Made by a program: the position numbers and the translations under genes
Assembly: GCA_021794235.1 (NCBI GenBank)
Contig: JAJYRE010000004.1
Location: 10,920 to 74,919, forward strand
Direction: 5' to 3'
DNA: 64,000 bases
Source of the DNA: Nanobdellota archaeon
GTDB lineage: Archaea > Nanobdellota > Nanobdellia > Parvarchaeales > Parvarchaeaceae
In this document: positions 1-64,000 of the stretch, piece by piece
Layout of the letters: every line of letters begins with the position of its first letter
How positions within the stretch are numbered: position 1 is the stretch's first letter
The notes under the pieces: model-generated
What the model saw: the letters and a program-made list of their open reading frames with translations, nothing else
Database searches by the model: none
What the model was told of the DNA's origin: nothing

Positions 1-959
1 AGCAGGTGTATGTCGCCTCTTATCGCGCTTGTGTTGTTCTCCGAGACTTTCCTTACCCCTCCGAACATCTGCAGGACTATAGCATCTTTTATATTATCGT
101 GTCCGAATATATTCGGGCCAATAGAGTTTCTGAATTTATTGTATATCATCTTGTCTTTGGCGAGCTCCTTTATCATTATCTCCTCTTCCTTTGTGACCGT
201 TATATCCTCATATCCCTGTTCAACCGCTTCAAGATACGACGCCGCCAGAAAGATGTCTGAAGTGTTGGACCTTTTTCCGCTGGGGTATATTATAGGGTGC
301 TCGCTGACTATCCCCGTGACCATCACTTTGTTACCCGGGATTATATTCCTCTCGAATTTAGGGTCCACCAGGTCCTTGTTCAATATGACATCTATGTGCT
401 CCGGCTGCGCACCGCCTTCCAGATCTTCCGGTGCCTCCTCCAGCAGTATCCTCTGCGTGTCGATAAGCTTCTTTCCCACAATCTTAAACTTTCCCTTTTT
501 CCCGCAGTTCGGGCAGAGCGTTGGCTGCTTTTGCGTCCTCTCCTTCTGTTCCACTTTTATTATGTGGCCGCAGCTTCCGCACTCAAAGTCTATGCTGTCA
601 GCCACGGGCTTGACGCTGGCCGCGAGTTTTATAAGCCCTGTGACCTGCAGTATTCTGCCTATGTGCTTGCTTCTTATCTCCCTTATCAGGAGCTGAGCGG
701 TTTTCGGCAGGTTCTTCAGCCTGACCTCTATATCGAATTGTTTGTAAGGCGTGGTGGCCTCGTTTACATAGAATTTTATGTCTTCTAGGGCCTCTTCCGG
801 CTGATGCAGTATATAGTCCCCAACTTCCGGGGAATAGCTGTCTATATCATTGAAGTCTATTACTACTGCTCCTTTGTTGCTTGACAGTATCTTCTTTATC
901 TCATCACCGAGCTTCTTGTTTACAAAGGAAGAGATCTCCTCCTCGAATTCTTTTTTCAT
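1..959 (-). CDS. mcm: MCM replicative helicase, N-terminal portion (3' end runs off the window)
   Basis: Absent from the ORF track because it runs off the window edge. My translation from the ATG (complement of 957-959) gives MKKEFEEEISSFVNKKLGDE..., the zinc motif CGSCGH...CPNCG, and at the edge ...LQMFGGVRKV...IRGDIHLL, the segment that precedes the MCM Walker A. Confidence 0.9.
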   Translation of the reverse strand, partial: MKKEFEEEISSFVNKKLGDEIKKILSSNKGAVVIDFNDIDSYSPEVGDYILHQPEEALEDIKFYVNEATTPYKQFDIEVRLKNLPKTAQLLIREIRSKHIGRILQVTGLIKLAASVKPVADSIDFECGSCGHIIKVEQKERTQKQPTLCPNCGKKGKFKIVGKKLIDTQRILLEEAPEDLEGGAQPEHIDVILNKDLVDPKFERNIIPGNKVMVTGIVSEHPIIYPSGKRSNTSDIFLAASYLEAVEQGYEDITVTKEEEIMIKELAKDKMIYNKFRNSIGPNIFGHDNIKDAIVLQMFGGVRKVSENNTSAIRGDIHL

Positions 960-1001
960 CCAAACCCCTACCTTTATTTGATTTTTATCTAAATATATCT
1001 G

Positions 1002-1442
1002 TTACAGCGCCGAAATTGCATAGCCTATAACCGCGCCTATCAGCGCCCCGACAATGATGTCTCTTGGATAATGGGATTTTATGTAAAGCCTGCTGTACAT
1101 TACGATCAGTGCAAAAATGAACAGGGGTATGAATAAAGGCGTCCCCCACAGCAGAAATGCAAAGAAGGACACCGACGCAGAGTGGGTCGATGGGAAACTC
1201 CGCCTGTTCAGTTTGAAAGTATTCCTGTAGAACTTCCGCTCCAGTGCTGTTTTCGGCCTTCGCTCCCTGGTGAACAGCTTTATCCCCTCTGAAACGCCTA
1301 TTGTGAACCCCAGTCCAAGCACCAGAAACACGAGTAGCTTGAGCTCCGGGCGTATCAGTATTATCGCCAGCATCTCCAGTGTGAAAAGCTCTATCGGATA
1401 GTACTCTACAAGAAAAGAGAACTTTCTAAAATAATCCTTCAT
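1002..1442 (-). CDS. PAP2-family membrane phosphatase
   Basis: 146 aa, multi-TM. Carries the PAP2 motifs KxxxxxxRP (KLFTRERRP), PSxH (FPSTHSA) and SRxxxxxHxxxD (SRLYIKSHYPRD). Confidence 0.7.
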   Translation of the reverse strand: MKDYFRKFSFLVEYYPIELFTLEMLAIILIRPELKLLVFLVLGLGFTIGVSEGIKLFTRERRPKTALERKFYRNTFKLNRRSFPSTHSASVSFFAFLLWGTPLFIPLFIFALIVMYSRLYIKSHYPRDIIVGALIGAVIGYAISAL

Positions 1443-2149
1443 CTCTTTTTGCTCTTCTCCGCAAGATAGACCATCCTGTCGGCTCCGACGATCTCAGGAA
1501 GTACCACCTCATCGGCTCCGAGCTCCTTGAACTTCTTAATGTTTCTTATCAGATTGCACCTGGTTATCACCTTCAGGTTCTTGCTGGCTTCTTTTGCGTT
1601 CAGGACAACGATAAAATTGTCAACGTCCTGTCCCAATGCTGCGAAAAGGCCGTTGGCCATTTTTATATTGGCCATCTTGTAGGTCTTTTCTTCCAGCGCA
1701 CTCTCCTTCAGGACCCTGAATCCGAGTTTTTTGAGCTCCAAAGCCCGCGTCTCGTCACTCTCTACTATGAGGGTCTTCTCCCCTTTCTCCTTTAGCATGC
1801 TGGCTATTCTCTCACCTATTCTCCCACCGCCGCATATTATATAGTGGTTTCTAAACCTAAGCGTTTGTGCCATGTAAATCACCCCGCCAAACTCGCTTTT
1901 TATTAATGCCACAATAAACTCGAAAAGATAGACTGCGAATACACCTATGAACAATGATAGGAACAGGAGGAATATCCCGTAATTGAGCGTGAAATGGAAC
2001 GTCTCAAGCGCATAGGATATAACACCGATCGCACTGTCAAAAGACAGCTTGCTGTCTGTCGATATCAGTAGAGCAAGCAGTAGGAATACAATAAAAAGAA
2101 CAGTTGCGGATATCAGGACTTTTTGACCCGCTTCTTTTACATTATCCAT
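1439..2149 (-). CDS. Membrane protein with a TrkA-N/RCK (K+ channel regulatory) domain
   Basis: 236 aa. N-terminal TM helices are followed by the Rossmann motif IICGGGRIGERIA and an RCK-like body. Overlaps the PAP2 gene by 4 nt. Confidence 0.7.
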   Translation of the reverse strand: MDNVKEAGQKVLISATVLFIVFLLLALLISTDSKLSFDSAIGVISYALETFHFTLNYGIFLLFLSLFIGVFAVYLFEFIVALIKSEFGGVIYMAQTLRFRNHYIICGGGRIGERIASMLKEKGEKTLIVESDETRALELKKLGFRVLKESALEEKTYKMANIKMANGLFAALGQDVDNFIVVLNAKEASKNLKVITRCNLIRNIKKFKELGADEVVLPEIVGADRMVYLAEKSKKR

Positions 2150-2192
2150 AGGATTATAAAAGAATCCACTATTATAAACTTAAGGAACTTGT

Positions 2193-2501
2193 TTACTCGA
2201 GTAGTTCCATCTCTATGTTTACTTCTTTGGGAACGTTAGTCTTCATTATAAGGTGAAGTGCCTTAGGATCCGCCTGCATATCTATTATCCTCTTGTGGAG
2301 TCTGAGCTCCCAGGTCTCGTAGCTTTCCCTGCCGGCGCCGTTCGGTGCCCTTCTGGTGGTTACCCTCACCTTTTTCGTAGGCAAAGGTATAGGACCAAGC
2401 AGAGTGGTGCCTAGCTTCTTCGATATAGAAACTATATCGGTGCAGACCGTCTCCAATTTTTTTGCATCAGTCGATGTCAACTTTATCCTTGCTTTTTGCA
2501 T
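2193..2501 (-). CDS. rps10: 30S ribosomal protein S10 (uS10)
   Basis: 102 aa: MQKARIKLTSTD...GPIPLPTKK...THKRIIDM-like...EMELLE, a typical uS10 sequence and length. Confidence 0.95.
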   Translation of the reverse strand: MQKARIKLTSTDAKKLETVCTDIVSISKKLGTTLLGPIPLPTKKVRVTTRRAPNGAGRESYETWELRLHKRIIDMQADPKALHLIMKTNVPKEVNIEMELLE

Positions 2502-2750
2502 AATCTTTTATTACTCCTGTTCGATTACAACTATTTTAAACGAATGTAGACTTTAAATAAGTATCTCAGATGCATCTCCTATTTATACATTCCCATACAG
2601 ATCTCGATGGATTCGTTTCGTCCTGTTTATGGATATACCGCAATGCGTATGCTTTCTGACAATAATCCCCGTGCATGTGCGTAAACTCATGACAAAGTAT
2701 TTAAATACTAGGTGTTCATTCTTATTACAATTAGAAAAGGAGGCGGATTT

Positions 2751-3098
2751 ATGGATGAGGCTGTTAAAGAAATTGATAGTTTGGTTTATTCTACACTCGA
2801 AAAAATAAGAGCTAAAGGCGGTGTAATAAAGAAAGGAATAAACGAGGTTACTAAGGCTCTTGAAAGATCTCAGGCTAAACTGGTAGTGTACGCTGCAGAT
2901 GTTTCTCCAAAGGAGATAATAATGCACATTCCACTGCTGGCAAAGGACCAGAACGTTCCTTGCGTAGAAGTAAGGACAAAATTGGATCTGGGCAAAGCCG
3001 TTGGGATGAACGTAGGTTCTTCCGCGATAGCTGTCGTAGATGCAGGGGAAGAGGCACACTCTCTAGAGGACCTTGTAGGTAAAATCAAATCTGTATGA
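2751..3098 (+). CDS. rpl7ae: 50S ribosomal protein L7Ae (K-turn binder)
   Basis: [49 protein letters not shown] is the L7Ae/L30e family core. I chose the ATG at 2751, which is preceded by aaggaggcgg; the track ORF begins earlier, at 2712. Confidence 0.9.
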
Positions 3099-3364
3099 TG
3101 AAAGGAAAGCGTGATGCTAGACCGAAGGGAAAGCCCCAGGATGGATCAGTCCAGGCCGGAAAGGCCGCGGACGCCTACCCTGCAGAAGTAGTCGAAATAG
3201 TCGGCAGACACGGTGTAGCCGGAGAAGTTACCCAGATCAAGTGCAAGATACTCGAGGGTTTTGATAAGGATAAGATAATGAGAAGGAACATAAGGGGCCC
3301 AGTTCTGTTGGGAGATATACTGATGCTCAAGGAAACAGAAATGGAAGCAACGCCTATAAAGTGA
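3095..3364 (+). CDS. rps28e: 30S ribosomal protein S28e with an N-terminal basic extension
   Basis: [51 protein letters not shown] is the S28e core. ATGA overlap with L7Ae. About 26 extra N-terminal residues, with no in-frame alternative start. Confidence 0.9.
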
Positions 3365-3368
3365 TAAT

Positions 3369-3533
3369 ATGGAATGCAGTTTTTGCGGTTCAGAAATAAA
3401 AAAAGGTACTGGTATCGTCTATGCAAAATTGGATGGAACCGTGTACAATCTTTGCAGTAAGAGATGCAAGGAAAACGTAGTAATGAAGAAAGACAAGAGA
3501 AAATTCAAGTGGGCCAACCCAGATAAGCAATAA
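3369..3533 (+). CDS. rpl24e: 50S ribosomal protein L24e
   Basis: Below the ORF-track size cutoff. My translation is MECSFCGSEIKKGTGIVYAKLDGTVYNLCSKRCKENVVMKKDKRKFKWANPDKQ*. This is the L24e zinc-ribbon pattern in the conserved L7Ae-S28e-L24e order. Confidence 0.85.
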   Translation: MECSFCGSEIKKGTGIVYAKLDGTVYNLCSKRCKENVVMKKDKRKFKWANPDKQ

Positions 3534-3556
3534 ATTGCCACACTCCTATTAGTTAA

Positions 3557-4375
3557 ATGAACAGGAAGGGAATCTCAGCCTTTTTAGGGATAATCATCTC
3601 ACTCGTAATACTCATACCAGTGGGCTTTATAGTATTCTTGATAATCTCGTCCGGTGCATCCAAGCTGGTGTCGTTCCAGCAGTCTGTGAACGCATATGTG
3701 TCAGCAACCCTCTCCGCGATGCAGACGGGGACGTCGGTGGTCGTACCGCCATCCGCACCGGATTTCGGCAGTACTACATTCCTAGCACAGTTCTACGGCG
3801 GCACGGCGTGTATGTCAATGATAGACCAGCTTTCGAGGAGCGCCATACTGGCGGAACCTACAAACCCGAGCAGCCTCACAAACAAATATTTCATATGCGT
3901 AGGAACGATGAATATGCAGCCGATCATATCGTACATGAGACAGTGGAACTATCTCCCGACATCGAGCGGATCCGCGTCTTTCCCCTATTGGTTTTCAAAT
4001 TACGGCCAGCTGAACTCGCAGTCCTACGGGCTGGCCCAGGGGGTATCCGGATCAAAAGACACGTTATCGTTCTTCACAAACTCCGCGAATCCGGCACAGA
4101 CTCTTGCCGGCTCCTGCGCAGATTTCTTTAACGCCACTACAACTTCGTACGGCTATGGCGTTCCATCGGCCTACATAACCGGTCTGAGCTGCGTCCCGCT
4201 GATGTACTCAAACAGTTCACTGTTCCTTAGCGTCGCTACATCCGGCTGCTCTTCAAGTAATGCGTGCAATTCCAATCCGGTGGCATTCCTATACGGCAAC
4301 CCGTCCTATGTTACAACACAGATATGCAGTTCTGGCGGTGGAAACTCATTAGTATGCCAGTTCTATCTTAAGTAA
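3557..4375 (+). CDS. Secreted Ser/Thr/Asn/Cys-rich protein with an archaeal type IV pilin-like N-terminus
   Basis: The N-terminus MNRKG|ISAFLGIIISLVILIPVGFIVFLI fits the archaeal pilin N-terminal pattern (basic residues, G, then xSxxxGxxxxxxI hydrophobic helix). The body is low in charged residues and has multiple N-x-S/T sequons. Confidence 0.55.
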   Translation: MNRKGISAFLGIIISLVILIPVGFIVFLIISSGASKLVSFQQSVNAYVSATLSAMQTGTSVVVPPSAPDFGSTTFLAQFYGGTACMSMIDQLSRSAILAEPTNPSSLTNKYFICVGTMNMQPIISYMRQWNYLPTSSGSASFPYWFSNYGQLNSQSYGLAQGVSGSKDTLSFFTNSANPAQTLAGSCADFFNATTTSYGYGVPSAYITGLSCVPLMYSNSSLFLSVATSGCSSSNACNSNPVAFLYGNPSYVTTQICSSGGGNSLVCQFYLK

Positions 4376-4376
4376 T

Positions 4377-5528
4377 ATGGACCTCGAATACGAAGCTATA
4401 CTGATGGTGATAATGATAGCCATAATGCTGATATTCATATACAGCGAGCTGGCTCCCGTACTCGCACCAAAGTCATCACAGTATTATTTCAATGAGGTGG
4501 TCAGCATGGCCAACTCCGCATGTTCGTCGGTACAGGGCCAGACAAACCTCGCATTCACAAATCCGAACGCGTTCGTATTCCAGATATATGACAACAACTA
4601 CTGCGGCTCTATCCTGTCCTCGGAGCCGGGAATATTCTACCAGTCCACTTACAACCCTGCCATATCAAATTCATACGACCTTTGCTTCGCAAATGTATCG
4701 TCTTCGACTTTCCAGATGCACTACTCGGGGAAGAATCCTGCTCTTAGGAAGGAGTACGGAAGTTCAAGTCTGCCGTTGGTGTCCTCACTTAACCTTACAA
4801 GCGGGAACCAGTATTATCTTAAAGCCCTCACTCAGAAGGAAGTCATCTACTCGTACCTCGACCTGTCAAAAAGCGGACCGGTAGGCGGCTCAGGAACATC
4901 AGTGCAGCAGAATCTTCCGGCATACTCATCATCAAACAAGCTGCTTCTGCCGGCTATCTCGGTCAACTCCAGCGATTCATCCATAACTCTGGTCCTATAC
5001 CCAACATCTCCTATAAATCCGCTGAATTACGCGATTCACATCGCCCAGTATGTAAACGTATCCTCGAACGTGAACATCGTGTTCAACAGCAACGCTCAAT
5101 GCGTTATTTCCCTGTCAAATATGAACGGAACAGGCAGGTATGTGGAATACCCTCCGTGCACAAACCGGAATATAACCAACATAAGCATATCGGTTTCACC
5201 TGTAAACCCAGTCACGCAGACATATAATTTCCAGCTTAACCTGAGTGCAACACAGACTACCGCATCGGCTTACGGAAGAAGCGTACTCGTACAGCAGTGT
5301 CTTAATATGGTGGATAGCGCAAACAGCGGGGCTCTTGTCAACGGCAGTATAATGTGCGTTCCTATAACCTGCGGCGGATTCAATTACACCCTCACAAATC
5401 AGAACAACAACGTTTTCTTGGGGCTGTATGGCGGCAATTATCCTTACTTCGGGATTCAATCGGGGCCGGGCACGCTTCAGATAGTAAACCCCAATACAGA
5501 GTCTTTCCTTAATACATCACTGCCGTGA
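4377..5528 (+). CDS. N-terminally anchored, sequon-rich extracellular protein (unknown family)
   Basis: 383 aa. Begins 1 nt after the stop of the previous gene. Has an N-terminal hydrophobic helix (AILMVIMIAIMLIFIY) and is Ser/Asn/Thr rich with many N-x-S/T sequons. No family recognised. Confidence 0.5.
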   Translation: MDLEYEAILMVIMIAIMLIFIYSELAPVLAPKSSQYYFNEVVSMANSACSSVQGQTNLAFTNPNAFVFQIYDNNYCGSILSSEPGIFYQSTYNPAISNSYDLCFANVSSSTFQMHYSGKNPALRKEYGSSSLPLVSSLNLTSGNQYYLKALTQKEVIYSYLDLSKSGPVGGSGTSVQQNLPAYSSSNKLLLPAISVNSSDSSITLVLYPTSPINPLNYAIHIAQYVNVSSNVNIVFNSNAQCVISLSNMNGTGRYVEYPPCTNRNITNISISVSPVNPVTQTYNFQLNLSATQTTASAYGRSVLVQQCLNMVDSANSGALVNGSIMCVPITCGGFNYTLTNQNNNVFLGLYGGNYPYFGIQSGPGTLQIVNPNTESFLNTSLP

Positions 5529-5574
5529 CCAACTTTCCTTAATAGTTTATATCTAATTTTTGCATATTGTTCTA

Positions 5575-7107
5575 ATGGTATATCCTGATATTCTGGGGAT
5601 AATAATCGACACCTCCTATTCGTGGGTAAGGATGTTTATAGCCCTGGGCCTCTCGTTTGTGATAAGCTTAGGCATTGGGATATCCGCTGCAAGAGTTCCG
5701 AAATTCGGACGTGTCATAATACCGGTAGTGGACATCCTGCAGACGCTTCCGATACTGGCATTCTTCCCGTTCGCAATATACATATTCGTATTTTATCTCC
5801 CGGGTTATGTAGGAATAAATGCGGCCGTTATATTTCTGATAGTAACGAGCATGCTGTGGAACATGATATTCGGGGTCTATCAGGCGATAAACTCGATGCC
5901 GAACGAGTATATCGAGGTGGCAAAGGTATACAAACTAAACCTTTTCAGAAGACTGACAAGACTTTACATACCCGCAGCCCTGCCGAGGATGTCGGAGCAG
6001 ATGAGCCTGTCATGGGCTATAGGTCTGTTCTATCTTGTAACCAGTGAGATATTCTCAGTGGGTACAAAGGACTTTGCGGTAAAACACGGTATCGGGGTGG
6101 CACTTACGAATGCTATGGCAACGGGTAATTTTTACAGCTACTTCTACGGCATAGCCATTTTCATAATATTTGTTTTCCTGACCAGGCTCCTGTTATTCGA
6201 GAGGTTTGATCGCTTCGCAAACAGGTCATCCATAGAAACGTATAAGAAGAGCAGGAACGACAGAGTAAGCCTTTCGATAAAGTCCGGTGTGTCTAGGATA
6301 ACACGGCGTATTTCATTGTCAAAACCAAGAAAAGAAAAGATCAAAAGGGAAGTTCCAAAAATTCTGGTTTATTTGGGCTATGCCGTTCTTGCTCTTGCGA
6401 TAGCCCTTGTAATCTACGCGATAGCCGATAATATAACAGCGAGCGAGCTTGGACAGATCCCCTCGTACGAGCTTTATGCACTCGTATCGCTGGGCGCCTC
6501 GTTCCTTAGAATCTGGGGCGCTTTCGCCGTCGTACTGGCTATAGCCGTCCCGCTAAGTATCTATGTGCTTTTTATCTCCAAGAGGAGGAAGCCGTTCATA
6601 TTTTCGTTTCAGATCGCTGCATCCATACCCGCTACCCTGCTCCTTCCACTCATAGCCAGTCTTGCTCAGGGCAACGCAGAAGCTCTTGCATTTCTTATTT
6701 ATGTGCTGAGCGGTCTTTGGTACGTGGTGTTCAGTATACTGGCTACAGCTAAATATCTCCCGTCCAATGTCGATGAGATCAGAAGGGTCTTTAGGCTAAA
6801 CGGCAGGAGCGCATGGAAAAAAATATATCTTAAGGCGATATTTCCCGGCCTGATAACCGGGGCGATAACAGCCATAGCGGCGGAATGGAACGCAAGCATT
6901 GTTGCAGAATATTTTTCAGCCGGAACCAGCGGAAAGGTCCTGACTTCCGTAGGCACCGGCATAGGAAAAGCATTGAATCTTGCTTTATCAAGCAATAATC
7001 TTTTCCTTATGGCTATACTTCTGGTCAACATGGTAATCATGATACTATCTATAAACTATTTCGTCTGGAGAAGATTATATAAGAAAATGGAGACAATATA
7101 TTCTTGA
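5575..7107 (+). CDS. ABC transporter permease, fused double permease (NitT/TauT-like)
   Basis: About 510 aa with two polytopic halves, each with a BPD-type permease signature region (..IFGVYQAINSMPNEYIEVAKVYKLN.. and ..ILATAKYLPSNVDEIRRVFRLNG..). ATG at 5575; the track ORF starts at a TTG at 5560. Confidence 0.8.
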   Translation: MVYPDILGIIIDTSYSWVRMFIALGLSFVISLGIGISAARVPKFGRVIIPVVDILQTLPILAFFPFAIYIFVFYLPGYVGINAAVIFLIVTSMLWNMIFGVYQAINSMPNEYIEVAKVYKLNLFRRLTRLYIPAALPRMSEQMSLSWAIGLFYLVTSEIFSVGTKDFAVKHGIGVALTNAMATGNFYSYFYGIAIFIIFVFLTRLLLFERFDRFANRSSIETYKKSRNDRVSLSIKSGVSRITRRISLSKPRKEKIKREVPKILVYLGYAVLALAIALVIYAIADNITASELGQIPSYELYALVSLGASFLRIWGAFAVVLAIAVPLSIYVLFISKRRKPFIFSFQIAASIPATLLLPLIASLAQGNAEALAFLIYVLSGLWYVVFSILATAKYLPSNVDEIRRVFRLNGRSAWKKIYLKAIFPGLITGAITAIAAEWNASIVAEYFSAGTSGKVLTSVGTGIGKALNLALSSNNLFLMAILLVNMVIMILSINYFVWRRLYKKMETIYS

Positions 7108-7108
7108 C

Positions 7109-7855
7109 ATGGCATTCCTGGAAGTAAAAGACATAGAATTCGGATACAAAGGAAGCGGCGTCGAAGTCATAGAGAGCATCTCATTTACAGGAAACGAATC
7201 AGAATTCATATCAATAGTCGGACCGTCCGGATGCGGTAAGAGCACTCTTCTAAGGATAATGGCAGGATTGATAGAACCGACAAGCGGCGAGGTCATACTG
7301 GAGAGAAGAAGGATACGGTCTTCAGATGAAAGGATATCTTTCGTTTTTCAGGATTCCGCTCTGCTGCCATGGCTGACAAACATAGAGAACGTCAAGCTGG
7401 GGCTCGAAGCGATGGATATAGACGAAGAGGAAAAGAACAAACTCGCATCCAACATGATGCATAAATTAGAGCTGTCCGGATTCGAAACTGCCTACCCGAA
7501 TGTACTGAGCGGCGGCATGAAGCAAAGGGTCGGAATAGCGAGGGCTCTGATATCGAATCCGCAAATGCTGATTATGGACGAGCCGTTCAGTTCACTGGAC
7601 GAGCTTACGGCAAACAGCCTTCGACACACGGTGCTCGATGTTCTTAAGGACAAAAAAGTACTGCCAAAATCCGTAGTGATGGTCTCCCACAATATAGAAG
7701 AGGCGGTGGAAATGTCCGACAAAATCATAGTGCTCTCCCCGAAGCCGACAAGAGTCAAGAAAATCATGTACATCCATTTGAAAAGACCGAGGGACAGGGG
7801 TAGCAGCGGATTCAGGAGCGCCGTCAACGAACTTTACAGTGTATTCGCCGCTTAA
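7109..7855 (+). CDS. ABC transporter ATP-binding protein (NitT/TauT-like)
   Basis: Walker A GPSGCGKST, signature LSGGMKQRVGIARAL, Walker B LIMDEPFSSLD, H-loop VSHN. Confidence 0.9.
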   Translation: MAFLEVKDIEFGYKGSGVEVIESISFTGNESEFISIVGPSGCGKSTLLRIMAGLIEPTSGEVILERRRIRSSDERISFVFQDSALLPWLTNIENVKLGLEAMDIDEEEKNKLASNMMHKLELSGFETAYPNVLSGGMKQRVGIARALISNPQMLIMDEPFSSLDELTANSLRHTVLDVLKDKKVLPKSVVMVSHNIEEAVEMSDKIIVLSPKPTRVKKIMYIHLKRPRDRGSSGFRSAVNELYSVFAA

Positions 7856-8337
7856 GGATCGTCTACCAAATGCCAAAGGTCATTGTAGTGGTCGTACGCG
7901 AGTATATGAAGTCTTATACCGGTATTAAGAAGGTCCTTCTTGAAACTATTCATGCCTATCATATTCGCCTTATAGCTTATGTAACCCTTCTGGGTAAGCA
8001 TGTTGAACAGCTCCGGCGTGGATATCGTCTTCTTGGATTTAAGGGTTTTTATTATCATCCTGAACGGCTGGACTCTTTTTATTGCAGACTCCGCGAAATC
8101 CACTATCCCCTTGTTGCTAAGGTCGCTTATTTTTTTGCTTATCTCCACCTTCCCCTTTTTTATTCTTAGGAGCTTGAGGATTTTGCAGGCGCTTATTACG
8201 TTGAAAAGTTCATCGGCTTCCTGCATAGCCTCGTCGGATAGCTTTTGCAGGGAGATGCTGTCATCATTATCCCTGACTAAGGATATAATCCCCTCTATCT
8301 GGCCAATCTTGACGTTCAGTGGAAACACAGTAGGCAT
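7852..8337 (-). CDS. Stand-alone homologue of the C-terminal AAA-associated domain of NitT/TauT ABC ATPases
   Basis: 161 aa. IGQIEGIISLVRDN..ISLQKLSDEAMQEADELFNVISACKILKLL..KGKVEIS...HILAYDHYNDLWHL parallels, from my memory of the family, the AAA_assoc_C domain that is usually fused to these ATPases. Convergent with the ATPase gene, with a 4-nt overlap. Confidence 0.6.
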   Translation of the reverse strand: MPTVFPLNVKIGQIEGIISLVRDNDDSISLQKLSDEAMQEADELFNVISACKILKLLRIKKGKVEISKKISDLSNKGIVDFAESAIKRVQPFRMIIKTLKSKKTISTPELFNMLTQKGYISYKANMIGMNSFKKDLLNTGIRLHILAYDHYNDLWHLVDDP

Positions 8338-8450
8338 AAATTAATGATATGATGTAAGTCCAGCTTATTATAGTTTATCTACGGCTTCCCCACGTTCTAA
8401 ATCGCAATTTATATTAATACGGATGTATATAATTATTTATCAATAGGCGT

Positions 8451-8468
8451 TTGACATACGCTTGTCAA
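8451..8468. promoter_or_regulatory. Inverted repeat TTGACA-N6-TGTCAA between an AT-rich TATA-like tract and the zinc-ribbon ORF
   Basis: ttgacatacgcttgtcaa read directly. It lies downstream of tatataattatttat (about 8427-8441) and upstream of the ATGs at 8480/8495. Confidence 0.25.
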
Positions 8469-8494
8469 AGACAAAAACAATGTCGCTGGTGTTT

Positions 8495-8773
8495 ATGGCA
8501 AAAGTAACAGTAACAATATGCGATGCGTGCAAGCAAAAGATAGCAACCAGGACATGTCCTGTGTGCGGTAAGGACCTATGCGAGGCCGACACGAAGTCTT
8601 TCTCAGTAGATGTCGGACTTAGATTCGGACAGAGGATGGAAATATACCACGGCAACATGTGCGAGGACGATTACAAAAAACTGGAGGGCAACCTAGGCGG
8701 TACTCTCGGTAAGATAAGCGAGAAGCTCAAGCAGGATATAGACGGAGTCGTAAAGGACAGCGTAGCGGTCTAG
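8495..8773 (+). CDS. Small zinc-ribbon protein (unknown function)
   Basis: MAKVTVTICDACKQKIATRTCPVCGKDLCE... contains CxxC...CxxC. The start is uncertain, with alternatives at 8480 (ATG) and 8462 (TTG). Confidence 0.45.
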   Translation: MAKVTVTICDACKQKIATRTCPVCGKDLCEADTKSFSVDVGLRFGQRMEIYHGNMCEDDYKKLEGNLGGTLGKISEKLKQDIDGVVKDSVAV

Positions 8774-8859
8774 GTCAGTCCGATCTTTAAGAGATTCTGA
8801 AAGGGAGTTAGAGGGTTACGTATAAAAATATATATTGGATATATAATTATTCATATTAT

Positions 8860-8980
8860 CCGCCCGTGGCGCAACGGCAACGCGTCCCGCTGTAGATGTA
8901 ACTAAGTGCTAACGATTAGTGCGATGAAGGGTAACACAGCAAGTACGGGAAGACTGCAGGTTCAAATCCGGCCGGGCGGA
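8860..8980 (+). tRNA. tRNA-Tyr(GUA) with a ~49-nt intron at or near position 37/38
   Basis: Manual cloverleaf: acceptor CCGCCCG/CGGGCGG (C1-G72, typical of archaeal tRNA-Tyr), D arm GCGC-AACGGCA-ACGC, anticodon stem TCCCG/CGGGA, loop CTGTAG|..A (GTA at 8892-8894). The intron spans about 8896-8944. Variable loop AGACT, T arm GCAGG-TTCAAAT-CCGGC, discriminator A. AT-rich TATA-like upstream region and T-run downstream. Confidence 0.85.
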
Positions 8981-8984
8981 GTTT

Positions 8985-10691
8985 TTATTTACTTACAAAG
9001 ATAAAACTGTTCTTTTTCTTGTCGTCGAGTATGCAGAACCCGAATCTCTCGAACTGCACCGTCTCTCCTTCCTTTATCTCGTGGACTGCCTCCTCAGCAA
9101 TTCCCTTGATGACTGTTAGGCTTTTCTCGTTGAAAGTTTCATCTTCGTTCAGCAGGTTCTCAACTACTTGTATTTCTACGTCGATGTTCTTATCGGTGAC
9201 CCACTGGATTATCTTTTCTCCGCCTTTCATCTCCTCACCGTAAAAGCTGCCGCGCACCTCATTGGTTCCTATATAGTCTATCTTTACGTTGAAGAGATCC
9301 TTGAGCCTTATAACGTTGTTTGAAGCCCTGTTGTCGATGTCCTTCGATTCTATGAAAAAGACGCCGTTCGTCTTTATCTCCCTCTCACCCATGTCTATCG
9401 ATGGATGGTTCTTTATCTTTGCTGTTTTTTCGGGTGCATTATCAACGACAAGCTTTACAGGCCTTGATACGAAGAACAGCCTTCTTGAAGTAGGGTCGAT
9501 TATCCTCCTGTTAAGGGTAAACAGCGAGTCCCATGAATACTCGTGTTTCGATTCCGAGTACCCCGATCTGAGAACGAATTCTCTGAACGCTTCCGGTCTT
9601 ATCCCCCTCCTCATGATTGCAGACATGGTCGGGAGGCGTATATCGTCCCATCCGCTTATTTCACCGGCCTCTACAAGGGCCCTTATCTTTCTCTTCGAGA
9701 AGGGCGTTCCTTTGAAGTTGTATCTTGAGAACTGCACGAGCACCGGATTTCTGAATCCCAGCATCTTTCTCAGCTCACTCTGCAGGACGTTCTTGAACTC
9801 GTTGCTCCTTATTATGTGGGTTATCCCGCAAAGTTCATCCTCTATAACGCTTGCGAAGTCGTACAGCGGCCAAACATTGTAGTCCCTATACGTGGTCTTT
9901 ATTATCCTGAATATTCCGGGATCCCTTAAAGACATGTCCCTGCTGTGCATGTCCATTTTAGCCCTGACTATCGCAGCTTCCGGCTCTATCCCTCCTTCCC
10001 GGGCCTTTTTCCACAGCTCCATATTCTCATTTACGGATCTGCCGCGGCAGGAACACTCCTTTCCGTCCATCCTGTTGTTTTTTATATCATCCTTGTCGCA
10101 GGTGCACACGTATGCCCTGTCGGATTTTAGAAGGGTCTCGCCGTAGGCATATATCCTCTCCATATCCTCAGTGATGAATTTTTCATGGTCCCATCTTATG
10201 CCTAGCCACGTGTATCCTTTTTTGAAATTGTCAACGAACTCCTGTTTGACTCTGTTTGGATTTGTGTCTTCAAATCTGAGCCAGATTTTTCCGTTGTACT
10301 TCTCTTTGTACATGTAGTTTATCAGACCCGATATGGCATGCCCCAAGTGCATGTATCCTGACGGCTCAGGCGGAAGTCTCAGGACTACCTCCCCTTTTAC
10401 ATCAGGTAGATCTTTAAGCTCGCCTTCCTTCGGCACGTCTTTCTTCTCTGCGCTTACATCCAAGTCCTTCGCTTTTTTCTGGAGCTCTTCCAGGCTCATC
10501 GAACCGAATTCCATTATGTATTTCTCTATTAGCGGTTTCAGTTCTGCCATCTCCTTCAGCAGCTCCTTGTTCTTGCCTATGAGACTTGATATCACGGGGC
10601 CCGTACTCGCCTTCCCCCCGTGTGCTATCGCATTCAGCAGCACAGCTTTTTCTACATCAGACTCGTTTATCATATATGCATTATAATCCAA
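8985..10691 (-). CDS. gltX: Glutamyl-tRNA synthetase (archaeal type)
   Basis: 568 aa. Class I HIGH region PEPSGYMHLGHA and the archaeal/eukaryal GluRS body (WLRFEDTNP, VWPLYDFA..IEDELCGITHIIR). Confidence 0.9.
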   Translation of the reverse strand: MDYNAYMINESDVEKAVLLNAIAHGGKASTGPVISSLIGKNKELLKEMAELKPLIEKYIMEFGSMSLEELQKKAKDLDVSAEKKDVPKEGELKDLPDVKGEVVLRLPPEPSGYMHLGHAISGLINYMYKEKYNGKIWLRFEDTNPNRVKQEFVDNFKKGYTWLGIRWDHEKFITEDMERIYAYGETLLKSDRAYVCTCDKDDIKNNRMDGKECSCRGRSVNENMELWKKAREGGIEPEAAIVRAKMDMHSRDMSLRDPGIFRIIKTTYRDYNVWPLYDFASVIEDELCGITHIIRSNEFKNVLQSELRKMLGFRNPVLVQFSRYNFKGTPFSKRKIRALVEAGEISGWDDIRLPTMSAIMRRGIRPEAFREFVLRSGYSESKHEYSWDSLFTLNRRIIDPTSRRLFFVSRPVKLVVDNAPEKTAKIKNHPSIDMGEREIKTNGVFFIESKDIDNRASNNVIRLKDLFNVKIDYIGTNEVRGSFYGEEMKGGEKIIQWVTDKNIDVEIQVVENLLNEDETFNEKSLTVIKGIAEEAVHEIKEGETVQFERFGFCILDDKKKNSFIFVSK

Positions 10692-10772
10692 TTTTATATT
10701 AAAACCAATCAGGAGCCCCTAGCACCTATGTTTTTAAATACTTGGAAAATAATAATGTTATGAGGTGATAAC

Positions 10773-10952
10773 ATGGCAGATTTCGTAAGAAAGAGCATTG
10801 TTAAACAAGAAGTAAAGAAAGTCGGTAAGGACATGAGATGCCCTGATGAGACTATAGAGGGTCTTGACAAGTTCGTTAAGGCTGCAATAGAGAGAGCTGT
10901 ACACAGAGCAAAATCTGATGGCAGGAAGACTCTAAGAGCACACGACTTCTAA
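10773..10952 (+). CDS. 59-aa histone-fold-like small protein (truncated fold; DUF1931-like?)
   Basis: Below the track cutoff. My translation is MADFVRKSIVKQEVKKVGKDMRCPDETIEGLDKFVKAAIERAVHRAKSDGRKTLRAHDF*. By eye it aligns with archaeal histone alpha1-L1-alpha2-L2 (..AGAERVSDDA..LAK..A..A..LA.HAGRKTIKAEDI) but lacks alpha3. SD gaggtga lies upstream and a T-rich tract downstream. Confidence 0.45.
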   Translation: MADFVRKSIVKQEVKKVGKDMRCPDETIEGLDKFVKAAIERAVHRAKSDGRKTLRAHDF

Positions 10953-10960
10953 AACACGCA

Positions 10961-10999
10961 TTTTTTTATTTTTTATTTTATTCTTTTTTAACCTTTTTA
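10961..10999 (+). terminator. Oligo-T tract (archaeal intrinsic terminator candidate)
   Basis: tttttttattttttattttattcttttttaacctttttat lies directly after the 59-aa ORF. Archaeal RNAP terminates at oligo-T. Confidence 0.4.
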
Positions 11000-11022
11000 T
11001 TCTGACATAGCCTAATCAAGTT

Positions 11023-11478
11023 ATGATCAGCACTGAGATGATTCTTGGTATAATCATCATAGTCGTGGGAGTAGTGACTCTGGTGAGGATAATCAAGCCA
11101 TTATTCGAAGGGATTATCATAATAGCGCTGATATTCATAGGCAGTGCCCTTCTTTTCCATTCTACCCCAGTTCTAGGCCTGCCGAATTTCAACCTTCCCG
11201 TCGGGATAGGTCCGAACATAGTCGGTGCGAGCGCCGGCACTTCCGGAACAACGGCGCTGATAATATTCAACGCGAACGCCATTAGTATAACCCATTTTAC
11301 AGTAAACGTCAATAACAAGTCTGTGACGGTTCTGAATCAGAACTTATCCATACCCGCTGCCAAGTTCGGGGTAGTAATCATCAATTCCTCTTCACATGGC
11401 TTCATAGCACTGAAGGCTTACTCGAATCTCTTCGGATTCAACCTCATAGCCTCCAATACTACGTATAATTACACGTAG
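11023..11478 (+). CDS. Membrane-anchored hypothetical protein
   Basis: 151 aa. Two N-terminal hydrophobic helices are followed by an Asn/Ser-rich domain with sequons (NKS, NLS, NSS, NTT). Confidence 0.45.
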   Translation: MISTEMILGIIIIVVGVVTLVRIIKPLFEGIIIIALIFIGSALLFHSTPVLGLPNFNLPVGIGPNIVGASAGTSGTTALIIFNANAISITHFTVNVNNKSVTVLNQNLSIPAAKFGVVIINSSSHGFIALKAYSNLFGFNLIASNTTYNYT

Positions 11479-11552
11479 ATCTTTACGGTTGGAATGGGGA
11501 AAAACAGCGAGTTATACCTATTTATCCTATAACTTTCAAGGTTATACTTGAC

Positions 11553-11854
11553 AAGCTAGCCGGGAAGTTAGCCCCTTCCTACAACGCAAATGGGCTTTAG
11601 GCGTGGTGAAACGTGGCTGAGGGACAGTGATTCCTTACACGGTAGCAAAGCTATCTAAGAATCACAGCCCTACAGGATGCATGGGTCTATTAACCCGGCC
11701 AGGTCCGGAAGGAAGCAACCGTACATAGAAACGTGTATGCTTATAGGCAAACTGTGAGGAGAAAATGTTGCTACCCTCTATATGGATAGCTGTTTCGAGG
11801 CCATGGCTTGTCACTTCTTATCATCAAAATCGACCCTCGCCCGGTGATAGGCTT
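11553..11854 (+). ncRNA. ffs: Signal recognition particle RNA (archaeal 7S RNA); ends approximate (+/- 10 nt)
   Basis: Contains the universally conserved helix-8 motif ccggccAGGTCCGGAAGGAAGCAaccg (about 11696-11722). The 5' Alu-like hairpins are GGAAG-ttagcccc-CTTCC and ACGC-aaatgggctttag-GCGT. The 5' AAGC..CCGGG pairs with the 3' CCCGG..GCTT. About 300 nt, as expected for archaeal SRP RNA. Confidence 0.8.
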
Positions 11855-11893
11855 AAAACATTAAAATAGCTTAACTACTTTAGTTTTTAATAA

Positions 11894-11978
11894 GTCGGGA
11901 TGGCCGAGTGGTCGAAGGCACACGCCTGCTAAGCGTGGAAGCCAAAAGCTTCCGTGGGTTCAAATCCCACTCCCGACG
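11894..11978 (+). tRNA. tRNA-Ser(GCU)
   Basis: Acceptor GTCGGGA/TCCCGAC, anticodon arm CACGC-CTGCTAA-GCGTG, long variable arm GAAGC-caaaa-GCTTC, T arm GTGGG-TTCAAAT-CCCAC, discriminator G. Confidence 0.9.
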
Positions 11979-12012
11979 CGTATAAATTTCATAATATATT
12001 TATAAATGTGTA

Positions 12013-12843
12013 ATGGAGTACAGACTTCCTGTCGATACAAGAAAAAATATCGTAAGACTATATAAATCGGGTTTTAGCATTCCAGAGCTATCTGATGCAT
12101 TTTGCTGTAGTAGAACTACCATTAACAGATATATAATAAGCTCGATGGGAGTTAGGGAAGCAAAGACTCCCGTGAAATTTAACCCGCGTGTTAAAAGTGA
12201 ATTAGGAGAATTTATCGGTGTATTTGCTGGAGACGGTAATGTAGATTTTGACCAATCAAAATATAGATACAGAATACGAATAACTTTGTCTAAAAACGAA
12301 ACCGTTTATTATGAGCGATTAAGCCATGTATCTAAAAATCTATTTGGTAAGAAGCCCTTCCTAGTAACACACAACAATCGTAACTGCATCGATCTTATTT
12401 TGGTTGGAAAGCCTATTTTGAAAATACTACAACATTATCTAGATTTTGATTTAAAAGATAAAACGCATACAATAGCACTTAAGGGAGACATTAACAATTA
12501 TAGTAAAGTCTTTCTTAGTAACTTTATAATGGGTCTAACTATTAGTGATGGCGGAGTTTATAACAGATACTACGGCAAAGGCTACTTGGAAAGAAAAATT
12601 GAGTTTACAAATACTTCCAGGAAATTGGCCGAACAGTATTACAAAATAGTAAATAATGTATTCGGTATAGACTCCCATTTCTATATACACCAACCATCAG
12701 TTTCTGGTCATAGTATAGCTTATAGAGTGGCTATCCTTTCTTACAGCAATATTTTAAAGTTCTATAACAGGATAGGTATGACAGAACCAAACAGAATGAG
12801 CGTCCTTGAGAGTATAGTCTCTAGTCAACATATTTACAAATAA
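12013..12843 (+). CDS. Free-standing double-motif LAGLIDADG-like endonuclease/DNA-binding protein with an N-terminal HTH
   Basis: 276 aa. Two LAGLIDADG-like motifs, ELGEFIGVFAGDGNV and FLSNFIMGLTISDGGV, lie about 100 aa apart. The N-terminal region resembles a resolvase-type HTH (RLYKSGFSIPELSDAFCCSRTTINRYI). The gene is visibly more AT-rich than its flanks. Confidence 0.55.
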   Translation: MEYRLPVDTRKNIVRLYKSGFSIPELSDAFCCSRTTINRYIISSMGVREAKTPVKFNPRVKSELGEFIGVFAGDGNVDFDQSKYRYRIRITLSKNETVYYERLSHVSKNLFGKKPFLVTHNNRNCIDLILVGKPILKILQHYLDFDLKDKTHTIALKGDINNYSKVFLSNFIMGLTISDGGVYNRYYGKGYLERKIEFTNTSRKLAEQYYKIVNNVFGIDSHFYIHQPSVSGHSIAYRVAILSYSNILKFYNRIGMTEPNRMSVLESIVSSQHIYK

Positions 12844-12882
12844 GCTAAAATTTATAAATACACCGCACATACTATAAACACT

Positions 12883-13065
12883 ATGATGGACGAAAAGATA
12901 GCCACTAAACTGTTGGGACAGGTTATGAAAGGACTGTTTTCGAGGAGCCAGAAGCTTACTCTGAACCTTGATGACGTCAAACTCAAACTTCCAGCATTTG
13001 ACGAACCGATAAGATTGTCAGGCAAGATATCTATTGATCTTTCCAGTTCAAAGGGTAAAAAGTAA
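12883..13065 (+). CDS. Small hypothetical protein (60 aa)
   Basis: ORF only. Sits directly upstream of the uL16 gene. No recognisable motif. Confidence 0.3.
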   Translation: MMDEKIATKLLGQVMKGLFSRSQKLTLNLDDVKLKLPAFDEPIRLSGKISIDLSSSKGKK

Positions 13066-13071
13066 ACGTAT

Positions 13072-13596
13072 ATGTCATCGAAATTAAGACCAGGAAGAGC
13101 TTACAAGTTTTTAGAAATGCCGTACACTAGGAGATCCAAGTACAAGGCAAAGAGCTACATCAAGATGGCCCAAAAGCCTAAGATAACACAGTACCACTCC
13201 GGAAATTCCTCAAGGAAATTCTCAAAGAAGATCCTTATATTATCAAGAAATTCGTACCAGTTGAGAGACAACGCTATAGAGGCCGCAAGGATTATCGCTA
13301 ACAAGTACCTAACGGATTCGATAACCGATAGGAACTTCCACATAATAGTCGTTACATACCCCCACCACGTTCTCAGAGAGCACAAGCTTGCAACAGGTGC
13401 GGGTGCAGACAGGTTCTCATCGGGTATGCAGAAGTCGTTCGGGAAGCCGGTAGGACTCGCTGCAAGGGTCGCAGCAGGGCAGAGGATATTCGAGATACAC
13501 ATAGAGCCTGAACACGTAGGGCAGGCAAAGATAGCTGCAGAGAAGATGGGAAAGAAACTCGGTATACCAACCGCTGTAGTAGAGACTGCAGTTTAA
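13072..13596 (+). CDS. rpl10e: 50S ribosomal protein L10e (uL16)
   Basis: 174 aa: RPGRAYKFLEMPYTRRSKY...ITQYHSGN...LATGAGADRFSSGMQKSFGKPVG, typical of L10e/uL16. Confidence 0.9.
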   Translation: MSSKLRPGRAYKFLEMPYTRRSKYKAKSYIKMAQKPKITQYHSGNSSRKFSKKILILSRNSYQLRDNAIEAARIIANKYLTDSITDRNFHIIVVTYPHHVLREHKLATGAGADRFSSGMQKSFGKPVGLAARVAAGQRIFEIHIEPEHVGQAKIAAEKMGKKLGIPTAVVETAV

Positions 13597-14123
13597 AAGA
13601 ACTCTTCTTCGTATTTTCCCACACTATTGGCGAATCTGAACAGCATGTAGAAGAACGATGAAAGTCTGTTCGTGTAGGCCAGAATATTCTTATTCTTAGG
13701 ATCAATCTCTGCAACAGACCTCTCAGCCCTTCTGGCTATCGCTCTGCATATGTTTAGCGTAGTCGCCAGCTCGGTACCGTTCGGATACGAGAACTTTGGA
13801 ACGTATTTGACAAGTTCGGAATAGGACGCCATAGTCTCCTCGAGTTCCTTAACGGTCTTTTCGGATATAGGCGAGATATCTTTTCCTTTCACTTTTTCCA
13901 TGTAGCCGGAGAGTTCGGAATTTATAAGATATATATTCTTCTCCACTTCCTTAAGGTCGGATGTGATTCTGTGCTGGAAGCCAACCTTCGCGAGGGCATT
14001 TCCTATGAACGAATTGAGTTCATCCAGTTCACCCATCGCCTTAACGGTAGGGTCGGTCTTCGGCACCCTGCCGGATGCCAGTGATGTTTCTCCTTCGTCT
14101 CCGCGTCCGGTGAAGTATTTCAT
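13593..14123 (-). CDS. ATP:cob(I)alamin adenosyltransferase, PduO type
   Basis: 176 aa. MKYFTGRGDEGETSLASGRVPKTDPTVKAMGELDELNSFIG is the PduO/MMAB N-terminal signature. Confidence 0.8.
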   Translation of the reverse strand: MKYFTGRGDEGETSLASGRVPKTDPTVKAMGELDELNSFIGNALAKVGFQHRITSDLKEVEKNIYLINSELSGYMEKVKGKDISPISEKTVKELEETMASYSELVKYVPKFSYPNGTELATTLNICRAIARRAERSVAEIDPKNKNILAYTNRLSSFFYMLFRFANSVGKYEEEFF

Positions 14124-14470
14124 TGGTTCTCAGTTTCATCTTTTTGGTTATCGGGGTTCTTAAGCAGGTAATACTTCGCTTTTCTTCTTATGTTGTCTAT
14201 GTACACCCTGAACATATCATACGACAGTCTGTAGTAGACGCTTTTCCCCCTGTGCTCCGAGACCAGTATCACGTTGAACATCGGCGATATCAGGTTGTAG
14301 AAATGCTTCTTGTTAGTCGGTGAATTGAGATCTAGACCGAGAATCGATGATAGCTCCTCCCTGCTCACGCCGCCCTTTTCCCTCAGCGTATTTATTATCG
14401 TTTCAGCCTCGGTGTAGAGCTTCTTGCTCTTCGGATGGTTTCCGTATATCATGTACAAAAGCTCTTCCAT
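14120..14470 (-). CDS. Hypothetical protein, possible winged-helix DNA-binding protein
   Basis: 116 aa. The segment TLREKGGVSREELSSILGL is HTH-like. 4-nt overlap with the downstream gene. Confidence 0.4.
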   Translation of the reverse strand: MEELLYMIYGNHPKSKKLYTEAETIINTLREKGGVSREELSSILGLDLNSPTNKKHFYNLISPMFNVILVSEHRGKSVYYRLSYDMFRVYIDNIRRKAKYYLLKNPDNQKDETENQ

Positions 14471-14530
14471 AGTATTATCTAGACATCACATTATTTATTG
14501 ATTTAAATATACAAAATGTTCTAAAATTAA

Positions 14531-15187
14531 ATGAAGATAGATTTCGCGGATATAATTAAAAACAGCTTTTATCTCCTCTTTAAGGACGATGTAGTCCTTA
14601 TGGTAGCGATAATCTACGCAATAATCGCCTTTTTAGTCGGTTTCTTCTACCTCGGCACTAGCGTTGTCTATAACACTATCATGCCGGTCATCTCCGCGCC
14701 TGTAGGTGCCCTATACTTCCTGGTAGCTATACTGATGGTGCTTCTTTTGCTGTACCTTAACGGTTTGGTATTCATCAGGATAAACAAGAAACTAAGGGGA
14801 AAGAGGCTTTACAACGAAGCCCTCAGGAGATTTCCTTCTCTTCTAGGAACCTCTATACTTGAAGGAATAATAATAGGCCTGGGTTTAATAGCCTTCATAA
14901 TACCGGGTATATACCTCGCGATAAAGCTGGTGATGGCAGGGCCAATAGCCGTATTGAACGATAAAAATCCAATAGATGCACTTAAGGACAGTTGGGACGC
15001 CACTACAGGCAACTGGTGGGAGATATTCGCGACCGTTCTTGTAATCGGTATAATAGTCTCCATAATAGGACTGATACCTTACGTATCAAACTTCATAGCA
15101 TTTGCCGGCACGATAGCGCTGGCGTTGATATTCGGCTCGCTGTTCAAGAAGAAAGCGAGTACAAGATCTAGAAAGAAGAAGCGCTGA
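14531..15187 (+). CDS. Polytopic membrane protein with a basic C-terminal tail
   Basis: 218 aa, about 5 TM helices, C-terminus KKKASTRSRKKKR. No family assigned with confidence. Confidence 0.5.
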   Translation: MKIDFADIIKNSFYLLFKDDVVLMVAIIYAIIAFLVGFFYLGTSVVYNTIMPVISAPVGALYFLVAILMVLLLLYLNGLVFIRINKKLRGKRLYNEALRRFPSLLGTSILEGIIIGLGLIAFIIPGIYLAIKLVMAGPIAVLNDKNPIDALKDSWDATTGNWWEIFATVLVIGIIVSIIGLIPYVSNFIAFAGTIALALIFGSLFKKKASTRSRKKKR

Positions 15188-15239
15188 TTCCAGCAGGTCT
15201 TCAGTTTAAGATTAAATAATATAGTTTGATACTATCACT

Positions 15240-16433
15240 ATGTTGGACCATATCCAGAGAAGCGGGAAACTGCTCTTAGTCACAAAGGCGCTGCGCGTGT
15301 TCGGATTCGGTTTTCTGAGTATAATTCTGCCGCTTTACCTTCTTCGTCTTGGATACAGCCACATCTTCATCGGAATAGTCCTTTCTGTATCCATATTCAG
15401 CAGCGTTGTCTATAACACACTGATCAGCGCCTTTGCAGACAGGTTCGGCAGGGGCAGGTCGCTTATCCTTCTATCAGTAATGATGGCATTTTCGGGAGCA
15501 CTGCTCGCCTCTAACCTATCACCCGCAGCAGTTGTTTTCGCGGCCATGATAGGGGCGATGAGTGTCACAGGGACGGAAACAGGTCCGTTTATGGCAATCG
15601 AACAGGCCGCAATACCAAATCTAGTAAAGGGAAAGAACAGGACAAGTACGTTCGGAATATACAACTTCCTAGGATATTCCGCTGCCGCTCTCGGAGCTCT
15701 TTTCAGCGGGCTTCCCGTCCTTTTCGGATCTTTTTCCGGTTTTTACCTCCTATTGTACATATATATTGTAATAGCACTGACGCTCGCGTTCATCTATCAT
15801 AGGATAGGCGACGGCCTAGAACCCAGAAAAAAGAAGGTCACGAAAGTGCACCTGTCGGATAAAGGGAAAAGAACGATCTTGAAACTGTCGGTTCTTTTTT
15901 CAATCGACGCGTTCGGCGGGGGATTCATACTGCAGAGCCTGCTGACGCTGTGGTTCGTATCCAGGTACAACATGGGCCTCGGCACGCTCTCGCTGATTTT
16001 TCTCGCTACAAATATCATCACGGCGATATCCCTTCTTATAGCTCCTATGATAGCGAAGAGGATAGGTCTCCTGAATACCATGGTTTTCACCCATATCCCT
16101 TCGAATATATTCCTTATAGCAATACCTATAGCGCCGACGGCAATCTCCGCCGTAATATTCCTTTTCTTAAGGCAGTCCCTGTCCCAGATGGATGTTCCGA
16201 CGAGACAGTCGTATACGATGGCGATAGTAAAACCGGAAGAGCGCACGGCATTGTCGGGTATAACAAATATACCTAGGAGCGTAGCCAACGGTATAAGTCC
16301 AAGCATCTCGAGCTATCTGATAGGGGCATTCGATTATTCCATTCCATTTTTTGCGTCCGGAGCGATAAAGATATTCTATGACATCCTGATATTCATGACT
16401 TTCAGGAAAGTCAAGCCACCCGAAGAAAAGTAG
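15240..16433 (+). CDS. MFS transporter
   Basis: 397 aa, about 12 TM. The loop 2-3 motif FADRFGRGRSL is a typical MFS signature. Confidence 0.75.
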   Translation: MLDHIQRSGKLLLVTKALRVFGFGFLSIILPLYLLRLGYSHIFIGIVLSVSIFSSVVYNTLISAFADRFGRGRSLILLSVMMAFSGALLASNLSPAAVVFAAMIGAMSVTGTETGPFMAIEQAAIPNLVKGKNRTSTFGIYNFLGYSAAALGALFSGLPVLFGSFSGFYLLLYIYIVIALTLAFIYHRIGDGLEPRKKKVTKVHLSDKGKRTILKLSVLFSIDAFGGGFILQSLLTLWFVSRYNMGLGTLSLIFLATNIITAISLLIAPMIAKRIGLLNTMVFTHIPSNIFLIAIPIAPTAISAVIFLFLRQSLSQMDVPTRQSYTMAIVKPEERTALSGITNIPRSVANGISPSISSYLIGAFDYSIPFFASGAIKIFYDILIFMTFRKVKPPEEK

Positions 16434-16539
16434 CCAGGCCTTTAATAGCCCTTAGGATTTCAAACTGTAAATGACCGCTTTTTATCCACAAAGACTATAA
16501 TAGTTTGATGACAACTATAACATCTATGCGAGGCATACT

Positions 16540-17388
16540 TTGATACAGGCATTTTATTCATTAGCACTTCTTCTCATAGGCATCGCCGCGGGAGTAGTCG
16601 GTTCTTTCACCGGACTGGGTGGTGCGGTAATAATAACTCCGGTGCTTTCAATTCTGTTCGGGGTCCCGTTGGAATATGCGGCGGGTGCAAGCCTAGTCTC
16701 AACGATAGCGACATCCAGCGGAGCCGCACCGGCGTACATAAAGGGCGGGATAACAAACCTGCGTATAGGTATGTCTCTGGAGATAGCCACAACTATGGGT
16801 GCGATAATAGGGGCGCTTTTTGCCGTATTTGTGTACTCCCACAATTACACCTATATCCTTTTCATAATCTTCGGTGTCACTGTGATGCTGTCCATATTCC
16901 CGACGCTCAGGAACGGTGGCAAGAGACGCAAAAGCCGCCAAGACTGGTCTACAAAGAAATTTCAGCTCACAGGTACATATTATGATGATGCTTCTAAGAA
17001 GGCAATCAAATATTTCGGCGTAAGATGGTGGCTCGGAGAGACAGTGATGGTCTTTGCGGGTATAATATCCGGTCTTCTCGGAGTAGGCTCCGGTGTCCTT
17101 AAGGTTTTGGCTATGGATTCTGGGATGCACCTCCCGATAAAAGTAAGCACTGCGACGAGCGATTTTATGATAGGAGTAACCGCCGTAACAGGAAGCGCTG
17201 TTTACTGGGGGCTCGGCTACATTAAACCACTGCTTGTTGCACCAGTGATAATAGGAGTTCTTATCGGCGCGTACATCGGCAGCAGGGTAATGGAGGAGGA
17301 AAAGGCCAGCAAGGTGCGGAAAGTATTTCTGATAATCTTAATCATAGTATCTGTGGAAATGATCCTCAGGGGTTTGGGTATAGCATGA
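16540..17388 (+). CDS. TauE/SafE (TSUP) family anion exporter/permease
   Basis: 282 aa. GVVGSFTGLGGAVIITPVL and the repeated half GLLGVGSGVLKV are typical of DUF81/TauE. TTG start. Confidence 0.8.
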   Translation: MIQAFYSLALLLIGIAAGVVGSFTGLGGAVIITPVLSILFGVPLEYAAGASLVSTIATSSGAAPAYIKGGITNLRIGMSLEIATTMGAIIGALFAVFVYSHNYTYILFIIFGVTVMLSIFPTLRNGGKRRKSRQDWSTKKFQLTGTYYDDASKKAIKYFGVRWWLGETVMVFAGIISGLLGVGSGVLKVLAMDSGMHLPIKVSTATSDFMIGVTAVTGSAVYWGLGYIKPLLVAPVIIGVLIGAYIGSRVMEEEKASKVRKVFLIILIIVSVEMILRGLGIA

Positions 17389-17690
17389 AAAAGGATAAGC
17401 TTGAGCGAATAATCTACACGACTCTTAAAGTAGGAGCCATAGCCAGTGGTATCCTTCTGACGACAGGTGTCATAATGGAGATATTTTTTACCGGATTCTC
17501 CTCAACGGCATACACCGTGATGACAATAGGGATATTCGTACTGTTCGCAACCCCTATAACAGGCGTCGGAACTTCTGTATTTGTGTTTGCGTTCGAACGC
17601 AATAAGCTCTACACTATCATAACTACAGTGGTATTCATAGACATAATGGTCGCAATCTTTATAGTGCCTAGGTTCCTCTATATAATCTAA
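17385..17690 (+). CDS. Small membrane protein, DUF1634-like partner of TauE
   Basis: 101 aa, 3 TM. 4-nt overlap with the TauE gene, which is the usual DUF81-DUF1634 pairing. Confidence 0.55.
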   Translation: MKKDKLERIIYTTLKVGAIASGILLTTGVIMEIFFTGFSSTAYTVMTIGIFVLFATPITGVGTSVFVFAFERNKLYTIITTVVFIDIMVAIFIVPRFLYII

Positions 17691-17725
17691 TCGCCTTTTT
17701 AATTGACAGAGCGCCATATTTTACT

Positions 17726-18528
17726 ATGGAAAGCATAGACGATTTGTTAAATCTAAAGGGAAAGACCGCTATTGTGACAGGCGGCGGAATAGGCATAGGC
17801 ATGGGAATATCCTACCGTCTTGCTGAGGCGGGTGCAAATGTAGTAATAGCCGCGAGGAAAGAGGAAGAAGGGACAAAAGCCGCGGAAGAACTTTCTAAGA
17901 AAGGATTCAGAGTCACCGCAATAAAGACGGATGTATCCGTAGAAGCAGATGTTAAAAATCTTATTAACAAGACAGTTGAGAAGTATGGATCTATAGATAT
18001 ACTCGTGAACAATGCAGGGATATACCCGTCAATACCTGTTATGAGCATGTCGAAAGAGCAGTTTGATGAGGTCTAGACATAAATCTGGACGGGGTTTTCC
18101 TGTGTACAAAATACGCGAGTGAGCAGATGATAAAGAGAGGAAATGGCGGCAAGATAATAAACATAACATCTATAGACGCACTTCATCCTTCATTCATAGG
18201 CCTTGCTCACTACGACGCTTCTAAGCACGGGATCTGGGGTTTTACAAAGAACGTCGCCCTTGAACTGGCGCCTCACAATATATGGGTGAATGCAATCGCA
18301 CCCGGCGGAATACTGACACCCGGCGTTGAGAAGCTGCAGCGGAGCATGACTCTTCCCGCGGGCGTGGACATGAAGACGATGCTAGACTCATTTATGACAA
18401 AGATCCCCATGAGTCGTCTTGGCGACCCGGACGACATAGGAAAAGTTGCTTTGTTCTTAGCGTCCGATATGTCTTCCTACATGACGGGTACCCAGATAGT
18501 CGTAGACGGAGGCGTTCTGCTGGGGTAA
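17726..18528 (+). pseudogene. Short-chain dehydrogenase/reductase (SDR) interrupted by a 1-nt frameshift near 18070-18073
   Basis: ORF 17726-18076 carries TGGGIGIG and NNAG. ORF 18127-18528 carries S..YDASKHG (YxxxK) and PGGILTP. Reading cta gac ata aat ctg gac... from 18073 restores ..DEV|LDINLDGVFLCTKYASEQMIKRG across the gap. Confidence 0.8.
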
Positions 18529-18536
18529 TCCGCGGC

Positions 18537-21422
18537 TTATACCGTGCGGTTCATTCTTAGAGAGGTTATGAAAACTGCCATGAGTATTATTGCTATTATC
18601 AGCGCTATCATAATCGCATAAAGTTCGTACCTAGGTTCGAATTCCGTACTTATATGTATGCACGATGTTGAGTGCGAGTAATTTATCGTAAACACGGAAC
18701 CAGCATCCAAAGTTCTGTTAAAACCGATCGGCATATTCACGGGCGTGTATGTCGTAGTGCACAGGCTGCCGTCGGCGATGGTCGCATTAGAGAGCGAATA
18801 CACTTTCAAGTGGTATGCACCATAAGTAGGCGTGTAGAATTTTATGTAATTCGGGACTATAGCGGAGATGGTCTTGTTGTAGAATGTCGCATTATATGTG
18901 TAACCCTCTGGCAGACCGGTCGCATTTACAATAGTCAATATCTTAACAGCGGGAGGTGTAGCATTTCCACTAGTATTGAATCTTATTCCATACAGGGACA
19001 TTTTTCTTGCGATAGACGCGAATTCTATCATCCCGTTTATCTCGCGTATCTTTGTGGTGTTGAGCTGTACCCAATGCAGAGTACTCTTGTTACACCTGTA
19101 CATAACCACAGTCTCCGGAGTGGAGTTGTGGCTTATTATAAACGAAGAGTTTAGCTCGAAATTATACGTTACGTTGTTTATTAATGATGGTTCATCAAGA
19201 AAGTCTGTTGTGTTAAAGAATATGAAAGCATTGTTTAATGCTTCGGATCCGCATGTAGTCGACTTTGGCTGTCTTAACTCTATTGTTGGCACTGGCATGT
19301 AAGCACTTGATGCAAAAGCAATGCTTGTTATCCCAAAAACGTTGTTGGGCAGCGGTACAAATGCATAATTGCTGGGCGGAATGCTGTCTGTGGTGATTCG
19401 TATGAAAGAGGTGTTGTAATAGTATAAAAACCAGTACATTGTGGTCATCGCACCGCCCAGTTGTTTTACTGGCACCTCTATTCTGATGGGGAATGTTTTA
19501 GGCGGCGATGGTTGCGGTGTTGGAGTTATAGTAGTGGCATTTTGCGTTAGCGATACAGACAGGTATTTTGCGGCTGGCACATAGTTTATGTTTCCCAGTG
19601 TGTAAAAATCAAAATCGTAGAGAGTTTGTTTAGTCAAATTATAGTAGAAGGTAGTATTTGTGCTTCCAACCTTCGTACCGTTTAGGTATATTTCTCCAGC
19701 TATCTGGTTGTCTATTGAAGATATATTGAATAGAAGGGTTCTCAATACACCGGTGTAATTAAAGTTGAGCACATCTATGTTCAGGCTGGCGTATAGTTTG
19801 GTTATATTAACCCCTATAACCGACGAATTTATGGAAGAATAATTTCTGTTGCCGTTTAACTTCGTGTAGAAGTGATAGTAGCCGGCGTTCATATACGCAT
19901 TCGGGAGGCCGGAAAAGTTATATGTATACCTACCATGGGAAAGATTATACATTAAACCCGTGTAGTGTGTTCCATTGTACAATGATAGTGTTAGGCCAGT
20001 CTGGTTCCCCAGATTGGGGCCAGATATCTGCACATCTATTCTAGGTGCTGTTTTGTTGTACGGATAACTTGCATTCGGGAGGACGGTCAGATTTTGTTTT
20101 AACACAGCTTTGCTTATCACAACAGTTTTTGCTAGTGACAGCGAGGAGTAGTTTCTGTTACCAGTGGTATTCATCCAGACAGCATAGCTTCCGGCGGTGG
20201 CATTAAGGTACGATGCCAATATCTTCGTGTATGACGTGTTTTTCCCGTTGACATACATAGTTGCTGACAGTTGGCTGTTAAACGTGTTTATTATAGCAGT
20301 AATGTTTTGCAGGCTCCCGTTGTACACTAGTCCGGGGTACTTCACCCCTATCATCATGTACGGCGCAGTCTTCGTTATATTCACAGTCAACGGTGCGGAT
20401 TCGTTTACACTATAATTTTCATTACCGCTGCTGTTCGCAGTGTAGGAATACAGTCCAGACGCCGCATATCTTCCGGTTAGGGGCGAGAATTTAAAACTGT
20501 TCGTGCTAAGGCTGCTTGAAGCGGTTGAACCCGTCGGTACGGAATTATTATTTAGGCCAAAGGCCAACCTGGTTTGTCCCGGTACTAGGATAGTGTTTGA
20601 TGATACTGTATCGGTTATCACCGGCGAAGACCCATTGTAGTGGAAAGGTGAAGCGGGATTGGATGACAGTATCTGGGTTATCGTTGCTTTGTATATCCTC
20701 TTTTCTTTAGAAAGTGAACGTGCGGTGTAATTCTGGTTCCCGCTTGTATTGAATACCACCACATACAGTCCAGCTGTTGCATTGGAGTATGTGTACGAAG
20801 ATACTAGTGATGTTACTAGCTTTCCATTGTTGTAAACCCCACCGAACAGCTGGTTATTTATCGTTGATATCACCGTATCAAATCTTAAAGGAGTTCCATT
20901 ATAGGTGAAGTTTCCGGGCGGGCTGGATGTAAGCGTCATGTAAGGACTGGCTTTGGTAATATTGACAGTAATCACTGGCGATGTAGTGACGGAATAGTTC
21001 TGGTTTCCTCCGGAGACTGATGAGTATTTGTAGTCTCCGGCACCGCCATATATCCCGCTAAGCGCCGGAAAAGTGAAGCTGCTTGTGTTCAGCGTGCTCG
21101 TCTTTGCAGAGCCGGTAGACGCACTGTTGTTATAGAGATCGAATGAAAGGCCAATTTGCCCTGGAATCAGAGTTCCAGACAGAGTATCCGTAATAACAGG
21201 CGTAGTATTGTTATACACATAGCTTCCGGACGGGAGAGATGTTAGTGTCTGTGTAAGTGTTGCTTTTGAGATTTTAGCAATAAGCTTCTTTGAGCCTACG
21301 GTATAGTTTTGGTTTGATGTCGTGTTAAACCATGCAACATAAGTGTTTGCCGTGGCGTTCGTGTATGGTGATGTTTTTGCCGTATTGTTTATGTACAGCG
21401 TTCCCGTTACCTGACTGTTCAC
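18537..21422 (-). CDS. Large sequon-rich surface protein with tandem Ig/MBG-like repeats and a C-terminal TM anchor (downstream part of a split gene)
   Basis: 961 aa. Alternating ~90-aa repeat types recur: ..ITKA.PYMTLT..PGNFTYNGT..NNQL.G.VY.NG...NATAG.Y...FNT.GNQNYT.. and ..KATLTQ.L.S.P...Y.YN...PVITDT.SG..PGQ..L.F.L.NNS... C-terminal TM AIMIALIIAIILMAVFI. The track start is a GTG, and the frame stays open upstream of it. Confidence 0.65.
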   Translation of the reverse strand: MNSQVTGTLYINNTAKTSPYTNATANTYVAWFNTTSNQNYTVGSKKLIAKISKATLTQTLTSLPSGSYVYNNTTPVITDTLSGTLIPGQIGLSFDLYNNSASTGSAKTSTLNTSSFTFPALSGIYGGAGDYKYSSVSGGNQNYSVTTSPVITVNITKASPYMTLTSSPPGNFTYNGTPLRFDTVISTINNQLFGGVYNNGKLVTSLVSSYTYSNATAGLYVVVFNTSGNQNYTARSLSKEKRIYKATITQILSSNPASPFHYNGSSPVITDTVSSNTILVPGQTRLAFGLNNNSVPTGSTASSSLSTNSFKFSPLTGRYAASGLYSYTANSSGNENYSVNESAPLTVNITKTAPYMMIGVKYPGLVYNGSLQNITAIINTFNSQLSATMYVNGKNTSYTKILASYLNATAGSYAVWMNTTGNRNYSSLSLAKTVVISKAVLKQNLTVLPNASYPYNKTAPRIDVQISGPNLGNQTGLTLSLYNGTHYTGLMYNLSHGRYTYNFSGLPNAYMNAGYYHFYTKLNGNRNYSSINSSVIGVNITKLYASLNIDVLNFNYTGVLRTLLFNISSIDNQIAGEIYLNGTKVGSTNTTFYYNLTKQTLYDFDFYTLGNINYVPAAKYLSVSLTQNATTITPTPQPSPPKTFPIRIEVPVKQLGGAMTTMYWFLYYYNTSFIRITTDSIPPSNYAFVPLPNNVFGITSIAFASSAYMPVPTIELRQPKSTTCGSEALNNAFIFFNTTDFLDEPSLINNVTYNFELNSSFIISHNSTPETVVMYRCNKSTLHWVQLNTTKIREINGMIEFASIARKMSLYGIRFNTSGNATPPAVKILTIVNATGLPEGYTYNATFYNKTISAIVPNYIKFYTPTYGAYHLKVYSLSNATIADGSLCTTTYTPVNMPIGFNRTLDAGSVFTINYSHSTSCIHISTEFEPRYELYAIMIALIIAIILMAVFITSLRMNRTV

Positions 21423-22018
21423 CGAGGTGACGAACCTGTTATGGTATCATGTGTTCCATTATAGGTAAAATTACCCGGTTTAGCGGTAAGTGTTATCGTG
21501 GGTGTAGCCTTATTTATTATCTGTTGTCTTACGATTGCACAGTTGCTTGAACCACCGCTAGAATTAGCCGTAACTATATACTTATTTGCGCTTCTAAGGA
21601 GAATGTTATTCAGCGTTGTGGAACCTGTGGGATTGGTACTAGTAGTGGATGTAGCCACCAATGTCCCATTAACATATAATCTGTATGTGAACGCAGGAGC
21701 GGCTGGACCCTTTCCACTAGTGGTCGCTGTGAAAACAGCAGTGTAGTTTGATGTCGTACCGTAGGTTATCGTAGAGTTAGTTGTCTGGCTATTCAGATAA
21801 AGTACAACAGTGCACGAGGAGGTCTCGGCGAAAGTTGCAATATTCCCAAATGCACCTTGATTCGGTTGATATCCGTTCGACGGCTGCTGTATCGCAACCC
21901 CTCCATACAGAATAATAGCCGTTATGGCCATCGAAATCGATATTATTGCAAGTAGAACAGCTATCTGAATCGTTCTCGACCTCGCATCGTCGCTTGAGTT
22001 AGGTCTCTTAGATCCCAT
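21419..22018 (-). CDS. N-terminal part of the same surface protein (signal/anchor helix plus first repeat)
   Basis: 199 aa. N-terminus ..DDARSRTIQIAVLLAIISISMAITAIIL. It ends inside a repeat unit (KATPTITLTAKPGNFTYNGTHDTITG...) that continues in the next ORF in another frame. Confidence 0.6.
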   Translation of the reverse strand: MGSKRPNSSDDARSRTIQIAVLLAIISISMAITAIILYGGVAIQQPSNGYQPNQGAFGNIATFAETSSCTVVLYLNSQTTNSTITYGTTSNYTAVFTATTSGKGPAAPAFTYRLYVNGTLVATSTTSTNPTGSTTLNNILLRSANKYIVTANSSGGSSNCAIVRQQIINKATPTITLTAKPGNFTYNGTHDTITGSSPR

Positions 22019-22259
22019 TATACCTATTTATACAATGTGTTTATGCCGTTTCTCAATTAAAGCATTTATAAAGCATTTTTCCACGTTTTATACGGTAATC
22101 CCTATTTATGGCATATTGCTTTAGAAAGAGCAAAAACACTCGTAATGAGTACTATCCACCGTCGGTGCAATCCTGCAGGAATTCGTTGATATATCCGTAA
22201 TATTCAATGCCTTGAGGGTAAAGTAGAGATTTTAATCTATTAACCTATATTATCTCTAT

Positions 22260-22895
22260 ATGTTCCATGACAGAGTGGATGCCGGAAAGAAGCTCGCATC
22301 ACTTCTGGCAAAGTACAAGGGGAAAGACTGCGTTGTTCTGGCGATACCGAGAGGAGGCGTCGTGATAGCGGATGAGATATGCAAAGTCACGGGCTTCAGG
22401 CTAGGATTGCTTATAAACAAGAAGATTAGCGCACCATATGAGGAGGAGATGGCGATAGGTTCGGTAGCTGAAGATGGGACAGCGGTTTTTGATGAGCGTG
22501 TAATCTCGGAAATGAGGATACAGGAGGATTACATCGAGAAAGAAAAAGAAGAGAAAATGAAGGAGATACGCAGACGGTCTAGAGTCTACATGGAAGACAG
22601 GCTGGAGAAGAACGTAGAGGGTAGGATAGCAATAATAGTCGATGACGGGGTCGCTACGGGGCTGTCGATGCTGTGCGCTATAAGGTACATAATGAAAAAG
22701 AAACCGGCGAAGGTCGTAGTGGCAGTCGCCGTGGCACCAAAAGATTCCGTTGAGGAATTGAAGAAGGAAGCCGATGACGTCATCGTTATCGAGACTCCGG
22801 AAACCCTCTATGCAATAGGGGAATACTACGATAATTTCGAGCAGCTAGAGGACGATCAGGTCGTAAAGATACTTAATAACTATGTGAGAAAGTAG
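22260..22895 (+). CDS. Phosphoribosyltransferase-family protein
   Basis: 211 aa. FHDRVDAGKKLA...VVLAIPRGGVVIADEI and the PRPP loop IAIIVDDGVATGLSM. Confidence 0.75.
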   Translation: MFHDRVDAGKKLASLLAKYKGKDCVVLAIPRGGVVIADEICKVTGFRLGLLINKKISAPYEEEMAIGSVAEDGTAVFDERVISEMRIQEDYIEKEKEEKMKEIRRRSRVYMEDRLEKNVEGRIAIIVDDGVATGLSMLCAIRYIMKKKPAKVVVAVAVAPKDSVEELKKEADDVIVIETPETLYAIGEYYDNFEQLEDDQVVKILNNYVRK

Positions 22896-22947
22896 TCGTT
22901 TCTTATCATCAGGAAAATCTTAAAAGTATCTACTGACAGTCATAATC

Positions 22948-23562
22948 ATGGTAAAGATAGCAATTCTTGGAACAGGTAATGTAGGTAAAGCCCTCTTCGG
23001 GGGAATAAAAAACGGGTCAAACGAGGTAAAATTCGGTTCTAGGGATCCTTCAAAATCAAAAGCACCCGAAGGCGCAGAAGTTGTAACGATGAAGGAGGCA
23101 GTTCAGTGGGCTGAAGTAATAATATTCGCTGTGCCGCATCATTCTACTTCCGAGACTATAAATTCTATAGGTGGAGACAACTTTAATGACAAGATAGCCA
23201 TAGATGTGACAAATGCTCTAAACGAGAAATGGGAATTAGCCATGGGCTTTGACACATCTGCAGCGGAAGAGATGCAGAAACTGATACCCGGCGCAAAGGT
23301 TGTAAAAGCTTTCAACTACGTTTTTGCAGAAAATATGTCAAATGGTAAAGTGGGCGAAGGCTCACTGACGCTGTTCGTAGCATCTGATGATGGCCGCGCG
23401 AAAGAAGTGGTGATGAAGATAGGAAACGAGATTGGATTTGAATCCGTCGACGCCGGACCACTTAAATCGGCAAGATACTTAGAGCCGCTGGGAATGCTGC
23501 TTATAGGGCTTGGAATGAACCAGAAACTAGGCACGAAGATAGGATTCAAACTTCTCAAATAA
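22948..23562 (+). CDS. NADP oxidoreductase, F420-dependent family (NpdG-like Rossmann protein)
   Basis: 204 aa. MVKIAILGTGNVGKAL..G.EV.FGSRDP, then ..AVP......I......KI.IDVTN and KAFN. Confidence 0.7.
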   Translation: MVKIAILGTGNVGKALFGGIKNGSNEVKFGSRDPSKSKAPEGAEVVTMKEAVQWAEVIIFAVPHHSTSETINSIGGDNFNDKIAIDVTNALNEKWELAMGFDTSAAEEMQKLIPGAKVVKAFNYVFAENMSNGKVGEGSLTLFVASDDGRAKEVVMKIGNEIGFESVDAGPLKSARYLEPLGMLLIGLGMNQKLGTKIGFKLLK

Positions 23563-23573
23563 ATATTACCGAT

Positions 23574-23963
23574 ATGACCGAAACTGATATCTACAGAAGT
23601 AGGACGCCGCTGTTCTCCCTGAGTTTTATCAAAAACATTGCAGGCAATGTTGCAGCCGATAATGTGGACAGATGGGTAAACGGCTATGTCCCAAATCGCA
23701 CAGTGCAGCAGACAATTCCACTGACTAGTTTTCCTCCTATTATGGCAGTAAAGAAAAGGCAACTATCCGAAAGTGAGGTTAATGAAGGCACTTCGGTTCC
23801 TTTGACAAGACCGCAGATAGAATCCAAACTAGACGCCATCCTTGAAAAAGCGGAAAACATGGAAGGGTGGGCAGGCAGGAGATTTTCCAAATACCTATAT
23901 AATTTTTCCGTCGGGTACCTAAAGAACTACGGTATAGATACAAACAGGGAATACCTGCAGTGA
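23574..23963 (+). CDS. Hypothetical protein (start uncertain)
   Basis: ORF only. An internal ATG (MAVKKRQLSE...) is possible. No motifs. Confidence 0.3.
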   Translation: MTETDIYRSRTPLFSLSFIKNIAGNVAADNVDRWVNGYVPNRTVQQTIPLTSFPPIMAVKKRQLSESEVNEGTSVPLTRPQIESKLDAILEKAENMEGWAGRRFSKYLYNFSVGYLKNYGIDTNREYLQ

Positions 23964-24071
23964 GAGCAGAGTTTCATTCTATTTACCAAATGTAAATGTT
24001 TACGCATGTCATATTCAATTCAAGAATCGATAAAAACAGCGCTTCTTCAGCAGCGGTAAGATTCCCGCATC

Positions 24072-24566
24072 CTAACCATTAATAGTCATTTCTATACCAG
24101 TCTTATTATAAAGCATCTGGAGGAGCTCCATCATGTCCATGTCGTTGGAATCGTGACTGTACATGGTCAAGCCGGTGATGATGTCTTCTTTAAATGAGAA
24201 TCTGGGCTCTTTTCCTCCAAGATCTACCCTCATCAGGTATCTGGTGACCAATTTTAGTTCTGTCGGTCTATGGAATATGCCCTGTTTCCTCTTTATCACG
24301 TATTCTTTTCCGGAGTACGTTCTCTTAATCCTGTCATAGTAAGGATTTCTGCCGTGGTCATCATCATTTGCCACTAGCGGGAAATCTAGGTTTTGGAGAG
24401 GGGCCATCTTGCCGTATCCATCTTTTCCTATGTGTATCAATTCCTCGAATACCTTTCCTTTGTTGTTAGTTACTGTATACCCTAGCTCTTTGAAGGACCC
24501 TAAGAGAGCATTCTCGAATTTCTCCACTTCAAGCAGATAGTCAAGTTTTACGCTTTTGAAACTCAT
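24072..24566 (-). CDS. Hypothetical protein (orphan, AT-rich island)
   Basis: 164-aa ORF with a clean coding-like composition. No recognisable family. Confidence 0.45.
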   Translation of the reverse strand: MSFKSVKLDYLLEVEKFENALLGSFKELGYTVTNNKGKVFEELIHIGKDGYGKMAPLQNLDFPLVANDDDHGRNPYYDRIKRTYSGKEYVIKRKQGIFHRPTELKLVTRYLMRVDLGGKEPRFSFKEDIITGLTMYSHDSNDMDMMELLQMLYNKTGIEMTING

Positions 24567-24855
24567 ACTAAAATATTGCGGTTCGCATTTAAAACAGTTA
24601 TCCTATCCGTATCCATCATATTTTGTATAAACGGTAAGTAAATTCGTTCCATGTACTATTTTTTTAAATTAAAAAGATTTTTGCAATCTTGCTAAGATGG
24701 TTATTCTGCATCAGCTGCTACAAACAAGTGCGTGGAAGGCGTAATCTACACCATATACTCAGACATCTGGAAATTTTCCAACTTCTTTTCATTCGCCAAC
24801 GTTTATATACATGATGTCTTCTTATTTTATTTATTAAAATTTACGGAGGTAAACT

Positions 24856-25275
24856 ATGAAAATAAATCTTGCGAATATATTGAAAGACTCGGGAATCAAT
24901 CTTTCCTTCAAGGAAAGGACGGTCATCAATGGGGGAGGCTGGAGAGAGACTGTAGCTTTCATAGAGTCCATAGGTAAAGAAAACAAGACAATAGATACGG
25001 ATGCATTCGACAATAAACTATCGCTGGTGCTGAATTACAATAATATCAAGAGCTTCGGCTATGGTATCAACAGGCGAGAATTCATAAGGGAAAATAAATC
25101 TGAATACACGGAAGCTAATAGTTACCTTGAGAATGCTATGAAATGTGCGCTCAAATACGAGAGCAGCGCGGATCATAGCGCCCTGGAGACAAAAGTGAAC
25201 TCACTTCTTTACGAACCAAAGGACTATATGCTTGGCATGAGTCTGATGGAGTTGGATAAGACTTCTTTTAATTAG
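24856..25275 (+). CDS. Hypothetical protein (orphan, AT-rich island)
   Basis: 139-aa ORF preceded by a strong SD (acggaggtaaactATG). No recognisable family. Confidence 0.5.
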   Translation: MKINLANILKDSGINLSFKERTVINGGGWRETVAFIESIGKENKTIDTDAFDNKLSLVLNYNNIKSFGYGINRREFIRENKSEYTEANSYLENAMKCALKYESSADHSALETKVNSLLYEPKDYMLGMSLMELDKTSFN

Positions 25276-25354
25276 GTAGCTTTCTTAGAAGGATCTAAAG
25301 CTTAAATAGGATATGAGCTCTTAGAAATTTATAATTTAGTAGCAAAGGAAGATT

Positions 25355-25837
25355 ATGACAAATGATAAAAGTAAGTTGGCTGGTATTCTCTCTGATGTAA
25401 TACTGGAAAAAGCTTCTGAGATGGGAGTAGATTCGAAAACCAACGGCGACAAATCAAAAAAAGACGTCTTGAACCTTCAAGCCTGTGCTGTGGATAGGTT
25501 GTACGGGGAAATAGGCGAGAAAAGACTCTCAAATCTTGTTGAAAAATACGCCAGCGACAAGGATTTTTTCGCTAGGGTGTACTCGGGTTATTTCGCACTA
25601 ACATCAAACCGCAGAACTCTAAAGGCAGGAATGATGGCCTTGGGCTCTCTTATGGTTTTTGTATCATACGCGGCGGCATATGCGAACAACACAAAAGGCC
25701 TTCTTTATTCTTCCATAAAAAACATGGAGCATGCACTATACAAATCAGATTATGACTTTGCAAAGGTGAACTCTTTTCTAGAGAAACACAAAATCGATGA
25801 TTCTTATTGGAAAGAAGTCTCGGAAAGAAAAGCATAA
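25355..25837 (+). CDS. Hypothetical protein with one central hydrophobic helix (orphan, AT-rich island)
   Basis: 160-aa ORF with an SD-like aaggaag upstream. Central segment AGMMALGSLMVFVSYAAAYA. No recognisable family. Confidence 0.45.
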   Translation: MTNDKSKLAGILSDVILEKASEMGVDSKTNGDKSKKDVLNLQACAVDRLYGEIGEKRLSNLVEKYASDKDFFARVYSGYFALTSNRRTLKAGMMALGSLMVFVSYAAAYANNTKGLLYSSIKNMEHALYKSDYDFAKVNSFLEKHKIDDSYWKEVSERKA

Positions 25838-25938
25838 AACTGTCATTAATAAAAAGTGTGCGTAATTTTAATACTAAATGCAGTTCAATTTCTCGCAGGT
25901 GCTCTAAATTTGTGCTGTTTCTATTAGATAGTACTATT

Positions 25939-25977
25939 CCAAACAAGATTGCCCCCGCCGGGATTTGAACCCGGGTC
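25939..25977. repeat. 39-bp perfect direct repeat, copy 1 (28 nt of the tRNA-Glu 3' part plus 11 nt of 3' flank)
   Basis: ccaaacaagattgcccccgccgggatttgaacccgggtc is identical to 30855-30893. Confidence 0.95.
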
Positions 25978-26022
25978 TGCGACTCGAGAGGCCGCTGTCC
26001 TTGGCCTCTAGACTACGAGGGC
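25950..26022 (-). tRNA. tRNA-Glu(CUC)
   Basis: Reverse complement is GCCCTCG-TA-GTCT-AGAGGCCAA-GGAC-A-GCGGC-CTCTCGA-GTCGC-AGAC-CCGGG-TTCAAAT-CCCGG-CGGGGGC-A. The cloverleaf is clean, with one G-U in the acceptor. Confidence 0.9.
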
Positions 26023-26066
26023 TTAAGCATATTAGTAATGTTGCGGTTTAAATATAATATTATTGT

Positions 26067-27173
26067 ATGGATGGAAAATATCTTGCGGCTATAAGTACGA
26101 CAGTAGGAACCATAGTAGGCGGTGGTATATTAGGCCTGCCGTACGCCGTTTCGAAAACAGGCTTCTTCCCCGCATTGGGCCTTTTTGCTCTATTGGGTTT
26201 GGCATCCATCCTGATAACTATGTATACAGGAGAATTGTCTTCCAGATTCAAGCGTTTTCACCAGCTCCCTGTAATAGTAAGCGAGTACATGGGAAAGAGG
26301 TTTAGGGTACTGGTACTTGTAATTCAGATACTGACGATTTACGGTGCACAGATAGCATACCTATCCGGTATAGCATTAGTGTTCACACTGCTATTTGGTC
26401 TACCCTTTCAGATGGCAGTCCTTTTGATTTTCCTTCTGACTCTGCCAATAATCTATAAAGGCTATCGTGAGGTGGAAAACGTCGAAGTCCCACTTCTTTT
26501 CATAAAAATAGGGCTCATCCTCGCGTCAGCAATATCAGTCCTTATCCTACTAAATTTAAACAATTTCAGCCACATGAGCACAGCAAACTTTCTAAGTCCG
26601 TTTGGTGTGGTACTTTTCTCCCTTACGGGATATACTGTAATACCGGAGATTAAGGCGGAGCTTGGGGGAACGAAGAAACTGACAGAGGTAATACTAGTGT
26701 CTTTCGCAATAGCAATAGCAATATACCTTTTCTTTACGTTCGCGTTTATAGGAGCATTCGGAACCGGTGTTTCGCAGGTAGCAACAGAATCGATACACTC
26801 ATTTTACTATGATATACTATTTGCAGTGACGACCGTCTTCCTCCTGATAACCCCCTATCTTGCACTGAGCCTTGTGCTTATGGACTCATTCTCCTACGAC
26901 TTTAAGATGGACAGGAAACTGAGCATGCTGCCAGCACTGCTGATTCCGTTAATATTTGCCCTGATAAACCTGAATTTCGTTTATGTCCTTGAGCTTACAG
27001 GCGGAATATTCATTTCAATCCTGTCAGTGATAGTCCTGATTGCGGTGTACTTGGCAAGAAAGAAAGAGAAGACCAAACCAGCCTATTTAGTGCCAGGAAA
27101 CGGCTATCTAATACTGTTCACGGCAATTATTATGATATCCGGTCTCGTCTATACTCTTATAGAAGTACTATGA
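26067..27173 (+). CDS. Amino-acid permease (Aa_trans / Trp-Tyr permease-like)
   Basis: 368 aa, about 11 TM. The N-terminal TVGTIVGGGILGLPYAVSKTGF is typical of this transporter superfamily. Confidence 0.7.
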   Translation: MDGKYLAAISTTVGTIVGGGILGLPYAVSKTGFFPALGLFALLGLASILITMYTGELSSRFKRFHQLPVIVSEYMGKRFRVLVLVIQILTIYGAQIAYLSGIALVFTLLFGLPFQMAVLLIFLLTLPIIYKGYREVENVEVPLLFIKIGLILASAISVLILLNLNNFSHMSTANFLSPFGVVLFSLTGYTVIPEIKAELGGTKKLTEVILVSFAIAIAIYLFFTFAFIGAFGTGVSQVATESIHSFYYDILFAVTTVFLLITPYLALSLVLMDSFSYDFKMDRKLSMLPALLIPLIFALINLNFVYVLELTGGIFISILSVIVLIAVYLARKKEKTKPAYLVPGNGYLILFTAIIMISGLVYTLIEVL

Positions 27174-28159
27174 AATCACTGAAAATAGACACAAAGAAAA
27201 ACATCATAAGGGCGCTGGTAAACTCGTATGACGATCTGATAGTCCTACAATATATAATGGAAAAAGGAGACCGGCTCGTCGCTTATTCAAAAAGAAAGAT
27301 GGAAGTAGCCGGAGAGCAGGTTGTAAAAGTCGTTAAGATAGGCATAGAAGTGGAGGACGTGGAGCCGGCAGAAAAAGCGCTAAGGATAAGCGGGAGGATA
27401 TTCTACTCTTCCGACAAGGACATTCCCCTCCACAAGTACCACACACTGGAGCTGAAGCTGAAGAGTGCGTTCAATCTGGGTAAACAGAAGATAATGACGT
27501 TCCAGATCAATATGCTGAGAAAGGCACAGGAACGGTCGCCAAAGGTTTTCGTATGCGTCTACGAGCCCGGATATGGTATACTCTACCAGATAACAAACTA
27601 CTCAGTAAGGAGGTTATATGAGGTCAAGCACAGCGTTCAGGGTAAGCGGTTCAAGAACGAAAGCAGGGAAGCGTTCATAGAGAAGCTAGGAACGGCTTTG
27701 GCGGAGGAATACGCAAAGAGGAAGTGGAACGTTTTCATAGTCGCAGGGACCACCATAGACAACGAGGATCTCAGGAAAGGATTACTTAAGGGAATGAGCG
27801 TTACCTACGAAACGGTTTCTTACGCCGATACAGGGCTGAAGGAACTGATAAGTAAGGACAAGATAAATGAAATGATAAGTAGGACTAAGGTGGCTACACA
27901 GAGGAATCTGATTAACGAGTACATAGGTGAGATATCGAAAGGAAATGAAAAGTACGTCTACGGAAAGAAGGGTATGGAGGACACCCTGCACGATAGCAGA
28001 GTCATCCAGGCAATAGTAACAAAGGACTACGTCTTCAAGAACAAGGATGTTATCAATTCTCTTGATTCGAACGGCGTGGATATCATATTCTTTGATGAGA
28101 GGGATGAATCTTTGGAGCAGCTGCAAAATTTCGGCGGTATCATAGTCAAGCTACGCTGA
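27170..28159 (+). CDS. pelA: Pelota (Dom34) mRNA surveillance / ribosome rescue factor
   Basis: 329 aa. N-terminus ..YDDLIVLQYIMEKGDRLVAYSKRK.. and an eRF1-like C-terminus (..VDIIFFDERDESLEQLQNFGGIIVKLR). Confidence 0.8.
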   Translation: MKSLKIDTKKNIIRALVNSYDDLIVLQYIMEKGDRLVAYSKRKMEVAGEQVVKVVKIGIEVEDVEPAEKALRISGRIFYSSDKDIPLHKYHTLELKLKSAFNLGKQKIMTFQINMLRKAQERSPKVFVCVYEPGYGILYQITNYSVRRLYEVKHSVQGKRFKNESREAFIEKLGTALAEEYAKRKWNVFIVAGTTIDNEDLRKGLLKGMSVTYETVSYADTGLKELISKDKINEMISRTKVATQRNLINEYIGEISKGNEKYVYGKKGMEDTLHDSRVIQAIVTKDYVFKNKDVINSLDSNGVDIIFFDERDESLEQLQNFGGIIVKLR

Positions 28160-28162
28160 TTT

Positions 28163-28534
28163 CTACTTTCTTTTTCTCTTTGCTCTTCTTCTAACCGGCG
28201 TCTTTTTCGTAGTTGCCTTTTTGCAGTAGACTACAACGAATATTATCGCCCAGGATACTAGAATCCAAACAGCTAAGTCGGCTACTAGCTGAAGATACTG
28301 GATCGTCCATGGGTAGTACTGCGGTGCCAGCATCATCTTTATCAGCCATGTGAACGGGAATCCGTACCATTCCGCACCCACCACATTAGACGTTGTATTT
28401 ATGAGTCCTGTGAGGAGAGCTAATAGAACTCCGGCTATTACACCAATGACCAAAAGTGCAGGCCACTTCATGGTGTTATTAGACACTTGCATCTTAAAAA
28501 AGCATATTTCAGTACATCCTATAGGGCACGCCAA
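28163..28534 (-). CDS. Small membrane protein with a poly-basic C-terminal tail
   Basis: 123 aa, 2-3 TM, C-terminus KKATTKKTPVRRRAKRKRK. The start may be the internal MQVSNN. Confidence 0.45.
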   Translation of the reverse strand: MACPIGCTEICFFKMQVSNNTMKWPALLVIGVIAGVLLALLTGLINTTSNVVGAEWYGFPFTWLIKMMLAPQYYPWTIQYLQLVADLAVWILVSWAIIFVVVYCKKATTKKTPVRRRAKRKRK

Positions 28535-28564
28535 ATTTTTGGATTAATGAATCCGGTGTGTATA

Positions 28565-29728
28565 TTACTTGGAGCCTCTTTTTGCCTTTGGCTTGAAAAA
28601 CACAGAAAAGAAAACCGCCAATATCAGCGTACCCAGGATTATAATCGAATATACAGATGCGTCTATAAGCCCGCCGGCAAAGGCGATACTGCCTATAACA
28701 ACACCGACTGCACCTCTTCCACCCAGTATCGACATTGCGCTGCTCGCCTTCATTTTTCTGAAGACCTCTACACCAAAGAAGGAAACTAGCGCAGTACTAA
28801 AAATGGCACTCGCAGCCGTAAGAACGATCAGTATCGTTATGCCGCCCAGTGAAGGCAGAGTAGCGGCTGCACCAGCTATGGTGAAAAACACTGGTATAAA
28901 GAAGCTATCATCCAGTCTTTTGAATGTGCGTGTCAGGGTCCCAAAGACTTTTTTACCCACGACAAATTCCTCCAAAATCATGCCTGCGAAGAAAGCGCCG
29001 AGCACGAACGTTACCCCGATCAGTTGGAGGATTGATGCTATACCGAGCCCTAGTAGTATGACTATCGCGAATATCAAACCCTCTCCGTCGCGTCTTTTTG
29101 ATAGACTCTGGAAAAACTTTCTTACAAACTTGTAGTGTCTGCGTAGCAGCCTTGCTATAATCAGCATGATTACTATAAAGATAAGTAGGGTTGCCACCAG
29201 GAAGAATATATTCATGATGTTTGTGGACTTATACAGTATGGCAAGTGTAGTAAATGCCAGTATATCCGATATGACCACACTGGAAAGTATTTTGTCTCCG
29301 TCTTCCGTTCCTATCAGCGAATAATGCCTTAGCAGCACTGAAACTATGGATATTGAAGGAACTCCTACTCCCATCGAGACAACTATAGACTGCACTACGT
29401 TGAATCCGAATACGAAATAGGAGATAGCAGCCATCACTATAACAGGGATGACAAAACTCCCAAATGAGAGCACTGTGCTCTCTGACGGATTCGATGTTAA
29501 CGTTTTATAAGTCGCTTCGATTCCGAGCAGAAGTATTATGAAAAACAGCGCTATATCGGCTATGCTTGTGAGCGACTGGCTAGGGACCACAAAGCCAAGC
29601 ACAGCCCGGCCGAGAATGAAACCCACCAATAGCTGGCCGGCGACTTCCGGAATTCCGAACTTATTGGATACCCTACCTGCTATTATACCCGATGCCAGCA
29701 GTATAAGTATCGCGGTTATTATGTCCAT
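28565..29728 (-). CDS. Cation:proton antiporter (CPA/Kef-type Na+/H+ exchanger family)
   Basis: 387 aa, about 11-12 TM. N-terminus ILLASGIIAGRVSNKFGIPEVAGQLLVGFILG is typical of the Na_H_Exchanger family. Confidence 0.8.
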   Translation of the reverse strand: MDIITAILILLASGIIAGRVSNKFGIPEVAGQLLVGFILGRAVLGFVVPSQSLTSIADIALFFIILLLGIEATYKTLTSNPSESTVLSFGSFVIPVIVMAAISYFVFGFNVVQSIVVSMGVGVPSISIVSVLLRHYSLIGTEDGDKILSSVVISDILAFTTLAILYKSTNIMNIFFLVATLLIFIVIMLIIARLLRRHYKFVRKFFQSLSKRRDGEGLIFAIVILLGLGIASILQLIGVTFVLGAFFAGMILEEFVVGKKVFGTLTRTFKRLDDSFFIPVFFTIAGAAATLPSLGGITILIVLTAASAIFSTALVSFFGVEVFRKMKASSAMSILGGRGAVGVVIGSIAFAGGLIDASVYSIIILGTLILAVFFSVFFKPKAKRGSK

Positions 29729-29930
29729 AGCTATTTTTTATGACCAGTATTTATAAAGTTGCACAACCGACAGCGATATTCCCCATCGCAGAAAATCGGC
29801 AAAGGTTATTTTAATAATACAGTTATTTTCTACCAATACCTATCTGGCGTATCTTCATTACCTTATTCGAATGCAAAACGAAAATTAAAGTTCTTCTATA
29901 GGTATTTTTCCGCACGAGCGGCTGTGAAAC

Positions 29931-30269
29931 TCAAGATGTGTGGTTAGCACAGTAAGGGCTACCGAACGTAGAATTCCAGTAATATGTTGTATTATTGAAC
30001 AGACAGCTTGTCGTTCCGTTCGGGACACTAGCACAGTTATACACGTTTCCGGTAATATTATCCCGAAAATTCTGAAAATCGCACCAGGCTGTTACATTAT
30101 TCATGGCAGAGGAGATCATACAGGCGGCGTCGCAGGAAACTGCGTATTCTTGGAGTGGATTCTGAACTCCGGCAGAGTTATTATGGTTAATAGACAAAGA
30201 CCCTGAATAGACAAACAGCACGAAAAGCAGTATCGCGATTACAATTATCGCCGATATCACCAGGCTCAT
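29931..30269 (-). CDS. Small Cys-rich secreted protein with an N-terminal hydrophobic helix
   Basis: 112 aa. Starts MSLVISAIIVIAILLFVLFVY. Has 6 Cys and several sequons (NVT, NIT, NGT, NNT, NST, NHT). Confidence 0.45.
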   Translation of the reverse strand: MSLVISAIIVIAILLFVLFVYSGSLSINHNNSAGVQNPLQEYAVSCDAACMISSAMNNVTAWCDFQNFRDNITGNVYNCASVPNGTTSCLFNNTTYYWNSTFGSPYCANHTS

Positions 30270-30408
30270 TTTATCTGCATAAGGCCCATTCTATTAATAT
30301 TTTCTGTCAAGATCACTCGACGCTTATTCTAACGAGAATCCAGAGCTGATAAATCAGATTGAAAGTGGACTGTTTGTTTGGGCGGATTTATTCTAATTTT
30401 TTATTGCT

Positions 30409-30732
30409 CTATTCCAGCCCTATAGCCACTTTGATGGTAGACTCCGAATTTCTACTTGTCGCATTTAAATAAAACTCGAGCAGTGATTTTGACCCGCACT
30501 CCACACATTCGGATCGACGTTTAGTAGTGTATGGATTATCGCGTGTCGAATTGCGCCTTACTGTTTTGAAATCGAACTTCTCTTTCTGCTTATAGACATT
30601 TCCGCAATCGCAAAGAAGAGTCAAATCAATCTTGAAAGAGTAAGGTTCTGAATGGATAGGGTCAAAATAGGCCCCTAACTGACTGGCAATGGAAAATCTG
30701 CTCCTAGCTTCTAATATCTCTTTCAATGTCAT
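30409..30732 (-). CDS. Hypothetical zinc-ribbon protein
   Basis: 107 aa with the cysteine pairs CDCG...CVECG. No family recognised. Confidence 0.45.
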   Translation of the reverse strand: MTLKEILEARSRFSIASQLGAYFDPIHSEPYSFKIDLTLLCDCGNVYKQKEKFDFKTVRRNSTRDNPYTTKRRSECVECGSKSLLEFYLNATSRNSESTIKVAIGLE

Positions 30733-30854
30733 GTTTTATTCCACCGTATCGTTTTTACTACACTTTATAGGAGGTAACTTATATTAAAATATTTCACGCA
30801 CCGTAAACTAGTGGAATGTCCAATTAGTCTCATTTTAGGTAGATAGCATTATCC

Positions 30855-30893
30855 CCAAACAAGATTGCCCCCGCCGGGATTTGAACCCGGGTC
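30855..30893. repeat. 39-bp perfect direct repeat, copy 2
   Basis: Identical to 25939-25977. Covers the 3' part of the tRNA-Arg candidate plus 11 nt of 3' flank. Confidence 0.95.
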
Positions 30894-30939
30894 ACCGGTT
30901 CCGCAAACCAGCATTCTGTCCAAGCTAGACTACAGGAGC
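30866..30939 (-). tRNA. tRNA-Arg(GCG) candidate with a non-ideal structure
   Basis: Reverse complement is GCTCCTG-TA-GTCT-AGCTTGGACA-GAAT-G-CTGGT-TTGCGGA-ACCGG-TGAC-CCGGG-TTCAAAT-CCCGG-CGGGGGC-A. The acceptor needs two G-U pairs (3-70, 6-67), and the D stem has a C-A mismatch plus two G-U pairs. The 3' 28 nt are identical to tRNA-Glu. Confidence 0.6.
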
Positions 30940-30998
30940 ATATCTTCTAATTAGTATATTCTGGTTTAAATTTAAAACAGTCGGGTGATATAGTCGGT

Positions 30999-31889
30999 TT
31001 ATATCTTCAACTCATTCCTTACCCTGTTTATGTTCTTTATTCTCTTCTCCAATGACGGGTGTGTTGAAAACAAATTAAGCAGGGAATGCCCATTGAAATT
31101 GTTTACTAAAAACATAGACGAATATGCACCCGGCTGCGGGTTGTTCCGGCTCTGGGGGAATGTCGTTCTTCTCGGTATAGGCTTGCTTATCTTCTCAAGG
31201 GATGATATAAGTGCATCTGGGTCTCTTATCAATCGGACGCTGCCTTCATCCGCATCGGCTTCCCTGCTTCTGGAGATGCCCAACTGTACGAACATTGCTC
31301 CTAATGGTATAAGAATAGCAGCTATCAGTAGGATTATTCCGTTGTTTCCCCGCTCTCCCTCTCCGAAAAGCATGGAAAAGAGTATCATATTGCCTATATA
31401 GGATATGATAGTCGCTATCGTAGCGGCTATTGTTGTTACCAGGATATCCTTGTGAGTTATATGGCTTATCTCGTGCCCCAAGACTGCAGTAAGCTCCTCA
31501 TCGTTCAGCATTTTTAGTATACCGCTAGTGGCCACCACGACGGAGTGCTTCTCATCCTTTCCGGTGGCGAAAGCATTCGGGACATCGGTTGGCATTATCC
31601 CAACACGTGGCATAGGTATGCCGGCTTTTTTGACAACCTTCTCGACTATTCCGTAGAATCTCGGGTCGTCTTTCCTCTGGATCAGCTTGGAATTAGTCAT
31701 CCTGAGCGCTATGGAATCGCTCTTGAGGTATGACACTATATTCATAACCAGGGCTATGCCAAGGAAAAGCGACATCCAGACCAGTATATAGCCTGTAAAG
31801 TATCCTATGAGTGCACCGAAGCCTACAAGCATCAGTGACAATGCCGCAAACAGCATCCCTATCTTCAAAGTACCAAAACCATTGGACAT
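30999..31889 (-). CDS. htpX: HtpX-like M48 zinc metalloprotease
   Basis: HEISHITHKD (HExxH), TM helices, C-terminus ..FSTHPSLEKRI. I prefer the start MSNGFGTLK (31889), because the longer track ORF (to 31976) would overlap the upstream gene. Confidence 0.85.
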   Translation of the reverse strand: MSNGFGTLKIGMLFAALSLMLVGFGALIGYFTGYILVWMSLFLGIALVMNIVSYLKSDSIALRMTNSKLIQRKDDPRFYGIVEKVVKKAGIPMPRVGIMPTDVPNAFATGKDEKHSVVVATSGILKMLNDEELTAVLGHEISHITHKDILVTTIAATIATIISYIGNMILFSMLFGEGERGNNGIILLIAAILIPLGAMFVQLGISRSREADADEGSVRLIRDPDALISSLEKISKPIPRRTTFPQSRNNPQPGAYSSMFLVNNFNGHSLLNLFSTHPSLEKRIKNINRVRNELKI

Positions 31890-31932
31890 ACCAGTATATT
31901 GCAGGGAACGTCTATAAATCCTTTTGCCAAGC

Positions 31933-32529
31933 TCAGTCCTTTGATATTTCCGACAGCGCCTTTGAGACGGAATCAATGGTGTAGTTTACGTTGTCCATGC
32001 GGACTTCCACCATGACCTCCGTGCCTTCTCCGGATGCCAGCTTATCCTTGATATCCTGTCTTATTTTGCGTATCATAAACCATGTTGGAGCCTCGACATA
32101 GATATTCTCCACTCCGTCCTCCTCATCCTCTCTCAGGGATGAATAGGACTTTTCGAGCATACCCCGCATTTCGTCCTGCACAGGCTTTCTAGTCTCGTAT
32201 ATAGAAACGTCCAGACCGAGATTCGACAGTCTTTTGGTCGTTTGAAACGGCTTTTCTGATTGTTTTGAGTCGAGTATCCTGTAAAGTCTGGTTATTATCA
32301 GGCTCGCAGGCCTTATAGTATGGTGTCCGGAGTACGGTTCGTCCTCATAATAAACTTCCATCCACTTGCTGCTGTCACCGAAGTATGCCAGTTTCTCGCA
32401 CCTGTCGTCGGTATCCGGGTTCATGAAAGGGGATTTGCACAGTATAGTCCTAGAATCGAATGAATCTGACAACGATCTCTCCAGTTCAGATAATCCGTAA
32501 GCGGCCTTCCTGGTCGGATTCGGCGCCAT
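31933..32529 (-). CDS. Hypothetical cytoplasmic protein
   Basis: 198-aa ORF with coding-like composition. No recognisable family. Confidence 0.45.
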   Translation of the reverse strand: MAPNPTRKAAYGLSELERSLSDSFDSRTILCKSPFMNPDTDDRCEKLAYFGDSSKWMEVYYEDEPYSGHHTIRPASLIITRLYRILDSKQSEKPFQTTKRLSNLGLDVSIYETRKPVQDEMRGMLEKSYSSLREDEEDGVENIYVEAPTWFMIRKIRQDIKDKLASGEGTEVMVEVRMDNVNYTIDSVSKALSEISKD

Positions 32530-32741
32530 ATTCTCTTATGATAAGAGCTCCTATTAATACACAAGGCCGGAGTAAGAGGCTACAAACCGGGCAGAAACAG
32601 CCATAAGATAACTATATAAGCCATAAATGAGGATAATAATATAATTAATAATATTAGTCAGCTGAGTGGGCCATTGGTCCCCGGTTTACGATTACAACTA
32701 GACCCGATAGGAGGTCTTTTTAAAATTTGGAGGTGTTGAAC

Positions 32742-33941
32742 ATGGCAAAGATAGGACCAGCTTCTTTTAAGTACGTCCTTCACGCAAAGTTTACGGCTGA
32801 TAGTCTAGTCGATAAACCAGACGTCATAGGCGCGGTTTTCGGTCAGACTGAAGGTCTTCTTGGTGAAGAACTAGATCTAAGGGAAGCACAAAAGAATGGA
32901 AAAATAGGAAGAATAAACGTCGAGAGTTCCTCTTCGAGCGGAAAGACCGCCGGTGAGATAACTATCCCGACTTCTCTGGGTATAGCAGAGACGGCGCTCA
33001 TAGGAGCTGCGATAGAGACTATAGACAGGATAGGGCCTTCCAAGGCTACAGTTACTGTCGACAAGATAGAGGATGTAAGGGCGTCCAAGCGCGACTACAT
33101 AATGAAGAAGGCCCAGAAGCTTCTTGATGAGGCTCTAAAGACCTCTCAGGTGGACACAACCGAACTGCTCCAGAAGCTCTACGAAGACGTTAGACAGAAG
33201 GAGTTCGTCGAGTACGGATCTGAAAAGCTGCCTGCCGGACCGGATGTAAACGATTCGGAGGAAGTGATAGTCGTAGAAGGCAGGGCGGACGTTATGAACA
33301 TGCTTAAGCACGGGTTCGCGAACGTCATAGGTATGAACGGTACAAATATACCTAAGACAGTCATAGACCTGAGCAGGAAGAAGACCGTAACGCTGTTTGT
33401 TGATGGTGACAGGGGAGGGGAGATGATAATAAACTCCTTCCTTCAGCAGGGTCACGTTGACTTTATAGCAAAGGCCCCCAGCGGAACAGAGGTTGAAGAG
33501 CTCTCTAAGAAGGAGATAAACCAGTCTCTTAGGCTCAGGGTTCCTATAGAGGAATACGATCCTTCGCTTCTTAGGAGGGAAACGCACGAGAGGAAGGCCC
33601 CGGTAGGGCACGCCCAACCTCAGCAGCCACAGGTGGAAGTACCTCAGGAAATAAAAGATAAGGCTATCAGTTTCATAAACGAGATAGTCGGCACGAGGGG
33701 GGCTTTCTTAGTGAACAAGAACTATGAGATAATGGGTAAGATACCTTACAAAGAGGTAGAGGCATCCATTCTTAACATAGAGAACATATACATGCTCGTA
33801 CTCGACGGCACGATAACTGACGAAATAGTCAAGTCTGCCGAAGAAAGCGAGATTGAATATGTCATAGGAAGCAAGGTTTTCGGAAGCAGTCAGTCCGTAA
33901 AGCTGCTGTCTTACGAGAACATCGGATACAAGTACAGATAA
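32742..33941 (+). CDS. dnaG: Archaeal DnaG (TOPRIM primase / exosome-associated protein)
   Basis: MAKIGPASFKYVLHAKF.A...V.KPDVIGAVFGQTEGLLG and the TOPRIM region VIVVEGRADVMNMLKHG...TLFVDGDRGGE. ATG at 32742, preceded by ggaggtg. Confidence 0.9.
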   Translation: MAKIGPASFKYVLHAKFTADSLVDKPDVIGAVFGQTEGLLGEELDLREAQKNGKIGRINVESSSSSGKTAGEITIPTSLGIAETALIGAAIETIDRIGPSKATVTVDKIEDVRASKRDYIMKKAQKLLDEALKTSQVDTTELLQKLYEDVRQKEFVEYGSEKLPAGPDVNDSEEVIVVEGRADVMNMLKHGFANVIGMNGTNIPKTVIDLSRKKTVTLFVDGDRGGEMIINSFLQQGHVDFIAKAPSGTEVEELSKKEINQSLRLRVPIEEYDPSLLRRETHERKAPVGHAQPQQPQVEVPQEIKDKAISFINEIVGTRGAFLVNKNYEIMGKIPYKEVEASILNIENIYMLVLDGTITDEIVKSAEESEIEYVIGSKVFGSSQSVKLLSYENIGYKYR

Positions 33942-34148
33942 TTTCTGTAAAGCACTAACTGGTGGGTTCGCCTACCAGTCGTGCACGTATCTTCCCTCTA
34001 TCAGCCACAGATAATCAATTCAATCCCGCTGCACGTACTTGTAAACGACAAATCCGACTGCTACCCGCATGGTTTATCATATGACATTCTCGATGAAAAG
34101 TGGATTTACGGCGGGAAACCGAAGCAACCAGAATCGGGTCCGGAAAAT

Positions 34149-35408
34149 CTACTTTAGTCCTATAATCTTCTTGGCTTTTTCGTAGAAGAACTCCCTGTTC
34201 TCCCTGATTCCGGCTAATCCCCTGTCCACGCTGTCCTGGGCAACCGCAGCGGCTATTCTCGGATAAATCTCCCTCTCCTGCATAGTCGGGACTATGTATT
34301 CGCTGCTGAGCCCCTTCTCTTCTGCGAAGGCGGCAAGTTCATTTGCCGCGGCTATCGCCGTGGCATCGTCTATCTTTGTGGTTCTAGAATCAAGTACGCC
34401 CCTGAACAGCGCGGGAAATATCAGGCTATTGTTTATCTGGTTTGGGAAATCCGACCTTCCGGTCGAGACTATGTATGCTCCGGCCTTCTTAGCCTCATCT
34501 GGCATTATCTCGGGAACAGGATTCGCGTTTGCGAAGACAACCGGTTTATCACCCATCCTCCTTATCCATTCCTGCTTTATCCCACCCTCTCTGCTGAAAC
34601 CTATAACTATGTCGGCACCGTCGAAAGATTTGATCGCGTCAGATACGTTTTCCCTGTTAGATTTCTTCATTATTTCGTATTTCCAGCGGTTCTCGGTCTT
34701 AAGAATCTCTACATCGTCCCTGCTGCCATAGAGCGGGCCCTTGCTATCACCTATTATTATGCTGCCTACGTCCACCCCGTACTTCTCAAGAACCCTGAAC
34801 AGCGCGATGTTCGCGGCACCGGCTCCTATCATGACTATCTTCGCCTTCTTCAGGTCTTTCCCTACAAGTTTCATAGAGTTTATCAGTCCGGCGAGGGTGG
34901 CAGCAGCAGTACCCTGCTGGTCGTCGTGCCATACCGGAACCCGGAGTTCGTTCTGAAGCTTCTCGAGCACTTCGAAGCAGAATGGTGAGGAGATATCCTC
35001 TAGGTGTATGCCGCCCGGGGTGACAGATATATTTTTCACTACATTAACGAATTCGTCAACATCTTTCGTCGCTATAGGTATCGGGATAGCATTCACTCCT
35101 CCGAGCTCTTTGTAGATAAGCGACTTGCCTTCCATAACGGGCAGAGACGCCAAAGGCCCTATATCCCCCAATCCAAGGACTCTGGTGCCGTTAGTAACTA
35201 TGAAAATCGTGTTCCACCTCCATGTCATATCCCATGATAGCTTCTCATCCTGGCTTATCGCCGTGGAAACAGCGGCTACACCCGGAGTGTAGACGTATGA
35301 GAAATCCTCTAGCGATTTGATTGGTAAAGTAGGCTTTATGGTTATTTTTCCACCGTATCGTTTGGATATCTCTATAGCTTTCTCGGAGAAATTCTTTTCC
35401 ATAAACAT
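34149..35408 (-). CDS. NAD(P)-dependent malic enzyme
   Basis: 419 aa. YTPGVAAVS, VTNGTRVLGLGDIGPLASLPVMEGKSLIYKELGGV, GAGAANIA. Confidence 0.9.
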   Translation of the reverse strand: MFMEKNFSEKAIEISKRYGGKITIKPTLPIKSLEDFSYVYTPGVAAVSTAISQDEKLSWDMTWRWNTIFIVTNGTRVLGLGDIGPLASLPVMEGKSLIYKELGGVNAIPIPIATKDVDEFVNVVKNISVTPGGIHLEDISSPFCFEVLEKLQNELRVPVWHDDQQGTAAATLAGLINSMKLVGKDLKKAKIVMIGAGAANIALFRVLEKYGVDVGSIIIGDSKGPLYGSRDDVEILKTENRWKYEIMKKSNRENVSDAIKSFDGADIVIGFSREGGIKQEWIRRMGDKPVVFANANPVPEIMPDEAKKAGAYIVSTGRSDFPNQINNSLIFPALFRGVLDSRTTKIDDATAIAAANELAAFAEEKGLSSEYIVPTMQEREIYPRIAAAVAQDSVDRGLAGIRENREFFYEKAKKIIGLK

Positions 35409-35494
35409 TATTGTACCTGTTAGTTTTAATATTATCGCGAAATATGAAATCAGAAGCTAACATATTTATATTCTGGGTTAGTTTAATGTAAGTC

Positions 35495-35887
35495 ATGGAG
35501 TTCAAAGTAGCAGGAATAAATGAATTAAGAAAAGGCGATTCTATACTTGTTGAAGACCAGTTTCTCTGCAAAATAACCGATATATCACTGAGCGCACCCG
35601 GAAAACACGGACACGCTAAGGCAAGGGTAGAGGCGGTGGGAATACTCGACGGCAAAAAGAGGGTTTTCGTAATGTCCGCAGATGACAGGGCAAAGATTCC
35701 GATAATAGAGAAGAGAAACGCACAGGTCATAAGCATAAATGGAGACAAGGTACAGCTTATGGACCTGGAGACCTACGACGTTTTCGAGACTAGCATCCCG
35801 GAAGAACTCAAGGAGAAGATCGTAGATGGCGTTCAGGTCACTTATTCTGACATGATGGGCCAGATGGTCATAAAGTCCATAAAATAG
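35495..35887 (+). CDS. eif5a: Translation initiation factor 5A (aIF5A)
   Basis: 130 aa. Hypusination loop SAPGKHGHAKARVEAVGI. Confidence 0.95.
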   Translation: MEFKVAGINELRKGDSILVEDQFLCKITDISLSAPGKHGHAKARVEAVGILDGKKRVFVMSADDRAKIPIIEKRNAQVISINGDKVQLMDLETYDVFETSIPEELKEKIVDGVQVTYSDMMGQMVIKSIK

Positions 35888-35971
35888 TTGGAAAATTTCT
35901 AAATTCAGAAGAGTTACCTTTCAAGAGGTACTCCCACAAATTTAAATACTGTAGAATGGCATTATTTATTA

Positions 35972-36988
35972 ATGAATAGTCCGAGGCTAGCACTGTTAAT
36001 TTTCGATTCTGATTCGCTGAAGGAAGAGGAGAAGCTTAAGTTCCTTACAAAGATAGATGATTCCCTGGACGAGAAGGCCATAGTCATAATAGATTCAAAC
36101 TATCCAAAAACAGAGTTCAAAAACCTGAAATTAGTCCAATTCTCCCACAATCCTAACATAGGCGACACAATAAGACTGGGCTTTTCAGCCGCCCTTAACC
36201 TCGGAGTAGAGAAGATCGTCACCTTCGAAGGATACGCGGTTCACAACGCCGTGTGGTTCCTGAAGTACATAAACGGGGGAAATCTTATAGTGTCGAGGAA
36301 AAGGAATCTGGCGGAGATGGTAGTAACGGAGATCGCCAACGTTTTAGCATTCGGAAACGCTTATAACGGGTTTTCATTAAACAGGATCTATACCAGGGAC
36401 GCGGCAGAGCTGCTGATGGAGACTAAGCTGAGTGACAAGGCATTCCTCGTCGAATCGGTAAATCTTCTCAACTCCGGAAACATACCTATAACGGAGATAA
36501 TAAGCGACGATTACGAGAAGAGGACCCCCGACTTCAATCTGAAGGAGAGCGTCGAATCGATACTAAAGAGCTTCAACAGGACATCAGTCCTGTTCAGCGT
36601 CGTATCCTCCCTTTCGTATATGATAAACCTGATTGCAGTTTACCTAAGCCTTAGCCTGGGTCTTTTCTATCCCATAGCGGTGCTGATAGCGGGGGAGATA
36701 AGCGGACTCTCTAACTTCATGATGAACGAGAAGATGAACTTCAGGAACAGGGGACTGCTGAATTCGGCATACAGGCTAGGAAAGTTTAACGCCCTGCTTC
36801 TATGCGCCCTTGCGGCAGACATACTGATAATAAGCGTCATAGCAAGATACTCTTACGTGCTCGGGAAGACAGCCTTTACTACGATATCCCTGATGTCTAT
36901 AATAGCGGTATCGACCTCCTCGATGTTCATAATGAACAAGTTCGTATGGTCAAAAGACAATCATAGACGCGTATACCTAGAGGATTAA
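35972..36988 (+). CDS. Putative glycosyltransferase-like protein with a C-terminal GtrA-like membrane domain
   Basis: 338 aa. The N-terminal ~200 aa are soluble and GT-A-like (weak, by eye); the C-terminal part has about 4 TM helices. Assignment is tentative. Confidence 0.35.
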   Translation: MNSPRLALLIFDSDSLKEEEKLKFLTKIDDSLDEKAIVIIDSNYPKTEFKNLKLVQFSHNPNIGDTIRLGFSAALNLGVEKIVTFEGYAVHNAVWFLKYINGGNLIVSRKRNLAEMVVTEIANVLAFGNAYNGFSLNRIYTRDAAELLMETKLSDKAFLVESVNLLNSGNIPITEIISDDYEKRTPDFNLKESVESILKSFNRTSVLFSVVSSLSYMINLIAVYLSLSLGLFYPIAVLIAGEISGLSNFMMNEKMNFRNRGLLNSAYRLGKFNALLLCALAADILIISVIARYSYVLGKTAFTTISLMSIIAVSTSSMFIMNKFVWSKDNHRRVYLED

Positions 36989-36994
36989 ATAATA

Positions 36995-37082
36995 TGGACC
37001 GGGAGGGATTTGAACCCTCAGTCTTCGCCATTTTCGAAAAAAAGCTTGCGAAAGCGACGTCATGCCGTTGGACCACCGGCCC
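36995..37082 (-). tRNA. tRNA-Ala(CGC) with a 16-nt intron in the anticodon loop
   Basis: Reverse complement is GGGCCGG-TG-GTCC-AACGGCA-TGAC-G-TCGCT-TTCGCA[AGCTTTTTTTCGAAAA]T-GGCGA-AGACT-GAGGG-TTCAAAT-CCCTC-CCGGTCC-A. The G3-U70 alanine identity pair is present. Confidence 0.85.
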
Positions 37083-37121
37083 ACGTATTCTATATAAAAG
37101 CGTCCAGAATAAATAGTTGAT

Positions 37122-37556
37122 ATGAAAAGACAGACTTTGTTGGAAAGAACCATCCTTGAAAACCCTACATTCTTCATATTCATAGGAATACTCCTGGCAA
37201 TAATCTTCGCAAGAACTTACGTGGCCTTCGGGGGAAACATAAACCTCGAGGTGGACGGAGTGGTGGTGCACCATTTCTTCATAGGCATAATATTCGTCAT
37301 AGTGAGCGGGCTGGTATTCTTCGCCTTCAACAAAGACCTGACCAAGAACAAATATCTGATGGATCTGCTGGCTATGGCGTTCGGTTTCGGAACGGGCCTG
37401 ATAGTAGACGAAGCGAATTTCCTGATAAGTACCGGGGAGATCTACACGCTGACGCAGTACTACAGCGTCTATAACATCATAGTAGAGCTGGCGGTCCTTG
37501 CTATAATCGGTATAATCTTTGTAGCCAGTCTGGTAAGAGGCAGGGCAAAGCTTTGA
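37122..37556 (+). CDS. Polytopic small membrane protein
   Basis: 144 aa, about 4 TM helices. No family assigned. Confidence 0.5.
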   Translation: MKRQTLLERTILENPTFFIFIGILLAIIFARTYVAFGGNINLEVDGVVVHHFFIGIIFVIVSGLVFFAFNKDLTKNKYLMDLLAMAFGFGTGLIVDEANFLISTGEIYTLTQYYSVYNIIVELAVLAIIGIIFVASLVRGRAKL

Positions 37557-37633
37557 TGTGCAGCAGAAAAATTCTGCACTTTTTTAAAGTTTAATAGGAA
37601 GATACCCCCTTCTTGATATAAGGGAGGTGTATT

Positions 37634-38017
37634 ATGGGAAAGCTTGAAAAGTTTTTAGCGGTGTATGATGTGAAGAGAGAGGTAGGAACCTATCACGATT
37701 ATTCCGGTAGCGTGTCTCTGCGCCCAATGTACTCGCATTCTTATTCGATTTACCAGTTCAGGGCTAAGAACTACGATTCGGCAAAGGAGAAGGCCGTAAA
37801 TGTCCTGAAAAAATTTAACATAGGTCTTGATAAAGTTAATGAGGTGGAGCTGCCAGACGACTCCAAGTCTCTGGAGCTGATAGTGCTGGCAAACATTTCT
37901 GGAAAAGTAGAGACGAACCCGGTATCAAACATAAGTTTCAAGAACTTCCGTGAGCAGGCTCTTGAACTAGAAGACAAAAGCATATGGATAGAAAAGCTCA
38001 GCGCATTCCGCAGCTAA
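37634..38017 (+). CDS. Hypothetical cytoplasmic protein
   Basis: 127-aa ORF preceded by a strong SD (gggaggtgtattATG). Confidence 0.5.
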   Translation: MGKLEKFLAVYDVKREVGTYHDYSGSVSLRPMYSHSYSIYQFRAKNYDSAKEKAVNVLKKFNIGLDKVNEVELPDDSKSLELIVLANISGKVETNPVSNISFKNFREQALELEDKSIWIEKLSAFRS

Positions 38018-38020
38018 TTT

Positions 38021-38488
38021 TCAGGCGGCTACATCGGCTATGGTAGCTGAATCATAGTCGGCTAATTTTTTTGGATCAATGGAGAACACAACGTTCGCCT
38101 CTCCGCACGCCGCCCATATCCTGTCATAGTCCAACAGCTTCTTGTCGAAGATGATAGACTTTATTCTATCAGTCCTTAAAGGGGGCACTCCGCCTATTTC
38201 GAACCCGCTGGCTGTCCTGACGAAATCCGGGTCGGCCTTGTGTACGTTTTTTCCAATAAGTGCGCTAACAATAGCCTCATTTATCCTGTCGCCCCCGTTT
38301 GCAATTACTAGGACTGCATCACCGCCGTCGGCTGAGAAGACAATCGACTTCGCAATCTGCCCTACATCACACCCTATAAGTCTGGCGGCGTCCGAAGCCC
38401 TGGCAGCGGGTTCTCCGAACTCAAGTATCCTTATATCCAGGCCGCCTTTTTGCAGCTTTTCTGCGACTTCCCTCGTTTCCTTTTTCAT
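38021..38488 (-). CDS. YbaK/EbsC-type aminoacyl-tRNA editing (deacylase) domain protein
   Basis: 155 aa. ..IAKSIVFSADGGDAVLVIANGGDRINE....GFEIGGVPP.. is typical of the YbaK/ProRS-associated domain. Confidence 0.7.
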   Translation of the reverse strand: MKKETREVAEKLQKGGLDIRILEFGEPAARASDAARLIGCDVGQIAKSIVFSADGGDAVLVIANGGDRINEAIVSALIGKNVHKADPDFVRTASGFEIGGVPPLRTDRIKSIIFDKKLLDYDRIWAACGEANVVFSIDPKKLADYDSATIADVAA

Positions 38489-38526
38489 AGGCTATTTTGT
38501 TTTCATATCTTTAGATAGATTTAAAT

Positions 38527-38961
38527 TTGAATGAATTGTTAATAAATACCATGATATTTAACGGAAAGGATTCTATTTTAGGAAGACTGTCGACAGAGGC
38601 CGCAAAAGCCGCTCTCGAGGGAGACGAAGTCGTAATCGTAAACGCGAACGACATAGTCATAATCGGCGGAAAGAATTCCATTGTTTACAAGTACAAGGAG
38701 AGAAGGAGGATAGGTACGATGGCAAAGGGACCTTTCTTCCCCAGGACTACTATCGGAATAGTAAAGAGATCCATAAGGGGAATGGTAAAGAGAAAGAGGT
38801 CCAAGGGAATGGACGCTTTCAGAAGGATAAAGGTATACGAGGGTGTACCTGAAGAGTATAAAAACAAAGAGATGATAGATACTGCTAAAGTAAAGATGGA
38901 CAGGCCCGTTCACAAGATAAAAGTGAGCGAGCTGGCAAACATCCTAAAACAGAATATATGA
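38527..38961 (+). CDS. rpl13: 50S ribosomal protein L13 (uL13)
   Basis: ..GKDSILGRLSTEAAKAALEGDEVVIVNANDIVI.G........YK...... Adjacent to uS9 as in the conserved operon. The start could be the internal ATG (MIFNG). Confidence 0.9.
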   Translation: MNELLINTMIFNGKDSILGRLSTEAAKAALEGDEVVIVNANDIVIIGGKNSIVYKYKERRRIGTMAKGPFFPRTTIGIVKRSIRGMVKRKRSKGMDAFRRIKVYEGVPEEYKNKEMIDTAKVKMDRPVHKIKVSELANILKQNI

Positions 38962-39353
38962 AAAAGAATAACGTAGTGATTGCAAAGAGAAAGACGACCA
39001 TAGCAAGCGCCGTGGCGACAGAGGGCGAGGGGAAGGTCACTATAAACAACAGGGGCATAGCCGCCTACAATGATAACCTGTTCAGATTGATAGTATCGGA
39101 ACCGCTGGAGCTATCCGACGGGCTGTACAAGAAATACGATATTAGCGTCACAGTAAACGGCGGCGGGAACACCTCCCGTGCACAGGCTATTCGTTCGGTT
39201 ATAGCGAAGGCGCTTGTAAAGAAGGAGAAGTCGCTCAGAAAGGTATTCTTAGAGTATGACAGGGCGATGCTTGTAGACGACAAGAGACAGACGGAACCTC
39301 AGAAACCGTACCGCAGTGCTGCAAGGGCAAGAAGACAGACAAGTTACAGGTAG
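38958..39353 (+). CDS. rps9: 30S ribosomal protein S9 (uS9)
   Basis: 131 aa. GGGNTSRAQAIRSVIAKAL and the C-terminus ..RARRQTSYR. ATGA overlap with uL13. Confidence 0.9.
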   Translation: MKKNNVVIAKRKTTIASAVATEGEGKVTINNRGIAAYNDNLFRLIVSEPLELSDGLYKKYDISVTVNGGGNTSRAQAIRSVIAKALVKKEKSLRKVFLEYDRAMLVDDKRQTEPQKPYRSAARARRQTSYR

Positions 39354-39394
39354 AATCCAGCTTTACCCGGGAAAACGAGATTTTTTGCCTTTAC

Positions 39395-39610
39395 TTATAT
39401 TACGATCTCGTTCTTCGCGGCCCATGCGAGTAGCGTTATTATGTCCTTGAGGGAGTATTTTCTGGCTTCATCAGGTATTGCTTCCAGTATCCTCTCGAGA
39501 CTCGGTACATAGCTCTTAAGCCCCGATGGTATTATAGAATAAGCTTTTACCAGGGAGGTAAGTATGACTTCTGCGTCAGAGTTGCTTATATCGGTACCTA
39601 TAAACCCCAT
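39395..39610 (-). CDS. Hypothetical small protein
   Basis: 71-aa ORF only. Confidence 0.3.
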   Translation of the reverse strand: MGFIGTDISNSDAEVILTSLVKAYSIIPSGLKSYVPSLERILEAIPDEARKYSLKDIITLLAWAAKNEIVI

Positions 39611-39613
39611 ACT

Positions 39614-39877
39614 TTAGTAGAACTTGTAGTACTTGCCCATCTTGGAGACTCTGAAACTTATACCCATAAGTACTATGCCCACAACCGCGATTATGAGTGT
39701 GGTATACGCCATATTCAGAGGAGAACTGGACAGGTAAGTTGTAATCTGATTGGAGTAAGGGAAAGTTGCCCCTATGAAAAGCGCTCCTCCGACTGCCAGT
39801 AGAACCAAGCCTAGCAAAAACAATGACTTTATCATACTATTAAACTGATTTTTCTTTAATTTATCCTTTTCCGCCAT
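39614..39877 (-). CDS. Small two-TM membrane protein
   Basis: 87 aa with two clear hydrophobic helices. Confidence 0.4.
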   Translation of the reverse strand: MAEKDKLKKNQFNSMIKSLFLLGLVLLAVGGALFIGATFPYSNQITTYLSSSPLNMAYTTLIIAVVGIVLMGISFRVSKMGKYYKFY

Positions 39878-39922
39878 GTAAAGTTTATATACGTCTACAT
39901 CCTACTTTGATGATATACTACT

Positions 39923-40435
39923 ATGTTCAAGAAAAAATGTCAATTCTGCGGCGAACCCGTACAGAAGGAGTGGAAATTCTGCCCACAGTGCGGCAGACCT
40001 CTGCACACACAGGGCCTTAACATAAGCGGGATAAATATAGACGTCACTAAAATGATAGGCCAGCTCATGCCACAGATCTTCAACAGCGTTGTCAACGGTA
40101 ACTTCTCCGATGCAGGCAGTCCAGCGTCCCCGAAGACCAGACAGGGCTCGAAATCCAGCAGGGAGACCGCCAGTAAGATGACAGGCGCGAGCAAGGTTGT
40201 AGAACCGGAGGATCTGGTATCCAATTACGGCGACACGATAGTACACTCGATATCATTGCCTGGTGTAAAGAACAAAACCGACATAGAAGTCAATAAGATG
40301 GAGAATTCTATAGAGGTAAGGGCAGTTTCGGGAAGCAAGCTGTACCTAAAGATACTTCAGAGAGAAAAGGGCCAGGGGCTTATCTCTGAGGAATTTGTAA
40401 ATGAAAATCTTGTTCTTGTTCTAAAGAAAGCGTAA
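39923..40435 (+). CDS. Zinc-ribbon protein fused to an Hsp20/alpha-crystallin-like domain
   Basis: N-terminus CQFCGEPVQKEWKFCPQCG. C-terminus VEPEDLVSNYGDTIVHSISLPGVKNKTDIEVNKMENSIEVRA....YLKIL resembles the ACD core (..LPGV.k.dI.v.v....l.I.a). Confidence 0.5.
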   Translation: MFKKKCQFCGEPVQKEWKFCPQCGRPLHTQGLNISGINIDVTKMIGQLMPQIFNSVVNGNFSDAGSPASPKTRQGSKSSRETASKMTGASKVVEPEDLVSNYGDTIVHSISLPGVKNKTDIEVNKMENSIEVRAVSGSKLYLKILQREKGQGLISEEFVNENLVLVLKKA

Positions 40436-40475
40436 AAAGTAAAAAAATAAAAATTAAAAGGGATTTTTTTATTGA

Positions 40476-40598
40476 TCACTCTAGGTCTTCTTCTTCGGAC
40501 TCTTCGTATTCTTCTTCCAAGTCCTCATCGTCAAGTCCGACTTCTTCCTCGTCTATTATTTCGTCGTCATTGACTTCTTCTACCTTTTTCTTTGCCAT
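40476..40598 (-). CDS. 40-aa hyper-acidic micro-protein (candidate)
   Basis: Below the track cutoff. My translation is MAKKKVEEVNDDEIIDEEEVGLDDEDLEEEYEESEEEDLE*. Preceded by the SD caggagggta. Confidence 0.3.
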   Translation of the reverse strand: MAKKKVEEVNDDEIIDEEEVGLDDEDLEEEYEESEEEDLE

Positions 40599-40802
40599 TT
40601 TACCCTCCTGGTTTTACTCATACACAAATGTTTTGTGTACTTACTTTTATGAGATTAGTCTTCCTTATAAATGTTTTCATACCCAGTCGTGTTTGGAATT
40701 AGTCCAAATACCCTTAAAAAGGGCGTTTTAACAGCGTAGAGGCCTAATAAACTTTTAACCGCCGGCGGCGTATTACTCCAAAGACGCGTGGTATCCAGTT
40801 TT

Positions 40803-41120
40803 ATGATATACAAAAAAGATACGAAGAGATTCACCAGGGATTTCGATGAGCTTTTGGAGATGTCCATAGGGGCGTTCGATGCAGACAAGGAGCTCTCGGA
40901 CCGGTACGCTAGCATCGCCTATAACCTCCTGAAATCGAAAAAGGCCAGGCCGGAGCGGAATAAAAAAGTTTTAATATGTAAAAATTGTACTAAAATACTT
41001 ATACCGAGTAAGACAGCAGTTGTAAGACTTGAAAAAGGTTTTTTAGTTTACAAATGTTTAAATTGCGGTAACGTAAGGAGAATAGGATATGATCAAAGGA
41101 TACGACGTAAATCAGATTGA
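40803..41120 (+). CDS. rnp4: RNase P protein component 4 (Rpr2/RPP21)
   Basis: ..LSDRYASIAYNLLKSKKARPERNKKVLICKNCTKILIPSKTAVVRLEKGFLVYKCLNCGNVRR is the Rpr2 zinc-ribbon architecture. ATG at 40803; the track ORF starts at a GTG at 40788. Confidence 0.8.
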   Translation: MIYKKDTKRFTRDFDELLEMSIGAFDADKELSDRYASIAYNLLKSKKARPERNKKVLICKNCTKILIPSKTAVVRLEKGFLVYKCLNCGNVRRIGYDQRIRRKSD

Positions 41121-41517
41121 ATTAGTCAGAGCACTATCCAAGGAATTGGAAGAGAAGAAGTCGCTTCAGCCACCCGTGTGGTCGAATTTTGTAAAAACGG
41201 GTGCTTCGAAAGACAGAGTACCACAGGAGAGCAACTGGTGGTACATGAGGGGGGCCAGCATACTAAGAAGACTCTATATGAGTCCAAAGCCTATAGGCGT
41301 TAACCGACTCAGGAAGATCTACGGTACTACAGAGAGAAACAGATACAGCGGAAAACACTTCAAACAGGCGGGAGGGGCCATAATAAGAAAACTGCTGCAG
41401 CAGCTTGAAAGCTCTGAACTGATAAAGAAGGTAAAAGTAGATAACCATTACGGAAGAAGGATAACAAACAAAGGAGTCTCTTTAGTGGACAAAGTGGCTA
41501 AGGGTATTTCAAAATAA
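41089..41517 (+). CDS. rps19e: 30S ribosomal protein S19e
   Basis: 142 aa. ..PPVWSNFVKTGASKDRVPQESNWWYMRGASILRRLY...PIGV.RLRKIYG. Confidence 0.9.
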   Translation: MIKGYDVNQIELVRALSKELEEKKSLQPPVWSNFVKTGASKDRVPQESNWWYMRGASILRRLYMSPKPIGVNRLRKIYGTTERNRYSGKHFKQAGGAIIRKLLQQLESSELIKKVKVDNHYGRRITNKGVSLVDKVAKGISK

Positions 41518-41524
41518 ACACGAT

Positions 41525-41812
41525 ATGAACACTATGGTAGAACAAAACGCTCAAAACATCGAACAGAGGCGTCAGTTCGAGATGATGAAAAAGGAAATGC
41601 TCGCAAAATTCCTGACGAAGGAAGCAAGGGAGAGACTCGGCAACGTAAGGATATCCAGACCGGATATCGCGGAAGAAGTCGAGAACATGATACTCCAGTC
41701 GGCTATGGCAAACAGGCTCAAGTCCGTCATAGACGACAAGAAGCTCAAGGAGCTCCTGCAGGCAATATCCCAGCCGAAGAGGGAGCAGAAAATAAATTTT
41801 AACAGGAAGTGA
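41525..41812 (+). CDS. PDCD5/TFAR19-family dsDNA-binding protein
   Basis: 95 aa. ..LAKFLTKEARERLGNVRISRPDIAEEVENMILQ.A. In the conserved position between S19e and L39e. Confidence 0.8.
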   Translation: MNTMVEQNAQNIEQRRQFEMMKKEMLAKFLTKEARERLGNVRISRPDIAEEVENMILQSAMANRLKSVIDDKKLKELLQAISQPKREQKINFNRK

Positions 41813-41816
41813 AATT

Positions 41817-41963
41817 ATGTCAAGGAACAAAACGGCAGTAAAGAAGAGACAGATGATAAAGCACGCAAAGAAGGTGAGTAGACCGCCGGTATTCGCTCAG
41901 TTGAGAAAGTACGGGACCAGGAGAACTGACAGGTCCAGGATGAACAGGAATGTAGGTAGCTAA
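41817..41963 (+). CDS. rpl39e: 50S ribosomal protein L39e
   Basis: Below the track cutoff. My translation is MSRNKTAVKKRQMIKHAKKVSRPPVFAQLRKYGTRRTDRSRMNRNVGS*. It is highly basic, starts like L39e (M.RNK...KK), and sits in the conserved position before L31e. Confidence 0.75.
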   Translation: MSRNKTAVKKRQMIKHAKKVSRPPVFAQLRKYGTRRTDRSRMNRNVGS

Positions 41964-41965
41964 AT

Positions 41966-42262
41966 ATGACAGAACAAAGGATAATGACGATAAACATGAG
42001 ACCAGCTATGGAAGCGGTGCCCGTCTACAGGAGAGCGGCAGCGGCCGTAAAGTTCATGCAGACTTTCATTAAGAGGCACATGAAGGCCGAGGATGTCAAG
42101 ATAGATATAGGAGTCAACGATGAGGTATTCAAGAGAGGCATCAAGAATCCCCCTACCAAGATTAGAGTTCTTTGCTCAAAGGACGATAAGAAGGTAGTAA
42201 CCGTCAGTCTGATAAAGGCTGCGGGTGAATCGACCCCGGCAGAAAATGGCAGCACCAAATGA
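41966..42262 (+). CDS. rpl31e: 50S ribosomal protein L31e
   Basis: 98 aa. ..RAAAAVKFMQTFIKRHMKAEDVKIDIGVNDEVFKRGIKNPPTKIRV. Confidence 0.9.
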   Translation: MTEQRIMTINMRPAMEAVPVYRRAAAAVKFMQTFIKRHMKAEDVKIDIGVNDEVFKRGIKNPPTKIRVLCSKDDKKVVTVSLIKAAGESTPAENGSTK

Positions 42263-42677
42263 AGACGCACTGAGTCAGCGTCTGTTAGAAATAGAATACA
42301 TAAGGAGAGAGTTAGAGGAATACATAACCGCCCTGAACAGTCTTCAGATAACACAAGAGTCCATAAACAGATCCCTGTCCGGATTGAGCGCAGTAAAGGG
42401 AGAATCCGATGTTTTTGTACCTTACAGCCAGGACATATTCTTCAAAGGCAAGCTTACCGAGGTAAACGAGGCGCTGGTCGGCATAGGCAGCAACGTATTC
42501 AAGAAATTTTCCATAGATAAACTTAAGGAAAAATTGGGAGGGGACCTCACAGAGATAAACGAAAGCATAAACAAGCTTGCCCAGATGATACAGAGCCTGC
42601 AGCAGGAAGGCTCCAGACTGGAGCAGGAGGCTAATAGAATGTACGAAGAGTACAGAACCGGTCTCCAGCACGGCTAG
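42246..42677 (+). CDS. pfdA: Prefoldin alpha subunit
   Basis: Coiled coil, then the central beta region (VFVPYSQDIFFKGKL.EVNEALVGIGSNVFKKFS), then a second coiled coil. In the conserved position upstream of ftsY. ATG at 42246 preferred over 42225. Confidence 0.7.
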   Translation: MAAPNEDALSQRLLEIEYIRRELEEYITALNSLQITQESINRSLSGLSAVKGESDVFVPYSQDIFFKGKLTEVNEALVGIGSNVFKKFSIDKLKEKLGGDLTEINESINKLAQMIQSLQQEGSRLEQEANRMYEEYRTGLQHG

Positions 42678-42679
42678 AT

Positions 42680-43828
42680 ATGTTTGATTTTCTAAAGAAA
42701 AAGATAAAGGACTCTATAAACAAGATCCAGAAGAAACTCGAGAAAGAAGAGATAGAGGATGAACTGACTGCAGAGGAGAAGCAGGCGATCGTAGAGAATC
42801 CCCAGATTGTGCTTCGCGAGGAAAAAGAAGGGACGCCGACAGTGCAGGAAACGGAAACTGAAGAAAAGAAACCCGAACCAAGGGAAATAAAACCAAAGCA
42901 GCACCGCGCAAAAACACCGGAGCCGAAGGCGGAAGAAAAACACAAGGAGAAAGAGACAGGAAAGAAAACCACGAAGAGGCTGCTATCCCACAGGATAAAC
43001 GAGGCTGACATAGAGGGTATATACCAGGAAATAAAATCAGATCTTGTAGAAAACAACGTCGCACTTTCTGTTGTAGAATCGATACATGCGGACTTGAAGA
43101 AAAATCTGCTTGGTAAGGACGTGTCAATGCTCGCGATAAAGAAGGAGGTCGAGGAGGCCATAAAGAACAGCATAAGTGATATACTTTTGGAGTATCCAAT
43201 GGATGCTATGTTCGCGACCATCAAGACAGCAAAACCTTTCATAATACTCCTTGTGGGTGTTAATGGGGCAGGAAAGACAACGACCCTTGCAAAGCTCTCA
43301 CAGTTCTTTATAGGGAAAAAGTTCAGGGTAGTTGCCTCGGCGAGCGATACCTTCAGGGCAGCATCGATAGAGCAACTGCAGATACACATGGACAAGCTCG
43401 GAGTAGATCTTGTAAAACACACTTACGGGGCTGATCCGGCAGCCGTAGCATTCGATGCGATAAAACACGCCAAGAATGTGGCCGCTGACGTGGTTCTTAT
43501 AGATACGGCGGGAAGGAGCGACATAAACAAGAACCTCATAGAAGAGCTAAAGAAAGTCAAGAGAGTAAGCAAGCCCAACCTGACCATATTTGTAGGCGAC
43601 GCCCTTACCGGCAACGATGCGGTAAAGCAGGCAGAGATATTTGACAGGGAAGTAGGGATAGATGCTAGTATAATATCAAAAGCCGACGTAGATAAGAAGG
43701 GCGGGGCTGTACTTTCGATATCCTATGTCACGAAGAAACCAATCATGTTTTTGGGTACTGGACAGGACTACCCAGATCTTATACCTTTCAATAAAGAACG
43801 AACGGCTGAGTTTTTACTCAAGGATTAG
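42680..43828 (+). CDS. ftsY: Signal recognition particle receptor FtsY
   Basis: 382 aa. Charged N-terminal region, then the NG domain: LLVGVNGAGKTTTLAKL, DTFRAA, DTAGR, SKADVD.KGG. Confidence 0.9.
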   Translation: MFDFLKKKIKDSINKIQKKLEKEEIEDELTAEEKQAIVENPQIVLREEKEGTPTVQETETEEKKPEPREIKPKQHRAKTPEPKAEEKHKEKETGKKTTKRLLSHRINEADIEGIYQEIKSDLVENNVALSVVESIHADLKKNLLGKDVSMLAIKKEVEEAIKNSISDILLEYPMDAMFATIKTAKPFIILLVGVNGAGKTTTLAKLSQFFIGKKFRVVASASDTFRAASIEQLQIHMDKLGVDLVKHTYGADPAAVAFDAIKHAKNVAADVVLIDTAGRSDINKNLIEELKKVKRVSKPNLTIFVGDALTGNDAVKQAEIFDREVGIDASIISKADVDKKGGAVLSISYVTKKPIMFLGTGQDYPDLIPFNKERTAEFLLKD

Positions 43829-46796
43829 GATATAGGAATGCTATCGATGTAAGCGCACCGTTGTTACTGTTATTGCTATAGTCATATCCGTTCCCATCCA
43901 GAGGGAGCCACGCTATTAGCTTTTCAAGATGAACAGGTTCCGCTCCTATCCCTGCATTGTATAAGTGGTTTATATCTAGAAGTGAGAGTGCTGTATCATA
44001 CATCTGCACGTTCGCCGTCTGTCCGTTCATTTGGCTACTTCCAAGTTCAGTCGCAGGAGTAGCGTACGGTGCTGGCTGGTTGAGGGTATAGGTAGAGTTA
44101 CTGCACTTTAAATCTGCGCATGATGCTATCCAGGCATTTCCAGGCGAGTTGTACTTGAGGATACCAGTAACCAATACCCATTTGTTGTACGGGACGTAAA
44201 CGTTCGGTGTCACTCTATTGTTCGCGCCAGTGCCGCATGACTGATTCCATTCTACCAAGTTTATGAAGTAACCAGTGGAATTATCCGGAAATTGCTGTAA
44301 TCCCGAAGTACAGCCTTGATTCTCCTGGAGCAGGTCCCTGCAAGGGAAACCCCCATTGCAGTTTCCATACGCATGCTTTAAATTCACCCAAACACTTAGC
44401 GTGTAGCTGTCACCCCCATTCCATATCTTGGCCGTGCTGGCAGTACCCGGTACCGCAATATTGCTTGCATTCGTGAAGTTAGCTACAGAATACTGATATC
44501 CATAGCTGCTTACAGTCGATCCACCTGATACCTGCCCTATGTTTATAGACGGCATCACATCGTTTGGAGGATATGCCCTTACTCTCATCCATTGCACAGT
44601 CATAGTGTTGCTAGTGCTCGATGCATATACCCCAGTAGAGATAAATACAGAAGACGGGAGTGCAAGGTCTCCAGAGGAGGCATTAAAACTCAAATAATTT
44701 TTATAGTAATACTGTGCCGATGAAGACGTCCAAGTCTGTCCGTTCACCCCAGGTACAACTATCTGTAAGTTTATATTCTGTGTTCCACTCATCCCGCCAG
44801 ACATCGACCCTTCTCCTATACTTCCCGACCATTCATTAAAGTCGTATCCGTCCGAAGACGCGAGGTTACCATTCTGCTGCGCTATGCCGCCGCTCTCGGC
44901 CCCTCCAGATTGAGATGTTATATAAGCTTCGGATATTACAGGCGGAGTGTATCCCGTTCCCCATATTATACCTACGTTGTTGGCGCTGCCCGTGGAGAAA
45001 GTTATTCCGTTATTAACAGTTATCGACGCTCCGGACGGTACCTGTGTAGAGAATCCGAACGGCACGCTGCTCCCGGAGAAATTCCAATAGTTTATGAATA
45101 TCTTCCCCCCGTTGTCGTATTGTCCGTACGCTGGTGACAGCTGTGGAGCCTCTCCCACATTTATTCCGTTGAACAAGTTTATGGACGGGTCGGCAAATCC
45201 TATGTACGCATTTATAGTCGTGTTTGCGGGTATGCCATTACCCAGTTTCAGCCAATAAACTGCAGTCGAAGAGGACGTTCCCGACTCAAGCCATGAAGGT
45301 ATCACACTGCCGTTGGCATAGAAGAATTCAACGTTTTGCAGGTTCGAAGCTTCGTACATCTGGTATTTGGTTGCGTTTATGACAACCTGTTGCTGGAATG
45401 GTGCCGGTGTCGCAGTCGGCTGGTCATTTGTGATTGATATCGGTGCATAATATCCTATATATTGCGGCAGAGTCGGCGGGAGAAGCGCGCTGGGCATCAC
45501 GCCATTCGGAGGGTAGGCCGCTGTGGCCATCCAGTCCACGTAATCGTTCTCCTGCACGCTTAAGCTTGCTGTTGCCAGCCCAAAGTAGAGATTTCCCGTG
45601 CTTGGAATATAGTTTTGATAACTTATACTATTGGTTCCTGTAGTCGTCTGAATACTCCCTGTTACATCAGCAGCGCCGGGGACATATGCGAGCTGATAAG
45701 CGTCCCAGATTGGGCCACCGCCTTCTACTGTGCTGCTTCCTCCAAAGTTTCCGCTCTGGAGCCATGTTATCGACACAGTGGTTCCATTACCCTGCACATA
45801 GTTTATTCCCGCCGGTGAAGTTGACATGGAAGCCGCTCCGAGAGCTGCTATCGATCCCAGATAGGTACTACTTCCTATAGCCCCGGACAAAACAAGCATG
45901 GCCTGATTTGGCAGGTTAATATTCCTGGCGTAGTCAAATGCGCGTGCTCCTGTACCTGTACTGTGTATCGCCGTAGTGCTGCCGTAAGGACAGAAGCTAG
46001 TGTAACAGTTTATAGTAACTCTTGAAATCGAATAACCTGATTGGTTTAGGAAATCAGAAAGTGGATAAGCCGCGTTGAAATAGTTCTCAAATACATTCGC
46101 ACCGTTGTCGTATTTTCCGTAAACAGCAGATAGCTGTGGGGCCTCTCCCACTGTTACACCATTAAAGAGGTTTGTACTCTTGCCTGCAAATCCCATGTAT
46201 ATAGTTATAGATGAATGCGCGGGTATGCTCACGCCGAGCTTCAGCCAGTAAATAGACTTAGACGATGAGTTTCCTATCTCAAGCCATGAAGGTATCACAC
46301 TGCCGTTGGCATAGAAGAATTCAACGTTTTGCAGGTTCGAAGCTTCGTACTGCTGGTATCTTTTAGAATCTATCATTATTTTCTGCCGGTATGGATCCGC
46401 TGTAGCGACTGACTGCGTGTTTTGTAGAGTTATCGGAACGGTACTTATCTGCGTCAGAATGTTCTGCGTCTGTGGTGGCGTAGAATTAAGAACGTTTAGA
46501 TTATTCGCTATCGCGCTATAAGTAAAATTATAGTTAACCAGATAATTTTTAATCATATTGGTTATCGTAGAGTTTAAAACGTTAAAGTTTGAGGAATTTA
46601 CATTCAGTGAATTCAGCTGCGAATATAGACTTAGGATACTGGAATATCCGTTTCTCAGAACCGTGAAAGAAGTCGTAAGTGTCTGGCCGTTTTTGTTGCT
46701 GCTGAGATTGTAATACTCCACACTAAGCACCGCCAGAATGGTAATTATCAGCATAACCAGAAAGAACATCGTTATCAGCTGGCCTCTCGAGTTCAT
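43818..46796 (-). CDS. 992-aa surface protein: pilin-like signal, two DUF2341-like modules, LamG/ConA-like C-terminal region
   Basis: N-terminus MNSRG|QLITMFFLVMLIITILAVL (G-1/Q+1). The duplicated ~330-aa module contains YEASNLQNVEFFYANGSVIPSWLE..YWLKL...I.A......Y.GFA....NLFNG..VGEAPQLS..YG.YDNG, which resembles DUF2341 as I recall it. The C-terminal part resembles LamG-type lectin folds. Many sequons. Confidence 0.65.
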   Translation of the reverse strand: MNSRGQLITMFFLVMLIITILAVLSVEYYNLSSNKNGQTLTTSFTVLRNGYSSILSLYSQLNSLNVNSSNFNVLNSTITNMIKNYLVNYNFTYSAIANNLNVLNSTPPQTQNILTQISTVPITLQNTQSVATADPYRQKIMIDSKRYQQYEASNLQNVEFFYANGSVIPSWLEIGNSSSKSIYWLKLGVSIPAHSSITIYMGFAGKSTNLFNGVTVGEAPQLSAVYGKYDNGANVFENYFNAAYPLSDFLNQSGYSISRVTINCYTSFCPYGSTTAIHSTGTGARAFDYARNINLPNQAMLVLSGAIGSSTYLGSIAALGAASMSTSPAGINYVQGNGTTVSITWLQSGNFGGSSTVEGGGPIWDAYQLAYVPGAADVTGSIQTTTGTNSISYQNYIPSTGNLYFGLATASLSVQENDYVDWMATAAYPPNGVMPSALLPPTLPQYIGYYAPISITNDQPTATPAPFQQQVVINATKYQMYEASNLQNVEFFYANGSVIPSWLESGTSSSTAVYWLKLGNGIPANTTINAYIGFADPSINLFNGINVGEAPQLSPAYGQYDNGGKIFINYWNFSGSSVPFGFSTQVPSGASITVNNGITFSTGSANNVGIIWGTGYTPPVISEAYITSQSGGAESGGIAQQNGNLASSDGYDFNEWSGSIGEGSMSGGMSGTQNINLQIVVPGVNGQTWTSSSAQYYYKNYLSFNASSGDLALPSSVFISTGVYASSTSNTMTVQWMRVRAYPPNDVMPSINIGQVSGGSTVSSYGYQYSVANFTNASNIAVPGTASTAKIWNGGDSYTLSVWVNLKHAYGNCNGGFPCRDLLQENQGCTSGLQQFPDNSTGYFINLVEWNQSCGTGANNRVTPNVYVPYNKWVLVTGILKYNSPGNAWIASCADLKCSNSTYTLNQPAPYATPATELGSSQMNGQTANVQMYDTALSLLDINHLYNAGIGAEPVHLEKLIAWLPLDGNGYDYSNNSNNGALTSIAFLYPNP
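45285..45357. repeat. 73-nt perfect intragenic repeat, copy 1
   Basis: ctcaagccatgaaggtatcacactgccgttggcatagaagaattcaacgttttgcaggttcgaagcttcgtac is identical to 46278-46350. Confidence 0.95.
46278..46350. repeat. 73-nt perfect intragenic repeat, copy 2
   Basis: Identical to 45285-45357. Both copies encode YEASNLQNVEFFYANGSVIPSWLE on the minus strand. Confidence 0.95.
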
Positions 46797-46829
46797 AAAG
46801 TAATATATAAAACTTAAATATTTAATGCT

Positions 46830-48425
46830 ATGGCTGGATTAAAATCAAAAGATATGGAATCGACGAGTTCAGTAAGAGCAGATTTCCTTTCCGAGCTTAC
46901 GAATCTGCTGCACAACGGGCAGATAAAGGACAGATCTACACTGCTGTCGGAGAAGCGGAGGGTATGTAGGTCTTTGGGTATGGGGATAATACCAAAGAAC
47001 GGGGAGATACTGTCGATGCTAAAAGAGGAGGACAGGGTTAAATTTTACTCTATTTTTAGATCAAAGCCGATACGCGTGCTTTCCGGAGTGAACGTGGTTG
47101 CTTTGATGACAAAGCCTTTCGACTGCCCGCACGGTGTATGCCTATTCTGTCCGGGCGGAACCAGATTTAATACACCGCAGAGCTACACAGGATTCGAACC
47201 CGCGGCCAGAAGGGCGGCTATGAACTCCTATGACCCTTACAAGCAGGTTACTGCAAGATTGAATCACTACCTGTTCATGGGATACTCTCCGCAGAAGATA
47301 GAGGCGATACTCATAGGCGGTACATTCACCACCCTCCCGAAGGAGTATCGATATGACTTCGTCGTAAATATTTACAGAGCACTAAATGAGTTTTACGGCA
47401 AGAAAGTGGAAGGAGGGCTCTACGAGCAGAAGAAGGCTAATGAGGTGGCGGAAATAAGATGCGTGGCTATGGCTGCCGAAACAAAGCCGGAGAGATGCAG
47501 CGACGATGATATAAAACAGCTGCTAGAATTAGGCGTCACAAGGGTCGAGATGGGCGTGCAGAGCGTTTTCGATGAAGTACTAGCAAGAAACAACAGGGGC
47601 CACACCATAAAGGATGTGATGGACACAACTAAGAGACTTAGAGACAGTGCCTACAAGGTTGACTATCACGTTATGATCAACCTGCCCTTATCAGACATCG
47701 ATAAGGATAGAGAAACGATAAAGAGCATATATACAAGCGAGGACTTCAAGCCGGATGCGATAAAAATCTACCCCACACTCGTGATAAAAGGCACGGGACT
47801 TTATGCGTTATGGGAACGCGGAGGGCATAGAGTCTATCCTATAGAGGATGTGATAAGCCTTATCGCGGAAGCCGAGATCACCGCTCCTAAATGGCTGAGG
47901 ATAATGAGGGTCGAGAGGGACATTCCTTCAGATATGATTGAAGACGGGATCAAGATTACAAATCTCAGACAGCTTGTCCAGGATAAATTGGATTCCGAGG
48001 GGAAGTCTGCTAAGGATATCAGGGCTCGTGAGGTGGGTCATGTATCTATATCCAAGAAACCTGAGGTGCTTTTGGAACGTGAGAACTATCGTGCTAGCGG
48101 AGGGGATGAGATATTTTTGAGCTTTGAAGATCGTGCGAATTCAGCCCTCATAGGATTTTTAAGACTAAGGATATCAGATGCGAGAGATGCGGCACTTGTG
48201 AGGGAACTTCATATATATGGAGAAGCTACTAATATTGGTGAGGCTGCAGACGGCAGCCAGCAGCACAAAGGCTTCGGAAGAGATCTTCTGATTGAAGCGG
48301 AGCGCATCGCCAGAAATGAGTACTCCCTTAGAAAGATCAAAATAATATCAGGAGTCGGTGTAAGAGAATATTACAGGAAGTTCGGCTACAGCCTAGAAAA
48401 CGAGTATATGGTTAAGGAGATTTGA
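46830..48425 (+). CDS. elp3: Elp3 homologue (radical-SAM/GNAT tRNA U34 modification enzyme)
   Basis: 531 aa. Radical-SAM cluster CPHGVCLFCPGG, ..VEMGVQSV.DEVL...NRGHT.., C-terminal GNAT (QHKGFGRDLLIEAERIA). Confidence 0.9.
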   Translation: MAGLKSKDMESTSSVRADFLSELTNLLHNGQIKDRSTLLSEKRRVCRSLGMGIIPKNGEILSMLKEEDRVKFYSIFRSKPIRVLSGVNVVALMTKPFDCPHGVCLFCPGGTRFNTPQSYTGFEPAARRAAMNSYDPYKQVTARLNHYLFMGYSPQKIEAILIGGTFTTLPKEYRYDFVVNIYRALNEFYGKKVEGGLYEQKKANEVAEIRCVAMAAETKPERCSDDDIKQLLELGVTRVEMGVQSVFDEVLARNNRGHTIKDVMDTTKRLRDSAYKVDYHVMINLPLSDIDKDRETIKSIYTSEDFKPDAIKIYPTLVIKGTGLYALWERGGHRVYPIEDVISLIAEAEITAPKWLRIMRVERDIPSDMIEDGIKITNLRQLVQDKLDSEGKSAKDIRAREVGHVSISKKPEVLLERENYRASGGDEIFLSFEDRANSALIGFLRLRISDARDAALVRELHIYGEATNIGEAADGSQQHKGFGRDLLIEAERIARNEYSLRKIKIISGVGVREYYRKFGYSLENEYMVKEI

Positions 48426-48934
48426 TGGAAGAGCAGATAACAATGAGCAGGATACGGGTGAAAGAACTGGAAAAGAACAAAAAGCTTTTCATGAAGATGT
48501 CCGAATCCGGCGTTGATGCTTCTATCGATGGGAACATAGTCACACTGTCGTCAGACAGCGCTTATGCGCTTATGCTGGCGAAGAATGTTGTGGTGGCTTT
48601 CAACAGGGGTTTTGAGTATTCGCAGGCGATACTGCTCCTTAAGGATGATTATGACATCTCAGTTATGGGTCTCAGGGATTTTTCATCCTCCAAAAAAAGA
48701 CAGGAGCAGCTGAAAGGAAGAGTTATAGGGAGCAGAGGCATGATAAAGCAGAGATTGATGAAAGAAACCGGATGTTATATAAAGGTGTACGGAAAGAATG
48801 TAAGTATACTCGGCCCGGTCGAGAATATACCTCTGGCTGAGTCGGCAATCGAAATGATTTTAAATGGCGCGAAACATGATAATGTGTTTTCGATGATAAA
48901 TAGAAAGAAAGCAGAAGGACAAAAATGGAAGTAG
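48422..48934 (+). CDS. KH-domain RNA-binding protein (archaeal Dim2/Pno1-like)
   Basis: 170 aa. GxxG loop in GRVIGSRGMIKQRLMKETGCYIKVYG. Tandem KH-like organisation. Confidence 0.65.
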   Translation: MMEEQITMSRIRVKELEKNKKLFMKMSESGVDASIDGNIVTLSSDSAYALMLAKNVVVAFNRGFEYSQAILLLKDDYDISVMGLRDFSSSKKRQEQLKGRVIGSRGMIKQRLMKETGCYIKVYGKNVSILGPVENIPLAESAIEMILNGAKHDNVFSMINRKKAEGQKWK

Positions 48935-50793
48935 CAGAAGAACTCGCAAAGAAACAGCGTGCAATCAGTGTAACGGAATTCTTCGAGAAGAACAGGCACC
49001 TGCTCGGTTTTGACAATAAGCAGAAAGCTCTGCTGACATGCGTAAAGGAGGCCGTAGACAATTCTCTTGACGCCTGTGAAGAGCTCGGACACATACAGGA
49101 GAAGCACAAGCAGCAGGTTACCCTCCCGGAGATAACAGTGAACGTCAGACCGATGAGTGATAATTATCAGATAGTTGATGAAAAGACAAATGTGGCGCAG
49201 CTATTGGTGAAGAAGAGCGACTACACGCTGGTTTATAGGGGGAAGAGTGAAACAAAACAGATGCGCGGAGGCAAAGTATCGTTCAAGTTCGAAGATTCAA
49301 ACTTCACAATAACCGAGAACAATGAAAGACTGTCGGTCGAGATGAACGGCAATCATCTCAGCATGAAAAAGACGGCTCCGACTTTTCTCATCAAGATATT
49401 AGACAACGGTCCAGGAATACTTCCATCCAAGATACCCGACATATTCGGAAGGATGCTTTACGGAAGCAAGTTCCAGTCAATGAAGCAGGGAAGGGGACAG
49501 CAGGGTATAGGTATACACTCGGCGGTTCTGTACTCCCAGCTTACTACAGGTAAGTCCGCCAGAGTGGTGTCGAAAATAGCGTCGGCAAAGAAAGCGACGA
49601 TGATGCGCGTTCAGATAAACATACTAAAGAATGAGCCGGAAGTCATGGAAAAAGACGAAGAGGATTTTCCCTACGAGCACGGTACCCAGATAGAACTAGA
49701 GATAGAGGGAATCTATGTCAGTGGTGTAAAAGGAATCGATGAATACATAAGAAGAACATCATTGGTAAATCCTGCAGCGACGATACATTACATAGGGCCG
49801 AGCGAGGAAAAGGTAACATACAAGAGAGTCACTACGCAGCTGCCAAAGGAGCCATCCGCTATCAAACCGCATCCCCAGGGGCTCGAGATAGGCATATTCA
49901 TGAGAATACTCAAAAATTCCACAGAGAGGACACTGGTTTCCGTTCTTACAGAAGAGTTATCAAGAGTCAGCAGGGCTATAGCCGAATCAACAGTAAAGAG
50001 CGTCGGTCTCGATCCTAAAACCAAACCGGAGGAAGTCGACAGGGCGCAGGCTAACTCGCTTTTGAAGGCGCTGCAGTCTCTCGACCTTATGCGCCCGCAG
50101 ACGGACTGTCTTTCTCCTATAGGTGTTGAAGAACTTGAAAAGAGGCTCAAGCTAGAATTCAAGCCAGAGTACGTTAGAGCGATAAGCAGAAAGCCTGAAG
50201 TCTACAGAGGTATGCCGTTCCAGATAGAGACGGCTGTAGCTTACGGCGGAGAAATCAAGAACGAGAAGGCGCAGCTACTGAGGTTTGCTAATAAAATACC
50301 GCTGCTTTTCGATTCCGCATCATGCGCTTTGACCCAGAGTTTCGTAGGGGTCGATTACTCTAGATATGGCGTAAAGACAGAGAGCAAGATACCTCTAGGT
50401 CCATTCGTATTCATAATACACATAGCTTCGGTATGGGTACCTTACACGAGCGAGAGCAAGAACGCTGTAGCAAGTTATCCTATAATAACCAAAGAGATAA
50501 AACTTGCCCTTCAGGAACTCGTCAGGGACATGTCGAAATTCCTTAGCAAGAAACACAGAAGTGCTTTGTTTGAGGAAAGAATAAACCTTTTCGACAAATA
50601 CGGAGTGGAGCTCGCGTTCTCACTATCAAAACTAATAGAGGTGGATGAAAAGACAATCCAGAAAAAAATAGAATCATTCCTGGATAAGAAAAGATCCGAA
50701 GTGGCCGAGCACATTCAGGAGACGCTCAGTACAACTGATGTAGTCTCGACCAAGATATCCAGCGATTCCAGTGATAATGCAGGTGAAGAGTAA
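48925..50793 (+). CDS. top6B: DNA topoisomerase VI subunit B
   Basis: 622 aa. ISVTEFFEKNRHLLGFD, Bergerat N-box KEAVDNSLDACEE, G1 box DNGPGI, ..GRGQQGIG... Carries an unusually long insert between the N-box and the G1 box. Confidence 0.9.
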   Translation: MEVAEELAKKQRAISVTEFFEKNRHLLGFDNKQKALLTCVKEAVDNSLDACEELGHIQEKHKQQVTLPEITVNVRPMSDNYQIVDEKTNVAQLLVKKSDYTLVYRGKSETKQMRGGKVSFKFEDSNFTITENNERLSVEMNGNHLSMKKTAPTFLIKILDNGPGILPSKIPDIFGRMLYGSKFQSMKQGRGQQGIGIHSAVLYSQLTTGKSARVVSKIASAKKATMMRVQINILKNEPEVMEKDEEDFPYEHGTQIELEIEGIYVSGVKGIDEYIRRTSLVNPAATIHYIGPSEEKVTYKRVTTQLPKEPSAIKPHPQGLEIGIFMRILKNSTERTLVSVLTEELSRVSRAIAESTVKSVGLDPKTKPEEVDRAQANSLLKALQSLDLMRPQTDCLSPIGVEELEKRLKLEFKPEYVRAISRKPEVYRGMPFQIETAVAYGGEIKNEKAQLLRFANKIPLLFDSASCALTQSFVGVDYSRYGVKTESKIPLGPFVFIIHIASVWVPYTSESKNAVASYPIITKEIKLALQELVRDMSKFLSKKHRSALFEERINLFDKYGVELAFSLSKLIEVDEKTIQKKIESFLDKKRSEVAEHIQETLSTTDVVSTKISSDSSDNAGEE

Positions 50794-51890
50794 TGGCAGA
50801 GACATCTAAGAACAGAAAGGACAGGATAGACACACTTACAAATTTAGGAAACAATCTGTACAAGCAGATATCAAAGGGAGAAAACCCCTACATAACAGTG
50901 CCGATAAGAGGACTTTCAAACGTAAAATACAGTGAAGAGAAGAGGATACTTACGCTCGGAAGCGGAGTTTCAAGAAGATATTTCTTAAATGTAGGACACG
51001 TGAGGAAATTCGTACAGACAGTAGCGGTGGCTTCGCTGAGTAAAAACCTTATAGACAGCGACAAGCACACAAGTCTTAGGGACGTTTTCTACCAGCTAAG
51101 AAGGACAATACCGGGAACCAAGATAGATGTGGTCGACGATCAGACGGAGACCGACAAGGCGATAGAGGATCTAGAGCTAGTAACTGACCTTACAAGAGAA
51201 CAGCTTCACATAACCGCCAACAGGGCGGGTGCTGTGGCCGGCGACGTCGTGATAGAAGACAGAGGCGATACTATAGACTGGTCAAAAATGGGGAGCGGAG
51301 GTTGGGCCATACCAAGCACGACCGAAGACATAGATTTCAAGAGCGTAAAGGCAAAATTTGTGATATACATGGAGAAGCAGGCAATATGGGACAGGCTTAA
51401 CGAGGATAAGACTTGGAAGAAGCTAAACTGCGTAATAATCGCAAGCCAGGGGCAAGCCACGAGGGGGATAAGAAGGCTTCTTCAGAGGCTGTACTACGAG
51501 CAGAAGCTTCCGGTTTATGTTCTTACGGACTTCGATCCTTGGGGTTTCTACATATACTCTGCTATAAAATTCGGTTCGATAGCACTTGCACACGCTTCTG
51601 AGAAGCTCGCACTTCCTGAGGCGAAGTTCATGGGTCTGCTTGCGGAAGACATAGAACAGTATGACCTGAAGAGGCACCTGATTAAATTTAAGGATGTGGA
51701 CGCAAACAGGCTTAAACAGATCAAGGGTTACGATTGGTTCAAGGACAATAAGGCATGGATGGAGGAATTCAACAGGATGGAGAAGCTGGGTGCGAAAGTA
51801 GAGCTTAACGCCTTCACCGCAAAGGGGTTGTCCTTCATGTCGGAGCACTATCTCCCGGACAAACTTAAGGAAAAGGATTTCTTGGATTAG
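50793..51890 (+). CDS. top6A: DNA topoisomerase VI subunit A (Spo11 family)
   Basis: 365 aa. ..RDVFYQLRR.. (catalytic Tyr region) and TOPRIM VIYMEKQAIW...VLTDFDPWGFYI. ATG overlaps the top6B stop. Confidence 0.9.
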   Translation: MAETSKNRKDRIDTLTNLGNNLYKQISKGENPYITVPIRGLSNVKYSEEKRILTLGSGVSRRYFLNVGHVRKFVQTVAVASLSKNLIDSDKHTSLRDVFYQLRRTIPGTKIDVVDDQTETDKAIEDLELVTDLTREQLHITANRAGAVAGDVVIEDRGDTIDWSKMGSGGWAIPSTTEDIDFKSVKAKFVIYMEKQAIWDRLNEDKTWKKLNCVIIASQGQATRGIRRLLQRLYYEQKLPVYVLTDFDPWGFYIYSAIKFGSIALAHASEKLALPEAKFMGLLAEDIEQYDLKRHLIKFKDVDANRLKQIKGYDWFKDNKAWMEEFNRMEKLGAKVELNAFTAKGLSFMSEHYLPDKLKEKDFLD

Positions 51891-51934
51891 ACGGTTATTT
51901 TCAACTATTATAACGGTAATAGCCTAAATTTACT

Positions 51935-54259
51935 ATGAGGGTAGAAGTTTTCCCATTGGATATAGATTATATAGTCATTGAAGGCAGGCCGGTTATACGG
52001 ATATTCGGGCTCACACAGGACGGAGACCGGAAGATATTATATGATAATAACTTCAGGCCTTACTGCTACGTGATGTCTGAGAAGCAGAAACTCGAAGGCG
52101 TGATAGGCAGTCTGCAGTTTGTAGACGGAATCGAAGAGGTAAAAAAACAACTCTTGGGCAAGGAATTAACAATGTCCAGAGTATTTACAAAACTGCCGGA
52201 GGATGTGCCTAAGATAAAACAGCTGAACCTTAGAACGTTCGAGGCCGACATCCCTTTTTACAAGCGATACATTCTGGACAAACAGATAGGTACATCAATA
52301 CGAACCACTTTCGAAGTGGATGGTGACAACATAACAGGTATAATCTCCGCCGAATCTGCAGCCCCTCCTTTGAGAGCGGTGGCTTTCGATATCGAAACGT
52401 TTTCCAGAAGGAACTTCTCCGATCCGAAGACCGACCCCATAGTTGCAATATCCGTAGTCGGGTATGACATCAAAAAGTGTATAACATGGCTGAACGCGGA
52501 GGGAGACGAAATAGTGCGTGTGAAGGACGAGGCGGAACTTCTGAGGGAATTCTCCAGAATGATATCAGAATCAAAGATCAACACCGTGATTGGATACAAC
52601 TCTGATACCTTCGACATGCCATACATCTACGATCGTGCCAGGCTTCTCGGCGTGAAAATGCAACTAAACGGATTTGATATAAAGATCAGAGGAGAAAAAA
52701 GAAAAGTTGCGGAAATAAACGGGACTGCCCATATAGACATCCTGAATTTCATACGGAATATATACGCTATATATAATCTGAAGACAGAGGTCCTCACCCT
52801 AAGAGAGGTTGCGAATGAGGTTCTCGGAGAGGCAAAAGGGGAATTTGACTGGAAAAAGGTTGATGATATCTTCAAGAGTCCTGAAACGGCCAAGGTGCTG
52901 TGCGACTACTGCATACAGGACTCGAATCTTACGTTCAGGTTGTATAACAAGTTGTCACCGCTGATTGTGGAGTTTAACAAACTCATAGGGCAGTCTATAT
53001 CGGACGTTTCCCGTATGACTACTGGCGCTGTTGTAGAATATCTGGTGATGAGGAGGGCGATAACGTCCGGAGAGGTCATACCAAACAAGCCTTCAGAGTT
53101 CGAGATAAATGGAAGGATGAAGCGGATAAATGTGGGCGGCTTCGTTTTTCAGCCGAAACCGGGGCTGTATGAGAACGTCGCCGTTGTTGACTTCAGGAGC
53201 CTTTATCCAAGCATAATAGTATCCTACAATATATGCCCGTCTACCATATCCGTGCACGGCGGGGAGCCGACCTTTCTTGATAAACAGGAGCGTGTAGGCC
53301 TTATACCGAAGGTTTTGAGCGAGGTGATAAGGTTAAGATTCGAAGCGAAGGACAGGCTAAAGCTGGAAAAGAAAAACCAGGAATTAAATGCGAGAGTCCT
53401 GGTTCTTAAACTGATAGCAAACGGTTTCTACGGTTATCTCGGTTATTTCAACTCGAGATGGTACTGCTTTGAGTGCGCGGGTTCAGTCACTTCACTCGGT
53501 AGAAAGTACGTTAAACAAGTGATCGATGATGCAACCGCATTGGGATTCGACGTAATATACGCCGACACGGACAGCGCATTCCTGCAGGGTTCCAAGATAA
53601 ACGACGAAAGTGTCAGAGCATTTTTGGAAAGTATAAACAAAACGCTTCCTAAGCCGATGGAGCTCGAACTCCAGGATGTATACACTCGCGCGATATTTGT
53701 AAGTTCGAAGGGCAGTGAGAAAGGCGCCAAGAAAAAATATGCCTTGTGTGACAGAGAAGGGAAGATAACGATAAAGGGGTTCCAGTCGGTGCGAAGGGAC
53801 TGGGCCATAGTCGCAAAGGATCTGCAAAAGGAAGTTCTGAAGCGGATACTGGTGAGTGCTGATGTAAAAGGCGCACTCGATTACGCAAAGAGCGTTGTAA
53901 CTGAAGTAAAGGGCGGAAACATGGACCTCGAGAAGTTGTCAATATATACCAGACTGCATAAGGACCTTGAATCCTACAGGCAGACCGGCAGGCACGTATC
54001 GGCGGCGGAAAGGAGTGGCATGAGCTTCTCGAGCGGCGATACAATAAAATATATAATAGCGAAGGGGAAACCAGGCGAGAGCATCTCTAGCAGATCAGTG
54101 CTTTTTGATATAGCCAAGAGCAACAGGATAAAGTACGATTCTACTTACTACATAGAGAACCAGATAATCCCGTCTGTAATACAGATATTCAAAGTGCTGG
54201 GTTACAGCGAATCCGACATAACAGGGACCGGATCAAATTCATTGTTTAGTTTCATGTGA
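51935..54259 (+). CDS. polB: Family B DNA polymerase
   Basis: 774 aa. Exo I FDIET, Exo II ..GYNSDTFDMPYI, Pol A DFRSLYPSII, Pol C YADTDS, KKKYA. Confidence 0.95.
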   Translation: MRVEVFPLDIDYIVIEGRPVIRIFGLTQDGDRKILYDNNFRPYCYVMSEKQKLEGVIGSLQFVDGIEEVKKQLLGKELTMSRVFTKLPEDVPKIKQLNLRTFEADIPFYKRYILDKQIGTSIRTTFEVDGDNITGIISAESAAPPLRAVAFDIETFSRRNFSDPKTDPIVAISVVGYDIKKCITWLNAEGDEIVRVKDEAELLREFSRMISESKINTVIGYNSDTFDMPYIYDRARLLGVKMQLNGFDIKIRGEKRKVAEINGTAHIDILNFIRNIYAIYNLKTEVLTLREVANEVLGEAKGEFDWKKVDDIFKSPETAKVLCDYCIQDSNLTFRLYNKLSPLIVEFNKLIGQSISDVSRMTTGAVVEYLVMRRAITSGEVIPNKPSEFEINGRMKRINVGGFVFQPKPGLYENVAVVDFRSLYPSIIVSYNICPSTISVHGGEPTFLDKQERVGLIPKVLSEVIRLRFEAKDRLKLEKKNQELNARVLVLKLIANGFYGYLGYFNSRWYCFECAGSVTSLGRKYVKQVIDDATALGFDVIYADTDSAFLQGSKINDESVRAFLESINKTLPKPMELELQDVYTRAIFVSSKGSEKGAKKKYALCDREGKITIKGFQSVRRDWAIVAKDLQKEVLKRILVSADVKGALDYAKSVVTEVKGGNMDLEKLSIYTRLHKDLESYRQTGRHVSAAERSGMSFSSGDTIKYIIAKGKPGESISSRSVLFDIAKSNRIKYDSTYYIENQIIPSVIQIFKVLGYSESDITGTGSNSLFSFM

Positions 54260-54313
54260 AGCGTGATGCTAAATTAATTAAAGATGTGAGTATATTAGTT
54301 ATAACTCGATAGC

Positions 54314-55204
54314 ATGGAAAAAGACGAAAGGGACAAATGGCTGGAGGCCGGGAGAGTCGGTAAAGAAATAAGGGAGTACGGAATCTCTCTCGCAAAGCCC
54401 GGCGTACCGATACTTGATATAGCAAGGGAGATAGAGAAGAAAACCAGTGAGATGGGTGCTAAGACCGCTTTTCCCCCCAATCTTTCAATTAACACAATAG
54501 CTGCGCATTATACACCAAAGGCGGGGGATACAATATTACTGTCAAAGGGCGATATTCTAAAGATCGACGTTGGTGCGAGCATAGACGGTTATTTATCCGA
54601 TACGGCAGCTACGCTGGTGGTGGGTGAAAGTGAAAATCCACTGTGCAGAGCTGCAAGAGAGGCACTGGAAAAAGCAATAGAGCAGGTGAAGCCGGGCGCT
54701 CCGATAGACAACATAAGCAGAGTCATAGAGCAGGTCATACGCGATGCAGGGTTCTCTCCCATATCAAACTTGGGCGGGCACGGAGTGGGAAAGTACGATC
54801 TGCACGAGTCGGGTTTTATACCGAACATCGGAGGGCATTCAAGTGGAATGATAAAACGCGATGGGGTAATAGCGATAGAGCCATTCGCAACCACCGGAAA
54901 CGGATATGTAACCGAGAGTTCGGAGATACAGATACTCGCTTTCAAGGATGATAAACCCGTCAGGAGCAAACTGGGGCGCGACATACTGGAATTCGTAAAG
55001 AAGGAATATAATGAGCTTCCGTTCGCAAAGAGATGGATAGTAGAAAAGTTCGGGAAGTTGTCTGAGCTGGAGCTAAAGACGCTTGTAAGGAGCGGCGCGA
55101 TGATGGAGTTCAACGTTCTGCGTGAAGAATCCGGAGGACTTGTCTCGCAGTTCGAGCATTCCATACTTATAGACGGCGATGAGGTCATAGTAACTACAAG
55201 ATGA
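54314..55204 (+). CDS. map: Methionine aminopeptidase, type 2
   Basis: 296 aa. ..FPPNLSINTIAAHYTP...LKIDVGASIDGYLSDTA...GHGVG.Y.LHE.. and ..FEHSILI. Confidence 0.9.
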   Translation: MEKDERDKWLEAGRVGKEIREYGISLAKPGVPILDIAREIEKKTSEMGAKTAFPPNLSINTIAAHYTPKAGDTILLSKGDILKIDVGASIDGYLSDTAATLVVGESENPLCRAAREALEKAIEQVKPGAPIDNISRVIEQVIRDAGFSPISNLGGHGVGKYDLHESGFIPNIGGHSSGMIKRDGVIAIEPFATTGNGYVTESSEIQILAFKDDKPVRSKLGRDILEFVKKEYNELPFAKRWIVEKFGKLSELELKTLVRSGAMMEFNVLREESGGLVSQFEHSILIDGDEVIVTTR

Positions 55205-55205
55205 T

Positions 55206-56204
55206 ATGGGAGTAAAGCTGAATACTCTTGTAAAAGGGACGCCGTTACAGATGAAGGATCTAGGCGGCAGGACGATCGCCATAGACGCTTTCAACTGGAT
55301 ATTTCAGTTTCTAACGACGATAAGACTTGCCGACGGCTCCTACCTCACCGACAAGCAGGGGAGGATAACGACCCATCTGAACGGCCTTTTCTACAGGTCC
55401 CTGAGTCTTCTCACAAACAAGATAACTCCGGTATATGTATTCGACGGCAAAGCACCAAAATTCAAGAAGAAGACGCTGGAAGAGAGGCACAGGATCAAAT
55501 CAGAAGCCATGGAGCTGTCTAAGACTGCGAAGACCATTGAAGAAAAGACGATGTACCTTAGGAGAACGGCGGAGATAGACTCGTACATAATAGACTCATC
55601 CATAGAGCTCCTTAATCTGATGGGGATTAGGACGATAAAGGCACCGGCAGAGGGTGAGGCACAGGCTGCAAGACTGAATGCAAATGGTCTGGTCTACGCA
55701 GTCGCCTCCCAGGATTATGACACTATACTCTTCGGTGCAAACAGAATCGTAAGGAACCTCAACATAACTAACAGGAAGAAGGTAACAGGCAAAGGTATAT
55801 CGACTACGGTGAGTCCTGAACTGATAGAGGCGAAGAAATTTTTCTCAGAAACAGGACTTGACCGCGAGAAAGCAATACTGATAGCGATGATGGTAGGTAC
55901 GGACTACAACAAGGGTGTAATGGGGATAGGTCCGAAAAAAGCCCTGAAAATCGTAAAGGAAGAGACGAGGGAGCAGATACTATCCAAGTATGATTTTAGA
56001 ACAGAGAATGATGTGAATGAAGTATACAATTACTTCATATCACCGAACGTTGTGGACTACAAGGAGCTCTCGAATCAGCTTAATCTGGATAAAGAAAAAG
56101 TCTTAAGGTTTTTGTGTGACGAGCACGGTTTCGACAGGGAGAGGATGAGCCAGTCGCTTGAAAAGATAGATACCAAGAGTTCCTCGCTTTTGCAATATGG
56201 ATAA
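55206..56204 (+). CDS. fen: Flap endonuclease 1
   Basis: 332 aa. MGVKL..L........L.GRTIAIDAFNWIFQFL, VYVFDGKAP.FK, APAEGEAQAA, QDYDTILFG. Confidence 0.95.
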   Translation: MGVKLNTLVKGTPLQMKDLGGRTIAIDAFNWIFQFLTTIRLADGSYLTDKQGRITTHLNGLFYRSLSLLTNKITPVYVFDGKAPKFKKKTLEERHRIKSEAMELSKTAKTIEEKTMYLRRTAEIDSYIIDSSIELLNLMGIRTIKAPAEGEAQAARLNANGLVYAVASQDYDTILFGANRIVRNLNITNRKKVTGKGISTTVSPELIEAKKFFSETGLDREKAILIAMMVGTDYNKGVMGIGPKKALKIVKEETREQILSKYDFRTENDVNEVYNYFISPNVVDYKELSNQLNLDKEKVLRFLCDEHGFDRERMSQSLEKIDTKSSSLLQYG

Positions 56205-56469
56205 CATCGAAGAGCGTTTTTTGGGCGAGAAAAAGCTAATGGACAATGTCTTCGCCTCCCTTATCAAGAAATCTGAGGATAAACAAGCTGTCGAATTCTT
56301 TGACATGTCCTTTAATTATTACAAAGATGCTCAGTTTTTCTATGAAAAGGGAGATTTTGTAAGGGCCTATGAAGGCATAGTAATAAGCTGGAGCTATATA
56401 GACGCTGGACTTAAAGTGGGGTTTTTCGGGCTTCCAAACGACCTTTTGCCATACTTTACTCTTGAGTAG
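56197..56469 (+). CDS. DUF357-like small protein
   Basis: 90 aa. ..YYKDAQFFYEKGDFVRAYEGIVISWSYIDAGLKVGFF matches my recollection of the DUF357 core. 8-nt overlap with fen. Confidence 0.55.
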   Translation: MDNIEERFLGEKKLMDNVFASLIKKSEDKQAVEFFDMSFNYYKDAQFFYEKGDFVRAYEGIVISWSYIDAGLKVGFFGLPNDLLPYFTLE

Positions 56470-56505
56470 AAATATTTATATACTTTAAGGTAATAAATAT
56501 CTAAT

Positions 56506-57714
56506 ATGGCAGACAATAGGGAGAAAATACCTGCAGTCGTTATATTGATGATAATGCTGATAAGTTCGGTGGTCATCTATATATTACTGGTACCTCCGCC
56601 CGTCGCCTATAAGCTCCTGGGGATAAACAATACTACTACCTCGCCCGGTTTTACCGTCCCCGCCGGAGCTTTTTTCAAGAACATTAGCACGTACATAGGA
56701 GGATATCCCAATCCGCAGCTGCAGAACTACCCTATAGGAACATTCGGGGTTTCGTACACGCAGAAAAACTACACTGTCTTCAGCAAAAAATCACTGGCCG
56801 TATCATCTTCATTATTCGGTTCGTCCTCTTACAACCTGTTCTTCAACAATACGCCCTCCGATACGTACTATCTTCTGATGAACGTCGGATCCGTTTCCGG
56901 ATCTCCAAAACTCGCGGTATCGGTTAACGGCAGCCAGATATACAGCGTTCTACCGACAACCAATGAGAGCATAGCAATAAAGCTTCCGTCAGTAGACAGC
57001 GAAAAGGCACTGTTATCGGTGACTAATTACCTAAACGGATTTGCGTTTTCACAGTCATTCACACTCGACAACGTTAAACTCGTAAAGCAGATTGGAAACA
57101 GCTCAAATATGACGAGCGCTGTCAAAGTTATGACATTCAGCGGAATAGGAGACTACTATCTTAATTATACACCCCTCGGATCCGGTAATATGAGCGTTTA
57201 CATAAACGGAATCGAGGTGTCCAGCATAAGCGGCACCAACACAAAAACAACCAGCGTAACCATCCCGCCTAGTGTGATAGCGAGTGCGGTGCGCGCTGCC
57301 GGTTCGTCTCAGGATTCCACAGTGCTTCCACTGACTTTCAACGTCAGTTTCGAACCTGGAAAGCAGGCCTCCTATGAGATAGCAAACGCGGGAGTATCAT
57401 ACCAAATACCGAGCATAGCAGGCAACAAAATATCATTATATTACAATGTAAGTTCAACCGCCAGCAACTATGCGATGGTCCTAGATGTTGCTAGTATAAT
57501 CAACAGCGGAAATCTTACCATCACTATAAACCCCTCTGGTTTTTCGACCGAGATACCCGCCGACAAATTGGCAGTGGGTCAGAACGCAGTAATCCTATCG
57601 CCTTCGGATCTGGGTGGAAACAGTCAGAATGGAGCATTTACGGGAACCGTGACGCTATCGTCAAACGGGCTTATAATTCCAGAATCAATAACCATCAAGC
57701 CAGTCAGCTCTTAG
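56506..57714 (+). CDS. Surface cluster protein 1: N-terminal anchor helix plus three internal repeats, sequon-rich
   Basis: 402 aa. N-terminus MADNREKIPAVVILMIMLISSVVIYILLV. Three modules recur around YYLLMNVGSVSGSPKLAVSVNG / YYLNYTPLGSGNMSVYINGI / YAMVLDVASIINSGNLTITIN. Many N-x-S/T sequons. Confidence 0.5.
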   Translation: MADNREKIPAVVILMIMLISSVVIYILLVPPPVAYKLLGINNTTTSPGFTVPAGAFFKNISTYIGGYPNPQLQNYPIGTFGVSYTQKNYTVFSKKSLAVSSSLFGSSSYNLFFNNTPSDTYYLLMNVGSVSGSPKLAVSVNGSQIYSVLPTTNESIAIKLPSVDSEKALLSVTNYLNGFAFSQSFTLDNVKLVKQIGNSSNMTSAVKVMTFSGIGDYYLNYTPLGSGNMSVYINGIEVSSISGTNTKTTSVTIPPSVIASAVRAAGSSQDSTVLPLTFNVSFEPGKQASYEIANAGVSYQIPSIAGNKISLYYNVSSTASNYAMVLDVASIINSGNLTITINPSGFSTEIPADKLAVGQNAVILSPSDLGGNSQNGAFTGTVTLSSNGLIIPESITIKPVSS

Positions 57715-57752
57715 CTATAATGTATATAAGTCGGGCTAAATTATAATCAAAT

Positions 57753-59273
57753 ATGAGCGATTCAAACGGTGGAAATCAGGGCCCTCAGCAGCAACCATCG
57801 GGCCAGATTAAGCCGACTTCTAAAGATAGATTGGGGAAGCTCTTCAATAAACGCGGCAAATATGTATGTCCTACGTGCGGCCAGGCTTTCAAAAAGAAAT
57901 CAGATCTCCTTGACCACAGACTGACAGTTCACGGAACTGACAAATCTGCGGCAGCTCTCCTATACATGAACAAAGGTTATCTAAAAAAGCATCCAGAGCT
58001 TAACCCCGCCTACAATGGCAGCAACTTCATGATGGAGCAGCAGTACAAGAAAATGATGAAAAGAAGGCTGTTTGATCCGGACAAAACAGTGTACACAGCA
58101 AAGAAATACTCAGTGGTAATTGCTGCGTTAGCCATTATAATAATACCAATACTGATATACTGGTTTGTTTATGGGCAGAACAGCGCTTCTGCACAGTACT
58201 TTAATACTTACTATGGTGCGTCCTTTAAACCAGTAACGGGGTTAATATCATCCATAGAGAACTCTCTTCTTACGGGTATAGAGGTGATACAGAACCCCTA
58301 CAATATAGGGGGGACCGCGCCACCACCAACGATAAACACCACACAAACATTCAAGCAATTCCTTGTTTTGACTGCAGTACCCAATCAGGTTATAACCATG
58401 ACCAATAACCCGCAGTTGTCAACGATTTTATATTCAATAAAGGACAATGCTAACGTGCCGCTCGGTTCCGGAACCCCTAACAACGTGCTGGTATCACTTT
58501 CATGCGGCAGCACGGTTTCGCAGCAGTCTGCCAAAGTGTGCCAGGATATGCTATCGAACTTTACTTCACCAGTACATGCTTCATCACCTCCTGTCATAAC
58601 AAATTTGCCCCTGATAAGCGAGATACTTCCCAGTGAGACTATAGACAACTCCACCTCGTTCTATCTCAACTGTCCGTTAGCAAAGACAACTTTCCCTACG
58701 GGTGCGACCGTGTTGGGCAACTTTACAATTAAAAATTATACCGCTGCTACAATTCTGCCAATCGAATTTGTATCGTACAACTTTAACCAGAAACTGCTAC
58801 AGGCTTCGCAACCGGTGCTTCCTTCGGTTCCCTCGGTGAACTTCGTCACACCCGGTCCGATACAGGTGGAGCTCAGTGTGCCCGTTCAGCAACCAATTTC
58901 GACCCAGGTAGAATCCGTACCGATAAACGTAAAGATAAATGATATAGGGACAGGTTCGCCGAACATATCCACTCTTGTTCTTTTCGTAAGCAAACAGTTC
59001 TATCCAAGCAACCCAACGAATGGGCAGTGGACGTGCACCAACTCATTCCCATTTAACAGGGGGGGATTCCAGTTCCCAGGAAGCGGCTATTGGGCGTGTA
59101 CTCTACCGGCTTCTCAGCTAAAGGGTACAACCTCATTCATATTTTCTCTGCCGCATGTGGCCACGCTCGGCGGGCTGCACTTCAATACTATGTCGGTGAT
59201 AGCAGGAGTGGTTTACAATTATAACGAACTGTTGAATATACCATTCATAATCGATAACGAGACCTGTACGTGA
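57753..59273 (+). CDS. Surface cluster protein 2: cytoplasmic C2H2 zinc finger, single TM, large sequon-rich ectodomain
   Basis: 506 aa. Residues 37-60 are YVCPTCGQAFKKKSDLLDHRLTVH (C-x2-C-x12-H-x4-H with the conserved F and L). The TM is VVIAALAIIIIPILIYWFVY at about residues 120-140, preceded by KKMMKRR..KK. The rest is Ser/Thr/Pro/Asn rich. Confidence 0.6.
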   Translation: MSDSNGGNQGPQQQPSGQIKPTSKDRLGKLFNKRGKYVCPTCGQAFKKKSDLLDHRLTVHGTDKSAAALLYMNKGYLKKHPELNPAYNGSNFMMEQQYKKMMKRRLFDPDKTVYTAKKYSVVIAALAIIIIPILIYWFVYGQNSASAQYFNTYYGASFKPVTGLISSIENSLLTGIEVIQNPYNIGGTAPPPTINTTQTFKQFLVLTAVPNQVITMTNNPQLSTILYSIKDNANVPLGSGTPNNVLVSLSCGSTVSQQSAKVCQDMLSNFTSPVHASSPPVITNLPLISEILPSETIDNSTSFYLNCPLAKTTFPTGATVLGNFTIKNYTAATILPIEFVSYNFNQKLLQASQPVLPSVPSVNFVTPGPIQVELSVPVQQPISTQVESVPINVKINDIGTGSPNISTLVLFVSKQFYPSNPTNGQWTCTNSFPFNRGGFQFPGSGYWACTLPASQLKGTTSFIFSLPHVATLGGLHFNTMSVIAGVVYNYNELLNIPFIIDNETCT

Positions 59274-59278
59274 TTTAT

Positions 59279-60211
59279 ATGAACATGAAAAACTTTAACA
59301 ATAAAGGAGCTGGCACATTCTCCGTCCTGGTGATAATAGGATTTATAGTAGTGATATTCTTCATGTGGCCATCTATAGGTCCATACTTAGGGATAACTCC
59401 TATCAAAACTACTACAGTTCCTCCTACAGAGGGGGTTGTTGCAAGCGGTATAACATATCCGTCCAGCATTACGCCCCAGTCAACATTCGGCGTAAGTTTC
59501 CTGCTTCAGAACAATCTCAATGGAAAGGTAGCTTCGGATATACACTTATGTCTGGATAATATGGGGTTGTTTACACTATCCAGCGGAAATAGGTGCCTTA
59601 CAGTGCCTTCACTTTTCGCAGGAGGCGTGCTGTCAGAATCGTACACACTCAATTCTCCCCCCGTGTCGGCTTATGGGAACATACCCTATGTGCAGACTCT
59701 GGGATATTACATAAACTTCTCATACGCATCCAGTTCTGTGCAGAGCCTCCAGTTTGTATCATCAAACCCTTCGGGAACCATCCCCTTCCCGCAGACAAAT
59801 TCCTTTGATACTACAGCAGGGCCCCTGAGTATAACCAGTTCCGCGCAGCAGCCGGTAGTCTACGGGCAGGACGCACAGCTTAATCTGAACCTGAAGAACG
59901 TAGGAAACGGCATAGTCATTGGACTTGTGAACATAGTCATCTCCATGAACAGCTCGCTGATAAATATGACATCTGCAAGCAACTATGGATTCGTTCCGAC
60001 AACCTACGCCAACGGCACAGTGGCGTTCAGCGCTTCTAGGTATCTCGGTCAGACCGGTCTTTCTCTGATTCTACCTGTAGTGCTTAATTCAAAAGAAGAG
60101 TCAAAGCTTTCCACATCAGGCGTACCGTACATAACATCCAACATAAACTTCCACATATCATACGCCTACGAAGAGGACGGGTTTTTCGACATAAAGCTGC
60201 TTACGCAGTAA
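59279..60211 (+). CDS. Surface cluster protein 3: pilin-like signal plus two beta-rich domains
   Basis: About 310 aa. N-terminus MNMKNFNNKG|AGTFSVLVIIGFIVVIFF. Contains ..AQLNLNLKNVGNG.., reminiscent of CARDB/Ig-like strands. The track ORF starts at a GTG at 59270, overlapping the previous stop. Confidence 0.5.
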   Translation: MNMKNFNNKGAGTFSVLVIIGFIVVIFFMWPSIGPYLGITPIKTTTVPPTEGVVASGITYPSSITPQSTFGVSFLLQNNLNGKVASDIHLCLDNMGLFTLSSGNRCLTVPSLFAGGVLSESYTLNSPPVSAYGNIPYVQTLGYYINFSYASSSVQSLQFVSSNPSGTIPFPQTNSFDTTAGPLSITSSAQQPVVYGQDAQLNLNLKNVGNGIVIGLVNIVISMNSSLINMTSASNYGFVPTTYANGTVAFSASRYLGQTGLSLILPVVLNSKEESKLSTSGVPYITSNINFHISYAYEEDGFFDIKLLTQ

Positions 60212-60252
60212 CTTGTCGAAGATTTATATAGAAACCACTCATTATCAATTAT

Positions 60253-61191
60253 ATGACTTATTTTGGTAGCAGAGGCGCCAACAACACCACGATATTCGGT
60301 GTGATAGCGATCCTGGTAATCATTGTAGTAGTCTATACTATGAATTCGGGAGCACTGAATCTTTTCGGACCTTCCGGGCTCAGTGCCAATACATTCAGCG
60401 TCTCGTCAAATTTGTCTTCCAGCAGCATACTTCAGGGGTATTCAGGCCAGCTTTTCTTCAGTTTCTTAAATCCGTACAATGAATCCATAGACGCCAGAAT
60501 CAACCTTACCACCGTAGATTCAAGTTTCATAAACATACCAGACCCTTCAAGAGCTGTCCTGATGCCCTCCGCAATGAAGTCTTCATCCTCCATCGTCTTT
60601 AATGTGTCCTGCATCGGCAGCGGTCAGTCATCGTATGCTCTGTCGGCTGAAATCCCAAACTTTTGGCAGAACCTGACAACCTCGGTAGTTACGTACCCGT
60701 ATAGGACCAGCTCATCACAGGTTCCGAAGGAGGTTTACAACAATCCCAATGCTGGATTCCTTAAAGTATCAGCGCAGCCTCTTTTGATAGAGACGCAGAC
60801 TTCCACAGTGCCACTTCAGCAGTCCATGAATATTGTGTTTTCTTCGACTACTTTCAATGGCTATCAGAGCGGACCATACACTGCAATATCTTTAGGATCT
60901 CCAAATAACTACATAAGCGAAATTCTGGTGTCAATAGACAACTCCTCTTCAGGAGGGATAAAGTCTGCTTTTGTTTATTACAACGGGAACTCATATCCTC
61001 TTACCCAAGTGTCCCCTGGCATTCTAGGCGCTGAATTGAAGGATGCGTACGTTCCGCTGATAGAGCCTTCCATACCTATAATAATAACCGCTGTAAATTC
61101 ACAGACGGCTTCACAGGAAATAGTAAATATAGCCATTAAATACAATTACTATTTCTCATATACAGGTCCTTCGGAGATAGTGTGTCAGTAA
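60253..61191 (+). CDS. Surface cluster protein 4: pilin-like signal plus two beta-rich domains
   Basis: 312 aa. N-terminus MTYFGSRG|ANNTTIFGVIAILVIIVVV. Size and motif layout parallel protein 3. Confidence 0.5.
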   Translation: MTYFGSRGANNTTIFGVIAILVIIVVVYTMNSGALNLFGPSGLSANTFSVSSNLSSSSILQGYSGQLFFSFLNPYNESIDARINLTTVDSSFINIPDPSRAVLMPSAMKSSSSIVFNVSCIGSGQSSYALSAEIPNFWQNLTTSVVTYPYRTSSSQVPKEVYNNPNAGFLKVSAQPLLIETQTSTVPLQQSMNIVFSSTTFNGYQSGPYTAISLGSPNNYISEILVSIDNSSSGGIKSAFVYYNGNSYPLTQVSPGILGAELKDAYVPLIEPSIPIIITAVNSQTASQEIVNIAIKYNYYFSYTGPSEIVCQ

Positions 61192-61192
61192 T

Positions 61193-62065
61193 ATGGTAAG
61201 AGCACAGACTGGAATCGCGTTTTTGGTGTTGATAGTGGTCCTCGTGGCTGTATCTTTGTACTTATACCAGGGAGGATATCTAAGCGGATTATTTCCAGCG
61301 ACCCACGTACCGCACCAGAACTCTTACGTTCCGCTGACCGTCAATGTGACATCTCCACACGATCTGTCATCCCTTTATCCCAACCAGCAATTTCAGGTTA
61401 TATCAACCATTTCGAACAGCAGAAATACTCCAATGACAGCAACTATAGTTCCTTTCGGCTGCTCTTTTCTGCCTACTACTCAAAGAACTGTAACAATACC
61501 ACAAAACTCTCCATCTTCCATACAGTGGACATTTTCAAGCAGCAGCGCAACAAGCTGCGCAATAACGTTCAAAGTCTGTTTTAACGATACCGCATACACA
61601 GATTACCCTGTAACATTTGTGAATTACCAGTTTACCGGCACTCCGCCGACTTCGCCGCCAACCTCATCATCAGGAGTACCTATATCAATATACTTACAGG
61701 GATTGAATTCCACAATAACCGCACCGCCATCCACAGTGAATTCAACGGTATATGTCAATTCGCTTCAGCTATCCAGCTTCGGAATCGCTACCGGTTTGAA
61801 GTGGGTCAACATCAAAATAGAAAACGACCAGGGTTATTTTACCCTCTATAGCAATCAGATATCCAGAACAAGCAGTATAAATCTTAGTGCCAACAGATAC
61901 GAACTCGCTTTCCAGAACGGTAACCTCCTGTCACCTTTCCCATTCCTTCTAGCTATACCACCGGTGACAAACCCGCAGGGTTATACTTCCAATGTAGCGA
62001 TTAATGTCAGCACCGCGTATACGTACTGCGTGTCTTCAAACAGTCTGCCAGTCGGCATAAAGTAA
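61193..62065 (+). CDS. Surface cluster protein 5: pilin-like signal plus two beta-rich domains
   Basis: 290 aa. N-terminus MVRA|QTGIAFLVLIVVLVAVSLYLY. Starts 1 nt after the previous stop. Confidence 0.5.
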   Translation: MVRAQTGIAFLVLIVVLVAVSLYLYQGGYLSGLFPATHVPHQNSYVPLTVNVTSPHDLSSLYPNQQFQVISTISNSRNTPMTATIVPFGCSFLPTTQRTVTIPQNSPSSIQWTFSSSSATSCAITFKVCFNDTAYTDYPVTFVNYQFTGTPPTSPPTSSSGVPISIYLQGLNSTITAPPSTVNSTVYVNSLQLSSFGIATGLKWVNIKIENDQGYFTLYSNQISRTSSINLSANRYELAFQNGNLLSPFPFLLAIPPVTNPQGYTSNVAINVSTAYTYCVSSNSLPVGIK

Positions 62066-62815
62066 TCAGCTGTTTTTTCCGAACAGCGTATCAATAGCCC
62101 CGGATTCGTAATCACTTACTTCACCGGGTATAATCAGGCATACAGGGGGATTATGGACCTCATTTCCGGCCTTTTCTACAAAATTTATTACTTGATCCTC
62201 TCCGCCTAGTCTGGACGCAAAAAGAGTTTTTTCCCAGTTTATCACGCTTTGACCCCTCTTCCTCTCTATCCCTTTTAGTATATCCACAGCAGCCTGCACC
62301 CCTAGAAAGTTCTTTTCATCCCTTGCTTCCAGTAACACAAGTGTATGCATCCCGTTTTCCGTATTCTGTTTTATGGCATCGAAGAAGCTCTCCGGCCTGT
62401 AATTTTCAGAATATATCGGCATACTTGTCGTGCGTCCGAATTTGTATATCGAAAATCCGGTTTCTCCTATCGCTGAAAATATGCTTGAAGCGTGTATAAT
62501 CCTATAATCTATGCCCCTTACGACGGCTTCTGTTACCAGAGACATATGCGTCGTAGCCGCCAAAGGGTCTCCCGGTACGAGCAGACACACCGTTTTATTC
62601 TGCGAGGCTGCTACAAGCGCGTCATTCTCCACACCTTCTCTTCCCAGAATAGTTATTCTCTTTCCGGTGATTTCTTCCAGCCAATTCAACTGCGTGATAT
62701 CATTCGGATTTGTGTACCTCTCCAGATAGACTTCATCAGCTTTTTTTATGATTTCTACGGCTCTGAACGGCAAATCATTTAAATAATACAAGCCAGTACC
62801 AATTAGATATAACAT
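62066..62815 (-). CDS. dphB: Diphthine synthase
   Basis: 249 aa. MLYLIGTGLYYLNDLPFRAVEIIKKADEVYLERYT... and ..LVPGDPLAATTH. Confidence 0.9.
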   Translation of the reverse strand: MLYLIGTGLYYLNDLPFRAVEIIKKADEVYLERYTNPNDITQLNWLEEITGKRITILGREGVENDALVAASQNKTVCLLVPGDPLAATTHMSLVTEAVVRGIDYRIIHASSIFSAIGETGFSIYKFGRTTSMPIYSENYRPESFFDAIKQNTENGMHTLVLLEARDEKNFLGVQAAVDILKGIERKRGQSVINWEKTLFASRLGGEDQVINFVEKAGNEVHNPPVCLIIPGEVSDYESGAIDTLFGKNS

Positions 62816-62818
62816 ATT

Positions 62819-63658
62819 ATGGTATACTCAATCGACTATATTATATTTATTTTCGCCCTTCTTGTTCTTGGGCTGTCATCGGCGTTCGATATAAAGAGCA
62901 GGGAGGTTCCGCAATTTCTGCTTTACATCCTGATATTCGGGTCGGTCCTGCTTTGCGTGTTCAAGTTTATATTTACCGGCTCTCTGTCATCCATAGAATA
63001 CCTTCCTGTCTCGCTCGCACTGCTCTTCGGGTTCTCATATCTCATGTACATATCCGGCCAGTGGGCGGGAGGTGACGTGCAGATCATGCTAGGTCTGAGT
63101 TTTCTTTTCACTTCCGCAAATATCAGTTCTAACATGTCATTCGTGTCTCTTTTCATAAACATAATGATAGCCGGCGGCGTATACGGTCTTTTCGGCACGC
63201 TAATCATGGGTATAATAAAGTACAAAAGACTGAAAAAGTACCTAAAGTTTTATGATGTGCCGATTGTGGTTTTAGGCGCTATAGCGATCGCATCCTCCTT
63301 CATCCTGCTACCGCTACCTCTGAATCTATTCATACCTGCCATACTTTTCCTTCTGGTCTCCATGCGTTACATGTACTTGATTTCAACCACTGTGGTATTC
63401 GTAAAGACTCCATCGGCAAAGCTGGAGGAAGGTGATTGGATAGCGGAGGAGATACGAGATCATGAGGGGAAGCTAGTAGTAAGACCAAAGGCTACGGGGC
63501 TGTCTAAAAGGGACATAGAGAAGATTAAATCGAATAACATCAGGGAAGTGTTGGTGAAGATAGGCCTTCCGTTTATACCAGGAATATTTTTGGGAGTCCT
63601 TATAACAGTCCTTCTCGGGAATCCTCTTTTGTCTATATTTCTAAGTAGTCTGCCCTAA
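62819..63658 (+). CDS. A24-family prepilin/preflagellin peptidase (PibD/FlaK-like) with an archaeal C-terminal domain
   Basis: 279 aa, polytopic. First catalytic Asp context SSAFDIKSREVP (D24), second in GQWAGGDVQIMLG (GxGD-like). C-terminal soluble insert plus a final TM, as in FlaK-type enzymes. Confidence 0.75.
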   Translation: MVYSIDYIIFIFALLVLGLSSAFDIKSREVPQFLLYILIFGSVLLCVFKFIFTGSLSSIEYLPVSLALLFGFSYLMYISGQWAGGDVQIMLGLSFLFTSANISSNMSFVSLFINIMIAGGVYGLFGTLIMGIIKYKRLKKYLKFYDVPIVVLGAIAIASSFILLPLPLNLFIPAILFLLVSMRYMYLISTTVVFVKTPSAKLEEGDWIAEEIRDHEGKLVVRPKATGLSKRDIEKIKSNNIREVLVKIGLPFIPGIFLGVLITVLLGNPLLSIFLSSLP

Positions 63659-64000
63659 GATTCTTCAAAGAGTGACTCATCTCTTTCAAGTTCATAATCT
63701 TCATCAGGGTCTTCGTTTATCTCATCCTTTAGTGAAAACTCTTTTCTACGCATATACTATTTACTATATAGTAATAGATATCCTTTTAAATATTTAAACG
63801 CTTCTCTGGGCGTCTATAGCTTATATATGAACCACGCCATGTGCCAGTTATAAAAAGGCCGTGAACTTCCACCAACGACATAAATATATCGGTATAAGTC
63901 TAAAAATCCCATCACTCAGTTTACTGTCGGATTAGGCAAATAATCCTGGATAAAATAATCTTTACCATGCACTTTACCCGATAAAGAACCAAAATCCTCC

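Follow-up and report, generated by a model that had tools for sequence, protein, structure and literature searches.

Several described systems resemble the locus presented here. The euryarchaeal minor pilins of arCOG02911 are Ig-like proteins of 250-550 aa (Makarova, Koonin & Albers 2016, PMC4858521); their N-terminus is of class III type, their body is all-beta and Ig-like, they tend to duplicate, and their ATPase/TadC module is often encoded elsewhere. The Epd pilins of Methanococcus maripaludis (EpdA-E) are N-glycosylated, are described as small, are encoded by clustered genes and carry Glu at +5; they are cut at KGQ/RAQ sites, with Gln at +1, by the 9-TM peptidase EppA, and FlaK is also present in this species. 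In the Sulfolobus bindosome, class III sugar-binding glycoproteins that are not classical pilus subunits are processed by one broad-range peptidase, PibD. Finally, bacterial minor-pilin operons (fimU-pilVWXY1E; T2SS GspH-I-J-K) include 3-5 different pilin-like genes each, some of which lack Glu5.

The DNA studied here comes from a tiny, acid-mine archaeon of the Parvarchaeota, ARMAN-type DPANN. The Parvarchaeota (ARMAN-4/5) are uncultivated, ultra-small archaea, apparently dependent on Thermoplasmatales hosts, with which physical connections have been seen. To our knowledge, no envelope or host-contact protein has been described in them.

We analysed a stretch of 64 kb (hereafter, the window), in which five neighbouring genes, P1 to P5, are followed by dphB and by an A24 prepilin peptidase gene. 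P3-P5 share with the arCOG02911 proteins the type of N-terminus, the all-beta body and the tendency to duplicate, and here too the ATPase/TadC module is probably encoded elsewhere; this likeness is by description and concerns size, fold type and signal only. Unlike in arCOG02911, the pilin-like genes are fixed in a set with two non-pilin membrane proteins. As for the Epd pilins, the genes are clustered and the products are predicted to be N-glycosylated, and Gln at +1 is found in P5 and in a giant protein encoded downstream; however, P3-P5 have no Glu at +5, are of ~300 aa with two domains, and the peptidase is of the ~6-TM FlaK/PibD type. The use of one broad-range peptidase is what we propose for this locus as well, and a class III-like protein is also encoded next to an ABC transporter in the window, but P1-P5 have neither a solute-binding fold nor a transporter partner and there are no Bas-like genes. 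As in the bacterial minor-pilin operons, several different pilin-like genes stand together, and a very large adhesin gene adjoins the block in most Parvarchaeota genomes; here, though, there is no homology, the setting is an archaeal single membrane and the adhesin itself bears a pilin signal.

Layout and conservation of the block

The five genes lie on the plus strand at 56506..57714 (P1, 402 aa), 57753..59273 (P2, 506 aa), 59279..60211 (P3, 310 aa), 60253..61191 (P4, 312 aa) and 61193..62065 (P5, 290 aa), spaced by 38, 5, 41 and 1 nt (the second spacer becomes a 4-nt overlap if a GTG start is used). P1 is a surface protein anchored by an N-terminus of uncleaved type, P2 is a bitopic membrane protein, and P3-P5 are pilin-like. 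A TATA-like box (TTTATATA, 56475..56482, plus strand), located 31 nt 5' of the P1 start codon, is on sequence grounds the likely promoter of the five-gene block, and a second one (60223..60230, plus strand), 30 nt 5' of the P4 start, is a possible internal promoter for P4-P5. A comparable box 20-45 nt before the start is present in 14 of the 71 genes of the window.

An earlier note on this DNA had described five packed same-strand ORFs as a block of pilin-signal proteins. Coordinates and lengths match exactly, and so do the N-terminal sequences quoted for P3-P5, but the signal holds for these three proteins only: on inspection of the N-termini, the cleavage motif is absent from P2 and from P1, whose N-terminus (RERIPAVV...) has no G/A site, a point that the note had overlooked.

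The order P1-P2-P3-P4-P5 is kept in 14/14 loci of related GTDB species and in two further lineages, one of which lacks P4 while keeping the remaining order; the genes are thus syntenic across relatives and not scattered, as the note had asked of them. Here, a giant class III protein of 1436 aa begins just beyond the window, and two lineages have no such very large adhesin nearby. No small major pilin was found near the block. The 34 homologues found for P1 all belong to Parvarchaeota (34/34, including ARMAN-5 BJBARM5_0095), and P1 has no match in Pfam, NCBIfam or PDB. An exhaustive HMMER profile search with the P4 family returned ~18 clusters of ~300-aa proteins and nothing else, the named homologues being Parvarchaeota without exception. 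P1-P5 are best explained as a Parvarchaeales-specific cell-surface module.

In P2, the ~110 aa at the N-terminus are cytoplasmic; after a TM helix (~aa 118-140) comes an ectodomain of ~365 aa, in which six Cys are invariant and whose portion aa 261-412 weakly resembles P3 (hhalign 54%, E 1e-4). Its N-terminal region carries a C2H2 zinc finger (57861..57932, plus strand; aa 37-60; C39, C42, H55 and H60), which matches Pfam PF00096 with E 3.5e-5, and the P2 profile matches PDB zinc fingers with E 4.8e-9. The C, C and H residues of the finger are kept in 14/15 orthologues, and the finger is missing in the divergent lineages L018 and L020. This domain had also been overlooked by the note, which recognised no characterised family in any of the five proteins. 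The pilin N-terminal models of Pfam and NCBIfam (Pilin_N, Class_IIIsignal, archaeal flagellin/pilin) gave no match to P1-P5 at E <= 1 and none at E <= 0.1 when 70 proteins from the families of P1, P3, P4, P5 and the giant protein were searched, and S-layer family models gave no match to P1-P5.

Processing sites and folds of P3-P5

The putative cleavage sites are KG↓A after aa 10 in P3, RG↓A after aa 8 in P4 and RA↓Q after aa 4 in P5. Motif residues were counted on 15-17 orthologues per protein, at ~40% identity. In P3, position -2 is K/R and position -1 is G throughout (15/15 sequences); in P5, -2 is K/R and +1 is Q in 15/15, with G, A or S at -1; in P4, -1 is always G and +1 always A (15/15), G8 and A9 being invariant across 17 sequences, but -2 is K/R in only 5/15. 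The class III leader (basic -2, Gly/Ala -1) is therefore that of P3 and P5, and P4 has the -1 Gly. Divergent lineages also keep the cleavage residues, examples being KKG↓Q, KKA↓A and KA↓Q, and in all three proteins ~20 hydrophobic residues follow the site directly according to the hydropathy scan, forming an N-terminal helix in the AlphaFold models of P3 and P4. The P5 sites, KGQ/RAQ, correspond to those that FlaFind predicts in the Epd pilins of Methanococcus, which have been studied by experiment (PMC4371748 Table 1). Around the site, leader residues vary while the site residues stay fixed, a pattern not easily accounted for unless the processing site is under selection. P3-P5 are therefore probably substrates of the peptidase.

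Conversely, P3-P5 are all rejected by our own approximation of the FlaFind pattern, [KRDE][GA][ALIFQMVED][ILMVTAS]x3, because of small or polar residues (G/N/T) at +2 to +4. Thus, the class III pattern claimed for P3-P5 holds for the conserved residues, but neither this expression nor the curated HMMs recognise it, and the -2 position of P4 is mostly non-basic. It could be argued that the three N-termini are ordinary signal anchors in which [KR][GA] is incidental, that A24 cleavage does not occur and that the adjacency of the peptidase is inherited synteny only. The lack of any pilin family match, the failure of the FlaFind-like pattern and the frequent absence of the basic residue in P4 favour this reading, as does the behaviour of the peptidase gene in other lineages, described below. 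The invariant -1 Gly of P3 and P4, +1 Gln of P5 and -2 K/R of P3 and P5, maintained over ~15 orthologues and the divergent lineages, speak against it, and we consider it improbable.

The two beta-sandwich domains following an N-terminal helix, expected by the earlier note, are what AlphaFold modelled for both P3 (pLDDT 77.2, helix 9-37) and P4 (pLDDT 78.6, helix 11-31). P4 also has two invariant Cys, C120 and C311. In Foldseek searches with P3 and P4, no pilin or archaellin was among the top matches, and P3 gave generic Ig-like/MG-domain matches only. The kinship supposed among the three proteins is uneven. P4 and P5 are clearly paralogues from their profile alignment (hhalign 96.2%, E 2e-9, 261 columns), and P3 appears to be a weaker relative of them (69-77%); BLASTP gave no match in any pair among P1-P5.

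Peptidase, assembly machinery and fate of the processed proteins

The peptidase (62819..63658, plus strand; 279 aa, ~6 TM) scores 31.6 bits with PF01478 (cutoff 26.5). Its D24 and D86, the latter in GGD (equivalent to GxGD), do not vary among 14 orthologues, and their motifs align to those of FlaK (3S0X), so that score and invariance agree with an A24 peptidase having both Asp motifs. It is presumably the processing enzyme of P3-P5 and of other class III proteins; a single flaK is present in nearly every Parvarchaeales genome (PMC10134863 Table S6). Between the block and the peptidase lies, as previously reported, dphB (diphthine synthase; 62066..62815, minus strand; TIGR00522, E 4.5e-60), a housekeeping gene outside the system that forms an old pair with the peptidase gene. 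The dph5-flaK pair occurs without the block in Jingweiarchaeales, the sister order, and lies 8 kb away from the block in the Parvarchaeota lineage L020. The pair is older than the block, the adjacency of the peptidase is partly inherited synteny and, since the pair occurs without the block and is displaced in L020, this adjacency is weak evidence.

No T2SSE-type ATPase and no T2SSF/TadC-type platform is encoded in the window. A Walker A survey (ABC ATPase and FtsY only) and the assignment of each polytopic membrane protein to some other family agree on this, and ATPase and platform genes are also absent from all the ~7-21-kb related loci. Such an absence is not unusual, because archaea frequently encode their pilin sets in trans (PMC4858521). 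The suggestion that the assembly genes lie elsewhere agrees with the annotation of the lineage: one VirB11-family ATPase (arCOG01818) is listed in all Parvarchaeales genomes and TadC (arCOG01812) together with FlhG in most, and the only PilA-type pilin is a single arCOG02420 match (PMC10134863 Table S6). A lineage having the ATPase, FlaK and mostly TadC but almost no known pilin plausibly obtains its pilins from this block, and P3-P5 are plausible candidates for the unrecognised pilins of Parvarchaeales. The block and the neighbouring giant class III adhesin thus provide named candidates where surveys show machinery but almost no pilins.

Our leading proposal, advanced tentatively and at a little less than an even chance, is that P3-P5 are processed and then taken into a pilus-like structure by machinery acting in trans. 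P3-P5 would be made as prepilin-type precursors and inserted into the membrane by the Sec system; the adjacent FlaK/PibD-type peptidase would cut off the short basic leaders on the cytoplasmic side, at the three sites given above, and the ectodomains, with two Ig-like domains each, would be N-glycosylated. The mature proteins would begin with the ~20-residue hydrophobic helix and could be taken up by the only type-IV-pilus-like machinery of the lineage (VirB11-family ATPase, TadC and FlhG), to be assembled into a pilus, or into a short pilus-like stalk or tip complex, contacting other cells. The uncleaved P1 and P2 would remain in the membrane as complex partners, with P2 extending into the cytoplasm via its zinc-finger domain. 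That P3-P5 end up in a filament, as opposed to remaining anchored, we consider slightly less likely than not. The absence of Glu at +5 in P3-P5 counts against the proposal, as do the convergent dphB, which separates the peptidase from the block and precludes co-transcription, and the modelled helix of P3 and P4, which is short (21-29 aa) and is not packed against the globular domain, the ~10-17 residues behind it being a linker modelled with low confidence.

Several of these observations suit a different arrangement, in which P1-P5 form a glycoprotein hetero-oligomer held in the cytoplasmic membrane by the N-terminal helices and filling the ~30-nm space of the ARMAN envelope; trimming of P3-P5 by the peptidase, by analogy with the Sulfolobus bindosome, might or might not take place. 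All five proteins share one ~20-residue N-terminal helix design with an invariant Tyr at its end and, as the helix is common to the uncleaved P1 and P2, a membrane complex fits as well as a filament does. The flexible linker behind the helix, the lack of both Glu at +5 and a small major pilin, the preservation of the five genes as a set and the membrane-spanning P2 with its cytoplasmic domain point in the same direction, together with the class III-like protein beside the ABC transporter. Furthermore, archaeal class III signals also serve non-filament proteins (PMC4371748), and cryo-ET of ARMAN cells revealed 5-8 nm densities near the inner membrane linked into the cytoplasm (PMC4110969). Against an anchored complex, the lineage retains ATPase, TadC and FlhG without other known pilin substrates, and the N-terminal likeness of P3-P5 is typical of pilins of a single system. 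We regard the anchored complex as a substantial possibility, to which we would nonetheless give well under an even chance. If P3-P5 do not polymerise, they would be a further case of archaeal prepilin processing for non-filament surface proteins.

Returning to the pilus-like structure, its boldest version is a new Parvarchaeales-only, type IV pilin-derived apparatus of five proteins: three processed subunits and two uncleaved paralogue-like anchors, with P2 joining a pilin-like ectodomain to the cytoplasm through its C2H2 finger. The "orphan" ATPase/TadC would then serve this apparatus alone, and the contacts with Thermoplasmatales cells seen by cryo-ET would be made through it. Taken as a whole, we find this scenario unlikely.

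Glycosylation and the cell envelope

P1-P5 contain about 26-33% S+T+N and just 5-11% K+R+D+E. They have 1.3-3.5 sequons per 100 aa, the median of the window being 0.61, and this density bears out the sequon-dense bodies reported for them, but sequons exceed the expectation from composition only in P1 (14 observed vs 7.3 expected), which is predicted to be the most glycosylation-prone of the five. Sequon positions kept in at least 80% of orthologues are 4-9 per protein, 9 of them in P1, and this conservation implies extracellular glycosylated domains.

The same Ser/Thr/Asn-rich, low-charge, glycosylation-prone ectodomains would be in line with a lattice-forming cell wall, that is, an S-layer or sheath made of the five proteins, and no protein has been identified for the ARMAN outer layer. 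This reading appears very improbable to us: no S-layer domain was detected in P1-P5, five different subunits of ~300-500 aa would be unusual in a lattice, and a far better candidate is encoded in the same window, at 18537-21422. The proposal that the block is a substrate module is partly supported, through the class III-like P3-P5 and the conserved gene order. The protein encoded at 18537-21422 is of 961 aa and has 59 sequons, a match to the PGF-pre-PGF domain and a C-terminal TM.

Layout and conservation of the surface-protein block

As a whole, the block described in the earlier note is real and well conserved. The ORF calls gave exactly the five ORFs it had claimed, in coordinates and strand: P1 (56506-57714, 402 aa), P2 (57753-59273, 506 aa), P3 (59279-60211, 310 aa, with a GTG at 59270 as alternative start), P4 (60253-61191, 312 aa), and P5 (61193-62065, 290 aa), all on the forward strand and separated by 38, 5, 41, and 1 nt. 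They are followed by the diphthine synthase gene dphB (62066-62815, reverse strand; TIGR00522, E 4.5e-60), convergent to the block, and by the gene of an A24 prepilin peptidase (62819-63658, forward strand), divergent from dphB. TATA-like boxes precede both P1 (31 nt upstream) and P4 (30 nt upstream), thus the block may comprise two transcription units instead of a single operon. The peptidase gene cannot be co-transcribed with the block. The divergent start codons of dphB and the peptidase gene are 3 nt apart (62815-62819), so the promoter of each must sit within the other gene. Within 56001-64000, the GC skew changes from about +0.15 to between about -0.03 and -0.17 from the start of the block, with genes still on the forward strand; this flip is likely due to the Ser/Thr/Pro-rich and Gly/Asp/Glu-poor composition of the proteins.

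Conservation of the five-gene order and the peptidase among relatives, the check proposed in the earlier note, was observed in 14/14 GTDB species-representative genomes, as far as the contigs reach, with exceptions in divergent lineages. The common order is PolB, MetAP, FEN1, DUF357, P1-P5, dphB (reverse strand), peptidase, and a giant protein of ~1170-1760 aa where complete, followed, where the contig reaches, by a ~300-aa transmembrane (TM) protein. The nearest related species carries, inserted between P1 and P2, a 914-aa paralogue of this giant protein ('DAQSAVEYLISWGW'; L004 3853-6597), so the block tolerates the insertion of an adhesin gene. The giant protein is missing from one divergent lineage (728-kb contig), which retains P1-P5-dphB-peptidase; another has P1-P2-P3-P5, with P4 missing and the dphB-peptidase pair placed 8 kb upstream and inverted. 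The stable core of the block is P1-P2-P3-(P4)-P5. Gene order alone is weak functional evidence, because housekeeping genes are equally syntenic in this narrow clade.

None of the five families is annotated, and every homologue with a name comes from the Parvarchaeota lineage. Indeed, the homologue clusters (17 for P4, seven for P3, and 34 for P1) contain, where named, only Candidatus Parvarchaeota/Parvarchaeum, and ARMAN-5 BJBARM5_0095 is among the P1 homologues. With the P4 profile, an exhaustive HMMER search across 1.84 billion representative proteins retrieved 18 true family members, mostly of ~300-324 aa, and no relatives beyond this ~300-aa family; two marginal matches, both giant repeat proteins, were discarded as unrelated. 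The ARMAN locus tags were not found mentioned in the papers searched. Images of the ARMAN envelope and of the contacts with hosts exist (PMC4110969), with no genes assigned to them, and the block gives named candidate surface or attachment proteins for ARMAN-type archaea.

Signals, folds, and relationships of P1-P5

The earlier note had assigned class III signals to the last three ORFs, and we evaluated them among orthologues at ~40% identity, 15 per protein (17 in a larger P4 alignment). The key residues of archaeal class III processing are those at -2, -1, and +1 (PMC3387779). In P3, K/R at -2 and G at -1 were found in 15/15 sequences, as were K/R (-2), G/A/S (-1), and Q (+1) in P5. In P4, position -1 is G and +1 is A in all 15 sequences (and in all 17 of the larger alignment), but only five of the 15 have K/R at -2. 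Divergent lineages show the same site pattern (KKG↓Q, KKG↓V, KKA↓A, and KA↓Q, the arrow marking the cleavage site), and the sites given for the Methanococcus Epd pilins are KGQ and RAQ (PMC4371748 Table 1). A FlaFind-like regex, which may differ from the real FlaFind rule, rejects P3, P4, and P5 because their residues +2 to +4 are G/N/S/T, and pilin N-terminal models matched neither P1-P5 (Pfam, NCBIfam) nor 70 family members (Pfam). The claimed signals are backed by the conserved site residues but not by this regex or the pilin models, and we consider it probable that P3-P5 are prepilin-type substrates. The G/A site is absent from P1 ('RERIPAVV') and P2, and all five families have a common helix design, with basic residues, 19-21 hydrophobic residues, and a conserved Tyr at the end. 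We discarded an SPase I site downstream of the helix, because the P4 candidate 'SGA↓L' is not conserved.

P2 is bitopic: its N-terminal ~110 aa are cytoplasmic, a single TM helix comes next, and the ectodomain contains six invariant Cys. A C2H2 zinc finger (Pfam, E 3.5e-5; family profile against PDB zinc fingers, E 4.8e-9) lies in the cytoplasmic part; its ligands are conserved in 14/15 orthologues, and it is replaced in divergent lineages by a charged, probably helical segment. Most P2 orthologues (L005-L016) open with the class III leader-like 'M.L..N[KR]KGQA' (57753-57800), in which N5 and Q9 are invariant; here, 'N[KR]KGQ' precedes a Pro-rich spacer and the zinc finger, not a helix, the TM helix coming ~100 residues on. 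The statement that no characterised family is recognisable in the five proteins holds for P1 and P3-P5 and has to be amended for P2: searches for pilin, S-layer, or other families (Pfam and NCBIfam on the five, Pfam on 70 members) returned only its C2H2 finger and noise. The profiles of P1, P3, P4, and P5 had no match among PDB sequences.

AlphaFold, run with the family alignments, gave one confident model of five (the best) for each of P3 and P4. The P4 model consists of a helix (11-31) and two beta-sandwich domains (pLDDT 78.6); in the P3 model (pLDDT 77.2), the helix spans 9-37 and the two beta-sandwich domains have their strands in the same order. Both models have a low-confidence linker after the helix. 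Foldseek against PDB returned, for both models, no pilin or archaellin and generic tandem Ig-like, MG-domain, and integrin-type matches at TM ~0.2, with an identical top match. The proposed two-beta-sandwich design is hence predicted for P3 and P4, but did not lead to a known pilin or archaellin fold. As regards paralogy, all-against-all BLASTP found no match among P1-P5, and the P4-P5 relationship is visible only by profile-profile comparison (hhalign, 96.2%, E 2e-9, 261 columns). The other pairs scored lower: 77% for P5-P3 (E 2e-5, 150 columns), 69% for P4-P3 (E 4e-5, N-terminus only), and 54% for the P2 ectodomain and P3 (E 1e-4, 142 columns). By these hhalign scores, the notion of three diverged paralogues is right for P4/P5 and only plausible for P3 (69-77%).

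Ser, Thr, and Asn make up 26-33% of P1-P5, and charged residues are scarce. The proteins had been described as dense in N-x-S/T sequons: their density is indeed 2-6 times the window median, but it exceeds the composition-based expectation only in P1. More telling than density, the sequon positions retained by 80% or more of the orthologues number nine in P1, five each in P2, P3, and P4, and four in P5, which argues for real N-glycosylation of the extracellular domains.

Peptidase, assembly machinery, and candidate pilins

The FlaK/PibD-type A24 peptidase (279 aa; Pfam PF01478, 31.6 bits, cutoff 26.5) has both catalytic Asp contexts previously noted: D24 ('D-x-x-x-R-E-V-P') and D86 ('GGD', corresponding to GxGD) do not vary among 14 orthologues and align with the motifs of FlaK (PDB 3S0X). 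Its adjacency to the block, with only dphB between, carries less weight. In MAGs of the sister order Jingweiarchaeales, dph5 adjoins flaK among quite different neighbours (PMC10134863 supplement), and in one Parvarchaeota lineage the dphB-peptidase pair moved as a unit; the pair is therefore older than the block. Its place next to P5 gives, at best, weak support for a functional connection.

No assembly ATPase or platform gene is present in the 64 kb, as the earlier note had stated: Walker A motifs occur only in an ABC ATPase and FtsY, and the polytopic membrane proteins are all of other families. We found no T2SSE-like Walker A in the related loci, neither an ATPase nor a platform gene in the regions flanking 18 related loci, and no small Glu5-type major pilin in the window or related loci. 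Table S6 of PMC10134863 (Rao et al. 2023), covering 44 genomes including ARMAN-4 and ARMAN-5, gives each genome a single VirB11-family ATPase (arCOG01818) and most Parvarchaeum genomes a TadC (arCOG01812), with FlhG present in most and FlaK in nearly all; PilA-type pilins (arCOG02420, arCOG03871) are at zero in Parvarchaeales, but for one arCOG02420 match. According to Makarova et al. 2016 (PMC4858521), archaeal pilin sets are often encoded apart from the ATPase/TadC module, nanoarchaeal genomes yielded no cognate pilins, and minor pilins of 250-550 aa with an Ig-like body are common. For these reasons, the absence of a local ATPase is normal, and the block can reasonably be proposed to supply the missing pilins, with the ATPase and TadC of the lineage taken from the published table. 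The block is a lineage-specific form of a known system type, not a novel type. That P3-P5 polymerise is a serious possibility, which we hold tentatively.

Other surface proteins and features in and beside the window

The giant protein of this genome (1436 aa) starts 65 nt past the window end (L001, the locus including the sequence beyond the window, 13813-18123; about window position 64065). Its class III signal is canonical (K-G↓Q-x-x-x-E; Gln +1 and Glu +5 invariant in 14/14), and it has a 'TYGW' motif; its DUF2341 match (E 1.2e-4) reaches 22.9 bits, just under the Pfam cutoff of 23.4. The gene lies next to the peptidase in 13/16 lineages (12 GTDB loci and this genome); two lack it, and the contigs of two more loci end too early to show it. 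A ~300-aa TM protein follows. A 992-aa protein (43818-46796, reverse strand; 'MNSRG↓QLITMFFLV'), with a significant DUF2341 match (E 1e-7), is a second large adhesin-type pilin-like protein and the sole window ORF passing the FlaFind-like regex.

Furthermore, a 272-aa protein (3557-4375) has the class III-like start 'MNRKG↓ISAFLGIII' and, with a sequon-rich 383-aa protein (4377-5528) bearing an N-terminal anchor, lies immediately upstream of an ABC permease (5560-7107) and ATPase (7109-7855), which recalls the solute-binding proteins with class III signals of Sulfolobus. Prepilin-type signals are widely used in Sulfolobus and Haloferax, and the same seems true of this organism. Such use would suit a broad-range peptidase and leaves room for the alternative of anchored glycoproteins: P3-P5 could stay anchored and, with P1 and P2, form a complex in the envelope, a reading that we regard as slightly less likely than polymerisation. 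The P1-P5 HMMs matched none of the giant, 992-, 961-, 272-, and 383-aa proteins, nor the ~300-aa protein after the giant gene.

The 961-aa protein (18537-21422, reverse strand) is likely an S-layer-type glycoprotein: it has a PGF-pre-PGF match (TIGR04213, 31.1 bits, cutoff 28), a C-terminal TM helix, and 59 N-x-S/T sequons (6.1/100 aa), a density surpassed by only one protein in the window and by no other large one. It is devoid of an N-terminal signal, and its start is overlapped by 4 nt by the end of a 199-aa ORF with an N-terminal TM (21419-22018, reverse strand); the two are possibly one gene, split or read in two pieces. Lastly, ARAGORN reported a 90-nt tRNA at 36994-37083 (reverse strand) with the anticodon undetermined ('cg'); this archaeal tRNA possibly contains an intron or is atypical in some other way.

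Follow-up and report, generated by a model that had tools for sequence, protein, structure and literature searches.

A classical zinc finger in the cytoplasmic portion of a membrane protein from a candidate pilin-like gene cluster of Parvarchaeota archaea

What does a classical C2H2 zinc finger do at the inner face of an archaeal membrane, in a protein whose larger part lies outside the cell? The question is raised by the gene g2, located at 57753–59273 of the window (by which we mean the whole 64,000-nucleotide stretch of DNA that was analyzed), from a Parvarchaeota (ARMAN) archaeon, a tiny, acid-loving organism. DPANN archaea such as ARMAN live on the host cells to which they attach, and almost nothing in their envelopes has been characterized at the protein level. 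Literature searches found no paper on the g2 protein or on membrane-tethered archaeal C2H2 proteins, and a survey of type IV pili mentions neither ARMAN nor zinc fingers (Makarova 2016). The preliminary description of this locus proposed a transmembrane one-component regulator of the ToxR/CadC type, and offered as an alternative that the finger, as a protein-interaction or zinc-structural module, docks the assembly at the surface to a partner in the cytoplasm. This alternative is the better fit. We place at about even odds (roughly 0.5) the reading that g2 is the bitopic part of a phylum-specific, pilin-like surface apparatus, with a tail that docks a cytoplasmic partner and a finger that serves as an accessory module. 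All features described below lie on the forward strand of the window unless stated otherwise.

Architecture of the g2 protein

The g2 gene (57753..59273) encodes a 506-aa bitopic membrane protein that combines a C2H2 finger, a transmembrane (TM) helix and an ectodomain, and an identical copy of the protein is found in public assemblies. Translation and a pattern scan agree with the preliminary description in placing a classical finger at aa 37–60 (57861..57932; YVCPTCGQAFKKKSDLLDHRLTVH), where the spacing C39-x2-C42-x12-H55-x4-H60, with Y37, F46 and L52, is that of classical C2H2 fingers. The pattern [FY]xCx2Cx3Fx5Lx2Hx3-5H is matched only once when the window is read in six frames, and by chance the ORF set would be expected to yield 1.6e-7 matches to this strict finger pattern. 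The comparison with the zf-C2H2 HMM, which the preliminary description had named as a check, gave E=3.5e-5 and 24.5 bits for Pfam PF00096, 0.7 bit short of the gathering score of 25.2, and precomputed matches to PF00096 and PF13894 exist for the ARMAN-5-type homologue P0092. The family had also been annotated automatically as a C2H2 protein in ARMAN-5 (EFD93087.1). When the tail was compared with the PDB by phmmer, residues 36–61 alone found matches, and these were to classical fingers alone, including PRDM9 (1e-20, summed over repeats), the consensus finger 1MEY (1.4e-8) and the single-finger entry 2COT (1.8e-5); the C2H2 finger is the only domain found in the tail by this search. As for the zinc-finger fold sought in a structural model, AF2 gives the order strand-strand-helix (strands 37–38 and 45–46, helix 49–59), but at a pLDDT of only 55–68. 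Basic residues flank the finger (KDRLGKLFNKRGK...), and a KKK run lies within its helix.

The protein has only one hydrophobic segment, at aa ~119–140 (58107..58172; KD 2.95), which AF2 models as a helix. Hydropathy and charge asymmetry both support the earlier proposal of a single TM helix with the N-terminus inside and the finger in the cytoplasm: of the two 15-aa stretches next to the helix, the preceding one has five K/R and the following one has none, and in all 30 family members 2–6 K/R precede the helix and 0–1 follow it. The sequons and Cys pairs of the ectodomain lie on the C-terminal side of the helix. The g2 finger is thus predicted to be cytoplasmic, and by its sequence it is a real classical C2H2 finger.

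An alternative start for g2, suggested by the family member P0001, which begins at residue 72, was rejected because all 17 of the other species genomes recovered conserve the sequence upstream of that point, finger included, and because the ATG at 57753 has a conserved TATA-like box in front of it. This box (57720–57730) and a second A/T element (57739–57749), both recognized by eye only, together occupy 57720..57749, 4–33 nt before the g2 start, and both are conserved with the locus L001, where a 275-nt gap precedes g2. With a conserved TATA-like box of its own, g2 may not depend strictly on co-transcription with the upstream gene g1. Before g1 lies a BRE/TATA-like element, aaatatttatata (56470..56482), conserved in six loci and likewise recognized by eye only.

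The 366-aa ectodomain contains 145 N/S/T/P residues, 7 sequons and 6 Cys, in keeping with its initial characterization as rich in Ser/Thr/Pro/Asn and sequons; all six Cys and four of the sequons are invariant in 12 homologues. From an alignment of 22 sequences AF2 predicts, at a mean pLDDT of 79.9 and at 85–94 in the beta regions, two beta-sandwich domains (aa ~195–352 and ~362–502; 58335..59270), preceded by a possible extracellular helical stalk (aa ~141–194; 58173..58334) that is modeled at low confidence (helix 28–63 of the construct, pLDDT 42–55). The full-length AF2 run (12 sequences) reached a mean pLDDT of 52 and is usable for secondary structure only. Foldseek searches of PDB and BFVD with the ectodomain returned only generic Ig-like tandem matches at a TM score of about 0.2 (integrin alpha legs, transglutaminase barrels, Gram-positive or CFA/I pilins), with no assignable family and no sensor-like match, and the matches of an ectodomain profile in the PDB were all spurious (E>=0.017), falling on TM helices or on fusion partners. 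As modeled, the ectodomain does not have the look of a sensor. Alignment of the g2 ectodomain with the neighboring protein g3 by hhalign (probability 77%, E=2e-5) suggests that the two are remote relatives. A 914-aa class-III-like protein of L001 had also matched g2 by BLASTP (E=0.006), and this candidate was set aside when hhalign left it unconfirmed (probability 0.1%).

A conserved surface-protein cluster

As first described, g2 is the second gene of a surface-protein block. The cluster runs DUF357-g1-g2-g3-g4-g5-dph5-A24 prepilin peptidase, with dph5 on the opposite strand, and this order is unchanged across 18 species genomes and metagenome contigs; the A24 peptidase keeps its place at every locus that reaches that far. 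The species loci come from a related-locus search with alignment A1, which recovers the finger clade only. All 30 members of the g2 family come from Parvarchaeota-type MAGs, and the g3 family is likewise confined to such MAGs, each of its members being named 'hypothetical'. The gene always found immediately upstream of g2 in the cluster is g1 (56506..57714); its product, a surface protein of 402 aa, is anchored by its N-terminus and carries 14 sequons. Downstream, g3 (59270..60211, 313 aa), g4 (60253..61191, 312 aa) and g5 (61193..62065, 290 aa) have the prepilin-like N-termini NNKG/AGTFSVLVIIGF, GSRG/ANNTTIFGVIAILV and MVRA/QTGIAFLVLIVV, respectively (slash, putative cut), which share the form [KR][GAS]/[AQ] followed by a hydrophobic stretch, as in class III leaders; K12 is invariant in the g3 alignment. 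The class III signal (prepilin) peptidase of family A24 (62819..63658; Pfam PF01478, 31.6 bits with a cut-off of 26.5) aligns with both Asp motifs kept, FDIKSREVP and GGDVQ, and has a weak NCBIfam match to FlaK_Arch. Pfam and NCBIfam searches gave no family for g1, g3, g4 or g5, a Pfam scan returned nothing for a conserved 32-aa ORF after the A24 gene, and neither an ATPase nor a platform gene of type IV pili was recognized among the larger ORFs of the window or in the locus flanks.

The label 'pilin-like apparatus' is therefore used here provisionally, on the basis of the N-terminal motifs and the adjacency to the peptidase gene. Because the cluster is invariant in the Parvarchaeum-type genomes sampled and adjoins a prepilin peptidase gene, it is a good candidate for a core surface or contact apparatus. 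As the sole cluster member with a sizeable cytoplasmic part, g2 may link the pilin-like assembly to the cell interior, and it is a natural handle on what the surface apparatus couples to.

The proximity of the peptidase gene raises the possibility that g2 is itself prepilin-like, with a giant leader: the A24 peptidase would cut on the cytoplasmic side of the TM helix, turning the ectodomain into a mature pilin-like subunit and freeing a finger-bearing leader of 118 aa into the cytoplasm. Like pilins, g2 has a TM helix followed by a beta-sandwich head (AF2) and is encoded in a prepilin-like cluster near an A24 gene (synteny), and it shares the N-in/C-out topology of prepilins. The L005 orthologue of g3 carries KKHS/AAEG where other g3 proteins carry KKG/A, which resembles the g2 flank AKKHS/L, and RRKG/LGF occurs in P0025 and P0095. 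However, the flank that follows the 118-aa tail of the window protein, AKKYS/VVIA, departs from the class III short-leader pattern and lacks K/R at position -2, and several family members lack a small residue after the basic pair. Class III leaders are generally about 3–30 aa long, as opposed to the 45–180 aa that would be needed here. Together these points make cleavage of g2 highly improbable.

Distribution and conservation of the finger

The preliminary description looked to relatives of g2 for the same fusion and for conservation of the Cys and His residues, and both expectations are borne out in part. The fusion is present in 18 of 30 family members, but the other 12 have a basic tail without any Cys and without a finger; the three fingerless members that were looked up (P0020, P0025 and P0095) hold the same DUF357-g1-g2-g3 slot. 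The number of fingers per protein is 0, 1 or 2, with two in ARMAN-5. Because the finger-bearing members form one nested clade in a tree of the ectodomain, the finger appears to have been gained once. Within that clade C39, C42 and H55, along with F46 and L52, are invariant, both in the 18 finger-bearing family members and in the 18 species loci. The last His, by contrast, is canonical in 10 of 18 (family census) or 11 of 18 (species loci), so that the fourth zinc ligand has moved or disappeared in 8 census members and in 7 of the 18 species genomes, ARMAN-4 included. The non-canonical forms have H-x2-H with E at H+5 or no last ligand, and in P0093, P0094 and ARMAN-4 Pro-containing ends replace the last His. 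Where the last His is missing, the Glu at H+5 is mostly kept.

AFV1p06, the only characterized archaeal-virus example of a classical C2H2 finger, binds DNA with modest specificity, and in its finger a Glu at H+5 can be the fourth zinc ligand (PMC3541406). The HQMHDE and HQVNDE variants of the g2 family place a Glu at the same position. AFV1p06 and related single fingers of archaea and archaeal viruses also resemble g2 in that their one classical finger lies between basic, disordered stretches; however, the AFV1p06-type proteins are small and soluble, whereas the g2 finger is membrane-tethered and fused to a 366-aa ectodomain.

Regional identity is 41% in the finger, 22% and 9% in its flanks, and 49% in the ectodomain. 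The finger is the best-conserved element of the tail and is therefore under selection where it is present. With one gain, one duplication and partial loss of the fourth ligand, it constitutes a natural experiment. The drift of the fourth ligand, the Pro-containing ends and the 12 fingerless relatives would all be expected of a decaying or purely structural relic without a ligand of its own. Such a relic is very unlikely, since the two Cys, the Phe, the Leu and the first His never vary, conservation of the finger exceeds that of its flanks, the finger has been duplicated in ARMAN-5, and the zinc-binding arrangement of AFV1p06 is mostly retained where the last His is missing.

The same distribution bears on the proposal of a ToxR/CadC-like regulator, in which the ectodomain would sense a cue and the tethered finger would bind promoter DNA, either of the cluster or of other genes. 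ToxR, CadC and TcpP of bacteria are, like g2, bitopic N-in proteins with a nucleic-acid-type domain inside and a larger domain outside. The basic residues around the finger, the ability of the lone finger of AFV1p06 to bind DNA, and the conserved promoter-like boxes that precede both g1 and g2 also speak for regulation. However, the OmpR-type winged helix of ToxR, CadC and TcpP is conserved family-wide, whereas the output module of g2 is absent from 12 of 30 members, with the gene slot retained in the three looked up, and was gained once; no winged-helix domain was found in g2 by Pfam or NCBIfam at E<=1, and there is no homology between g2 and these regulators. The fourth ligand drifts, and the residues with which the helix of such a finger usually reads DNA, at -1, +2, +3 and +6, differ among members (K,S,D,D; T,T,A,Y; T,N,A,G; N,L,E,S). 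The finger also lies only ~30 residues from the membrane in most of its clade. Unlike the outside domains of the bacterial regulators, that of g2 is predicted to be a structural beta-sandwich pair in a pilin-like cluster, generic in fold and a paralogue-like relative of g3. On this evidence the regulator first proposed is unlikely. We conclude that the finger is a clade-specific add-on and probably not the core of a ToxR-like sensor-regulator, and hold with middling confidence that it is not the DNA-reading head of one.

The cytoplasmic tail and its possible partners

Finger-bearing and fingerless tails have features in common. The basic juxtamembrane segment (aa 96–118; 58038..58106; QYKKMMKRRLFDPDKTVYTAKK), delimited by regional identity and by an anchored listing of 31 tails, contains the motif [LF]-F-D-x-D...[VI]-R-x-A-K-K, which is common to the finger clade and several fingerless members (P0015, P0018, P0016, P0017 and P0035). 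A tail is basic whether or not it carries a finger; its net charge is +14 for the window protein and reaches as much as +20 in other members.

We hypothesize that g2 is a conserved N-in, C-out membrane glycoprotein of a Parvarchaeota-specific surface cluster, g1–g5, which lies beside a class III signal peptidase gene and in which g3–g5 look like prepilins. Its conserved parts would be a basic, mostly disordered tail with the juxtamembrane motif, the TM helix, the stalk, and two beta-sandwich domains that are probably disulfide-bonded and glycosylated. Such a protein could couple the pilin-like assembly outside to something within the cell. The finger would have been inserted once into the tail, in the ancestor of the Parvarchaeum clade, adding a zinc-stabilized binding surface for a partner that may be anionic or a protein. 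What the analysis shows is the architecture, the signals of topology, the phyletic pattern, the synteny and the class of fold; that the tail docks, and to what kind of partner, we infer.

Several known systems have a comparable layout. Bacterial PilN, PilO and GspL and archaeal FlaF and FlaG cross the membrane with one TM helix, which separates a cytoplasmic part of short or medium length from a domain outside; their genes neighbor pilin-like genes, and they join an outside assembly to cytoplasmic parts. To our knowledge, none has a C2H2 finger. A PDB profile search and Foldseek found no sequence or fold match between these proteins and g2, and, unlike type IV filament accessory proteins, g2 has no ATPase or platform gene adjacent to it. 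Anti-sigma factors of the RsiW/ChrR type have an N-terminal cytoplasmic zf-HC2 domain (motif H-x3-C-x2-C) that binds protein rather than DNA, followed by a single TM helix and an extracytoplasmic domain. They are, however, bacterial and sigma-factor dependent, their zinc motif is other than that of g2, and Pfam gave no zf-HC2 match in g2. A precedent for membrane-associated, protein-binding zinc fingers in archaea is CdpC, which anchors FtsZ1 to the membrane in haloarchaea and combines a long, disordered linker with two zinc ribbons (C3H and C4) that mediate protein binding (bioRxiv 10.64898/2026.07.16.738847). CdpC sits on the membrane by an amphipathic helix and has no ectodomain, whereas g2 has a TM helix and a C2H2 finger and is unrelated in sequence. 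If the g2 finger binds protein, it would join the few archaeal zinc fingers that serve as membrane-proximal adaptors.

Most characterized classical C2H2 fingers are nucleic-acid binders, and this, together with DNA binding by AFV1p06, counts against a docking role; so does the likeness of the basic flanks of the g2 finger to those of single-finger DNA binders such as GAGA factor. Tail and finger might instead form a non-specific arm by which the base of the apparatus grips DNA or RNA, for example in DNA uptake or as a nucleoid tether. The strongly basic tails found family-wide, the classical nucleic-acid-binding fold of the finger and the modest specificity of AFV1p06 are consistent with such an arm, and variable recognition residues fit non-specific binding. 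However, the positive-inside rule and contacts with lipid head groups alone predict basic tails, the flanks that were inspected showed no gene for DNA translocation, whether ComEC-like or ATPase, and the reading is purely inferential. We consider a non-specific arm improbable, and find it distinctly doubtful that the tail works as the nucleic-acid-binding arm of an envelope machine of pilin-like type, whether as a peptidase-released factor or as the DNA-receiving end of an uptake or contact apparatus. An arm of the latter kind, released or DNA-receiving, would represent a new wiring of a eukaryote-type C2H2 finger to the archaeal surface, and DNA binding by the finger would make g2 the first membrane-tethered C2H2 protein described in archaea. 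A minor observation concerns the sequons of g2, one of which (N88, one of eight in the protein) falls in the cytoplasmic tail.

A C2H2 finger beneath a lineage-specific ectodomain

The ORF at 57753-59273 (+), here g2, is genuine and encodes a product of 506 amino acids, of which residues 37-60 (nt 57861-57932) read YVCPTCGQAFKKKSDLLDHRLTVH. Over the six reading frames of the window, the strict TFIIIA-type pattern matches once, at this finger, against a chance expectation of 1.6e-7 matches calculated from the amino-acid composition of the window's ORFs, and the loose C-x2-C-x12-H-x3-5-H pattern has no second occurrence elsewhere in the window. When the 118-aa N-terminal tail was compared with PDB sequences by phmmer, residues 36-61 alone matched, exclusively to classical fingers that include PRDM9, the 1MEY consensus finger and ZNF435, and no further domain was detectable in the tail. 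The textbook finger of the preliminary description is thus confirmed, although the Pfam zf-C2H2 model, while giving E=3.5e-5, scores it at 24.5 bits, 0.7 bit under the curated cut-off. Two small proteins (39923-40435 and 8462-8773, both +) carry N-terminal zinc ribbons (C-x2-C...C-x2-C), both of another type, which makes the C2H2 finger the odd one out in this genome stretch.

A single hydrophobic segment (residues ~119-140) is preceded by five K/R within 15 residues and followed by none in the next 15. The C-terminal 366 residues consist to 40% of N/S/T/P and hold seven sequons and six cysteines; all six cysteines and four of the sequons are invariant among 12 homologues. Together, these signals bear out the proposed arrangement of one TM helix, an inside finger and a large sequon-rich ectodomain, and fit a predicted extracellular domain that is glycosylated and disulfide-bonded, with the finger in the cytoplasm.

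In an AF2 model of the ectodomain, built on a 22-sequence alignment (mean pLDDT 79.9), the TM helix is accompanied by a long helix modelled at low confidence and by two beta-sandwich domains with pLDDT 85-94. Foldseek against PDB and BFVD returned generic tandem Ig-like matches alone, at a TM-score of about 0.2 (integrin alpha thigh and calf, transglutaminase barrels, complement MG domains, the CfaB and BcpA pilins, and MSCRAMMs), and the ectodomain profile found nothing meaningful among PDB sequences. By hhalign, the ectodomain aligns with the product of the adjacent gene g3 (59270-60211, +) over ~126 columns (probability 77%, E=2e-5), so that g2 appears related to its neighbours and not a distinct sensor.

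A conserved cluster with prepilin-type signals

Across 18 species-representative genomes and metagenome contigs, the order DUF357-g1-g2-g3-g4-g5-dph5(-)-A24 peptidase is the same in all loci that reach far enough; two deep-branching genomes retain the DUF357-g1-g2-g3 part alone. Class III signal (prepilin-type) N-termini, conserved among the respective orthologues, are found in g3 (NNKG|AGTF..., the bar marking the leader boundary), g4 (60253-61191, +; GSRG|ANNT...) and g5 (61193-62065, +; MVRA|QTGIAF...). The gene for the A24 (prepilin peptidase family) enzyme, at 62819-63658, encodes a product that exceeds the Pfam threshold, with both catalytic Asp motifs intact, and in other genomes much larger proteins with Q+1/E+5-type leaders adjoin the cluster. 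Among the larger ORFs of the window and in the locus flanks inspected, nothing was recognisable as a pilus ATPase or platform gene. None of g1, g3, g4 and g5 matched a Pfam or NCBIfam family, and the g3 family, whose members are all named 'hypothetical', has the same lineage limit as g2, in accord with a published description of DPANN pilins as undetectable 'dark matter' (PMC6393860). Elsewhere in the window, a 992-aa DUF2341 protein (43818-46796, -; MNSRG|QLITMFF) and a 272-aa protein (3557-4375, +; MNRKG|ISAFLG) have class-III-signal-like N-termini, and many large surface proteins of this genome seem, judging by such leaders, to be anchored or processed via the prepilin route.

On a less likely reading, g2 would itself be a prepilin whose giant leader is removed by the A24 peptidase. 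It shares the topology of prepilins and lies in a prepilin-like gene neighbourhood, and its flank 'AKKHS|L' is similar to the leader 'KKHS|A' found in one g3 orthologue. The flank in the window protein, 'AKKYS|VV', however, breaks the [KR][GAS] rule, and a small residue is missing at that position in several family members.

BRE/TATA-like A/T-rich boxes at 56470-56482 (for g1; 56506-57714, +) and 57720-57749 (for g2) sit ~25-35 nt upstream of the two ATG codons and show conservation across related loci, which suggests separate promoters and leaderless or short-leader transcripts for the two genes. In locus L001, from the window's closest sister lineage, g2 is preceded by a 275-nt gap and still has a conserved TATA-like element of its own upstream. 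Two additional genes, for a 914-aa protein (leader NDA|QSAVEYL) and a 205-aa membrane protein, stand between g1 and g2 in that locus (6354-9726), and also in L002 and L008. The dph5-like diphthine synthase gene (TP_methylase; 62066-62815, -) keeps its opposite-strand position between g5 and the A24 peptidase gene in all loci extending that far. A 32-aa acidic ORF, MRRKEFSLKDEINEDPDEDYELERDESLFEES (63655-63753, -), overlaps the stop codon of the peptidase gene; it has no Pfam match, and ORFs matching it in size and position are called in L001, L003 and L006. An apparently free-standing, homing-endonuclease-like ORF with an N-terminal HTH and LAGLIDADG_3 lies at 12013-12843 (+).

Distribution and history of the finger

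An exhaustive phmmer search together with a profile search yielded 30 family members, limited to Candidatus Parvarchaeota / Parvarchaeum (ARMAN-4, ARMAN-5) and related MAGs, assigned to Nanoarchaeota by some depositors. Each of the 30 combines a 50-180-aa cytoplasmic tail with a single TM helix (2-6 K/R before, 0-1 after) and the conserved ectodomain. The fusion of finger, TM helix and ectodomain recurs in 18 of them, as C-x2-C-x12-H in the tail, whereas the other 12 have tails without any Cys; the three fingerless members looked up (P0020, P0025, P0095) occupy the same syntenic slot and are therefore orthologues. Both cysteines and the first His are kept in all 18 finger-bearing proteins, but the last His is canonical in only 10, including the ARMAN-5-type P0092 with two complete fingers. 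Five have HQMHDE instead (H-x2-H, Glu at H+5), one has HQVNDE, and in two (ARMAN-4 type) the finger has a Pro-containing end without an obvious fourth ligand. Counted by species genomes of the finger clade, 11/18 have a canonical finger and 7/18 a non-canonical one.

A neighbour-joining tree of ectodomains groups the finger-bearing proteins in one clade, which lies nested within the fingerless ones; the finger was therefore gained once, then duplicated once, and its last ligand was modified several times. In the archaeal-virus finger AFV1p06, Glu replaces the fourth His, yet zinc and DNA are both bound (PMC3541406); by this likeness, the Glu-at-H+5 variants are probably still zinc sites, and the Pro-containing variants may no longer be. 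In the tails that carry it, the finger is conserved more strongly than any other segment: its identity to the window protein is 41%, compared with 33% for the juxtamembrane region, 22% for the N-terminal segment and 9% for the linker, while the ectodomain reaches 49%. The finger clade shares with several fingerless members the juxtamembrane motif [LF]FDxD..[VI]RxAKK and a helical charged segment before it.

C2H2 fingers are known from archaea but few in number, with 278 UniProt entries in 2013 (PMC3541406). Since the ARMAN-5 genome (EFD93087.1), this family, member P0004 included, has been labelled automatically as 'zinc finger C2H2-type domain protein', and our literature searches found no paper discussing these proteins and no description of a classical C2H2 finger joined to one TM helix and a pilin-cluster ectodomain. 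The finger is real and unusually placed, and the protein is a variant on two known kinds, the bitopic envelope proteins whose zinc module is cytoplasmic and the single C2H2 fingers of archaea.

Roles for the tail

The preliminary description favoured a ToxR/CadC-type regulator. The analogy captures the topology but fails on several points: g2 lacks a winged helix, the putative output module is absent from 12/30 family members, the three checked orthologues included, the base-reading helix positions of classical fingers (-1, +2, +3, +6) vary freely among orthologues, for most of the clade a mere ~30 residues separate the finger from the membrane, and the outer domain has a structural character. 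Judged by its evolutionary pattern, the finger is an accessory and not the core of a new signalling system. Most simply, g2 would be the membrane-spanning member of a lineage-specific pilin-like surface assembly; its basic tail would dock a cytoplasmic partner, either a protein or a nucleic acid, and would be reinforced in the Parvarchaeum clade by the zinc finger. CdpC provides a precedent, in that archaeal membrane-proximal zinc fingers can act as protein adaptors (bioRxiv 10.64898/2026.07.16.738847). Tails are strongly basic with or without a finger, and non-specific nucleic-acid binding is a live alternative, supported by the basic flanks of the finger and by the prior for C2H2 fingers.

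The g2 orthologue starts M-x-L-K-[IL]-N-[RK]-K-G-Q in 15 of 18 species loci (L003 10001-10030; g2 starts of L009-L025), the same motif as the class-III-type leader of a 1380-aa neighbour protein (MRINRKGQQVVEALMTYGW; L003 16118-16180). In g2 orthologues it is followed by a Pro-rich segment, not a hydrophobic helix, and the window protein (MSDSNGGNQG) starts without it; the motif could be a pilin leader relic or be recognised in the cytoplasm.
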